DNA from: Eledone cirrhosa
Taxonomy: Eukaryota
Direction: 5' to 3'
DNA length: 64,000 bases
Assembly: GCA_964016885.1 (NCBI GenBank)
Contig: OZ024742.1
Location: 370,388,001-370,452,000 of the forward strand
Every line of letters begins with the position of its first letter. The first letter of the stretch is position 1. A program made the position numbers and the translations under genes. The notes beneath the pieces are model-generated. The model made no database searches, was not told where the DNA came from, and worked only from the letters and a program-made list of their open reading frames with translations. Positions 1-64,000 of this stretch are shown in pieces.

Positions 1-3000
1 AGTGTGGACTGGGTGCCTTTTGTCATGGCACCAGAACGACTACTTTACAGTGTGGACTGGGTGCCTTTTGTCATGGCACCAAAACGACCACTTTACAGTG
101 TGGACTAGGTGCCTTTTGTCATGGCACCAAAACGACCACTTTACAGTGTGGACTGGGTGCCTTTTGTCATGACACCAAAACGACCACTTTACAGTGTGGA
201 CTGGGTGCCTTTTGTCATGACACCAAAACGACCACTTTACAGTGTGGACTGGGTGCCTTTTGTCATGGCACCAAAACGACCACTTTACAGTGTGGACTGG
301 GTGCCTTTTGTCATGGCACCAAAACGACCACTTTACAGTGTGGACTGGGTGCCTTTTGTCATGGCACCAGAACGACCACTTCACAGTGTGGACTGGGTGC
401 CTTTTGTCATGGCACCAAAACGTCCACTTTACAGTGTGGACTGGGTGCCTTTTGTCATGACACCAAAACGACCACTTTACAGTGTGGACTGGGTGCCTTT
501 TGTCATGACACCAAAACGGCCACTTTACAGTGTGGACTGGGTGCCTTTTGTCATGGCACCAAAACGACCACGTTACAGTGTGGGCTGGGTGCCTTTTGTC
601 ATGGCACCAAAACGACCACTTTACAGTGTGGACTGGGTGCCTTTTGTCATGGCACCAAAACGACCACTTTACAGTGTGGACTGGGTGCCTTTTGTCATGA
701 CACCAAAACAAACACTTTACAGTGTGGACTGGGTGCCTTTTGTCATGGCACCAAAACGACCACTTTACAGTGTGGAGTGGGTGCCTTTTGTCATGGCACC
801 AAAACGACCACTTAACAGTGTGGACTTAGTGCCTTTTGTCGTGAAACCAAAACGACCACTTTACAGTGTGGACTGGGTGCCTTTTGTCATGGCACCAAAA
901 CGACCACTTTACAGTGTGGACTGGGTGCCTTTTGACATGACACCAAATCGACCACTTTACAGTGTGGACTGGGTGCCTTTTGACATGACACCAAAACGAC
1001 CACTTTACAGTGTGGACTGGGTGCTTTTTGACATGACACCAAAACGACCACTTTACAGTGTGGACTGTGTGCCTTTTGTCATGACACCAAAACGACCACT
1101 TTACACTATGGACTGTGTGCCTTTTGTCATGACACCAAAACGACCACTTTACACTATGGACTGTGTGCCTTTTGTCATGACACCAAAACGACCACTTTAC
1201 ACTATGGACTGGGTGCCTTTTGTCATGGCACCAAAACGACCACTTTACAGTGTGGACTGGGTGCCTTTTGTCATGGCACCAAAACGACCACTTTACAGTA
1301 TGGACTGGGTGCCTTTTGTCATGACACCAAAACGAACACATTACAGTGTGGACTGGGTGCCTTTTGTCATGGCACCAAAACGACCACTTTACAGTGTGGA
1401 CTGGGTGCCTTTTGTCATGGCACCAAAACGACCACTTTACAGTGTGGACTGGGTGCCTTTTGTCATGGCACCAAAACGAACACTTTATAGTGTGGACTGC
1501 GTGCCTTTTGTCATGGCACCAAAACGACTACTTTACAGTGTGGACTGGGTGCCTTTTGTCATGGCACCAAAACGACCACTTTACAGTGTGGACTGGGTGC
1601 CTTTTGTCATGGCACCAAAACGACCACTTTACAGTGTGGACTGGGTGCCTTTTGACATGACACCAAAACGACCACTTTACAGTGTGGACTGGGTGCCTTT
1701 TGACATGACACCAAAACGACCACTTTACAGTGTGGACTGGGTACCTTTTGACATGACACCAAAACGACCACTTTACAGTGTGGACTGGGTGCCTTTTGTC
1801 ATGACACCAAAACGACCACTTTACACTATGGACTGTGTGCCTTTTGTCATGACACCAAAACGACCACTTTACACTATGGACTGTGTGCCTTTTGTCATGA
1901 CACCAAAACGACCACTTTACACTATGGACTGGGTGCCTTTTGTCATGGCACCAAAACGACCACTTTACAGTGTGGACTGGGTGCCTTTTGTCATGGCACC
2001 AAATCGACCACTTTACAGTATGGACTGGGTGCCTTTTGTCATGACACCAAAACGAACACATTACAGTGTGGACAGGGTGCCTTTTGTCATGGCACCAAAA
2101 CGACCACTTTACAGTGTGGACTGGGTGCCTTTTGTCATGGCACCAAAACGACCACTTTACAGTGTGGACTGGGTGCCTTTTGTCATGGCACCAAAACGAA
2201 CACTTTATAGTGTGGACTGCGTGCCTTTTGTCATGGCACCAAAACGACTACATTACAGTGTGGACTGGGTGCCTTTTGTCATGGCACCAAAACGACCACT
2301 TTACAGTGTGGACTGGGTGCCTTTTGTCAATGTCACCTAAACGACCACTTTACAGTGTGGACTGGGTGCCTTTTGTCATGGCACCAAAACGGCTACTTTA
2401 CAGTGTGGTCTGTGTGCCTTTTGTCATGACACCAAAACGACTACTTTACAGTGTGGACTGGGTGTCTTTTGTCATGGCACCAAAACGACTACTTTACAGT
2501 GTGGTCTGTGTGCCTTTTGTCATGGCACCAAAACGACTACTTTACAGTGTGGACTGGGTGCCTTTTGTCATGGCACCAAAACGACCAATTTACAGTGTGG
2601 ACTGGGTGCCTTTTGTCATGGCACCAAAACGACCACTTTACAGTGTGGTCTGGGTGCCTTTTGTCATGGCACCAAAACGACACTTTACAGTGTGGACTGG
2701 GTACCGTTTGTCATGGCACCAAAACGACCACTTTACAGTGTGGACTGGGTACCGTTTGTCATGACACCAAAACGACCACTTTACAGTGTGGACTGGGTAC
2801 CGTTTGTCATGGCACCAAAACGACCACTTTACAGTGTGGACTGGGTGCCTTTTGTCATGGCACCAAAACGACCACTTTACAGTATGGACTGGGTGCCTTT
2901 TGTCATGACACCAAAACGAACACATTACAGTGTGGACTGGGTGCCTTTTGTCATGGCACCAAAACGACCACTTTACAGTGTGGACTGGGTGCCTTTTGTC

Positions 3001-6000
3001 ATGGCACCAAAACGACCACTTTACAGTGTGGACTGGGTGCCTTTTGTCATGGCACCAAAACGAACACTTTATAGTGTGGACTGCGTGCCTTTTGTCATGG
3101 CACCAAAACGACTACTTTACAGTGTGGACTGGGTGCCTTTTGTCATGGCACCAAAACGACCACTTTACAGTGTGGACTGGATGCCTTTTGTCAATGTCAC
3201 CTAAACGACCACTTTACAGTGTGGACTGGGTGCCTTTTGTCATGGCACCAAAACGACTACTTTACAGTGTGGTCTGTGTGCCTTTTGTCATGACACCAAA
3301 ACGACTACTTTACAGTGTGGACTGGGTGTCTTTTGTCATGGCACCAAAACGACTACTTTACAGTGTGGTCTGTGTGCCTTTTGTCATGGCACCAAAACGA
3401 CTACTTTACAGTGTGGACTGGGTGCCTTTTGTCATGGCACCAAAACGACCACTTTACAGTGTGGACTGGGTGCCTTTTGTCATGGCACCAAAACGACCTC
3501 TTTACAGTGTGGTCTGGGTGCCTTTTGTCATGGCACCAAAACGACACTTTACAGTGTGGACTGGGTACCGTTTGTCATGGCACCAAAACGACCACTTTAC
3601 AGTGTGGACTGGGTACCGTTTGTCATGACACCAAAACGACCACTTTACAGTGTGGACTGGGTACCGTTTGTCATGGCACCAAAACGACCACTTTACAGTG
3701 TGGACTGGGTGCCTTTTGTCATGGCACCAAAACGACCACTTTACAGTGTGGACTGGGTACCGTTTGTCATGGCACCAAAACGACCACTTTACAGTGTGGA
3801 CTGGGTGTCTTTTGTCATGGCACCAAAACGACTACTTTACAGTGTGGACTGGGTGCCTTTTGTCATGGCACCAAAACGACCACTTTACAGTGTGGACTGG
3901 GTGCCTTTTGTCATGGCACCAAAACGACCACTTTACAGTGTGGTCTGGGTGCCTTTTGTCATGGCACCAAAACGACACTTTACAGTGTGGACTGGGTACC
4001 GTTTGTCATGGCACCAAAACGACCACTTTACAGTGTGGACTGGGTACCGTTTGTCATGACACCAAAACGACCACTTTACAGTGTGGACTGGGTACCGTTT
4101 GTCATGGCACCAAAACGACCACTTTACAGTGTGGACTGGGTGCCTTTTGTCATGACACCGAAACGAACACATTACAGTGTGGACTGGGTGCCTTTTGTCA
4201 TGGCACCAAAACGACCACTTTACAGTGTGGACTGGGTGCCTTTTGTCATGGCACCAAAACGACCACTTTACAGTGTGGACTGGGTGCCTTTTGTCATGGC
4301 ACCAAAACGAACACTTTATAGTGTGGACTGCGTGCCTTTTGTCATGGCACCAAAACGACTACTTTACAGTGTGGACTGGGTGCCTTTTGTCATGGCACCA
4401 AAACGACCACTTTACAGTGTGGACTGGGTGCCTTTTGTCAATGTCACCTAAACGACCACTTTACAGTGTGGACTGGGTGCCTTTTGTCATGGCACCAAAA
4501 CGACTACTTTACAGTGTGGTCTGTGTGCCTTTTGTCATGACACCAAAACGACTACTTTACAGTGTGGACTGGGTGTCTTTTGTCATGGCACCAAAACGAC
4601 TACTTTACAGTGTGGTCTGTGTGCCTTTTGTCATGGCACCAAAACGACTACTTTACAGTGTGGACTGGGTGCCTTTTGTCATGGCACCAAAATGACCACT
4701 TTACAGTGTGGACTGGGTGCCTTTTGTCATGGCACCAAAACGACCACTTTACAGTGTGGTCTGGGTGCCTTTTGTCATGGCACCAAAACGACACTTTACA
4801 GTGTGGACTGGGTACCGTTTGTCATGGCACCAAAACGACCACTTTACAGTGTGGACTGGGTACCGTTTGTCATGACACCAAAACGACCACTTTACAGTGT
4901 GGACTGGGTACCGTTTGTCATGGCACCAAAACGACCACTTTACAGTGTGGACTGGGTGCCTTTTGTCATGGCACCAAAACGACCACTTTACAGTGTGGAC
5001 TGGGTACCGTTTGTCATGGCACCAATACGACCACTTTACAGTGTGGACTGGGTGCCTTTTGTCATGGCACCAAAACGACCTCTTTACAGTGTGGACTTAG
5101 TGCCTTTTGTCATGACACCAAAACGACCACTTTACAGTGTGGACTGGGTGCCTTTTGTCATGACACCAAAACGACCACTTTACAGTGTGGGCTGGGTGCC
5201 TTTTGTCAGGGCACAAAAACGACCACTTTACAGTGTGGACTGGGTGCCTTTTGACATGACACCAAAACGACCACTTTACAGTGTGGTCTGGGTGCCTTTT
5301 GTCATGGCACCAAAACGACCACTTTACACTATGGACTGTGTGCCTTTTGTCATGACACCAAAACGACCACTTTACACTATGGACTGGGTTCCTTTTGTCA
5401 TGGCACCAAAACGACCACTTTACAGTGTGGACTGGGTGCCTTTTGTCATGGCACCAAAACGACCACTTTACAGTATGGACTGGGTGCCTTTTGTCATGAC
5501 ACCAAAACGAACACATTACAGTGTGGACTGGGTGCCTTTTGTCATGGCACCAAAACGACTACTTTACAGTGTGGACTGGGTGCCTTTTGTCATGACACCA
5601 AAACGAACACATTACAGTGTGGACTGGGTGCCTTTTGTCATGGCACCAAAACGACCACTTTACAGTGTGGACTGGCTGCCTTTTGTCATGGCACCAAAAC
5701 GAACATATTACAGTGTGGACTGGGTGCCTTTTGTCATGGCACCAAAACGACCACTTTACAGTATGGACTGGGTGCCTTTTGTCATGACACCAAAACGAAC
5801 ACATTACAGTGTGGTCTGGGTGCCTTTTGTCATGGCACCAAAACGACCACTTTACAGTATGGACTGGGTGCCTTTTGTCATGACACCAAAACGAACACAT
5901 TACAGTGTGGACTGGGTGCCTTTTGTCATGGTACCAAAACGACCACTTTACAGTGTGGACTGGCTGCCTTTTGTCATGGCACCAAAACGACCACTTTACA

Positions 6001-9000
6001 GTATGGACTGGGCGCCTTTTGTCATGACACCAAAACGAACACTTTACAGTGTGGACTGGGTGCCTTTTGTCATGGCACCAAAACGACCACTTTACAGTGT
6101 GGACTGGGTGCCTTTTGTCATGGCACCAAAACGACTACTTTACAGTGTGGTCTGTGTGCCTTTTGTCATGACACCAAAACGACTAATTTACAGTGTGGTC
6201 TGTGTGCCTTTTGTCATGACACCAAAACGACTACTTTACAGTGTGGACTGGGTGCCTTTTGTCATGGCACCAAAACGACTACTTTACAGTGTGGACTGGG
6301 TGCCTTTTGTCATGGCACCAAAACGACCACTTTACAGTGTGGACTGGGTGCCTTTTGTCATGGCACCAAAACGACCACTTTACAGTGTGGACTGGGTGCC
6401 TTTTGTCATGGCACCAAAACGACCACTTTACAGTGTGGACTGGGTACCGTTTGTCATGGCACCAAAACGACCACTTTACAGTGTGGACTGGGTGCCTTTT
6501 GTCATGGCACCAAATCGACCACTTTACAGTGTGGACTGGGTGCCTTTTGTAATGGCACCAAAACGACCACTTTACAGTGTGGACTGGGTGCCTTTTGTCA
6601 TGGCACCAAAACGACCACTTTACAGTGTGGACTGGGTACCGTTTATCATGGCACCAAAACGACCACTTTACAGTGTGGACTGGGTACCGTTTGTCATGGC
6701 ACCAAAACGACCACTTTACAGTGTGGACTGGGTGCCTTTTGTCATGGCACCAAAACGACCACTTTACAGTGTGGACTGGGTGCCTTTTGTAATGGCACCA
6801 AAACGACTACTTTACAGTGTGGACTGGGTGCCTTTTGTCATGGCACCAAAACGACCACTTTACAATATGGACTGGGTGCCTTTTGTCATGACACCAAAAC
6901 GAACACATTACAGTGTGGACTGGGTGCCTTTTGTCATGGCACCAAAACGACCACTTTACAGTGTGGACTGGGTGCCTTTTGTCATGGCACCAAAACGACT
7001 ACTTTACAGTGTGGACTGGGTGCCTTTTGTCATGGCACCAAAACGACCACTTTACAGTGTGGTCTGGGTGCCTTTTGTCATGGCACCAAAACGACCACTT
7101 TACAGTGTGGACTGGGTGCCTTTTGTCATGGCACCAAAACGACTACTTTACAGTGTGGACTGGGTGCCTTTTGTCATGGCACCAAAACGACCACTTTACA
7201 GTGTGGACTGGGTGCCTTTTGTCATGGCACCAAAACGACTACTTTAGAGTGTGGTCTGTGTGCCTTTTGTCATGACACCAAAACGACTACTTTACAGTGT
7301 GGACTGGGTGCCTTTTGTCATGGCACCAAAACGACTACTTTACAGTGTGGTCTGTGTGCATTTTGTCATGGCACCAAAACGACTACTTTACAGTGTGTAC
7401 TGGGTGCCTTTTATCATGGCACCAAAACGACCACTTTACAGTGTGGACTGGGTGCCATATGTCATGGCACCACAACGGCCACTTTACAGTGTGGACTGGG
7501 TGCCGTTTGTCATGGCACCAAAACGACTACTTTACAATGTGGACTGGGTACCGTTTGTCATGGCACCTAAACGACCACTTTACAGTGTGGACTGGGTACC
7601 GTTTGTCATGACACCAAAACGACCACTTTACAGTGTGGACTGGGTACCGTTTGTCATGGCACCAAAACGACCACTTTACAGTGTGGACTGGGTGCCTTTT
7701 GTCATGGCACCAAAACGACCACTGTACAGTGTGGACTGGGTACCGTTTGTCATGGCACCAAAACGACCACTTTACAGTGTGGACTGGGTGCCTTTTGTCA
7801 TGGCACCAAATCGACCACTTTACAGTGTGGACTGGGTGCCTTTTGTAATGGCACCAAAACGACCACTTTACAGTGTGGACTGGGTGCCTTTTGTCATGGC
7901 ACCAAAACTACCACTTTACAGTGTGGACTGGGTACCTTTTGTCATGGCACCAAAACGACCACTTCACAGTGTGGACTGGGTGCCTTTTGTCATGGCACCA
8001 AAACGACCACTTTACAGTGTGGACTGGGTGCCTTTTGTAATGGCACCAAAACGACTACTTTACAGTGTGGACTGGGTACCGTTTGTCATGGCACCAAAAC
8101 GACCACTTTACAGTGTGGACTGGGTACCGTTTGTCATGACACCAAAACGACCACTTTACAGTGTGGACTGGGTACCGTTTGTCATGGCACCAAAACGACC
8201 ACTTTACAGTGTGGACTGGGTGGCTTTTGTCATGGCACCAAAACGACCACTTTACAGTGTGGACTGGGTGCCTTTTGTCATGGCACCAAAACGACCACTT
8301 TACAGTGTGGTCTGGGTGCCTTTGTCATGGCTACCAAAACGACCACTTTACAGTGTGGACTGGGTACCGTTTGTCATGGCACCAAAACGACCACTTTACA
8401 GTGTGGACTGGGTACCGTTTGTCATGACACCAAAACGACCACTTTACAGTGTGGACTGGGTACCGTTTGTCATGGCACCAAAACGACCACTTTACAGTGT
8501 GGACTGGGTGCCTTTCGTCATGGCACCAAAACGACCACTTTACAGTATGGACTGGGTGCCTTTTGTCATGACACCAAAACGAACACATTACAGTGTGGAC
8601 TGGGTGCCTTTTGTCATGGCACCAAAACGACTACTTTACAGTGTGGACTGGGTGCCTTTTGTCATGACACCAAAACGAACACATTACAGTGTGGACTGGG
8701 TGCCTTTTGTCATGGCACCAAAACGACCACTTTACAGTGTGGACTGGCTGCCTTTTGTCATGGCACCAAAACGAACATATTACAGTGTGGACTGGGTGCC
8801 TTTTGTCATGGCACCAAAACGACCACTTTACAGTATGGACTGGGTGCCTTTTGTCATGACACCAAAACGAACACATTACAGTGTGGACTGGGTGCCTTTT
8901 GTCATGGCACCAAAACGACCACTTTACAGTATGGACTGGGTGCCTTTTGTCATGACACCAAAACGAACACATTACAGTGTGGACTGGGTGCCTTTTGTCA

Positions 9001-12000
9001 TGGCACCAAAACGACCACTTTACAGTGTGGACTGGCTGCCTTTTGTCATGGCACCAAAACGACCACTTTACAGTATGGACTGGGCGCCTTTTGTCATGAC
9101 ACCAAAACGAACACTTTACAGTGTGGACTGGGTGCCTTTTGTCATGGCACCAAAACGACCACTTTACAGTGTGGACTGGGTGCCTTTTGTCATGGCACCA
9201 AAACGACTACTTTACAGTGTGGTCTGTGTGCCTTTTGTCATGACACCAAAACGACTACTTTACAGTGTGGTCTGTGTGCCTTTTGTCATGACACCAAAAC
9301 GACTACTTTACAGTGTGGACTGGGTGCCTTTTGTCATGGCACCAAAACGACTACTTTACAGTGTGGACTGGGTGCCTTTTGTCATGGCACCAAAACGACC
9401 ACTTTACAGTGTGGACTGGGTGCCTTTTGTCATGGCACCAAAACGACCAATTTACAGTGTGGACTGGGTGCCTTTTGTCATGGCACCAAAACGACCACTT
9501 TACAGTGTGGACTGGGTACCGTTTGTCATGGCACCAAAACGACCACTTTACAGTGTGGAGTGGGTGCCTTTTGTCATGGCACCAAATCGACCACTTTACA
9601 GTGTGGACTGGGTGCCTTTTGTAATGGCACCAAAACGACCACTTTACAGTGTGGACTGGGTGCCTTTTGTCATGGCACCAAAACGACCACTTTACAGTGT
9701 GGACTGGGTACCGTTTATCATGGCACCAAAACGACCACTTTACAGTGTGGACTGGGTACCGTTTGTCATGGCACCAAAACGACCACTTTACAGTGTGGAC
9801 TGGGTGCCTTTTGTCATGGCACCAAAACGACCACTTTACAGTGTGGACTGGGTGCCTTTTGTAATGGCACCAAAACGACTACTTTACAGTGTGGACTGGG
9901 TGCCTTTTGTCATGGCACCAAAACGACCACTTTACAGTATGGACTGGGTGCCTTTTGTCATGACACCAAAACGAACACATTACAGTGAGGACTGGGTGCC
10001 TTTTGTCATGGCACCAAAACGACCACTTTACAGTGTGGACTGGGTGCCTTTTGTCATGGCACCAAAACGACTACTTTACAGTGTGGACTGGGTGCCTTTT
10101 GTCATGGCACCAAAACGACCACTTTACAGTGTGGTCTGGGTGCCTTTTGTCATGGCACCAAAACGACCACTTTACAGTGTGGACTGGGTGCCTTTTGTCA
10201 TGGCACCAAAACGACAACTTTACAGTGTGGACTGGGTGCCTTTTGTCATGGCACCAAAACGACCACTTTACAGTGTGGACTGGGTGCCTTTTGTCATGGC
10301 ACCAAAACGACTACTTTAGAGTGTGGTCTGTGTGCCTTTTGTCATGACACCAAAACGACTACTTTACAGTGTGGACTGGGTGCCTTTTGTCATGGCACCA
10401 AAACGACTACTTTACAGTGTGGTCTGTGTGCCTTTTGTCATGGCACCAAAACGACTACTTTACAGTGTGGACTGGGTGCCTTTTATCATGGCACCAAAAC
10501 GACCACTTTACAGTGTGGACTGGGTGCCATATGTCATGGCACCACAACGGCCACTTTACAGTGTGGACTGGGTGCCGTTTGTCATGGCACCAAAACGACT
10601 ACTTTACAATGTGGACTGGGTACCGTTTGTCATGGTACCAAAACGACCACTTTACAGTGTGGACTGGGTACCGTTTGTCATGACACCAAAACGACCACTT
10701 TACAGTGTGGACTGGGTACCGTTTGTCATGGCACCAAAACGACCACTTTACAGTGTGGACTGGGTGCCTTTTGTCATGGCACCAAAACGACCACTGTACA
10801 GTGTGGACTGGGTACCGTTTGTCATGGCACCAAAACGACCACTTTACAGTGTGGACTGGGTGCCTTTTGTCATGGCACCAAATCGACCACTTTACAGTGT
10901 GGACTGGGAGCCTTTTGTAATGGCACCAAAACGACCACTTTACAGTGTGGACTGGGTGCCTTTTGTCATGGCACCAAAACTACCACTTTACAGTGTGGAC
11001 TGGGTACCGTTTGTCATGGCACCAAAACGACCACTTCACAGTGTGGACTGGGTGCCTTTTGTCATGGCACCAAAACGACCACTTTACAGTGTGGACTGGG
11101 TGCCTTTTGTAATGGCACCAAAACGACTACTTTACAGTGTGGACTGGGTACCGTTTGTCATGGCACCAAAACGACCACTTTACAGTGTGGACTGGGTACC
11201 GTTTGTCATGACACCAAAACGACCACTTTACAGTGTGGACTGGGTACCGTTTGTCATGGCACCAAAACGACCACTTTACAGTGTGGACTGGGTGCCTTTT
11301 GTCATGGCACCAAAACGACCACTTTACAGTGTGGACTGGGTGCCTTTTGTCATGACACCAAAACGACCACTTTACAGTGTGGTCTGGGTGCCTTTTGTCA
11401 TGGCTACCAAAACGACCACTTTACAGTGTGGACTGGGTACCGTTTGTCATGGCACCAAAACGACCACTTTACAGTGTGGACTGGGTACCGTTTGTCATGA
11501 CACCAAAACGACCACTTTACAGTGTGGACTGGGTACCGTTTGTCATGGCACCAAAACGACCACTTTACAGTGTGGACTGGGTGCCTTTTGTCATGGCACC
11601 AAAACGACCACTTTACAGTGTGGACTGGGTGCCTTTTGTCATGACACCAAAACGACCTCTTTACAGTGTGGTCTGGGTGCCTTTTGTTATGGCTACCAAA
11701 ACGACCACTTTACAGTGTGGACTGGGTACCGTTTGTCATGGCACCAAAACGACCACTTTACAGTGTGGACTGGGTACCGTTTGTCATGACACCAAAACGA
11801 CCACTTTACAGTGTGGACTGCGTACCGTTTGTCATGGCACCAAAACGACCACTTTACAGTGTGGACTGGGTGTCTTTTGTCATGGCACCAAAACGACTGC
11901 TTTACTGTGTGGTCTGTGTGCCTTTTGTCATGGCACCAAACGACTACTTTACAGTGTGGACTGGGTGCCTTTTGTCATGGCACCAAAACGACCACTTTAC

Positions 12001-15000
12001 AGTGTGGACTGGGTGCCTTTTGTCATGGCACCAAAACGACCACTTTACAGTGTGGACTGGGTGCCTTTTGTCATGGCACCAAAACGACACTTTACAGTGT
12101 GGACTGGGTACCGTTTGTCATGGCACCTAAACGACCACTTTACAGTGTGGACTGGGTACCGTTTGTCATGACACCAAAACGACCACTTTACAGTGTGGAC
12201 TGGGTACCGTTTGTCATGGCACCAAAACGACCACTTTACAGTGTGGACTGGGTGCCTTTTGTCATGGCACCAAAACGACCACTTTACAGTGTGGACTGGG
12301 TACCGTTTGTCATGGCACCAAAACGACCACTTTACAGTGTGGACTGTGTGCCTTTTGTCATGGCACCAAATCGACCACTTTACAGTGTGGACTGGGTGCC
12401 TTTTGTAATGGCACCAAAACGACCACTTTACAGTGTGGGCTGGGTGCCTTTTGTCATGGCACCAAAACGACCACTTTACAGTGTGGACTGGGTGCCTTTT
12501 GTCATGGCACCAAAACGACCACTTTACAGTGTGGACTGGGTGCCTTTTGTCATGACACCAAAACGACCACTTTACAGTGTGGACTGGGTGCCTTTTGTCA
12601 TGGCACCAAAACGACCACTTTACAGTGTGGACTGGGTGCCTTTTGACATGACACCAAAACGACCACTTTACAGTGTGGACTGGGTGCCTTTTGACATGAC
12701 ACCAAAACGACCACTTTACAGTGTGGACTGGGTGCCTTTTGTCATGACACCAAAACGACCACTTTAAACTATGGACTGTGTGCCTTTTGTCATGACACCA
12801 AAACGACCACTTTACACTATGGACTGGGTGCCTTTTGTCATGGCACCAAAACGACCACTTTACAGTGTGGACTGGGTGCCTTTTGTCATGGCACCAAAAC
12901 GACCACTTTACAGTATGGACTGGGTGCCTTTTGTCATGACACCAAAACGAACACATTACAGTGTGGACTGGGTGCCTTTTGTCATGGCACCAAAACGACT
13001 ACTTTACAGTGTGGACTGGGTGCCTTTTGTCATGACACCAAAACGAACACATTACAGTGTGGACTGGGTGCCTTTTGTCATGGCACCAATACGACCACTT
13101 TACAGTGTGGACTGGCTGCCTTTTGTCATGGCACCAAAACGAACACATTACAGTGTGGACTGGGTGCCTTTTGTCATGGCACCAAAACGACCACTTTACA
13201 GTATGGACTGGGTGCCTTTTGTCATGACACCAAAACGAACACATTACAGTGTGGACTGGGTGCCTTTTGTCATGGCACCAAAACGACCACTTTACAGTAT
13301 GGACTGGGTGCCTTTTGTCATGACACCAAAACGAACACATTACAGTGTGGGCTGGGTGCCTTTTGTCATGGCACCAAAACGACCACTTTACAGTGTGGAC
13401 TGGCTGCCTTTTGTCATGGCACCAAAACGACCACTTTACAGTATGGACTGGGTGCATTTTGTCATGACACCAAAACGAACACTTTACAGTGTGGACTGCG
13501 TGCCTTTTGTCATGGCACCAAAACGACCACTTTACAGTGTGGACTGGGTGCCTTTTGTCATGGCACCAAAACGACTACTTTACAGTGTGGTCTGTGTGCC
13601 TTTTGTCATGACACCAAAACGACTACTTTACAGTGTGGACTGGGTGCCTTTTGTCATGGCACCAAAACGACTACTTTACAGTGTGGCCTGTGTGCCTTTT
13701 GTCATGGCACCAAAACGACTACTTTACAGTGTGGACTGGGTGCCTTTTGTGATGGCACCAAAACGACCACTTTACAGTGTGGACTGGGTACCGTTTGTCA
13801 TGGCACCAAAACGACCACTTTACAGTGTGGACTGGGTGCCTTTTGTCATGGCACCAAAACGACCACTTTACAGTGTAGACTGGGTGCCTTTTGTAATGGC
13901 ACCAAAACGACCACTTTACAGTGTGGACTGGGTGCCTTTTGTCATGGCACCAAAACGACCACTTTACAGTGTGGACTGGGTACCGTTTGTCATGGCACCA
14001 AAACGACCACTTTACAGTGTGGACTGGGTGCCTTTTGTCATGGCACCAAAACGACCAATTTACAGTGTGGACTGGGTACCGTTTGTCCTGGCACCAAAAC
14101 GACCACTTTACACTATGGACTGTGTGCCTTTTGTCATGACACCAAAACGACCACTTTACACTATGGACTGAGTGCCTTTTGTCATGGCACCAAAACGACC
14201 ACTTTACAGTGTGGACTGGGTGCCTTTTGTCATGGCACCAAAATGACCACTTTACAGTATGGACTGGGTGCCTTTTGTCATGGCACCAAAACGACCACTT
14301 TACAGTGTGGGCTGGGTACCGTTTGTCATGGCACCAAAACGACCACTTTACAGTGTGGACTGGGTGCCTTTTGTCATGGCACCAAATCGACCACTTTACA
14401 GTGTGGACTGGGTGCCTTTTGTAATGGCACCAAAACGACCACTTTACAGTGTGGACTGGGTGCCTTTTGTCATGGCACCAAAACGACCACTTTACAGTGT
14501 GGACTGGGTACCGTTTGTCATGGCACCAAAACGACCACTTTACAGTGTGGACTGGGTGCCTTTTGTCATGGCACCAAAACGACCAATTTACAGTGTGGAC
14601 TGGGTACCGTTTGTCATGGCACCAAAACGACCACTTTACAGTGTGGACTGTGTGCCTTTTGTCATGGCACCAAATCGACCACTTTACAGTGTGGACTGGG
14701 TGCCTTTTGTAATGGCACCAAAACGACCACTTTACAGTGTGGACTGGGTGCCTTTTGTCATGGCACCAAAACGACCACTTTACAGTGTGGAATGGGTGCC
14801 TTTTGTCATGGCACCAAAACGACCACTTTACAGTGTGGACTGGGTGCCTTTTGTCATGGCACCAAAACGACCACTTTACAGTGTGGACTGGGTGCCTTTT
14901 GACATGACACCAAAACGACCACTTTACAGTGTGGACTGGGTGCCTTTTGACATGACACCAAAACGACCACTTTACAGTGTGGACTGGGTGCCTTTTGTCA

Positions 15001-18000
15001 TGATACCAAAACGACCACTTTACACTATGGACTGTGTGCCTTTTGTCATGACACCAAAACGACCACTTTACACTATGGACTGGGTGCCTTTTGTCATGGC
15101 ACCAAAACGACCACTTTACAGTGTGGAGTGGGTGCCTTTTGTCATGGCACCAAAACGACCACTTTACAGTATGGACTGGGTGCCTTTTGTCATGACACCA
15201 AAACGAACACATTACAGTGTGGACTGGGTGCCTTTTGTCATGGCACCAAAACGACTACTTTACAGTGTGGACTGGGTGCCTTTTGTCATGACACCAAAAC
15301 GAACACATTACAGTGTGGACTGGATGCCTTTTGTCATGGCACCAATACGACCACTTTACAGTGTGGACTGGCTGCCTTTTGTCATGGCACCAAAACGAAC
15401 ACATTACAGTGTGGACTGGGTGCCTTTTGTCATGGCACCAAAACGACCACTTTACAGTATGGACTGGGTGCCTTTTGTCATGACACCAAAACGAACACAT
15501 TACAGTGTGGACTGGGTGCCTTTTGTCATGGCACCAAAACGACCACTTTACAGTATGGACTGGGTGCCTTTTGTCATGACACCAAAACGAACACATTACA
15601 GTGTGGGCTGGGTGCCTTTTGTCATGGCACCAAAACGACCACTTTACAGTGTGGACTGGCTGCCTTTTGTCATGGCACCAAAACGACCACTTTACAGTAT
15701 GGACTGGGTGCCTTTTGTCATGACACCAAAACGAACACTTTACAGTGTGGACTGCGTGCCTTTTGTCATGGCACCAAAACGACCACTTTACAGTGTGGAC
15801 TGGGTGCCTTTTGTCATGGCACCAAAACGACTACTTTACAGTGTGGCCTGTGTGCCTTTTGTCATGGCACCAAAACGACTACTTTACAGTGTGGACTGGG
15901 TGCCTTTTGTGATGGCACCAAAACGACCACTTTACAGTGTGGACTGGGTAACGTTTGTCATGGCACCAAAACGACCACTTTACAGTGTGGACTGGGTGCC
16001 TTTTGTCATGGCACCAAAACGACCACTTTACAGTGTGGACTGGGTACCGTTTGTCATGGCACCAAAACGACCACTTTACAGTGTGGACTGGGTGCCTTTT
16101 GTCATGGCACCAAATCGACCACTTTACAGTGTAGACTGGGTGCCTTTTGTAATGGCACCAAAACGACCACTTTACAGTGTGGACTGGGTGCCTTTTGTCA
16201 TGGCACCAAAACGACCACTTTACAGTGTGGACTGGGTACCGTTTGTCATGGCACCAAAACTACCACTTTACAGTGTGGACTGGGTGCCTTTTGTCATGGC
16301 ACCAAAACGACCAATTTACAGTGTGGACTGGGTACCGTTTGTCCTGGCACCAAAACGACCACTTTACACTATGGACTGTGTGCCTTTTGTCATGACACCA
16401 AAACGACCACTTTACACTATGGACTGAGTGCCTTTTGTCATGGCACCAAAACGACCACTTTACAGTGTGGACTGGGTGCCTTTTGTCATGACACCAAAAC
16501 GAACACATTACAGTGTGGACTGGGTGCCTTTTGTCATGGCACCAAAACGACCACTTTACAGTGTGGACTGGGTGCCTTTTGTCATGGCACCAAAACGACT
16601 ACTTTACAGTGTGGACTGGGTGCCTTTTGTCATGGCACCAAAACGACCACTTTACAGTGTGGTCTGGGTGCCTTTTGTCATGGCACCAAAAGGACCACTT
16701 TACAGTGTGGACTGGGTGCCTTTTGTCATGGCACCAAAACGACTACTTTACAGTGTGGACTGGGTGCCTTTTGTCATGGCACCAAAACGACCACTTTACA
16801 GTGTGGACTGGGTGCCTTTTGTCATGGCACCAAAACGACTACTTTACAGTGTGGTCTGTGTGCCTTTTGTCATGACACCAAAACGATTACTTTACAGTGT
16901 GGACTGGGTGCCTTTTGTCATGGCACCAAAACGACTACTTTACAGTGTGGTCTGTGTGCCTTTTGTCATGGCACCAAAACGACTACTTTACAGTGTGGAC
17001 TGGGTGCCTTTTGTCATGGCACCAAAACGACCACTTTACAGTGTGGACTGGGTGCCTTTTGTCATGGCACCACAACGACCACTTTACAGTGTGGACTGGG
17101 TGCCTTTTGTCATGGCACCAAAACGACCACTTTACAGTGTGGACTGGGTACCGTTTGTCATGGCACCAAAACGACCACTTTACAGTGTGGACTGGGTACC
17201 GTTTGTCATGACACCAAAACGACCACTTTACAGTGTGGACTGGGTACCGTTTGTCATGGCACCAAAACGACCACTTTACAGTGTGGACTGGGTGCCTTTT
17301 GTCATGGCACCAAAACGACCACTGTACAGTGTGGACTGGGTACCGTTTGTCATGGCACCAAAACGACCACTTTACAGTGTGGACTGGGTGCCTTTTGTCA
17401 TGGCACCAAATCGACCACTTTACAGTGTGGACTGGGTGCCTTTTGTAATGGCACCAAAACGACCACTTTACAGTGTGGACTGGGTACCGTTTGTCATGGC
17501 ACCAAAACGACCACTTTACAGTGTGGACTGGGTGCCTTTTGTCATGGCACCAAAACGACCACTTTACAGTGTGGACTGGGTGCCTTTTGTCATGACACCA
17601 AAACGACCACTTTACAGTGTGGTCTGGGTGTTTTTTGTCATGGCTACCAAAACGACCACTTTACAGTGTGGACTGGGTACCGTTTGTCATGGCACCAAAA
17701 CGACCACTTTACAGTGTGGACTGGGTACCGTTTGTCATGACACCAAAACGACCACTTTACAGTGTGGACTGGGTACCGTTTGTCATGGCACCAAAATGAC
17801 CACTTTACAGTTTGGACTGGGTGCCTTTTGTCATGGCACCAAAACGACCACTTTACAGTGTGGACTGGGTGCCTTTTGTCATGACACCAAAACGACCACT
17901 TTACAGTGTGGTCTGGGTGCCTTTTGTTATGGCTACCAAAACGACCACTTTACAGTGTGGACTGGGTACCGTTTGTCATGGCACCAAAACGACCACTTTA

Positions 18001-20665
18001 CAGTGTGGACTGGGTACCGTTTGTCATGACACCAAAACGACCACTTTACAGTGTGGACTGCGTACCGTTTGTCATGGCACCAAAACGACCACTTTACAGT
18101 GTGGACTGGGTGCCTTTTGTCATGGCACCAAAACGACCACTTTACAGTGTGGACTGGGTGCCTTTTGTCACGACACCAAAACGACCACTTTACAGTGTGG
18201 TCTGGGTGCCTTTTGTCATGGCTACCAAAACGACCACTTTACAGTGTGGACTGGGTACCGTTTGTCATGGCACCAAAACGACCACTTTACAGTGTGGACT
18301 GGTTGCCTTTTGTCATGGCACCAAAACGACCACTTTACAGTGTGGTCTGTGTGCCTTTTGTCATGGCACCAAAAGGACCACTTTACAGTGTGGACTGGGT
18401 GCCTTTTGTCATGGCACCAAAACGACTACTTTACAGTGTGGACTGGGTGCCTTTTGTCATGGCACCAAAACGACCACTTTACAGTGTGGACTGGGTGCCT
18501 TTTGTCATGGCACCAAAACGACTACTTTACAGTGTGGTCTGTGTGCCTTTTGTCATGACACCAAAACGACTACTTTACAGTGTGGACTGGGTGCCTTTTG
18601 TCATGGCACCAAAACGACTACTTTACAGTGTGGTCTGTGTGCCTTTTGTCATGGCACCAAAACGACTACTTTACAGTGTGGACTGGGTGCCTTTTGTCAT
18701 GGCACCAAAACGAGCACTTTACAGTGTGGACTGGGTACCGTTTGTCATGGCACCAAAACGACCACTTTACAGTGTGGACTGGGTACCGTTTGTCATGACA
18801 CCAAAACGACCACTTTACAGTGTGGACTGGGTACCGTTTGTCATGGCACCAAAACGACCACTTTACAGTGTGGACTGGGTGCCTTTTGTCATGGCACCAA
18901 ATCGACCACTTTACAGTGTGGACTGGGTGCCTTTTGTAATGGCACCAAAACGACCACTTTACAGTGTGGACTGGGTACCTTTTGTCATGGCACCAAAACG
19001 ACCACTTTACAGTGTGGACTGGGTACCGTTTGTCATGGCACCAAAACGACCACTTTACAGTGTGGACTGGGTGCCTTTTGTCATGGCACCAAAACGACCA
19101 CTTTACAGTGTGGACTGGGTGCCTTTTGTAATGGCACCAAAACGACCACTTTACAGTGTGGACTGGGTGCCTTTTGTCATGGCACCAAATCGACCACTTT
19201 ACAGTGTGGACTGGGTGCCTTTTGTAATGGCACCAAAACGACCACTTTACAGTGTGGACTGGGTGCCTTTTGTCATGGCACCAAAACGACCACTTTACAG
19301 TGTGGACTGGGTACCGTTTGTCATGGCACCAAAACGACCACTTTACAGTGTGGACTGGGTGCCTTTTGTCATGGCACCAAAACGACTACTTTACAGTGTG
19401 GACTCGGTGCCTTTTGTCATGACACCAAAACGACCACTTTACAGTGTGGTCTGGGTGTTTTTTGTCATGGATACCAAAACGACCACTTTACAGTGTGGAC
19501 TGGGTACCGTTTGTCATGGCACCAAAACGACCACTTTACAGTGTGGACTGGGTACCGTTTGTCATGACACCAAAACGACCACTTTACAGTGTGGACTGGG
19601 TACCGTTTGTCATGGCACCAAAATGACCACTTTACAGTTTGGACTGGGTGCCTTTTGTCATGGCACCAAAACGACCACTTTACAGTGTGGACTGGGTGCC
19701 TTTTGTCATGACACCAAAACGACCACTTTACAGTGTGGTCTGGGTGCCTTTTGTTATGGCTACCAAAACGACCACTTTACAGTGTGGACTGGGTACCGTT
19801 TGTCATGGCACCAAAACGACCACTTTACAGTGTGGACTGGGTACCGTTTGTCATGACACCAAAACGACCACATTACAGTGTGGACTGCGTACCGTTTGTC
19901 ATGGCACCAAAACGACCACTTTACAGTGTGGACTGGGTGCCTTTTGTCATGGCACCAAAACGACCACTTTACAGTGTGGACTGGGTGCCTTTTGTCATGA
20001 CACCAAAACGACCACTTTACAGTGTGGTCTGGGTGCCTTTTGTCATGGCTACCAACACGACCACTTTACAGTGTGGACTGGGTACCGTTTGTCATGGCAC
20101 CAAAACGACCACTTTACAGTGTGGACTGGGTACCGTTTGTCATGGCACCAAAACGACCACTTTACAGTGTGCACTGGGTGCCTTTTGTCATGGCACCAAA
20201 ACGACCACTTTACAGTGTGGACTGGGTGCCTTTTGTCATGGCACCAAAACGACCACTTTACAGTGTGGACTGGGTACCGTTTGTCATGACACCAAAACGA
20301 CCACTTTACAGTGTGGACTGGGTACCGTTTGTCATGGCACCAAAACGACCACTTTACAGTGTGGACTGGGTACCGTTTGTCATGGCACCAAAACGACCAC
20401 TTTACAGTGTGGACTGGGTGCCTTTTGTCATGACACCAAAACGACCACTTTACAGTGTGGTCTGGGTGCCTTTTGTCATGGCTACCAAAACGACCACTTT
20501 ACAGTGTGGACTGGGTGCCTTTTGTCATGACACCAAAACGACCACTTTACAGTGTGGACTGGGTGCCTTTTGTCATGGCACCAAAACGACCACTTTACAG
20601 TGTGGTCTGGGTGCCTTTTGTCATGGCACCAAAACGACCACTTTACACTGTGGACTGGGTACTTT
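1..20665. repeat. 48-bp satellite array (~430 monomers), consensus AGTGTGGACTGGGTGCCTTTTGTCATGGCACCAAAACGACCACTTTAC; runs off the left edge
   Basis: 48-bp period is visible directly. Recurring variant monomers define duplications of 720, 864, 1827, 2256 and 3072 bp, seen as offsets between matching ORF-track entries. Confidence 0.98.
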
Positions 20666-20721
20666 GGTAGTGTCATTAGAACATTGCATAGAATGTTTTT
20701 TCTTATTCATTCTGTCTCTCT

Positions 20722-20800
20722 GCTCTCAAATCCCACCGAGGTCAACTTTTCCTTTCATCCTTTTGAAATCGTTAAAAATGTTCCATTCTAGTACCAGGGT
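20722..20800 (+). mobile_element. Degenerate SINE fragment (Nin/Deu-type domain)
   Basis: CAAATCCCACCGAGGTCAACTTTTCCTTTCATCC...AGTACCAG matches the better-preserved copy at 30960-31092. Confidence 0.55.
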
Positions 20801-20807
20801 CAATTAT

Positions 20808-20889
20808 TCTTCTTCTTTCTCACTTCTCTCTCTCTCTCTCTCTCTCACTTCTTTCTCACTTCTCTTTCTCACTTCTCTCTCTCTCCCAC

Positions 20890-20963
<74 letters not shown>

Positions 20964-21003
20964 TCCCTCTCTCTCTCTTCTTTCTCACTTCTCCCTCCTT
21001 CTC
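20808..21003. repeat. (CT)n polypyrimidine microsatellite
   Basis: Direct inspection. Confidence 0.95.
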
Positions 21004-21009
21004 TGGCAG

Positions 21010-21151
21010 AAATCTGTTGTGTTCAGACCTGGAAAGGAAGTGGGTTCCGCCAAGCTTAAAAGAAACACTGTATGCCACTATGACGCCATCAGGAGTTATG
21101 GGGATCATACCATACCATCCCAAACCATACATAACAAATTTTTACAGCTAA
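21010..21151 (+). CDS. Possible terminal coding exon of an unidentified host gene (NLLCSDLERKWVPPSLKETLYATMTPSGVMGIIPYHPKPYITNFYS*)
   Basis: CAG acceptor follows a long pyrimidine tract, then 46 stop-free codons of non-repetitive sequence, with AATAAA near 21431. No homology recognised. Confidence 0.25.
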
Positions 21152-21774
21152 ATACACTTCACTGTGGTGGAAATTCTCTGACTTAACAATAATTTGGAGG
21201 TGAAGACATACTCAAACACACACACATACAAACAACTGTCAGATTAACCATCTACCAAATTCACTCATAAGTCATTAGTCAGTTTGAGATTATAGAAGGA
21301 CTGAACCTAGAACTACATGCTCAATTTTTAGTATTTTTAACCACCCATATCCGCCCAGAATTCTCTCACCTCTTTCTATTCAAACCAGCCATAACTAGCC
21401 ACTCATACAAATGTTAAGATATTGTTCACAAAATAAATAATATCAAAATCTCATGGATTCAATATTATGTGAGATATTATGTGAAGTAAAGTATTTACTC
21501 TGAAAATATAGTAGTAAATATAGATTAATATAAATGTTAAAGGGTTAATATATTTTATTACTACTCTTAGTAGATCATTTATTAATATATACACTTGGAA
21601 CATTAAGAACTTTCCAGAAATTCTGGTCATGTGATACATTATAAAAAGAGACTAAAACTTTAGATCAGCAGCAAAAATATCCATTTTTCTCCTGGTAATA
21701 GTTACTTTGTAATTATGCCATAGGTTTGGTAATTCAAATGTTTATAGCATCTTTATTCATTGACAGATTGTTGG

Positions 21775-23250
21775 GAAAGCCAGAAATGTTAGAATAAAGA
21801 AAGACCTGGGCAGAGGTGGTGAGAGATCATCTTAAATCGGTGAGTCTCACAAAGAAGATGGCAAAGAAACACGGCAAGTGGAGAGATGCTACGCTGAGAA
21901 AGACTCACCCAGTTTCTCCTTCAGTTCATTCAAGCTCTGCCTTTCTCTCACATTTACTTGGCACATCTAAGCATGGCTGCTTCATTTCTCTCCAGTCTAA
22001 GCATATCTTCTGCAGCCACATCCCATGCTTCACTACCATGTAGCACCACATGCCTTCTGCAGCCACATCCCATGCTTCACTACCATGTAGCACCACATGT
22101 CTTCTGCAGCCACATCCCATGCTTCACTACCATGTAGCACCACATGTCTTCTGCAGCCACATCCCATGTTTCACTACCATGTAGCACCACATGTCTTCTG
22201 CAGCCACATCCCATGCTTCACTACCATGTAGCACCACATGTCTTCTGCAGCCACATCCCATGTTTCACTAACATGTAGCATCACATGTCTTCTGCAGCCA
22301 CATCCCATGTTTCACTAACATGCAGCATCACACTTCACACGCAGGTGTCATACAGTCATCCTTTTGTATGTAGGGAGAAACCTTTTGTTGTCAACAGTGG
22401 GAGTAGCTCCCTAAACTTCTTCCATCCTATCCTTATTCTAGCTATTATACTTTCAGAGCACCCTCTTCCGCTGCTAATTAAGTCACCTAGATAGCAGAAG
22501 CTATCAACCAGTTCTATTGACCCTTCATATGACTTGAAGAGGTTTCCCTCAATTACTCCTACATATCTACATACAAAGTCTTCCTTTCCTGTTAGTCTAC
22601 CTGTTATCCCACTACATCTCTTGTGTAACCAAGATTTACATTGTGTATACTAAATGGAGTTTATGCCTACTCTTTTTCTACATATAGAGCAGGACCAGTT
22701 CCCTGCGGGAATCTGGGTCTTCTTTCCTAATCACTAGCACTTTAATTTTGACTAAATTTACTCTCAGTCCTTTTGATTCCAAATTCCATTTCCATAGTCG
22801 GAACTTATTTTCTAGTTTGTTTATGGATTCTGATATAAGAACCAAATCATCTACATCGAGAAAATTCCATGGGCAGCCAGTCTTAAAGTCCTCTGTTATG
22901 GCCTGAAGAACTCTGATGAAAAGCAGTGGACTAAGAACTGAACCTTTATGAACTCCTACCTGTACCTTGAATTCTTCCCTAAAGTCATTTCCTACTCTCA
23001 TCTCACTTTACTGACAGCTCCTCTGTACATAGCTTGCACTGCTCTCACAAGCCATTCTTCTACACCTAATTTCCTTAAGGACCACCAGATAAGGGATCGA
23101 GGTACTCTGCCATTGGCCTTTTCTAAATCAACAAAAACTAAATATAGTGGCTTATTTTGGGCTTGGAACTTCTCCTGTAGGTGCCTCACTAAGACGAGGA
23201 CATCTGTAGAGCTTTTCCTCGGCATGAAACCAAACTGCATCTCATCTAAT
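21775..23250 (-). mobile_element. Rearranged RTE-clade LINE fragment: RT region on the minus strand (23250-21910), ORF C-terminus inverted on the plus strand (~21775-21910)
   Basis: Minus-strand translations MQFGFMPRKSSTD, LVFVDLEKA, GVHKGSVLSPLLF, DVDDLVLI, HGSEAW; plus-strand KTWAEVVRDHLK...KWRDATLRKTHP. Homologous to 33134-35023. Confidence 0.9.
22006..22330. repeat. 47-bp minisatellite (~7 copies) inside the RTE fragment
   Basis: Unit TCTTCTGCAGCCACATCCCATGCTTCACTACCATGTAGCACCACATG; its reverse complement encodes the RTE motif VLHGSEAW. Confidence 0.92.
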
Positions 23251-23371
23251 TTGACTCTTTTCCTAATTATGTATCAATGGACTCCAGTATTGATCTGCTC
23301 ATCAGACATGGTGATTAGGATAAAAGAAATTCACTTTTCAAGGCATCCTACCTCTTATCGATATATATATC

Positions 23372-23541
23372 TGAAGGGGCATGGCTCAGTGGTTAGAGCA
23401 TTGGCCTTGCAATCGAAAGGTTGTGAGTTCAATTCTCAGACCGGGTGATGTGTTGTTTCCTTGAGCAAGACACTTTATTTCACATTGCTCCAGTTTACTC
23501 AGCTGCAGAAATGAGATGATAGGACTGGGGTCCCTATCATT
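23372..23541 (+). mobile_element. tRNA-derived SINE with CORE-like domain, 3'-truncated
   Basis: A-box TGGCTCAGTGG, B-box-like GTTCAATTC, CORE-like CCTTGAGCAAGACACTTTA. Closely similar copy at 48308. Confidence 0.8.
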
Positions 23542-23817
23542 CTACTGCAAAGTGGTCGTGGAGGTGCCACGGCAAAAAAGCACCCAGCCCTCACTGTAAA
23601 GTGGATGTGGAGGTGCCACGGAAAAAAAAAGCACCCCGCACTCACTGTAAATTAGGTTGGTGTTAGGAAGGGCATCCAGCTGTAGAAATCAAGCCAGAAT
23701 CAGTTCCTGTATGAGCAAGACAAGGTCAGCCGACCGGACACTGCCCACATCAGGACAACCCGTCTAACCCATGCTAAGCGTGGAAGAACGGACGTAAAAC
23801 AGTGATGATGATGATGA

Positions 23818-23820
<3 letters not shown>
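23542..23820 (+). mobile_element. RTE LINE 3' UTR and (GAT)n tail
   Basis: Highly similar to 35055-35335, including both hairpin repeats; followed by (TA)n. Confidence 0.9.
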
Positions 23821-23888
<68 letters not shown>

Positions 23889-24048
23889 ATTCCTATAGAA
23901 TTCTTTCTGCCTTTGTTATTCTAAATATAGTTTTTAAAGAATTCCCTTTTCTTTAAACCCATCAACCAATGACCTCCACCCATCCCAATCACCACCCCCT
24001 CCTACCACCAGAAAAGATATAAATACCACCATATTACTTGGACAGTCT

Positions 24049-24097
24049 GCTTCCTGATGATTTCTCCTGAATGAAACAGTTCTAGTCCTGTAGAAGC
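24049..24097 (+). ncRNA. Type I hammerhead ribozyme (canonical core) in a (TA)n-flanked fragment, probably a Penelope pLTR remnant
   Basis: Stem I GCTTC/GAAGC, core CTGATGA, stem II TTC-TCCT-GAA, GAAA, stem III CAG/CTG, cleavage triplet GTA (after 24092). Confidence 0.8.
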
Positions 24098-24107
24098 CTT
24101 TCTATAT

Positions 24108-24178
<71 letters not shown>

Positions 24179-24282
24179 CAAAGGAATTGTGGTAAGGAAC
24201 CAGATGGACCATAACGCACCAGAGTACTCAATACAGAAATAGCCGTCGAAACGGCTTGAGCTCTGCCGTCGGGCTCATACTT

Positions 24283-24321
<39 letters not shown>

Positions 24322-24342
24322 GTATAATAAACAATACAATAT

Positions 24343-24420
24343 AATTACCTCATTACCAGAGGTTTCCCGAATAAGACGAATACGAAAAACGTCCTCATTC
24401 GTTCGTCGGACAAGGCAATT
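24343..24420 (-). ncRNA. Hammerhead ribozyme-like fold with variant core CCGACGA (3' pLTR, sense to the element)
   Basis: 11-bp stem I AATTGCCTTGT/ATGAGGTAATT, long stem II, GAAA, minimal stem III CC-TCT-GG, GTA triplet. Confidence 0.7.
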
Positions 24421-25068
24421 TAAAACAGTGAAATATTTGGAAAGTCTCCTCAAGAAATGCAAAAAATATATAAATAAAAGTAATGCAAGAGATATATAAA
24501 AAAATATTTAAAAAAATATATAAAAAAATTAAGGAAATATAGTTAGGGTATGTGTATATGTATGTATATACACAGACAAATGTACATATGTGTGTATGTA
24601 CAAATGCATGTGTATGGTGAAAATGTGTGCGTAAGTACATATATGAGGGCAATTATATTTGTGTATATGTGACCACAAATACGTATATAATGTGAGTTGA
24701 AAAAGAAATTGTATGATAATATAGTTAACACGCATCCAGATACAGGTATTAAATACACATACGAGTATGAAAGCACGCGTATAAACACACACACACGCGC
24801 GGTCACTTATATGCGGAAGATATGAGAGAAGAGAGTGTAATAGTAAAAAGAAGTGTCATTCTCTATATATGTATAAAAATGAAACAATATATGAGAACGA
24901 AAAAATGTTTAAATCAAAGAGAAAGTAATGTAATTAATTAACACTAGAGAAAAGAAAACAAACATAGGTACGCACGTACATACACATATATATATATAAA
25001 AATATTTATACACACAAATATGTACAGACAAAAGCGCATGCATGCGTACATACATACACACGAGGCAC

Positions 25069-25152
<84 letters not shown>

Positions 25153-25773
25153 CACGTAGGTACGCGACTATATATATATATATATCGCACGTACGTACGC
25201 GACTATATATATATATATACACATATACATACACACCCATACATACATATACATATATACACATATACATACACATACACATACATTCACCCGCACACAC
25301 ACACACGTAAAAATAAGAATGTAAAAAACATAGATAAATAAGTATAAAAAAACATAGATATAAAAACACACATACACACACATATATATACGTACGCACG
25401 CACACATACGGAGGCGTTCGTATACATATACAGAACGTATACACACATAAGCACACTCACACACATAGATACAGATTATAAACCAGCCGTATGAATAAAT
25501 GAGTACAAATATAAAATCGGCTGCGAAACAACAGAATATATCTGGGGTGGAAAACGCAAGTGACAAGTGTTATCAGGTAGTGAAAGAACATGGGAAAGTA
25601 AAATGTGGAATGTGAAGATATTAGGTAAGTGAATCGAAAAGTAGGGGGGGGGGGGTTACTGGTGGATGTGAAGTAAAAATAAAAATGAAATTAAAAATAA
25701 AGTTAAAAATGAAAGTAAATCAGAAAGAGAAGTCTGTAAAGAGGATAATTTAAGGAAAGTGAAGAATAAGAGT

Positions 25774-26380
25774 TTATGGAGGGTAAGTATCTGAAAGTGA
25801 GTTAAGTTTATATGAGCTGGAAAGTAAGTGTGATTCCATGTGTGGGCAACTGGTGAAAATTTCTGTTTTTGTATTTAGGCAGGTTTTGGGTGATTTAAGG
25901 TTCTGTAAAATCCAATATTTTTTACTTATGCAGAGTGTGCATCTTCTTGTTCCTCTTGAATATTCTTTAGATGGGTTCAAAATTGACCAATCCAATTTAT
26001 ATTGGATACCTTGGTCTTTCAAATCCCATATTCTGCTAGCCAGAGCTGTTGTGAATCTTTTTTCTGGATGTCGGAAAGATGCGACTTGTCAGTAATAACG
26101 CGTTTTGAATTTGTCTTGTATCATACCCACATATCGTTCGCTGGTGGCTGGTTGGTTGTTGCTGATGGTTGTCACTTTAGCCGCATATACAATGGCTTTG
26201 GTGTTGCATTTACCTTGTAATGGGCATTCACTTTTGACTCTACAGGAGCAATTTTGATGTTCTCTGGGTGATTTCTTATTGATGATATAAGATTTAATAG
26301 GGGGACCGCAGGAATAGCTAATTTTGACACAGTTTCTATTGAAGATTTTATAGTATCTATGTGTTCTAGGGAAATGTTTG
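25774..26380 (-). pseudogene. Penelope-like ORF remnant: zinc-finger linker plus GIY-YIG endonuclease
   Basis: ORFs 26089..26463 and 25774..26022 are in frame and separated by one TGA. Confidence 0.85.
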
Positions 26381-26729
26381 TGTGTGTTTATACGCGTGCT
26401 TTCATACTCGTATGTGTATTTAATACCTGTATCTGGATGCGTGTTAACTATATTATCATACAATTTCTTTTTTCAACTCATATTATATACGTAAATGTGG
26501 TCACATACACAAATATACTTTCCCTCATATATGTACTTACGCACACATTTTCACCATACACATGCATTTGTACATACACACATATGTACATTTGTCAGTG
26601 TATATACATACATATACACATACCCTAACTATATTTCCTTATATTTTTTTATATATCTCTTGCATTACTTTTATTTATATATTTTTTGCATTTCTTGAGG
26701 AGAGTTTCCAAATATTTCACTATGTTTTA

Positions 26730-26807
26730 AATTGCCTTGTCCGACGAACGAATGAGGACGTTTTTCGTATTCGTCTTATTCTGGAAACCTCTGGTAATGA
26801 GGTAATT
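26730..26807 (+). ncRNA. Inverted-pLTR copy of the CCGACGA hammerhead fold
   Basis: Same fold as 24343-24420, with one substitution in stem II. Confidence 0.7.
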
Positions 26808-26906
26808 ATATTGTATTGTTTATTATACATTATATTTTGCTCTGGTACTTACATAGAGCACTCTTCACTCCTATGACTTTTTCAATTTTCAACGGAAACT
26901 TCAATA

Positions 26907-27170
<264 letters not shown>

Positions 27171-27257
27171 TACAGGAATTGCCTGTATCTTTTCCAGTTA
27201 TTATGCACAAGTGTGTATGTGTTTGTATTTTATGTCCACATGTGCAAGTGCTTGTGT

Positions 27258-27967
27258 CTGAGTGTGTATATGTATGCACGTGAGTATGTATATGTATGCC
27301 CGTGTGTGTGTATATGTATGGACGTGTGTGTGTGTATATGTATGCACGTGTGTGTGTATATGTATGCACGTGTGTGTGTATATGTATGCACGTGAGTATG
27401 TATATGTATGCACGTGAGTATGTATATGTATGCACGTGTGTGTGTATATGTATGCACGTGTGTGTGTATATGTATGCACGTGTGTGTGTATATGTATGCA
27501 CGTGTGTGTGTATATGTATGCACGTGAGTGTGTATATGTATGCACGTGAGTGTGTATATGTATGCACGTGAGTGTGTATATGTATGCACGTGTGTGTGTA
27601 TATGTATGCACGTGTGTGTGTATATGTATGCACGTGAGTATGTATATGTATGCACGTGAGTGTGTATATGTATGCACGTGAGTGTGTATATGTATGCCCG
27701 TGTGTGTGTATATGTATGCACGTGAGTATGTATATGTATGCACGTGAGTATGTATATGTATGCACGTGAGTGTGTATATGTATGCACGTGTGTGTGTATA
27801 TGTATGCACGTGTGTGTGTATATGTATGCACGTGAGTGTGTATATGTATGCACGTGAGTGTGTATATGTATGCACGTGAGTGTGTATATGTATGCACGTG
27901 TGTGTGTATATGTATGCACGTGAGTATGTATATGTATGCACGTGTATATGTATGCACGTGTGTGTGT
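27258..27967. repeat. 22-bp minisatellite (~31 copies), unit GTGTATATGTATGCACGTG(A/T)GT
   Basis: Direct inspection; nearly every unit contains CACGTG. Confidence 0.92.
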
Positions 27968-28579
27968 AATGTTCTGGGTACAGTGTCAATAAGTGGTTCA
28001 GTCTGGCTTGATCAGCAGTGTCGGAGGGGGGGGACTTACCGTTAACAGGCTGCTACAACAGCAACAACAAGATGAGACAGAGCTTCTCCATTTACTGAAA
28101 CCACACCCTCACCTACGACAACAACAACACCCAGGAGACCACAGCACCACCACCCTTCTTCAGGGCTTTAGATAAATACTTCCTCTCAACATACAGGTAC
28201 CACCAGTGCTGGATTTACCATTGTTCTTAGGTGTGCTTAAGCACAGACAGAGCCACATTGGCCGGCGGTGGGGGTGGGGGCATCTTCGTGCCCCAAAATA
28301 TTTTACGATGAATTACATCCTTCTCCACGTTTCTCTGTCTCTCTCCATCTTTTTACTTACTCTTAACACTATGACTTACTAAAGTAAACAAACCACTATC
28401 CTGATGGCCTCCAAAAGCAACGGTCAATTTTTAAAGGGGTACGTCAATGTCTATTTATAAAACTGTTATATATTGTATTTTGTCTGATGAAGGCATACCA
28501 TAATGTAACTTGGTATCCTTGAAATATATATAATGAAATAAATATGGTTTTATAAATATAGTTTCCATTTATTAATATC

Positions 28580-28619
<40 letters not shown>

Positions 28620-28916
28620 GTATGTGTATGTATGTCTGTGTGTGTGTGTATATATATATATGGGCGTATCTGTGACCTATATACACTGGTCACAGACACA
28701 CACACACATATATATATACGCACACACACATATACACACAAACTTAGAAACCCCTCCTATTTAGGAGGTAATATTCGCTACACACATCCTGTCCTAACAC
28801 AAGTTATATGATGCATATGACTTAATATTTAGTCACCAAATTGAAACTAGATACAGTAATGCTGTATTCAATACTTTGAAGTCACTTGTTATAATTTCAT
28901 TCAACAACACCACCAG

Positions 28917-28949
<33 letters not shown>

Positions 28950-29080
28950 ACCTTCACTCTTTCTCTGTCTCTCTATTTATGAAGGTACCTGGAAAACCCC
29001 ATACCTGGGAAACCCGTACTCTGATTTACGCGCAACTTGTTTTATTCTATTTGTATTCCCATTTCAGGGGCAACTTCCTT
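28620..29080 (+). repeat. Unclassified dispersed repeat; inverted second copy at ~31470-31790
   Basis: TTTATGAAGGTACC...AAAACCCC...TTTACGCG...CTTGTTTTATTC and CTGTGA(C/T)CTATATACACTGG are shared with the reverse complement of 31470-31790. Confidence 0.65.
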
Positions 29081-29910
29081 TCAAAGTATTTTGCCATTAT
29101 GTGCCGTTTTGACTATATTAAATTACAGACAAGCACACAATCACAGAGTTTTATTAGTATATAGATAGACAGCTGTATAAAAAAAGTGCAGGGCGATAAA
29201 AATAGACGGTAGCCACGGAGTAGGCAGACCCAGAAAAACCTGGGACGACTTGACTTGATAAATTCCGACCTCACACACTTACACCTCTCCAAGACAATGT
29301 CACTGGACCGAGATCTTTGGCGGTACACAGTTATACAGAAGACTCGCCTTGCCTAAGTACAAAGTAAAACCTACTACAGTCAGTAGGCACCTCTAACAAA
29401 ATACACACCCCTCCCACTACCCCCACCTCATCCACACCACCCCTTTCAATGTAAAGTTATGTTGGTACCACAAGTGGGAAAACTCCCGTCCAAACCCATG
29501 TTAACGTGGAAGATGGACGTTGAACGATGATGATGATGATAACATCTGACATGCTGTTTTTGCTTTATGAGTCTGACCTGTATTATAATGTCACCTTTTG
29601 CTTGTTTCTATTTGGATATTTGTAACAACATTCATGCACCTGAGGATATGTAGAACAGTGGAACGGTAGCCAGTATATTGGGGCCCGGCCCGCCTTCCTG
29701 CAGTGAAAACTTTGTAGAGTAATCATCATATTGTAAATCCTAACTGGTTATTCATTGTTATTTTATTAAAATATTGGACTCTGCAATTTGTGCCATAACA
29801 GTCCATAACATATTCCACGGAATTTAGGGTTACTGATTGAGCAAGGATACTGATTAACATTGAACTTCTTTACCAGGACATATATTGGTAAACTCCAATA
29901 TAACACACAA

Positions 29911-30052
<142 letters not shown>

Positions 30053-30053
30053 A

Positions 30054-30295
30054 CATCATCGTTATACATCCATTCTTCCACGCTAGCATGGGTTAGACGA
30101 GTTGTCCTGTTGTGGGCAATGCTAGGTCAGGTGACCATACCTTGCTCATACAGAACTGATTTTGGCTTGGTTCCTACAGCTGGATGCCCTTCCTAATGCC
30201 AACTACTTCACAGAGAGTACTGGGTACTTTTTGCTGTGACACCTACATGACCACTTTACAGTGTGTATTGGGTGGTTTTTGCTGTGACACCTACA
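30054..30295 (-). mobile_element. RTE 3' UTR/tail copy, antisense
   Basis: Reverse complement of 35055-35330; contains GACCACTTTACAGTGTG, as in the 48-bp satellite. Confidence 0.85.
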
Positions 30296-30519
30296 GTATA
30301 ATAATAGTCAAATTATTGTGTAAAGTGCTCAGGTGCACTACAAGTGCTGGGTGCTTTTGTCATATAAATATCTGCATATATACTGTAGTATAAACATGGT
30401 AGAAATATCCAAGTGTAAGAGTACTCAGTCCATAGGATGAGTTAAATATAATTAGTAACGACAGTGACATAAACAGGTACTTACAATTCGTTGAGTTATA
30501 CACCCCAACTCAGCCTGTT

Positions 30520-31160
30520 ATATATTTATTAACCATCTTGCCAACAACAACCCTGAGTACCTTTTTGATTTCCATGTGTCTAAATCACGTGGGCATGCCA
30601 ACAAAGTCAGAAAACAGCCCAGCTCCCATTGCTGAATCATGGAACAAACTATCTGCATCAGTTGTTAGCTGCCGAGACACAGCATCCTTTAAAACCTCCA
30701 TGGAACGAACTACCTGCATCAGTTGTTAGCTGTCGAGTCACTGCATCCTTTAAAACCTCCATGGAACAAACTGCCTGCATCAGTTGTTAGCTGCCAAGAC
30801 ACTGCATCCTTTAAAACCTCCATGCTTCCTGAGATTCGCCAACCCTACACCTAATATTCCCCCTCCATACACAGACACATGTATATCATGACTCATACAC
30901 TGTTCACTCCCCTGACATTTGTATATTATTCTATGTACTATTCTATGTACTTTCCAGTATAGTTACGTCCCTTTACGATCTGAGTTCAAATCCTGCCGAG
31001 GTTGACTTTGCCTTTCATCCTTACGGGGTCGATAAAATAAAGTACCAGTAATGCACTGGGTAATTGCTGGCCTTGTGCCTAAAGTAGAAACAATTATTCT
31101 ATGTACTATACATGCACCTTTGATGAGTTGTAGTGCACCTGAGCACTGTACACAATAATT

Positions 31161-31222
<62 letters not shown>
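30520..31222 (+). mobile_element. CR1/L2-like LINE 3' end with a 61-bp triplication (30638-30824), an inserted SINE and a (TTA)n tail
   Basis: Translation SRGHANKVRKQ ... WNKLSASVVSCRDTASFKTSM resembles the CR1-type ORF2 C-terminus (TRGH, WNxLP..VV...FK). (ATT)n tail at 31163-31222. Confidence 0.7.
30951..31092 (+). mobile_element. SINE with Nin/Deu-like domain and ~16-bp target-site duplication
   Basis: GAGTTCAAATCC B-box; GCCTTTCATCCTTACGGGGTCGATAAAATAAAGTACCAG; ATTATTCTATGTACTA at 30925 and 31093. Confidence 0.75.
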
Positions 31223-31224
<2 letters not shown>

Positions 31225-31469
31225 TTCTATTTTTTATTTTATATTACTAGCTGAATGAGTCGGGGGTGTATAACGCAACAAAACTGAAGTACCTGTATAT
31301 GTCACTGTTGTTACTAATTATATAACAGGATAAATTAAGATTTACAAACTGATTCTGATAACTATCAACATCCAGACAGCTTTGGGTAGAACTGTTTCAC
31401 GATTCAGTGGAGAGAGTTAGAGATCCAATGGTCCAATGTTTGGAACAGTAATCACTCCACTACTTTTAT

Positions 31470-31790
31470 CCATAGTCGCCTCTGAAACGGAAATACAAAT
31501 GGAATAAAACAAGCTTCGCGTAAATTGAAGCACGGGTTCCCGAGATTTGGGGTTTTCTTGGTACCTTCATAAACAGAGAGAAGGATAGAGAGAAAGAGAT
31601 AGTGGTTGAGAGAGAGTAGATTGAAAGAGAGACATAGAGAGAGGAAGAGGAGACAGAGAAGGAGAATGGAAGAGAGAGAGAGCTGGTAGTGTTGTATATA
31701 TGTGAGTGTGTGCATACATATATATGTGTGTCTGTGTGTGTCTATGCCCAGTGTATATAGATCACAGACACCCACATATATATACACCAC
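31470..31790 (-). repeat. Second copy of the unclassified dispersed repeat (see 28620-29080)
   Basis: Reverse-complement similarity. Confidence 0.65.
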
Positions 31791-32084
31791 ATATATCTAT
31801 ATCTATACAAACACACACATTTATATATACATACACACGTATATATATGGGCCTTCCGGTTTTATATACATGTCTGTATATTTTAATTATTTAAAAATTA
31901 TTTTTAAGTGAACGTGATTTTTAGAAAATATTTTGAAGTAATGTGACCCAACGTGTCACGGGTGGTCTCGTATATATAAATAAAACTTATATGCGAAGTG
32001 CTTTACGCAGCATGTTTGCAAACACACACACACACACACACACAGACACACAGACACACACACACACACACACATACACACACG

Positions 32085-32181
<97 letters not shown>

Positions 32182-32183
<2 letters not shown>

Positions 32184-35100
32184 GTGGTGTAGGTATACTA
32201 CTAGCTGACAAGTGGGTAGATAAAGTAATCTCAGTGTACAGGGTAAATGCAAGAATAATTAAACTCAGACTAGTCCTGAATAAAACAATTACCACAATAA
32301 TATCACCTTACGCACTCCAATCGGGGTTGCCAGACGAACTTAAGGATAGATTTTACGAGTCCCTAATGCACACTACTGCTCTAACAAACGACAATGACTT
32401 CCTAATCATCGCAGGAGATTTTAACGGACACGTAGGTAAACACTGTGACGGCTTCAATAGAGTACATGGAGGCCATGGAGTTGGCACAAGAAACGAGGAA
32501 GGATTCAGACTTCTAGAATTCTGCGACGCCGAATGACATGTCGATATGTAACACAAACTTCAAAAAACCCGACAACCACCTGATCACCTATAGATCAGGG
32601 GAGCATTCTAGTCAGATAGTTTTATCCTCATCAGAGGACGTGACAGATGTACAGTCGTAAACACAGAAGCCTTCCCTAGTGAGGAATGTACCTCCCAACA
32701 TAGCTTAGTTGTCAGCGACCTCACGGTCAGAATTAGACGAACCTGGAAACAGAGGCCAACCTGGAGAAGAAAGATCTGGAAGCTGAAAGACCCCTCAGCC
32801 AGTAACAGATTTTAAGATATTTTACTCAACGCCTATGACAGTAACGAAGAACATATACAGACATTCAATGTAGAAGAGCACTGGGAGTTCCTAAAAAATA
32901 ACTTACTAGAGGCGACGGATGAGATCTGTGGCTGGAGTAAGACCACAGGCAGGAGGAGAGTAACTTGGTGGTGGAACAATAAGGTAGATGAGGCAGTTAA
33001 GGACAAGAGACAGGCATGGAAAGAATGGAAGAACGGGGGGAGCAGGGTACATTACATAGAGACCAAGAGGGAATCTAGGCGACAAGTATACTTAGCTAGG
33101 AGAGAAGCAGAGGATAGAAAATTCAAGCATGTTTTGCAACGTGAGGACCAGAAACAGGAGGTGTTCAAGATTGCGAGGCAGTGTGTCAGTGAGAATTGTG
33201 ATTTCATTGGAGAGAAGTGTATCCGGAATGATAAAGGTGATCTTTCCCTCACAAGTGCTGAGAAGAAAGATGCATGGAAGAGCCATTATGATAGATTACT
33301 AAATGAGGAGAATGAATGGGAAGAAGAGACCCTACCCCAAGTAGACCCTATAGAGGGACCAGCAGTACAAGTCAGCAGCAGTGTAGTAAGTAAGGCAATC
33401 AAAGCTATGAAGATGGGGAAGGCAACAGGTCCATCGGGTATAGCTGCCGAGATGCTGAAGGCATCTGGGTCTGTAGGTCACACTATAACCATACGTATTG
33501 TTAACCAGGTAATACTAGAAGGTGTCATACTAAAGGATTGGTGCAGTAGCATCATTGTCAACTGCTACAAAGGTAAAGGTGATGCACTAGATAGAGGAAA
33601 CTATAGAGGTATAAAGCTGATGGACCACGTCATGAAAGTAACAGAAAGAGTTATAGCACAGCTGATTAGGGACCGGGTGATGCAATTTGGGTTTGTACCA
33701 GGAAGAGGCACCACTGATGCCCTCTTCCTTGTGAGGCAGTTACAGGAAAATTACCTACCTAAAAGTAAGCCACTCTACCTGGAATTCGTCGATCTCGCGA
33801 AAGCTTTTGACAGAGTTCCACGTGCTGTAATCTGGTGGGCTCTTAGAAAACTAGGAGTAGATGAATGGCTTGTGAAAGCTGTACAAGCCATGTATAGGGG
33901 AGCAGTCCGCAAAGTTAGGATTAACAATGAGTATAACGAGGAATTTAGCGTACAGGTTGGGGTCCACCAGGGCTCTGTTCTTAGCCCTCTCCTGTTCACC
34001 ATAGTCCTGCAGGCAATAACGGAGGAGTTTAAGACCGGATGCCCATGGGAACTCCTGTATGCAGATGACCTCGCACTTATAGCTGAATCTATGGTAGAAT
34101 TAGAGAAGAAATTCCAAACTTGGAAGCAGGGACTAGAAAGAAAGGGTCTCAAAGTCAACATGGCAAAGACTAAGGTCCTTGTAAGTAGACGAGAAAACAG
34201 AACCCAGATCCCCTCAGGGAAATGGCCTTGCTCAGTATGTAGGAAAGGTGTAGGTAGGAACTCCATTCTCTGCCCCAAATGCAAACAATGGGTACACAAG
34301 ATATGTAGCGGGATCTCAGGAAGCTTAATTAAGAATGTAGGCTTCGCATGCAGCAGCTGTGCTGGGACAGCAAGCAGCAAACAGCCACAGGAGACAAGTA
34401 CCACCAATCTCTGGGAGGGCTCTGTAGAAACAGTAGACAGCTTCTGCTACCTAGGTGACCGAATTAGCAGCGGAGGTGGGTGTTCAGAAAGTACAATAAC
34501 TAGGATAAGAACGGGATGGAAGAAGTTCAGGGAACTACTGCCACTGCTAGCTGCAAAAGGCTTTTCCCTCAAAGTAAAAGGCAGACTGTATGATGCGTGT
34601 ATCCGAACAGCAATGTTACATGGTAGTGAGACCTGGGCGCTGAAGGTGGAAGACTTACGTAGATTAGAAAGAAACGAAGCCTGCATGCTCCGATGGATGT
34701 GTAATAGTAATATACGCGAACGGCAAAGCATAAACGAATTGAGAGAGAGACTGAGCATAAGAGGAATCAAATGCTGTGTGCAGGAGAGGCGGTTGCGTTG
34801 GTATGGACATGTGATGCGTATGAAGGATGACAGCTGCATAAAAAGGTGCAGAGCACTAGAAGTCAATGGAAACCGCGGAGTGGGGAGACCCAAGAAGACC
34901 TGGGATGAGGTGATAAAATCCGACCTTACCCAATTACACCTCTCAAAGGCGATGACACACGACCGTGACCTCTGGCGTCACGCAGTAATACAAAAGACCC
35001 GACCTCCCATGGGTACAAGTTGAAGCTTATAGACAATATGCCCACACACCCTCCCACTGTAAGGTGGTCGTGGAGGTGCCACGGCAAAAAAAGCACCCAG

Positions 35101-35330
35101 CCCACACTGTAAAGTGGACGTGTAGGCGCCACGGAAAAAGCACCCAGCACTCACTGTAAATGAGGTTGGTGTTAGGAAGGGCATCCAGCTGTAGAAATCA
35201 AGCCAAAATCAGTTCCTGTATGAGCAAGGCATGGTCAGCCGACCAGACACTGCCCACAACAGGACAACCCGTCTAACCCATGCTAGCATGGAAGAACGGA
35301 CGTAAAACGGTGATGATGATGATGATGATG

Positions 35331-35335
<5 letters not shown>
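32182..35335 (+). mobile_element. RTE-clade LINE, 5'-truncated within the APE endonuclease, inserted in (TA)n; disabled by stops and frameshifts in its 5' part
   Basis: APE motifs GGVGILL and IAGDFNGHVG; RT motifs QFGFVPGRGTTDA, DLAKAFDRV, GVHQGSVLSPLLF, LLYADD; RRLRWYGHV; GRPKKTW; (GAT)n tail. Confidence 0.97.
33134..35023 (+). pseudogene. Open 629-aa remnant of the RTE ORF: reverse transcriptase with an embedded PHD-type finger
   Basis: ORF track. A 12-bp in-frame deletion near 33678 is seen relative to the copy at ~42175. Confidence 0.9.
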
Positions 35336-35418
<83 letters not shown>

Positions 35419-35536
35419 TATATGTATATATATATGTATATATATATATACATATAGGTGTAGGACACCTCGGTTATTTTTCATTTTGTAAAAAAAACTC
35501 ACTTTCTAATATATACATATATATATACATATATAT

Positions 35537-36941
<1,405 letters not shown>

Positions 36942-36957
36942 CATATATATAAATATA

Positions 36958-38292
36958 CTAACACACAGACACACACACTTGCGTTGGTTCGAGAGGGAAG
37001 GTATGTGTTGGCGATGTTAATGAAGTTAATGGTTGTTGAGGTATGGGGTCGTGCCTTGTGGTGGCGGTGGTGGAGATATGAGCGACAAAAATATACAGGA
37101 TCGAATAATACGATGGGTTACAGGTTAAAAGGTGACAAAGACGACCTCCACTACGTTTAAGGAGCGCTGGTATAACCATAGAAGCTACTTTAAACATAGG
37201 CTGAAACGATCCCAAACCAGACTGGCCGATTTGATCTGGGACCTCAAGGACAGGAACATCGAATCCCAGATCACGTGGGCAGGCAAAGACGCGTGGCGCA
37301 ACTCCCCAGTGACAGAAACCACTGCAGGTTATGCCTGGCCGAGGCGGCAGAAATAATTAAATTAAAATCTGCCATAAACTATAGGTCGGACATAATTATC
37401 AATTGCAGACACACCAGGCTGAACACATTTTCTGCACAAACATTCGGGGAGGGCTGCACACTAACCATGATCCAACATAATAATAACCACCTCTTCCCCG
37501 TCTCACCATGCCTCATCTCAGTGAATTTATTTTATTTTATTGCATGTAACCATTTGTAAGCCCGTATTTTGTATATCATGCCGCACACATCACCCCCACC
37601 AAAAATCACATCGCCATACACCCCTCATCTTTGCAACATTGGGTTCTATATGTCCCCTCTGTCAGGTTTTACCTTGTAATCCCTGGTAACACCTGATCCT
37701 GTGAATATTATGTCGACCATATCACCACCACCATCACCGCACACATCGTTATATGTCTCCCATCCCACACCCGCAACCTTATTCCCCCATGTTCCCTCTG
37801 TCTACCCTAACCTACAACCCCACGCAAAATTCGATCCTGTAAATGTACTGTCGCACACACCACCACCGCCACCACTAGATACATCCACATACTTCAACAA
37901 TCATTAACATCATTAACATCATCAACACATATCATCCCTCACTCCCAGAACGACTGTGTTATATCTGCCCTCTCTGTCTGCTTTACCCTCTAACCCACTG
38001 TCACATCTGATCATCTAAATATATTGTTGAACATATCACCCCATCACCACCACCACCACCACCATGACCACACACATCGCCATACGTCCACAAACTTTTT
38101 TCCCCCGTGTTCCCTATGTCACATTTTAACCTGTAACCCATCGTATTATTCGATCCTGTATATTTTTGTCGCTCACAACACCACCACCGTCACCACAAGG
38201 CACAACTCCATCAACAACCATTAACTTCATTAACATCGCTAACACATACCTTCCCTCTCGAACCAACGCAAGTGTGTGTGTCTGTGTGTAAG
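36958..38292 (+). mobile_element. Penelope-like element remnant: GIY-YIG C-terminus with an inverted terminal copy (36958-37130 vs 38125-38292)
   Basis: TFKERWYNHRSYFKH, LADLIWDLKD, CRLCLAEA; ~170-bp inverted repeat; (TA)n flanks. Confidence 0.8.
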
Positions 38293-38308
38293 TATATTTA
38301 TATATATG

Positions 38309-38401
<93 letters not shown>

Positions 38402-38424
38402 TTATTTATTTATTTATTAAAATA

Positions 38425-38500
38425 ACAGATTAAAGTTTAAGCAAAGAATCGCTGCTTTCACCCTTAACGGGATCTTCTGAAACTAACAAAGTCAATCTGT
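38425..38500 (-). ncRNA. Inverted-pLTR copy of the CAGAAGA hammerhead fold
   Basis: Reverse complement of 40515-40590. Confidence 0.7.
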
Positions 38501-39865
38501 GAACGCAGAAGTGAATATTTCAAAAACCGTTGCAACCGGAGGATACGCTTAATTACATAATTACGCTTAATTACATGATACGCTTAATTACATAAGTAAG
38601 CATTCTAACCATCCTGCCAGCATAACCAAGAACCTGGTAAGAAACGTTTCTTTGAGGCTTTCGCGTCTATCTACTAACGAGCATATTTTCAACGACCATT
38701 CCACTTATTACAATGAAGCTCTTGCTCGGAGTAGATTTGTCGATAAGGTAGCATATACAGAGTACGAGAATAGACCTAGAAGAAATAGATCTCGACGCAT
38801 TATATGGTATAACACACCATATAATATGGAGGTGGCCACACCATTAGCTAAGATCTTTCTCTCCCTTATTATGAAGCATTTCCCCCTACACATAAATATA
38901 GTAAAATTTTTAATAGAAATACTATTAAAATTTCTTACTCTACGACTCCTAACCTTGCACATAACATCACAGCTTCAAATTTAGCTAAACTACCTAGCCG
39001 TAGGAACACGTGCAACCCTGTAGTTAATACTAACTGTAATTGTAGGAATCTGGTTGACTGCCCCCTATCCGGGAAATGCCTCTCTAGTAACATTGTCTAC
39101 AAATGTAAGGTTGGAATACCCACGTCCCGTAGGGCCTACATAGGGTTAACCGCCAATAGATTCAAGCAGCGTCTTTACATGCACACCCATTCTTTTCGTA
39201 ACCCTTTAAGAAGGAATTGACGTCACTTTCAGCTTATATCTGGAATCTAAAAGACAACCACACCCAATATAAGTTACACTGGGAGATCCTAGCTAGGGCT
39301 AGATCGTATAACGGTAATAAAAGACCATGTGACCTCTGCGCCGCTGAGGCCCTGGAAATACTCTACGCCAAAGACCACATCTTAAACAAAAAATCTGAGG
39401 CAATTTCGGCTTGTAAACATAAATTGCACAAAACTTTCCTGTATTACTGCCCCACATTATACCCTAACGGATAGTATGAACTATACGCAGATATTTTACG
39501 TCTTGATGTGGTAGCTAAGTATATGTTATGTTTATACCATTACTTATTTGTTTAGGTAAGTATATATTACCTGTATGTTTTGTGAAGGTACGTATACTTT
39601 CTCGTACGTATATTTGATTGTATATGTTATGGCGTATATATTATATATTCTGGTACATATGATTTTGGTTATGTGTATACGTGAGTTTTGCGTCTGTGTG
39701 AGCATGCAGGTTCGTACGTATGTAGGGTGTTTGTATATGTGTACTTTGTGTTTTGGTTGACGTACGTCTCCGAACATATGTGCATTTACATGTAGGTATG
39801 TGTGTGCGCTTGTAATATACGTATTTATTTATTTATATACGTTTATTTAATTATATGTCTACACG

Positions 39866-39898
<33 letters not shown>

Positions 39899-40514
39899 TT
39901 TTTTTATATATGTTTTATGTGTATTTGGTGTATACAGTCGTATGCCTGCGGGTACAGGCGTTGCGTGGGTTGTGTATGTGCGTGCGGGTTTTTTTTGTGT
40001 ACGTGCCTGTATTTGTATACCTATGGCGAGTGTTTTCGCGTATGCTTGTGTATGTACGTATATGGATGCGTGTATGTATTTATTTAATCTCAATTACCGC
40101 TGTATTTTATTTACTTTATTCTTAACTCTGAAGCCGAGAATCATTCGGTTTCCTAGTTCGAATTTTCGTCTACGACTTCAGTTATACCGTTTACGTGGTT
40201 TGGTCTTTGCGTGCAATTGTTCTCCCCGCTCCACATATGACGTATTATCTTCGTTTTTTTTCGTTCATTGGAAGAGAACGTGTCTATGAACCACCTAATA
40301 GAATATTAGTCTACAACTTCTTTTATACCATAAACGTGGTTCTGTCTTTGCGTGTAATTGTTTTACACCGCTCTAAATAATGACGTATTATCTTCGTTTT
40401 TCCCCGTTCTTTGCCAGGGAACGTTTCCACGAACCAAAGTATCGTCTTCCTGTCTTATCGTCTTCCTGTCTTCCTTCGGTTGCAACGCTTTTTGAAATAT
40501 CCACTTCTGCGTTT

Positions 40515-40590
40515 ACAGATTGACTTTGTTAGTTTCAGAAGATCCCGTTAAGGGTGAAAGCAGCGATTCTTTGCTTAAACTTTAATCTGT
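40515..40590 (+). ncRNA. Hammerhead ribozyme-like fold with variant core CAGAAGA (3' pLTR)
   Basis: Stem I AGTTT/AAACT plus distal ACAGATTGA/TTAATCTGT with a 7-nt bulge; stem II CCC-GTTAA-GGG; GAAA; stem III GCA/TGC; triplet CTT. Confidence 0.72.
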
Positions 40591-40688
40591 TATTTTAATA
40601 AATATTTGCTCTACGGTTCTTATATATTTGATATATATTTATCCTTATCGAGCCCTCTTTGGATTTTAGTCTTCAAATTTATTATTAT

Positions 40689-40742
<54 letters not shown>

Positions 40743-41301
40743 ATATGTGTTTATGTATGTGTATGTCTATATGTACAACACCATCTCCATTGTCCCTCAC
40801 CCTCCCTCTATCTATGTACTACGCCACCCCCACTGATACTCCCCCCTCCCTCTATATATATCCACACGCGCGCATGCATATATGTGTGTATATATGCATA
40901 TAAATATATGTATGTGTGGGTGTATGCGTATGTATGTGTGTGTATATAAGTGTGTATGTGTATATATGTCAGTATATGTCATGTATATGTATACAACGTA
41001 TATGTCAGACTAAGAGTGTCTAGGTATGTGTCTCCCCATGGACTTGACACCACCAACACATCCAGCACACCACCAAAAACGCCATTACCATAAACAACAA
41101 AACCACACCCACACCACACACAATATTGAGCCACAAGTATACACCAATCTGTCTACCGACAATCCCCCACACCACAGCCCATCCCACCATCTTATCACAT
41201 CCACCCCCACATACACTACAGGCGAAAGTCAATCCACTACCCTCACACCACAGCCCATCCCAGCCAGCGACCGTCACCACCATCTTATCACATCCACCCC
41301 C

Positions 41302-43470
41302 AGATTTAAAGATATTTTACTCAACGCCTACGACAGTAGAGAAGAACAGATAGAGACATTCAATGTAGAAGAGCACTGGGAGTTCCTAAAAAATAACTTA
41401 CTAGAGGCGACGGATGAGGTCTGTGGCTGGAGTAAGACCACAGGCAGGAGGAGAGTAACTTGGTGGTGGAACAATAAGCTAGATGAGGCAGTTAAGGCCA
41501 AGAGACAGGCATGGAAAGAATGGAAGAACGGGGGGAGCAGGGTACATTACATAGAGACCAAGAGGGAAGCTAGGCGACAAGTATACTTAGCTAGGAGGGA
41601 AGCAGAGGATAGAAAATTCAAGCATGTTTTGCAATGTGAGGACCAGAAACAGGAGGTGTTCAAGATTGCGAGGCAGTGTGTCAGAGAGAATTGTGATGTC
41701 ATTGATGAGAAGTGTATCCAGAATGATAAAGGTGAGCTTGCCCTCACAAGTGCTGAGAAGAAAGCTGTGTGGAAGAGCCATGATGATAGATTACTAAATG
41801 AGGAGAATGCATGGGAAGAAGAGACCCTACCCCAAGTAGACCCTATAGAGGGGCCAGCAGTACAAGTCAGCAGCAGCGTAGAAAGTAAGGCAATCAAAGA
41901 TATGAAGACGGGGAAGGCAACCGGTCCATCAGGCATAGCTGCCGAGATGCTGAAGGCATCTGGGTCGGTAGGTCACACCATAACCACACGTATTGTTAAC
42001 CAGGTAATAGAAGAAAGGTGTCATACTAAAGGATTGGTGCAGTAGCATCATTGTCAACTGCTACAAAGGTAAAGGTGATGCACTCGATAGAGGAAACTAT
42101 AGAGGTATAAAGCTGATGGACCACGTCATGAAAGTAACAGAAAGAGTTATGGCACAGTTGATTAGGGACCGGGTGAAGCTAGGTGAAATGCAATTTGGGT
42201 TTGTACCAGAAAGAGGCACTACTGATGCCCTCTTCCTTGTGAGGCAGTTACAGGAAAAGTACCTAGCTAAAAGTAAGCCACCCTACCTGGCATTCGTCAA
42301 ACTCAAGAAAGCTTTTGACAGAGTTCCCCGTGCTATAATCTGGTGGGCTCTTAGAAAACTAGGAGTAGATGAATGACTTGTGAAAGCTGTACAAGCCATG
42401 TATAGGGGAGCTGTCAGCAAAGTTAGGATTAGCAATGAGTATAGCAAGGAATTTAGTGTACAGGTTAGTGTCCACCAGGGCTCTGTTCTTAGCCCTCTCC
42501 TGTTCATCATAGTCCTGCAGGAAATAACGGAGGAGTTTAAGACCAGATGCCCATGGGAACTCCTGTATGCAGATGACCTCACACTTATAGCTGAATCTAT
42601 GGTAGAACTAGAGAAGAAATTCCAAACCTGGAAGCAGGGACTAGAAAGAAAGGGTTTCAAAGACTAAGGTCCTTGTAAGTAGACGAGAAAACAGAACCCA
42701 GATCCCCTCAGGGAAATGGCCTTGCTCAGTATGTAGGAAAGGTGTAGGCAGGAACTCCATTCTCTGCCCCAAACGCAAACAATGGGTACACAAGAGATGT
42801 AGCGGGATCTCAGGAAGCTTAACTAAGTATGTAGGCTTCACGTGTTACAGCTGTGCTGGGACAGCAAGCAGCAAACAGCCACAGGAAACAAGTACCACCA
42901 ATCTCTGGGAGGGCTCTGTAGAAACAGTAGACAGCTTCTGCTACCTAGGTGACCGAATTGGCAGCGGAGGTGGGTGTTCGGAAAGTACAATAACTAGGGT
43001 AAGAACGGGAAACCGTGGAGTGGGGAGACCCAAGAAGACCTGGGATGAGGTGATAAAAGCCTACCTTATCCAAAGGCGATGACAGATGACCATGACCTAT
43101 CGCGTCACACAGTAATACAGAAGACCCGACCCCCACGGGTACAAGCCGAAGCTGAAGCATATAGACAATATGCCCCCACCCCTCCCACTGCAAAGTGGTC
43201 GTGGAGGTACCACGGCAAAAAAGCACCCAGCCCACACTGTAAAATGGAAGTGGAGGCGCCACGGTAAAAAAGCACCCAGCACTCACTGTAAATGAGGTTG
43301 GTGTTAGGAAGGGCATCCAGCTGTAGAAATCAAGCCAGAATCAGTTCCCGTATGAGCCAGACAAGGTCAGCTGATCGGACACTGCCCACAACAGGACAAC
43401 CCGTCTAACCCATGCTAGCATGCAAGAACGGACGTAAAACGGTGATGATGATGATGATGATGATGATGAT
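41302..43470 (+). mobile_element. Second copy of the same RTE family, 5'-truncated, with frameshifts and an internal ~355-bp deletion near 43010
   Basis: Colinear with 32807-35335. The junction AGAACGGGA|AACCGTGGAG joins the equivalents of ~34516 and ~34871 through GGA microhomology. Confidence 0.95.
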
Positions 43471-43751
43471 ATATATATATATATACACATACATATATGT
43501 GTACCCATTATCTAACAAATTCTCTCTGTCTCTCTCTCTCTATATATATATATACATTTATACCAAATTTGTATTATATATATATATATATATATATGAG
43601 TACTAAAAAGAATTCTAAGTGAAATAATAAAAAAAAATTTAATTCCCAATGGATTAATGAAAATAATTGAGTCACTTTACAAGTTTTAAGTGATTTGAAA
43701 CAACTATATTTAACTTGAAATATTAACCCCAAAAAATATTTGGAAGAAAGA

Positions 43752-43880
43752 TTTTATTTAGAGAGTGGTGTAATATTTTATTTAGAGAGTGGTGTGATAT
43801 TTTATTTAGAGAGTGGTGTGATATTTTATTTAGAGAGTGGTGTGATATTTTATTTAGAGAGTGGTGTAATATTTTATTTA
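43752..43880. repeat. 24-bp minisatellite, 5 copies (TTTTATTTAGAGAGTGGTGT(A/G)ATA)
   Basis: Direct inspection. Confidence 0.9.
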
Positions 43881-43991
43881 TGGTTTCAGTAAAATGACAA
43901 CAACAACAACAACAACAACAACAGCGACAACAACAACAATTTTAACAAGTAACTCACTTAGATTTAAGCAACAAGTTTAAATGGTTTTTAC

Positions 43992-45500
43992 ACTCTCTTT
44001 CTCACTCTCTCTCTAAGTCTCTCTCTCTCTATGTCCCTTTCTCTCTCTCTGTCTCTCTCTCTCTCCGTCCCTCTCTCTCTCTGTCCCTCTCTCTCTCTGT
44101 CCCTCTCTCTCTGTCTCTCTTTCTCACTCTCTCCCTCTCTCTGTCCCTCTCTCTCTCTCTCTCTCTCTCTGTCCCTCTCTCTCTCCGTCCCCATCTCTCT
44201 CTCTGTCCCTCTCTTTCTCTGTCCCTCTCTTTCTCTGTCCCTCTCTCTCTGTCTCTCTCTCTGTCCCTCTCTCTCTGTCCCTCTCTCTCTCTCTGTCTCT
44301 CTCTCTGCCCCTCTCTCTCTGTCCCTCTCTCTCTGTCCCTCCCTCTCTCTGTCTCTCTCTCTTTCTCTCCCTCTCTCTTTCTCCCCCCACTCTGTTTCTC
44401 TTTTACTTTCTCATAATATAAAATAGTAGTAAACCCCTCTTATATAGAGAGGGAGGAGGAGAGTGTGAGAGAGAGAGTGAGAGAGAGGGAGAGAGAGGGT
44501 ATGAGAGTATGAGAGATGGGTGGAGGGGGGAGGGGGTGAGAGAGGGAGAGGGGGAGAGTATGAGAGAGAGGGGGAGAGAGAGAGGTGGAGGGTGTGAGAG
44601 AAAGAGAGAGGTGGAGGGTGTGAGAGAAAGAGAGGTGGAGGGTGTGAGAGAGAAAGAGAGAGAGAGAGAGAGCGAGAGAGAGAGGGTGGAGGGTGTGAGA
44701 GAGAGAGAGATGTGGGGGTGTGAGAGAGAGAGAGGTGGAGGGTGTGAGAGAGGGAGAGAGGTGGAGGGTGTGAGAGAAAGAGAGAGAGAGGGGTGGAGGG
44801 TGTGTGAGAGAGAGGGGTGGGGGTGTGAGAGAGAGAGGTGGAGGGTGTGAGAGAGAGAGAGGTGGAGGGTGTGAGAGAGAGAGAGAGAGGTGGAGGGTGT
44901 GAGAGAGAGAGAGAGAGAGAGAGAGGGGGAGAGAGGTGGAGGGTGTGAGAGAGAGAGAGAGAGAGGTGGAGGGTGTGAGAGAGAGAGAGAGGAGAAGGGT
45001 GTGTGAGAGAGAGAGAGGAGGAGGAGGGTGTGAGAGAGAGAGAGAGGAGGCGGGTGTGAGAGAGAGAGTGAGGTGGAGGTGTGAGAGAGAGAGAGAGAGA
45101 GGAGGAGGGTGTGAGAGAGAGAGAGAGAGAGGAGGAGGGTGTGAGAGAGATAGAGGAGGAGGGTGTGAGAGAGAGAGAGGAGGAGGGTGTGAGAGAGAGA
45201 GAGGAGGAGGGTGTGAGAGAGAGTGAGAGAGGAGGAGGGTGTGTGAGAGAAAGAGAGGAGGAGGGTGTGAGAGAGAGAGAGAGGAGGAGGGTGTGAGAGA
45301 GAGAGAAACTGATGAAGCAGGTTGTGAAAGTAACAGAAAACATTACTGCACCCCCCTCTTTCTTCCCCCTTCCCTTTCTCTCTCTCTCCTCCTCCTACAC
45401 TCCTTTCTCTCTATCACCCCTCTCCTTTCTCTCACCCCCTCTCTTTCCATCTTTATATCTCTTTGTCCCTGTCTCTCCCCCTCTCTACCCCCCCCTCTCT
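43992..45500. repeat. Low-complexity CT-rich / GA-rich / CT-rich tracts
   Basis: CT-rich 43992-44400, GA-rich with GAGGGTGTGAGAGA units 44445-45306, CT-rich 45350-45500. Confidence 0.92.
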
Positions 45501-46054
45501 CACACAGACAGAGAACTGACTGTGATGTGTTGTAGTTTGGTTTTGTGCCAGAATGGAACCTCACCAATATTCTCTTCTCAAAGAGACATTCTAGAGACAT
45601 TCTTAGCTCAAATAAGCCTGTAGCGTACTCTAGACAGGGAAGTAGTTAGAGTTACTTCCCGTCGAAAGTCTAGAACCCTCTTTTGCAACTTCTGGAAAGA
45701 GGTTATAAATAGCAGCAACACAGCCAGCTCTTTCTTTCTTTGGTGCCTTTCCTTCGAACTGACAACACTGAAGATGAACAGGCTAATCACGGGCTTTGGA
45801 CTATACCTAAATATGTACAAGGATATTTGTGTACAACAATTATAACGGAGTTACAATAAAATGAAGACTTGTATTCGATATGGTGTTTTGTAAATATATC
45901 TTATCCTTTTCTGTATAAAATTTAGTAGTTAGATTCCGGTGATATTTACTCAAATAAATAATCCTGGGTCTGGCAATTCACTAAAAGCCATTATACCATC
46001 AACAACATAGGGGCATTCTTTGACTAGGTCTTACATTCTGTTGCAGTAAATCCC

Positions 46055-46370
46055 TTGGCTTTGTAGTTAAGCTATTCTGCTTACAATTGCAAGGTTGTGA
46101 GTTCGATTCCTGGTAGAAGGTTGTGTCCTTCAGCAAGACACTTTATTACAGGTTGCTCCAGTCCACTCAGCTGACAAAAATGAGTTGTAACTGTAATTCG
46201 AAGGACCAGCCTTGTCATGTTTGGTGTCACACTGAATCTCCCTGAGAACTACGTAAAGGATATGCATGATTGTGGAATGCTCAGCCACTTGCACATAAAT
46301 TTCAGGAGCAGTCTGTTCTGTTGATCGGATCAGCTGGAACACTCATGGTTGTAACTGATGGAGTACCTGT
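46055..46370 (+). mobile_element. tRNA-derived CORE-type SINE
   Basis: B-box GAGTTCGATTCC; TGTGTCCTTCAGCAAGACACTTTA; TTGCTCCAGTCCACTCAGCTG shared with the SINE at 23372. Confidence 0.75.
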
Positions 46371-46571
46371 AACATTCTGTTATCTGGTGGTTGTTAAAAA
46401 AGCTAGATATAGATGAATGCTTTCTAAGCACCATGTAATCCATATACAGAGATTTAGCAGTGAATTCAGTCAGGAATTTTAACCATTTTGAAACCAAACT
46501 GGTTCTACTATACAAAGCTGTTTGTTTTAAAATGTTTATATGTATCTAAAAATATTCCATTGCAATTTTAT

Positions 46572-46826
46572 GTAAGAGGTCGTGTAGGTGTCACAACAAA
46601 AAAAACACAGTCCACGCTGTAATGTGGCTGTGTAGGTAACACGGTAAAAGGTTCCTAGTCCACACTGTAAATGTGGGTGGTGTTAGGAAGGGAATCCAAC
46701 TGTAGAAAACCTGCCAGATAGTCCTATACGAGCGAGACATGCTCACCCGATCAATCTTGTCTCAAGTGGGACAACTCCTGTCTAACCCATGCTAGCCTGG
46801 AAGATAGACGTTAAATGATGATGATG
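46572..46826 (+). mobile_element. Diverged RTE 3' UTR/tail copy
   Basis: Two hairpin units, GTTAGGAAGGG, AACCCATGCTAGC, (GAT)n. Confidence 0.8.
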
Positions 46827-47089
46827 TTTCATTACATTGATAATGAGAAAGTTTCTTATATTACTAAATCCTTCTAAATCCTTCTAAATTCTTGATTACT
46901 TGAAAATCATAGGCTGTGTCTTTTATTGGAAATATGGCTACAAAAAGGTTAAAGTGTTTACAATTATCTAAAAACCTTCCATCATAATTCTATGTAAGAA
47001 CCTTTGTTAAGTTATGTTCCAAACACCAGTTTAATAATGAGAAATTTAGTTATATTACTAAATCCCACCAAATTAATGATTATTTTCAA

Positions 47090-48705
47090 ATGCATCGAGA
47101 CTTTGTCCTCAGCCCCTCCTGTTTATTGTTGTCCTGCAAGTCATAATAGAGGAGTTTAGGACCCTGGGAATTCCTGTTCTTAGAGTTGAAAATCGCATTT
47201 GTGCTTGTCATATTTTTTGTGACAATATGACGCCTGTGTGCAAAGTGTGATGCCACATGGTAGTGAAAGATGGGCAGTGACTGGAGAGAAATGATGCAGC
47301 CATGCTCTATTGGATGTGAGAGAAAGACAGAACTTGGATGAACTGAGGGAGAAGCTGGGTTTAAGTGGAATCTAAGGTGGTGTGCGGGAGAAAAGACTGC
47401 ATTGGTATGGACATGTGATGCACATGGATGATGATTAATGGGTGAAGAAGTTCCAGGAAATATCAGTAGAAGGAAGCTGCAGTAGAGGTAGACCAAGGAA
47501 AACCTGGACAGAGGCGGGCAGAGGTGGGCAGAGGTGGTGAGAGCTGAGCTCAAATAACTGAGACTCACAGAGGAGATGATAAAGAAACGTAGCAAGTGGA
47601 GAGATGCTGTGCTGAGAAGGACCCCTCCAACCCATACAAATGTGGAAAAATGGATGTAAAAACGATGATGATGATGATGATGATGATAGTTGAATCTTTT
47701 GAAGGATTACAGAAGACAATCCAAATATGGAAGCAAAGCCTAAAAGCAAGAGTGTTCAAACAAAGTAAACCTAGTAAAAACAAAAGATTTAGTTTGTAGA
47801 AAAAAAAAAAAAAGACAGGAGGTTGGAGGTAGCCATGTTGAATATGCAGAAAAGGAGTTGGTAGGAAATTTGTATTATGTGCTAAAAGTAAACTGTGAGT
47901 ATAGAAGTGATGTAGGACGACAGGCTAGTTGACACAGGAGAAACACTTTATATGTAGGTAGTTGTTGCAAAGACTAGTAATTAGCTCTAAGAGAACCCAT
48001 AAAATCAATTCGTTCAAATCCTCCTCCTTTTTGTCTGAGGCTGTTGTCTGATCAAGATCAGAAATCAATGATAATTTTCCAGGGTTCACTGCAAGGAAGT
48101 TGACTATTTCGGTCCCTGTTCAAATGTTTAAGTGACACCGTAGAAATAGTTGATAGCATTCATTACTTAGGTAACTAACCAAACCTAGAGGGAAGGGAGA
48201 TGTTCTTAAAACATATCCAGAGTTAGAACAGAGGAGCAAAATGTTATTATTACTTCTGTTGGTAACCAGTGAAGTGCAGATTGTACAATGTTTGTATAGA
48301 AAGGGTGAAGGCGCATGGCTCAGTGGTTAGAGCATTGGGCTGGAAATTGAAAGGTTGTGAGTTCAATTCTCGGACCAGGTGATGTGTTGTATCTTTGAAC
48401 AAGACACTTTATTTCATGTTGCTCCAGTTTACTGAGCTGTAGAAATGAGATGATAGGACTGGGGTCCCTATCATTAAATCACCCAAGACACCTCCAATGA
48501 GATATACCTTGGAGGAGGCCAACTAAACCTGCATAGGTGTGAGCTGTAACAACAACAACAACATAGAAAGGGTAATGCTGCATTATAGCAATTGATGTGT
48601 GTAAGATGGAGACAAAGCATGAAGCAAGCACTTGTCAATGAAAGAGTTGTGTGTATGAATGACAGAGTATTGATGAGCTGAGATAAAAAAAAACTGAGCA
48701 TAAGG
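47090..48705 (+). mobile_element. Old RTE RT fragment interrupted by a second RTE 3' end (47225-47687) and by a SINE
   Basis: An LSPLLF-like segment at 47100 resumes as IVESFEGLQKTIQIWKQSL at 47686. The insert has HGSERW, WYGHV, GRPRKTW and (GAT)n. Confidence 0.75.
48308..48562 (+). mobile_element. tRNA-derived CORE-type SINE with (CAA)n tail
   Basis: Same head as 23372-23541; own 3' region ending in (AAC)n. Confidence 0.8.
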
Positions 48706-48867
48706 TCAACCTGAAGTTCTCACATAACATTATGTTGGAAGATTTTATTATAAATAGGAATCCTTTAAAATAGGTGTTTTGTTTCATAGAACCAAAGCTG
48801 GTTTTGTCTGGGTTGCTATTGAAAAGGTTAACCCATACAAGCACAGGATAATCCTAGATAAAAGGAA

Positions 48868-49003
48868 TATGGTGGTGGTGAAGGTGGTGGTGGTGATGGT
48901 GGTGGTGGTGGTGATGGTGGTGGTGGTGGTGGTGGTGGTGGTGGTAGTGGTTGTGGTTCTGGTTGTGGTGGTGGTGGGGGTGCCAACAAAGGTGGTGGTG
49001 GTG
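48868..49003. repeat. (GGT)n microsatellite
   Basis: Direct inspection. Confidence 0.92.
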
Positions 49004-49219
49004 CATGAATATTAGGATGATGATGATCCCTAACCACACTTTCTATAAACATTGAAGTCAGTTTTCTGAGTTTGTAATAAATATTCCACCATATCAACTG
49101 TTGTTTTCTAGTGACAGTTGCAGCACTCTCGTGTATTGATTGCTGCCAACATTGCTAAAATACCATCTGATCAATAGACTTTCACAATCATTTCACACTG
49201 AATATATTTACACTTTCAC

Positions 49220-49450
<231 letters not shown>

Positions 49451-49451
49451 C

Positions 49452-49920
49452 AATCATTTTACGTCCCTTCTCAGTGCTAGAGTGGGTTGGATGGGTTGTC
49501 ACAGTCCGTGACTAGATGGTGAGGGGAGGGGGGGACCTCATATTATTCATATGTTCCATATTTGGTATGATTTTACAGCTGGATACTCTACCTAAAGCCA
49601 AACATTTAACAGTGTGTACCAGGTACATTTATCGTGGCATCAGCACAACCACTTTACAGAGTGTACTGGGTGTATGCTGTCATAGCACCAGCATTAGAGA
49701 TGTTTTTATATACTTAGCTAGACTGAAGAATCCTCCCTATCATATATTGTTTCTGTTTGATTGCCAATAACTTTACAGGGTGTACTGGGTACATTTGTGG
49801 AGCCAACACTATAAACGTTATCAAGTACTAAGAAGGGCTAGAGAGTTTTCTCTACACTATATTATCTTGATCAGTTTACCCACCATATTATGGAGTTTAC
49901 AGAGCCCTCCCCTTTCTGAC
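49452..49920 (-). mobile_element. Diverged antisense RTE/SINE-type 3' end with three hairpin-unit remnants
   Basis: TTTTACGTCC...GCTAG..TGGGTT tail, TACAGCTGGAT, and ACCACTTTACAGAGTGTACTGGGTG-type units at ~49605, ~49648 and ~49770. Confidence 0.7.
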
Positions 49921-49924
49921 CCTG

Positions 49925-52900
49925 CTGGTGACCTGGTCTTATGCTGTCACATTGCTTCTACTGGTGATCTGGTCTTATGCTGTCACATTGCTTCTACTGG
50001 TGACCTGGTCTTATACTGTCACATTGCTTCTACTGGTGACCTGGTCTTATACTCTCACATTGCTTCTACTGGTGACCTGGTATTATACTGTCACATTGCT
50101 TCTACTGGTGACCTTGCCTTATGCTGAAACATTGCTTCTACTGGTGACCTGGTCTTATACTGTCACATTGCTTCTACTAGTGACTGGTCTTATACTGTCA
50201 CATTGCTTCTACTGGTGACCTGGTCTTATGCTGTCAAATTGCTTCTACTGGTGACCTGGTCTTATGCTGTCACATTGCTTCTACTGGTGACCTGGTCTTA
50301 TACTGTCACGTTGCTTCTACTGGTGACCTGGTCTTATACTGTCACATTGCTTCTACTAGTGACATGGTCTTATATTGTCACATTGCTTCTACTGGTGACC
50401 TGGTCTTATGCTGTCACATTGCTTCTACGGGTGACCTGGTCTTATACTGTCACATTGCTTCTACTGGTGACCTTGTCTTATGCTGTCACATTGCTTCTAC
50501 TGGTGACCTGGTCTTATGCTGTCACATTGCTTCTACTGGTGACCTGGTCTTATACTGTCACATTGCTTCTACTGGTGACCTGGTCTTATACTGTCACATT
50601 GCTTCTACTGGTGACCTGGTCTTATACTGTCACATTGCTTCTAATCGTGACCTGATCTTATGCTGTCACATTGCTTCTACTGGTGACCTGGTCTTATACT
50701 GTCACATTGCTTCTACTGGTGACATGGTCTTATACTGTCACTTGCTTCTACTGGTGACCTGGTCTTATACTGTCACATTGCTTCTACTAGTGACTGGTCT
50801 TATACTGTCACATTGCTTCTACTGGTGACCTGGTCTTATACTGTCACATTGCTTCTACTAGTGACTGGTCTTATACTGTCACATTGCTTCTACTGGTGAC
50901 CTGGTCTTATGCTGTCAAATTGCTTCTACTGGTGACCTGGTCTTATGCTGTCACATTGCTTCTACTGGTGACCTGGTCTTATACTGTCACGTTGCTTCTA
51001 CTGGTGACCTGGTCTTATACTGTCACATTGCTTCTACTAGTGACATGGTCTTATATTGTCACATTGCTTCTACTGGTGACCTGGTCTTATGCTGTCACAT
51101 TGCTTCTACGGGTGACCTGGTCTTATACTGTCACATTGCTTCTACTGGTGACCTTGTCTTATGCTGTCACATTGCTTCTACTGGTGACCTGGTCTTATGC
51201 TGTCACATTGCTTCTACTGGTGACCTGGTCTTATACTGTCACATTGCTTCTACTGGTGACCTGGTCTTATACTGTCACATTGCTTCTACTGGTGACCTGG
51301 TCTTATACTGTCACATTGCTTCTAATCGTGACCTGATCTTATGCTGTCACATTGCTTCTACTGGTGACCTGGTCTTATACTGTCACATTGCTTCTACTGG
51401 TGACATGGTCTTATACTGTCACATTGCTTCTACTGGTGACCTGGTCTTATGCTGTCACATTGCTTCTACTAGGGACCTGGTCTTATACTGTCACATTGCT
51501 GCTACTAGTGAACTGGTTTTATACTGTCACATTGCTTCTACTAGTGAACTGGTCTTATACTGTCACATTGCTTCTACTTGTGACCTGGTCTTATACTGTC
51601 ACATTGCTTCTACTGGTGACCTGGTCTTATACTGTCACATTGCTTCTACTGGTGCGCTTGTCTTATACTGTCACATTGCTTCTACTAGTGAACTGGTCTT
51701 ATGCTGTCACATGGCTTCTACGGTGACCTGGTCTTATACTTTCACATTGCTTCTACTTGTGATATGGTCTTATACTGTCACATTGCTTCTACTGGTGACC
51801 TGGTCTTATGCTGTCACATTGCTTCTACTGGTGACCTGATCTTATACTGTCACATTGCTTCTACTGGTGACCTGGTCTTATACTGTCACATTGCTTCTCC
51901 TGGTTACCTGGTCTTATGCTGCCACATTGTTTCTACTGGTGACCTGGTCTTATACTGTCACATTGCTTCTAATTATGACCTGGTCTGACACTGTCACATT
52001 GTTTCTACTGGTGACCTGGTCTTATACTGTCACATTGCTTCTACTGGTGACCTGATCTTATACTGTCACATTGCTTCTACTGGTGACCTGGTCTTATACT
52101 GTCACATTGCTTCTAATCGTGACCTGATCTTATGCTGTCACATTGCTTCTACTGGTGACCTGGTCTTATACTGTCACATTGCTTCTACTGGTGACCTGGT
52201 CTTATACTGTCACATTGCTTCTACTGGTGACATGGTCTTATACTGTCACATTGCTTCTACTGGTGACCTGGTCTTATGCTGTCACATTGCTTCTACTAGG
52301 GACCTGGTCTTATACTGTCACATTGCTGCTACTAGTGAACTGGTTTTATACTGTCACATTGCTTCTACTAGTGAACTGGTCTTATACTGTCACATTGCTT
52401 CTACTTGTGACCTGGTCTTATACTGTCACATTGCTTCTACTGGTGACCTGGTCTTATACTGTCACATTGCTTCTACTGGTGCGCTTGTCTTATACTGTCA
52501 CATTGCTTCTACTAGTGAACTGGTCTTATGCTGTCACATGGCTTCTACGGTGACCTGGTCTTATACTTTCACATTGCTTCTACTTGTGATATGGTCTTAT
52601 ACTGTCACATTGCTTCTACTGGTGACCTGGTCTTATGCTGTCACATTGCTTCTACTGGTGACCTGATCTTATACTGTCACATTGCTTCTACTGGTGACCT
52701 GGTCTTATACTGTCACATTGCTTCTCCTGGTTACCTGGTCTTATGCTGCCACATTGTTTCTACTGGTGACCTGGTCTTATACTGTCACATTGCTTCTAAT
52801 TATGACCTGGTCTTACACTGTCACATTGTTTCTACTGGTGACCTGGTCTTATACTGTCACATTGCTTCTACTGGTGACCTGATCTTATACTGTCACATTG

Positions 52901-55900
52901 CTTCTACTGGTGACCTTGTCTTATACTGTCACATTACTTCTACTGATGACCTGGTCTTATCCTGTCACATTGCTTCTACTAGTGACCTGGTCTTATACTG
53001 TCACATTGCTTCTACTGGTGACCTTGTCTTATGCTGTCACATTGCTTCTACTGGTGACCTGGTCTTATGCTGTCACATTGCTTCTACTGTTGACCTGGTC
53101 TTATAATGTCACATTGCTTCTACTGGTGACCTGGTCTTATGCTGTCACATTGCTTCTACTGGTGACCTGGTATTATACTGTCATATTGCTTCTACTAGTG
53201 ACCTTGTCTTATACTGTCACATTGCTTCTACTAGTGACCTGGTCTTATACTGTCACATTGCTTCTAGTGGTGACCTGGTCTTATACTGTCACATTGCTTC
53301 TACTAGTGACCTGGTCTTATACTGTCACATTGCTTCTACTCGTGACCTGGTCTTATGCTGTCACATTGCTACTACTGGTGACCTTGTCTTATACTGTCAC
53401 ATTGCTTCTACTAGTGACCTGGTCTTATGCTGTCACATTGCTTCTACTGGTGATCTCGTCTTATACTGTCACATTTCTTCTACTATAGACCTGGTCTTAT
53501 ACTGTCACATTGCTTCTAGTGGTGACCTGGTCTTATACAGTCACATTGCTTCTACTGGTGATCTGGTCTTATAATGTCACATTGCTTCTACTGGTGACCT
53601 GGTCTTATACTGTCACATTGCTTCTACTGGTGACCTGGTCTTATACTGTCACATTGCTTCTACTGGTGACCTGGTCTTATACTGTCACATTACTTCTACT
53701 AGTGACCTGGTCTTATACTGTCACGTTGCTTCTAATGGTGACCTGGTCTTATACTATCACATTGCTTCTACTAGTGACCTGGTCGTATACTGTCACATTG
53801 CTTCTACTAGTGACCTGTTCTTATACTGTCACATTGCTTCTACTGGTGACCTGGGCTTATGCTGTCACATTGCTTCTACTGGTGACCTGGTCTTATACTG
53901 TCACATTGCTTCTACTGGTGACCTGGTCTTATACTATCACATTGCTTCTACTAGTGACCTGGTCTTATACTGTCACATCGCTTCTACTGGTGACCTGGTC
54001 TTATACTGTCACATTGCTTCTACTAGAGACCTGGTTTTATACTGTCACATTGCTTCTACTGGTGACCTGGTCTTATACTGTCACATTGCTTCTACTAGTG
54101 ACCTGGTCTTATACTGTCACATTGCTTCTACTGGTGACCTTGTCTTATGCTGTCACATTGCTTCTACTGGTGACCTGGTCTTATGCTGTCACATTGCTTC
54201 TACTGGTGACCTGGTCTTATACTGTCACATTGCTTCTACTGGTGACCTGGTCTTATACTGTCACATTGCTTCTACTGGTGACCTGGTCTTATACTGTCAC
54301 ATTGCTTCTAATCGTGACCTGATCTTATGCTGTCACATTGCTTCTACTGGTGACCTGGTCTTATACTGTCACATTGCTTCTACTGGTGACATGGTCTTAT
54401 ACTGTCACTTGCTTCTACTGGTGACCTGGTCTTATACTGTCACATTGCTTCTACTAGTGACTGGTCTTATACTGTCACATTGCTTCTACTGGTGACCTGG
54501 TCTTATACTGTCACATTGCTTCTACTAGTGACTGGTCTTATACTGTCACATTGCTTCTACTGGTGACCTGGTCTTATGCTGTCAAATTGCTTCTACTGGT
54601 GACCTGGTCTTATGCTGTCACATTGCTTCTACTGGTGACCTGGTCTTATACTGTCACGTTGCTTCTACTGGTGACCTGGTCTTATACTGTCACATTGCTT
54701 CTACTAGTGACATGGTCTTATATTGTCACATTGCTTCTACTGGTGACCTGGTCTTATGCTGTCACATTGCTTCTACGGGTGACCTGGTCTTATACTGTCA
54801 CATTGCTTCTACTGGTGACCTTGTCTTATGCTGTCACATTGCTTCTACTGGTGACCTGGTCTTATGCTGTCACATTGCTTCTACTGGTGACCTGGTCTTA
54901 TACTGTCACATTGCTTCTACTGGTGACCTGGTCTTATACTGTCACATTGCTTCTACTGGTGACCTGGTCTTATACTGTCACATTGCTTCTAATCGTGACC
55001 TGATCTTATGCTGTCACATTGCTTCTACTGGTGACCTGGTCTTATACTGTCACATTGCTTCTACTGGTGACATGGTCTTATACTGTCACATTGCTTCTAC
55101 TGGTGACCTGGTCTTATGCTGTCACATTGCTTCTACTAGGGACCTGGTCTTATACTGTCACATTGCTGCTACTAGTGAACTGGTTTTATACTGTCACATT
55201 GCTTCTACTAGTGAACTGGTCTTATACTGTCACATTGCTTCTACTTGTGACCTGGTCTTATACTGTCACATTGCTTCTACTGGTGACCTGGTCTTATACT
55301 GTCACATTGCTTCTACTGGTGCGCTTGTCTTATACTGTCACATTGCTTCTACTAGTGAACTGGTCTTATGCTGTCACATGGCTTCTACGGTGACCTGGTC
55401 TTATACTTTCACATTGCTTCTACTTGTGATATGGTCTTATACTGTCACATTGCTTCTACTGGTGACCTGGTCTTATGCTGTCACATTGCTTCTACTGGTG
55501 ACCTGATCTTATACTGTCACATTGCTTCTACTGGTGACCTGGTCTTATACTGTCACATTGCTTCTCCTGGTTACCTGGTCTTATGCTGCCACATTGTTTC
55601 TACTGGTGACCTGGTCTTATACTGTCACATTGCTTCTAATTATGACCTGGTCTGACACTGTCACATTGTTTCTACTGGTGACCTGGTCTTATACTGTCAC
55701 ATTGCTTCTACTGGTGACCTGATCTTATACTGTCACATTGCTTCTACTGGTGACCTGGTCTTATACTGTCACATTGCTTCTAATCGTGACCTGATCTTAT
55801 GCTGTCACATTGCTTCTACTGGTGACCTGGTCTTATACTGTCACATTGCTTCTACTGGTGACCTGGTCTTATACTGTCACATTGCTTCTACTGGTGACAT

Positions 55901-58900
55901 GGTCTTATACTGTCACATTGCTTCTACTGGTGACCTGGTCTTATGCTGTCACATTGCTTCTACTAGGGACCTGGTCTTATACTGTCACATTGCTGCTACT
56001 AGTGAACTGGTTTTATACTGTCACATTGCTTCTACTAGTGAACTGGTCTTATACTGTCACATTGCTTCTACTTGTGACCTGGTCTTATACTGTCACATTG
56101 CTTCTACTGGTGACCTGGTCTTATACTGTCACATTGCTTCTACTGGTGCGCTTGTCTTATACTGTCACATTGCTTCTACTAGTGAACTGGTCTTATGCTG
56201 TCACATGGCTTCTACGGTGACCTGGTCTTATACTTTCACATTGCTTCTACTTGTGATATGGTCTTATACTGTCACATTGCTTCTACTGGTGACCTGGTCT
56301 TATGCTGTCACATTGCTTCTACTGGTGACCTGATCTTATACTGTCACATTGCTTCTACTGGTGACCTGGTCTTATACTGTCACATTGCTTCTCCTGGTTA
56401 CCTGGTCTTATGCTGCCACATTGTTTCTACTGGTGACCTGGTCTTATACTGTCACATTGCTTCTAATTATGACCTGGTCTTACACTGTCACATTGTTTCT
56501 ACTGGTGACCTGGTCTTATACTGTCACATTGCTTCTACTGGTGACCTGATCTTATACTGTCACATTGCTTCTACTGGTGACCTTGTCTTATACTGTCACA
56601 TTACTTCTACTGATGACCTGGTCTTATCCTGTCACATTGCTTCTACTAGTGACCTGGTCTTATACTGTCACATTGCTTCTACTGGTGACCTTGTCTTATG
56701 CTGTCACATTGCTTCTACTGGTGACCTGGTCTTATGCTGTCACATTGCTTCTACTGTTGACCTGGTCTTATAATGTCACATTGCTTCTACTGGTGACCTG
56801 GTCTTATGCTGTCACATTGCTTCTACTGGTGACCTGGTATTATACTGTCATATTGCTTCTACTAGTGACCTTGTCTTATACTGTCACATTGCTTCTACTA
56901 GTGACCTGGTCTTATACTGTCACATTGCTTCTAGTGGTGACCTGGTCTTATACTGTCACATTGCTTCTACTAGTGACCTGGTCTTATACTGTCACATTGC
57001 TTCTACTCGTGACCTGGTCTTATGCTGTCACATTGCTACTACTGGTGACCTTGTCTTATACTGTCACATTGCTTCTACTAGTGACCTGGTCTTATGCTGT
57101 CACATTGCTTCTACTGGTGATCTCGTCTTATACTGTCACATTTCTTCTACTATAGACCTGGTCTTATACTGTCACATTGCTTCTAGTGGTGACCTGGTCT
57201 TATACAGTCACATTGCTTCTACTGGTGATCTGGTCTTATAATGTCACATTGCTTCTACTGGTGACCTGGTCTTATACTGTCACATTGCTTCTACTGGTGA
57301 CCTGGTCTTATACTGTCACATTGCTTCTACTGGTGACCTGGTCTTATACTGTCACATTACTTCTACTAGTGACCTGGTCTTATACTGTCACGTTGCTTCT
57401 AATGGTGACCTGGTCTTATACTATCACATTGCTTCTACTAGTGACCTGGTCGTATACTGTCACATTGCTTCTACTAGTGACCTGTTCTTATACTGTCACA
57501 TTGCTTCTACTGGTGACCTGGGCTTATGCTGTCACATTGCTTCTACTGGTGACCTGGTCTTATACTGTCACATTGCTTCTACTGGTGACCTGGTCTTATA
57601 CTATCACATTGCTTCTACTAGTGACCTGGTCTTATACTGTCACATCGCTTCTACTGGTGACCTGGTCTTATACTGTCACATTGCTTCTACTAGAGACCTG
57701 GTTTTATACTGTCACATTGCTTCTACTGGTGACCTGGTCTTATACTGTCACATTGCTTCTACTAGTGACCTGGTCTTATACTGTCACATTGCTTCTACTG
57801 GTGACCTTGTCTTATGCTGTCACATTGCTTCTACTGGTGACCTGGTCTTATGCTGTCACATTGCTTCTACTGGTGACCTGGTCTTATACTGTCACATTGC
57901 TTCTACTGGTGACCTGGTCTTATACTGTCACATTGCTTCTACTGGTGACCTGGTCTTATACTGTCACATTGCTTCTAATCGTGACCTGATCTTATGCTGT
58001 CACATTGCTTCTACTGGTGACCTGGTCTTATACTGTCACATTGCTTCTACTGGTGACATGGTCTTATACTGTCACTTGCTTCTACTGGTGACCTGGTCTT
58101 ATACTGTCACATTGCTTCTACTAGTGACTGGTCTTATACTGTCACATTGCTTCTACTGGTGACCTGGTCTTATACTGTCACATTGCTTCTACTAGTGACT
58201 GGTCTTATACTGTCACATTGCTTCTACTGGTGACCTGGTCTTATGCTGTCAAATTGCTTCTACTGGTGACCTGGTCTTATGCTGTCACATTGCTTCTACT
58301 GGTGACCTGGTCTTATACTGTCACGTTGCTTCTACTGGTGACCTGGTCTTATACTGTCACATTGCTTCTACTAGTGACATGGTCTTATATTGTCACATTG
58401 CTTCTACTGGTGACCTGGTCTTATGCTGTCACATTGCTTCTACGGGTGACCTGGTCTTATACTGTCACATTGCTTCTACTGGTGACCTTGTCTTATGCTG
58501 TCACATTGCTTCTACTGGTGACCTGGTCTTATGCTGTCACATTGCTTCTACTGGTGACCTGGTCTTATACTGTCACATTGCTTCTACTGGTGACCTGGTC
58601 TTATACTGTCACATTGCTTCTACTGGTGACCTGGTCTTATACTGTCACATTGCTTCTAATCGTGACCTGATCTTATGCTGTCACATTGCTTCTACTGGTG
58701 ACCTGGTCTTATACTGTCACATTGCTTCTACTGGTGACATGGTCTTATACTGTCACATTGCTTCTACTGGTGACCTGGTCTTATGCTGTCACATTGCTTC
58801 TACTAGGGACCTGGTCTTATACTGTCACATTGCTGCTACTAGTGAACTGGTTTTATACTGTCACATTGCTTCTACTAGTGAACTGGTCTTATACTGTCAC

Positions 58901-61900
58901 ATTGCTTCTACTTGTGACCTGGTCTTATACTGTCACATTGCTTCTACTGGTGACCTGGTCTTATACTGTCACATTGCTTCTACTGGTGCGCTTGTCTTAT
59001 ACTGTCACATTGCTTCTACTAGTGAACTGGTCTTATGCTGTCACATGGCTTCTACGGTGACCTGGTCTTATACTTTCACATTGCTTCTACTTGTGATATG
59101 GTCTTATACTGTCACATTGCTTCTACTGGTGACCTGGTCTTATGCTGTCACATTGCTTCTACTGGTGACCTGATCTTATACTGTCACATTGCTTCTACTG
59201 GTGACCTGGTCTTATACTGTCACATTGCTTCTCCTGGTTACCTGGTCTTATGCTGCCACATTGTTTCTACTGGTGACCTGGTCTTATACTGTCACATTGC
59301 TTCTAATTATGACCTGGTCTGACACTGTCACATTGTTTCTACTGGTGACCTGGTCTTATACTGTCACATTGCTTCTACTGGTGACCTGATCTTATACTGT
59401 CACATTGCTTCTACTGGTGACCTGGTCTTATACTGTCACATTGCTTCTAATCGTGACCTGATCTTATGCTGTCACATTGCTTCTACTGGTGACCTGGTCT
59501 TATACTGTCACATTGCTTCTACTGGTGACCTGGTCTTATACTGTCACATTGCTTCTACTGGTGACATGGTCTTATACTGTCACATTGCTTCTACTGGTGA
59601 CCTGGTCTTATGCTGTCACATTGCTTCTACTAGGGACCTGGTCTTATACTGTCACATTGCTGCTACTAGTGAACTGGTTTTATACTGTCACATTGCTTCT
59701 ACTAGTGAACTGGTCTTATACTGTCACATTGCTTCTACTTGTGACCTGGTCTTATACTGTCACATTGCTTCTACTGGTGACCTGGTCTTATACTGTCACA
59801 TTGCTTCTACTGGTGCGCTTGTCTTATACTGTCACATTGCTTCTACTAGTGAACTGGTCTTATGCTGTCACATGGCTTCTACGGTGACCTGGTCTTATAC
59901 TTTCACATTGCTTCTACTTGTGATATGGTCTTATACTGTCACATTGCTTCTACTGGTGACCTGGTCTTATGCTGTCACATTGCTTCTACTGGTGACCTGA
60001 TCTTATACTGTCACATTGCTTCTACTGGTGACCTGGTCTTATACTGTCACATTGCTTCTCCTGGTTACCTGGTCTTATGCTGCCACATTGTTTCTACTGG
60101 TGACCTGGTCTTATACTGTCACATTGCTTCTAATTATGACCTGGTCTTACACTGTCACATTGTTTCTACTGGTGACCTGGTCTTATACTGTCACATTGCT
60201 TCTACTGGTGACCTGATCTTATACTGTCACATTGCTTCTACTGGTGACCTTGTCTTATACTGTCACATTACTTCTACTGATGACCTGGTCTTATCCTGTC
60301 ACATTGCTTCTACTAGTGACCTGGTCTTATACTGTCACATTGCTTCTACTGGTGACCTTGTCTTATGCTGTCACATTGCTTCTACTGGTGACCTGGTCTT
60401 ATGCTGTCACATTGCTTCTACTGTTGACCTGGTCTTATAATGTCACATTGCTTCTACTGGTGACCTGGTCTTATGCTGTCACATTGCTTCTACTGGTGAC
60501 CTGGTATTATACTGTCATATTGCTTCTACTAGTGACCTTGTCTTATACTGTCACATTGCTTCTACTAGTGACCTGGTCTTATACTGTCACATTGCTTCTA
60601 GTGGTGACCTGGTCTTATACTGTCACATTGCTTCTACTAGTGACCTGGTCTTATACTGTCACATTGCTTCTACTCGTGACCTGGTCTTATGCTGTCACAT
60701 TGCTACTACTGGTGACCTTGTCTTATACTGTCACATTGCTTCTACTAGTGACCTGGTCTTATGCTGTCACATTGCTTCTACTGGTGATCTCGTCTTATAC
60801 TGTCACATTTCTTCTACTATAGACCTGGTCTTATACTGTCACATTGCTTCTAGTGGTGACCTGGTCTTATACAGTCACATTGCTTCTACTGGTGATCTGG
60901 TCTTATAATGTCACATTGCTTCTACTGGTGACCTGGTCTTATACTGTCACATTGCTTCTACTGGTGACCTGGTCTTATACTGTCACATTGCTTCTACTGG
61001 TGACCTGGTCTTATACTGTCACATTACTTCTACTAGTGACCTGGTCTTATACTGTCACGTTGCTTCTAATGGTGACCTGGTCTTATACTATCACATTGCT
61101 TCTACTAGTGACCTGGTCGTATACTGTCACATTGCTTCTACTAGTGACCTGTTCTTATACTGTCACATTGCTTCTACTGGTGACCTGGGCTTATGCTGTC
61201 ACATTGCTTCTACTGGTGACCTGGTCTTATACTGTCACATTGCTTCTACTGGTGACCTGGTCTTATACTATCACATTGCTTCTACTAGTGACCTGGTCTT
61301 ATACTGTCACATCGCTTCTACTGGTGACCTGGTCTTATACTGTCACATTGCTTCTACTAGAGACCTGGTTTTATACTGTCACATTGCTTCTACTGGTGAC
61401 CTGGTCTTATACTGTCACATTGCTTCTACTAGTGACCTGGTCTTATACTGGCACATTGCTTCTACTGGTGACCTGGTCTTATACTATCACATTGCTTCTA
61501 CTAGTGACCTGGTCTTATACTGTCACATCGCTTCTACTGGTGACCTGGTCTTATACTGTCACATTGCTTCTACTAGTGACCTGGTCTTATACTGTCACGT
61601 TGCTTCTACTAGTGACTGGTCTTATACTGTCACATTGCTTCTACTGGTGACCTGGTCTTATACTGTCACATTGCTTCTACTGGTGACCTGGTCTTATAAT
61701 GTCACATTGCTTCTACAGGTGACATGGTCTTATACTGTCACATTTCTTCTACTAGTGACCAGGTCTTATACTGTCACATTGCTTCTACTGGTGACCTTGT
61801 CTTATGCTGTCACATTGCTTCTACTGGTGACCTGGTCTTATGCTGTCACATTGCTTCTACTGTTGACCTGGTCTTATACTGTCACATTGCTTCTACTATT

Positions 61901-64000
61901 GACCTGGTCTTACACTGTCACATTGCTTCTACTGGTGACCTGGTCTTATACTGTCACATTGCTTCTACTGGTGACCTGGTCTTATACTGTCACATTGCTT
62001 CTACTGGTGACCTGGTCTTATACTGTCGCATTGCTTCTACTGGTGACCTGGTCTTATACTGTCACATTGTTTCTACTGGTTAACTGGCCTTATGCTGTCA
62101 CATTGCTTCTACTGGTTAACTGGTCTTATGCTGTCACATTGCTTCTACAGGTGACCTGGTCTTATGCTGTCACATTGCTTCTACAGGTGACCTGGTCATA
62201 TACTGTCACATTGCTTCTACTGGTGACCTGGTCTTATACTGTCACATTGCTTCTACTGGTGACCTGGTCTTATACTGTCAGATTGCTTCTACTGGTGACC
62301 TGGTCTTATACTGTCACATTGCTTTTACTGGTGACTTGGTCTTATACTGTCACATTGCTTCTACTGGTGACCTGGTCTTATACTGTCACATTGCTTCTAC
62401 TGGTGAACTTCTCTTATCCTGTCACATTGCTTCTAATAGTGAACTGGTCTTATACTGTCACATTGCTTCTACTGGTGACCTGGTCTTATGCTGTCACATT
62501 GCTTCTACAGGTGACCTGGTCTTATACTGTCACATTGCTTCTACTGGTGACCTGGCCTTATGCTGACACATTGCTTCTACTGGTGACCTTGTCTTATGCT
62601 GTCACATTGCTTCTACTGGTGACCTTGTCTTATGCTGTCACATTGCTTCTACTGGTGACCGGGTCTTATGCTGTCACATTGCTTCTACTGTTGACCTGGT
62701 CTTATACTGTCACATTGCTTCTACTGGTGACTTGGTCTTATGCTGTCACATTGCTTCTACTGGTGACCTTGTCTTATACTGTCACATTGCTTCTACTAGT
62801 GAACTGGTCTTATACTGTCACATTACTTCTACTGGTGACCTGGTCTTATACTGTCACATTGCTTCTACTGGTGACCTTGCCTTATGCTGAAACATTGCTT
62901 CTACTGGTGACCTGGTCTTATACTGTCACATTGCTTCTACTAGTGACCTGGTCTTATACTGTCACGTTGCTTCTACTAGTGCACTGGGCTTATACTGTCA
63001 CATTGCTTCTACTGGTGACCTGGTCTTATACTGTCACATTGCTTCTACTAGTGACTGGTCTTATACTGTCACATTGCTTCTACTGGTGACCTGGTCTTAT
63101 ACTGTCACATTGCTTCTACTAGTGACTGGTCTTATACTGTCACATTGCTTCTACTGGTGACCTGGTCTTATGCTGTCAAATTGCTTCTACTGGTGACCTG
63201 GTCTTATGCTGTCACATTGCTTCTACTGGTGACCTGGTCTTATACTGTCACGTTGCTTCTACTGGTGACCTGGTCTTATACTGTCACATTGCTTCTACTG
63301 GTGACCTGGTCTTATATTGTCACATTGCTTCTACTGGTGACCTGGTCTTATGCTGTCACATTGCTTCTACGGGTGACCTGGTCTTATACTGTCACATTGC
63401 TTCTACTGGTGACCTGGTCTTATACTGTCACATTGCTTCTACTAGTGACTGGTCTTATACTGTCACATTGCTTCTACTGGTGACCTGGTCTTATACTGTC
63501 ACATTGCTTCTACTAGTGACTGGTCTTATACTGTCACATTGCTTCTATTGGTGACCTGGTCTTATGCTGTCAAATTGCTTCTACTGGTGACCTGGTCTTA
63601 TGCTGTCACATTGCTTCTACTGGTGACCTGGTCTTATACTGTCACGTTGCTTCTACTGGTGACCTGGTCTTATACTGTCACATTGCTTCTACTAGTGACA
63701 TGGTCTTATATTGTCACATTGCTTCTACTGGTGACCTGGTCTTATGCTGTCACATTGCTTCTACGGGTGACCTGGTCTTATACTGTCACATTGCTTCTAC
63801 TGGTGACCTTGTCTTATGCTGTCACATTGCTTCTACTGGTGACCTGGTCTTATGCTATCACATTGCTTCTACTGGTGACCTGGTCTTATACTGTCACATT
63901 GCTTCTACTGGTGACCTGGTCTTATACTGTCACATTGCTTCTAATCGTGACCTGATCTTATGCTGTCACATTGCTTCTACTGGTGACCTGGTCTTATACT
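49925..64000. repeat. 36-bp satellite array (~390 monomers), consensus CTGGTGACCTGGTCTTATACTGTCACATTGCTTCTA, with a 3667-bp higher-order repeat; runs off the right edge
   Basis: Direct periodicity; matching ORFs at 50884/54551/58218 and 53510/57177/60844. Confidence 0.98.

Follow-up and report, generated by a model that had tools for sequence, protein, structure and literature searches.

A 48-bp satellite array in Eledone cirrhosa that probably grew from the 3'-UTR tandem repeat of a LINE family

A stretch of 64,000 nucleotides from Eledone cirrhosa (contig OZ024742.1, here called the window) opens inside a tandem array, which raises the question of where this array came from and whether it has a function. 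TRF reports period 48, 430.3 copies and 94% matches for positions 1-20660 of the window. This 48-bp satellite (1..20660, minus strand, which is the LINE-sense strand) is the right 38% of an array of 54,645 bp with 1,136 anchors, which extends past the left window border and starts 33,979 bp to the left of it, at G000:C3:370354021. The spacing between anchors is exactly 48 at 1,001 places, as expected when a short monomer is repeated head to tail over a long stretch, and the array is interstitial, 8.5 Mb from the contig end. The monomer given in the initial annotation is the commonest 48-mer in its phase, with 81 exact copies in the window. A coding role was discarded: plus-strand frames are open for up to 1,023 codons only since the 16-codon unit has no stops. 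A separate 36-bp array of more than 100 kb begins 29 kb away, so the region tolerates large arrays; its derivation from the LINE was rejected (score 23 versus a shuffled mean of 19.9 and maximum of 29). For the 48-bp array, we put at roughly 0.8 the probability that it is a satellite of a LINE-family 3'-UTR tandem repeat, which expanded through slippage and unequal exchange where a single minus-strand copy had inserted, and that it has no function of its own.

The resemblance of the monomer to a LINE 3'-UTR unit, put by eye at about 40 of 48 positions, was borne out by global alignment with 35055-35104, in which 40 of the 48 aligned positions matched and a 2-base gap was left. The initial annotation had proposed shuffled controls, and the monomer came out well ahead of them: against 29 kb of non-array window, its trimer scored 106, compared to 23.7 ± 2.3 for 200 shuffled monomers (maximum 34). 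All four further sites at which the module had been noted (23542, 30200-30290, 43185 and 46572) were matched by the trimer with scores of 70-89, on the minus strand at 30200 and on the plus strand at the others. An additional match near 49600 (minus strand, score 71) had not been listed before.

The unit at 35055 belongs to a 5'-truncated young RTE-type LINE (32182..35330, plus strand) with an endonuclease fragment, a reverse transcriptase (RVT_1, E 2e-30), a PHD-like finger and a 3' UTR made of two units (35055-35160), then the tail core and a (TGA)n end. The other matches lie in a tRNA-headed SINE with a two-unit module and tail (23370..23820, plus; Rfam tRNA at 23382-23439, 29.3 bits with a cut-off of 29; TRF 23544-23651), a second, internally deleted young LINE copy (41300..43470, plus; module at 43186-43292) and three tail copies with units, one older and isolated (30060..30300, minus; sequence match), one isolated and of another subfamily (46560..46830, plus; sequence match) and one degenerate (49570..49810, minus). 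Homologues of the LINE protein are ~1,040-1,100 aa long with PF03372 and PF00078 in a single ORF. The donor family shows RTE-type traits, namely a single ORF with endonuclease and reverse transcriptase, a microsatellite end and 5'-truncated copies. None of the LINE protein homologues found bore the RTE name, and we assume membership of the RTE clade from this architecture and a general resemblance.

Since ORF sequence lies directly upstream of the tail in 26 of the 30 best tail loci, and the shared upstream region of young-family long copies lacks both unit and core in 19 of 19 cases, the unit belongs to the LINE 3' UTR. In dispersed LINEs, it sits between stop codon and tail. The initial bases of the unit repeat those of the core, and the last partial unit passes straight into the unique tail. 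Calling the module a '2-copy' repeat was mistaken, as unit number varies among loci: 0-18 in 29 junction-selected and 0-41+ in 20 motif-selected loci. The two units of the 35055 element are 82% and 71% identical to the monomer, versus up to 92% (junction-selected) and 96% (motif-selected) for dispersed donor-type units, values inflated by searches that favoured likeness to the array. Similarity of the core to the tail remnant at the array edge (see below) was 0.91 in junction-selected (n=29), 0.86 in young (n=18) and 0.83 in motif-selected copies (n=8). These comparisons suggest as the likely donor an older subfamily of variable unit number, and not the two-unit element at 35055 favoured previously.

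An antisense tail had been predicted at the left array boundary. Its inner ~55 bp indeed adjoin the first unit (L014:5975-6035; score 63, null maximum 24), in register and in the same orientation, but this boundary lacks the distal (CAT)n end (score 13, null maximum 22). Such an end is next encountered ~410 bp farther out, as part of a different minus-strand LINE fragment. At the right edge, the array ends on a partial, divergent unit (20639..20680, minus) which by eye resembles upstream units of dispersed copies and, on this likeness, probably marks where the 5'-truncated seeding LINE copy starts. Beyond it, no LINE ORF was detected (score 26, null maximum 33). No target-site duplication was definable for the array at this locus, so its origin from a single insertion is one that we infer only.

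One search of the genome gave 2,959 candidates, of which 39 were scored, and 27 of these loci had ~17 or more units. Of the 26 loci besides the window array, 22 were followed up, and 27 arrays were measured in 24 regions. The observed arrays are interstitial and span 1-67 kb, and two others among the 27 loci reach ~66 kb. Core and tail end each lie downstream in 21 of the 27 measured arrays (no core was scored in 6, a miss for at least one of them, L089, which does carry it), while the ORF is found upstream in 3 and missing in 24, the window array among them. Three arrays retain both ORF and tail flanking the repeats. A sister array of 1,373 units (66 kb, G000:C3:226.02-226.08 Mb) has the LINE ORF end on one side and the tail on the other; together with the tail remnant in our array, it upholds the proposed derivation of the satellite from a LINE 3'-UTR module. 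Modal monomers were of 23 different kinds in the 27 arrays, unit identity was 0.92 within versus 0.85 between arrays, and no in-register sharing of variants was detected over 210 pairs; the arrays therefore grew independently. In 16 of 21 arrays, identity within exceeded the best identity to another array. The reverse held in 5 of 21, so that some exchange between loci is possible.

The plus strand of the array is antisense to the LINE tail, as had been stated, the LINE-sense strand being the minus strand. Among the 27 measured arrays, 15 face plus and 12 face minus. 'Antisense' is only the orientation of the seeding insertion; the exact 26-mer of the tail core is spread evenly over both strands (73,270 genome sites, 36,031 plus and 37,239 minus). 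A plus-strand transcript could be a multimeric antisense RNA, or a source of dsRNA or piRNA, that helps to silence the LINEs and SINEs sharing the tail, but we consider this unlikely. In its favour, no AATAAA occurs over the 54.6 kb of this antisense strand, which would permit read-through by Pol II; 16 of 29 older terminal units contain a 21-mer that recurs unaltered in the array; and passages of PMC9115989 describe transcripts of RTE and SINE fragments in octopus brain. Yet the family that is likelier to be active, the young one with its 97.7% pairwise identity, matches poorly. Exact matches in the array exist for only 5 of the 91 21-mers of its module, for 0 of the 86 26-mers and for 0 of 18 terminal units, mismatched pairing being possible beyond these counts. 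The array thus largely lacks guide-length exact complementarity to the young element. As it also lacks the terminal end, the claim of an antisense RNA against every LINE and SINE with this tail is unsupported.

Further points speak against such a role. The tail core is already present in both orientations at the sites counted above, and arrays face both directions. No read-through unit was identified, and no host-gene exon exceeded the Pfam cut-off in 191 of 257 flank ORFs, a scan that small exons would escape and from which 66 mostly repeat- or LINE-derived ORFs were omitted. Reverse transcriptase alone passed, with zf-C2H2, DUF1180 and PHD_2 as weak matches below the cut-off. Pol III would also be halted, because runs of four T, an established terminator for this polymerase, are found in the majority of units on either strand (942 and 971). 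Among the papers listed by a literature search for precedents of satellite-derived antisense RNA or piRNA, there were general piRNA papers only. We likewise doubt that the tail is a mobile satellite seed whose kb-to-70-kb arrays, facing both ways, would form a dispersed dsRNA or piRNA source silencing the dominant LINE/SINE family. If this were true, each of tens of thousands of insertions would have left a 48-bp repeat behind, and the parasitic element would itself have given rise to what represses it; such a regulatory role is unsupported.

It is very improbable that the satellite is older and passed its unit to the LINE. Inspected by eye, 10 of 10 metagenome loci of other organisms have the core but no 48-bp unit, so the tail must have gained the unit later, from some origin. 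However, the last partial unit continues into the unique tail, the unit start repeating the core start, as internal duplication would produce; arrays terminate on tails at unrelated loci; and arrays are more homogeneous (0.92) than dispersed older copies (0.86). Because the 66-kb sister array sits between ORF end and tail, its arrangement establishes the direction from LINE to satellite.

It is scarcely credible that a minus-strand transcript titrates LINE protein as a multimeric decoy. The satellite monomer and dimer do outperform shuffled sequences in folding (z -2.95 and -3.40), and a 6-pair helix is kept via one two-sided change in some subfamily units (4 of 67 rows). Against this, the opposite strand folds equally well (z -3.48), RNAalifold gave a consensus energy of -2.2 kcal/mol on 67 units, and for two candidate structures the observed covariation score was reached by 388 and 120 of 500 shuffles of the same 67 units, dead genomic copies that make this a weak test. 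The term 'hairpin' for the module is not supported: for the young LINE units, folding does not exceed that of shuffled sequences (z -0.49 and +0.57). The repeated part also differs from the terminal tail region, which LINE proteins are said to recognise (passages of PMC5786205) and whose end is missing from the array.

Exact internal duplicates of 10,051 bp and 1,335 bp occur in the array; the in-window part of the second copy of the former lies at 1..6864 (offset 10,600, no strand assigned) and is due either to unequal exchange in the very recent past or to duplication in the assembly. In contigs of four public runs (two from one sample, which may be the one assembled), none spans the left junction, short contigs being unable to resolve repeats; unit and core were also present in contigs of a second organism from these runs. 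That most of the array is an artefact of assembly or that long arrays spread ready-made as RNA copies nonetheless deserves hardly any credence, since exact duplicate sequence makes up at most ~12 kb of the 54.6 kb, mis-assembly would not yield 455 distinct monomers whose identity changes smoothly along the array, and variant order is not common to arrays at different loci, which led us to reject ready-made spread.

Growth in place from a LINE insertion could have proceeded as follows. A copy of an older RTE-type subfamily, with a few 48-bp units immediately before the conserved tail core, would have been 5'-truncated within the units and inserted on the minus strand at the present locus. One unit variant would then have been amplified and homogenised, near the tail first and away from it later; array units are 87-90% identical to the mode near the tail and 94-97% far from it. 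Block duplications of kb size would have accompanied amplification, and the distal tail may have been lost via deletion or when the array became joined to a different LINE fragment. Given that at least 73,000 tails could act as seeds, a few arrays would attain 50-70 kb.

Judged on these comparisons, the array appears as a TE-derived satellite in every respect: it is long, its homology to the element exceeds chance, the direction runs from TE to satellite, and concerted evolution is evident in identity higher within than between arrays and in block duplications. Satellites from retroelement 3' UTRs are already known. The PisTR-A satellite of pea derives from tandem repeats in the hypervariable Ogre 3' UTR (Macas et al. 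2009, as cited in passages of PMC9659126) and, like the present array, represents a variable tandem repeat amplified and homogenised to long arrays. Its donor is an LTR element of a plant, whereas here a non-LTR LINE that shares its tail with a SINE is involved in an animal, arrays grow in separate insertions and one of 66 kb is flanked by ORF and tail. The common cetacean satellite (L1 3' end), Drosophila 18HT (HeT-A/TART 3' UTR) and chicken HinfI (CR1 3' UTR) also have monomers from the 3' non-coding part of LINEs (passages of PMC9659126 and PMC6947457); here, in contrast, the element already carried the unit as a short tandem repeat, which then grew at numerous loci. The same passages contain no RTE case ('RTE' occurs 0 times in those of PMC6947457).

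In Lepidoptera, RTE 3' ends seed dispersed tandem repeats as well, according to passages of PMC2887409, but those microsatellite families consist of simple repeats from a very short 3' UTR, unlike a 48-bp internal unit reaching 50-70 kb. Other related systems are Ceph-SINEs and bipartite RTE-derived SINE bodies (passages of PMC5786205) and RTE-2_OV of Octopus vulgaris (passages of PMC9115989). As here, tRNA-headed SINEs share RTE LINE sequence, and endonuclease, reverse transcriptase and zinc finger lie in a single ORF; the 3' UTR of RTE-2_OV is described there as mostly microsatellite, unlike our 48-bp units. The Ceph-SINE domain is derived from an RTE 5' UTR, and such an identity found no support for our core, which is absent from the 5' region of all 19 long copies of the young family. 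The core motif had 0 matches in the PMC5786205 supplement, where line breaks might hide one. No LINE-tail satellite of this kind was found in the open literature, which misses most subscription papers and repeat databases; the arrays are a new and unusually replicated case.

The birth of satellites from transposons is usually deduced afterwards from sequence likeness. Here, a single seed has produced repeats of anywhere between 1 and 1,400 units at dozens of unlinked insertions, and in some of these ORF and tail still flank them. This series amounts to a naturally replicated experiment on the causes of runaway growth in a short repeat, be it unit variant, position or recombination. For annotation, the consequence is that these arrays are LINE 3' UTRs.

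A 48-bp tandem array occupies the start of the window and terminates at position 20660 (430 copies, 94% matches). Its commonest unit is the monomer that the initial annotation had traced to the 3′ UTR of an RTE LINE, and this origin in the LINE tail was borne out. The monomer is identical at 40 of 48 positions to the unit at 35055-35104, and its trimer scored 106, compared with 23.7 ± 2.3 (maximum 34) in 200 shuffles. The four other proposed sites also match, and one additional match was detected near 49600. The array is a real TE-derived satellite.

The young LINE at 32182-35330, which carries two units from 35055 onwards, contains an RT domain and terminates in (TGA)n. Its homologues encode a single ORF of about 1,040-1,100 aa that combines endonuclease and RT, an RTE-type architecture. 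Since the copy at 23370 bears a tRNA-like head, the LINE tail is also carried by a SINE. Among the 30 best tail loci, 26 have ORF sequence immediately upstream of the tail, and both the unit and the adjoining tail core are absent from the shared upstream region in 19 of 19 long copies; thus, the 48-bp unit is true 3′ UTR sequence. The presumed two-copy module did not hold up, as unit number varies from 0 to 18 (29 loci selected by junction) and from 0 to over 41 (20 loci selected by 26-mer), with no fixed pair. Units of these loci reach 92-96% identity to the monomer, compared with only 82% and 71% for the two units of the young LINE. Given a pairwise identity of 86% among junction-selected copies versus 98% among young ones, the donor was likely a member of an older subfamily. 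These searches pick copies by likeness to the array, however, and the cores of eight motif-selected copies were no closer to the array's tail remnant (0.83) than young cores (0.86). The exact 26-mer has 371 genomic occurrences, of which 302 fall inside the window array, so this unit variant built one large array.

The full array extends 33,979 bp beyond the window's left edge and spans 54,645 bp, or about 1,136 units with 455 distinct monomers. An antisense tail had been predicted at its left boundary; there, about 55 bp of antisense core abut the array in register (score 63, null maximum 24), while the distal tail is absent. In its place, coding sequence of a different LINE fragment, likewise on the minus strand, adjoins the core, and that fragment's own end is found ~410 bp further out. 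This LINE (L014:5510-5975) belongs to another family, is 5′-truncated and has a very short 3′ UTR; by eye, its family also occurs at window 22300-22440 and 47360-47690. We propose a deletion or template switch for the junction. No ORF was found past the array's right end. Units in the 12 kb adjoining the tail show an identity of 0.87-0.90 to the modal unit, and those from ~14 kb inward 0.94-0.97. Because stretches of 10,051 bp and 1,335 bp are exactly duplicated, up to ~12 kb of the array may have arisen very recently or reflect a duplication in the assembly. A 5′-truncated copy of the older subfamily with a few units would have landed on the minus strand; slippage and unequal exchange, mechanisms treated for TE-derived tandem repeats in a review (PMC6947457), would then have multiplied one unit variant, the oldest units lying next to the tail, and kb-size block duplications would have come later. 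We infer this order.

Using another locus's 18-unit run as query (39 scored of 2,959 candidates), we found at least 27 loci that carry some 17 units or more. Extraction of 22 of the 26 other loci, together with the locus L089 and the window, yielded 27 arrays in 24 regions. Downstream of these arrays lie the core in 21 cases and the tail end in 21; an ORF lies upstream in three. They are oriented 15 plus and 12 minus and have 23 different modal monomers. Unit identity is 0.92 within versus 0.85 between arrays, and no common variant order was found in 210 array pairs, so that separate growth of each array after its insertion is most likely; for 5 of 21 arrays, the highest identity to another array exceeded that within. 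The window array belongs to a family of separate expansions found across the genome. An exact core 26-mer, counted 36,031 times on the plus and 37,239 times on the minus strand, represents the seed pool for arrays. By eye, each of 10 metagenome loci has the core but no units, indicating that the core is older than the unit. In these contigs of other organisms (L163-L172), the core lies in repeats with no nearby RT. A 120-unit array (L125, G000:C10:54394000-54400000) is broken every 1,632 bp in an opposite-strand scan, which suggests a higher-order repeat.

Two other arrays match the window array in size. One, with 1,400 units (67 kb) and a tail (G000:C28:94409800-94477000), lies 5.5 kb from a separate 136-unit array (94482500-94489100; together L144-L152) that retains both ORF and tail. 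The other, with 1,373 units (66 kb; G000:C3:226016000-226082000, L154-L161), sits between a LINE's ORF end and its intact tail, in the order ORF end, UTR start, 66 kb of units, core, end and (TGA)n. It is the clearest case of an entire satellite within a single LINE's 3′ UTR.

The region around the window array tolerates large arrays, since a 36-bp satellite of over 100 kb begins at 49925 and continues through 64000 to at least G000:C3:370547900. No relation of this satellite to the LINE was detected, and among the matches listed all fall at its own locus. Many further arrays in the kb range, their periods between 20 and 84 bp, were seen in the 60 kb to the left of the window array (L110, L109, L108, L016, L015) and around L089 (L101, L102); this genome seems rich in large minisatellites confined to one locus. 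A LINE fragment on the minus strand harbours a 47-bp repeat (×7) at 22002-22332; judged by eye, the repeat derives from the coding region, so that ORF sequence would seed repeats too. At L052:1173-1560 and L054:1172-1560, a young SINE stands immediately upstream of an older tail copy with TA repeats between, which may reflect an insertion preference. Segments at 25774-26472, 37100-37450 and 38571-39450 resemble, by eye, C-terminal RT and GIY-YIG parts of what we take to be Penelope-like elements; none gave a Pfam match.

A function of the array as antisense RNA or decoy had also been suggested. The label 'antisense' refers to the assembly strand and is meaningless without a demonstrated transcript. 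No AATAAA occurs on the array's plus strand, so read-through is possible; four-T runs, which most units contain, would terminate Pol III transcription. Among 191/257 flank ORFs, no host exon exceeded the Pfam cut-off. Exact matches between the young family and the array comprise 0/86 26-mers, 5/91 21-mers and 0/18 terminal units, and 16 of 29 older copies share a 21-mer with it. As a guide source, the array would thus suit the young family badly and older copies better. A silencing role seems unlikely. Compared with shuffles, monomer and dimer of the satellite unit fold more stably on either strand (z −2.95 to −3.48). The units of the young LINE show no such excess, and covariation across 67 units did not go beyond that of shuffles. 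That multimeric array RNA acts as a decoy for the LINE protein is highly improbable; a decoy would also require the terminal tail, and the repeated part is a different region.

That retroelement 3′ UTRs can give rise to satellites is well documented, with examples in PMC9659126 being PisTR-A from Ogre, 18HT from HeT-A/TART, a cetacean satellite from L1 and HinfI from CR1; microsatellites seeded by RTE elements are described in PMC2887409. The available sections of two cephalopod repeat papers (PMC12988792, PMC8967140) do not mention satellites, and we found no published report of this satellite family in the literature searched. The main value of the finding lies in a replicated series of expansions, together with a 66-kb array nested within a 3′ UTR.
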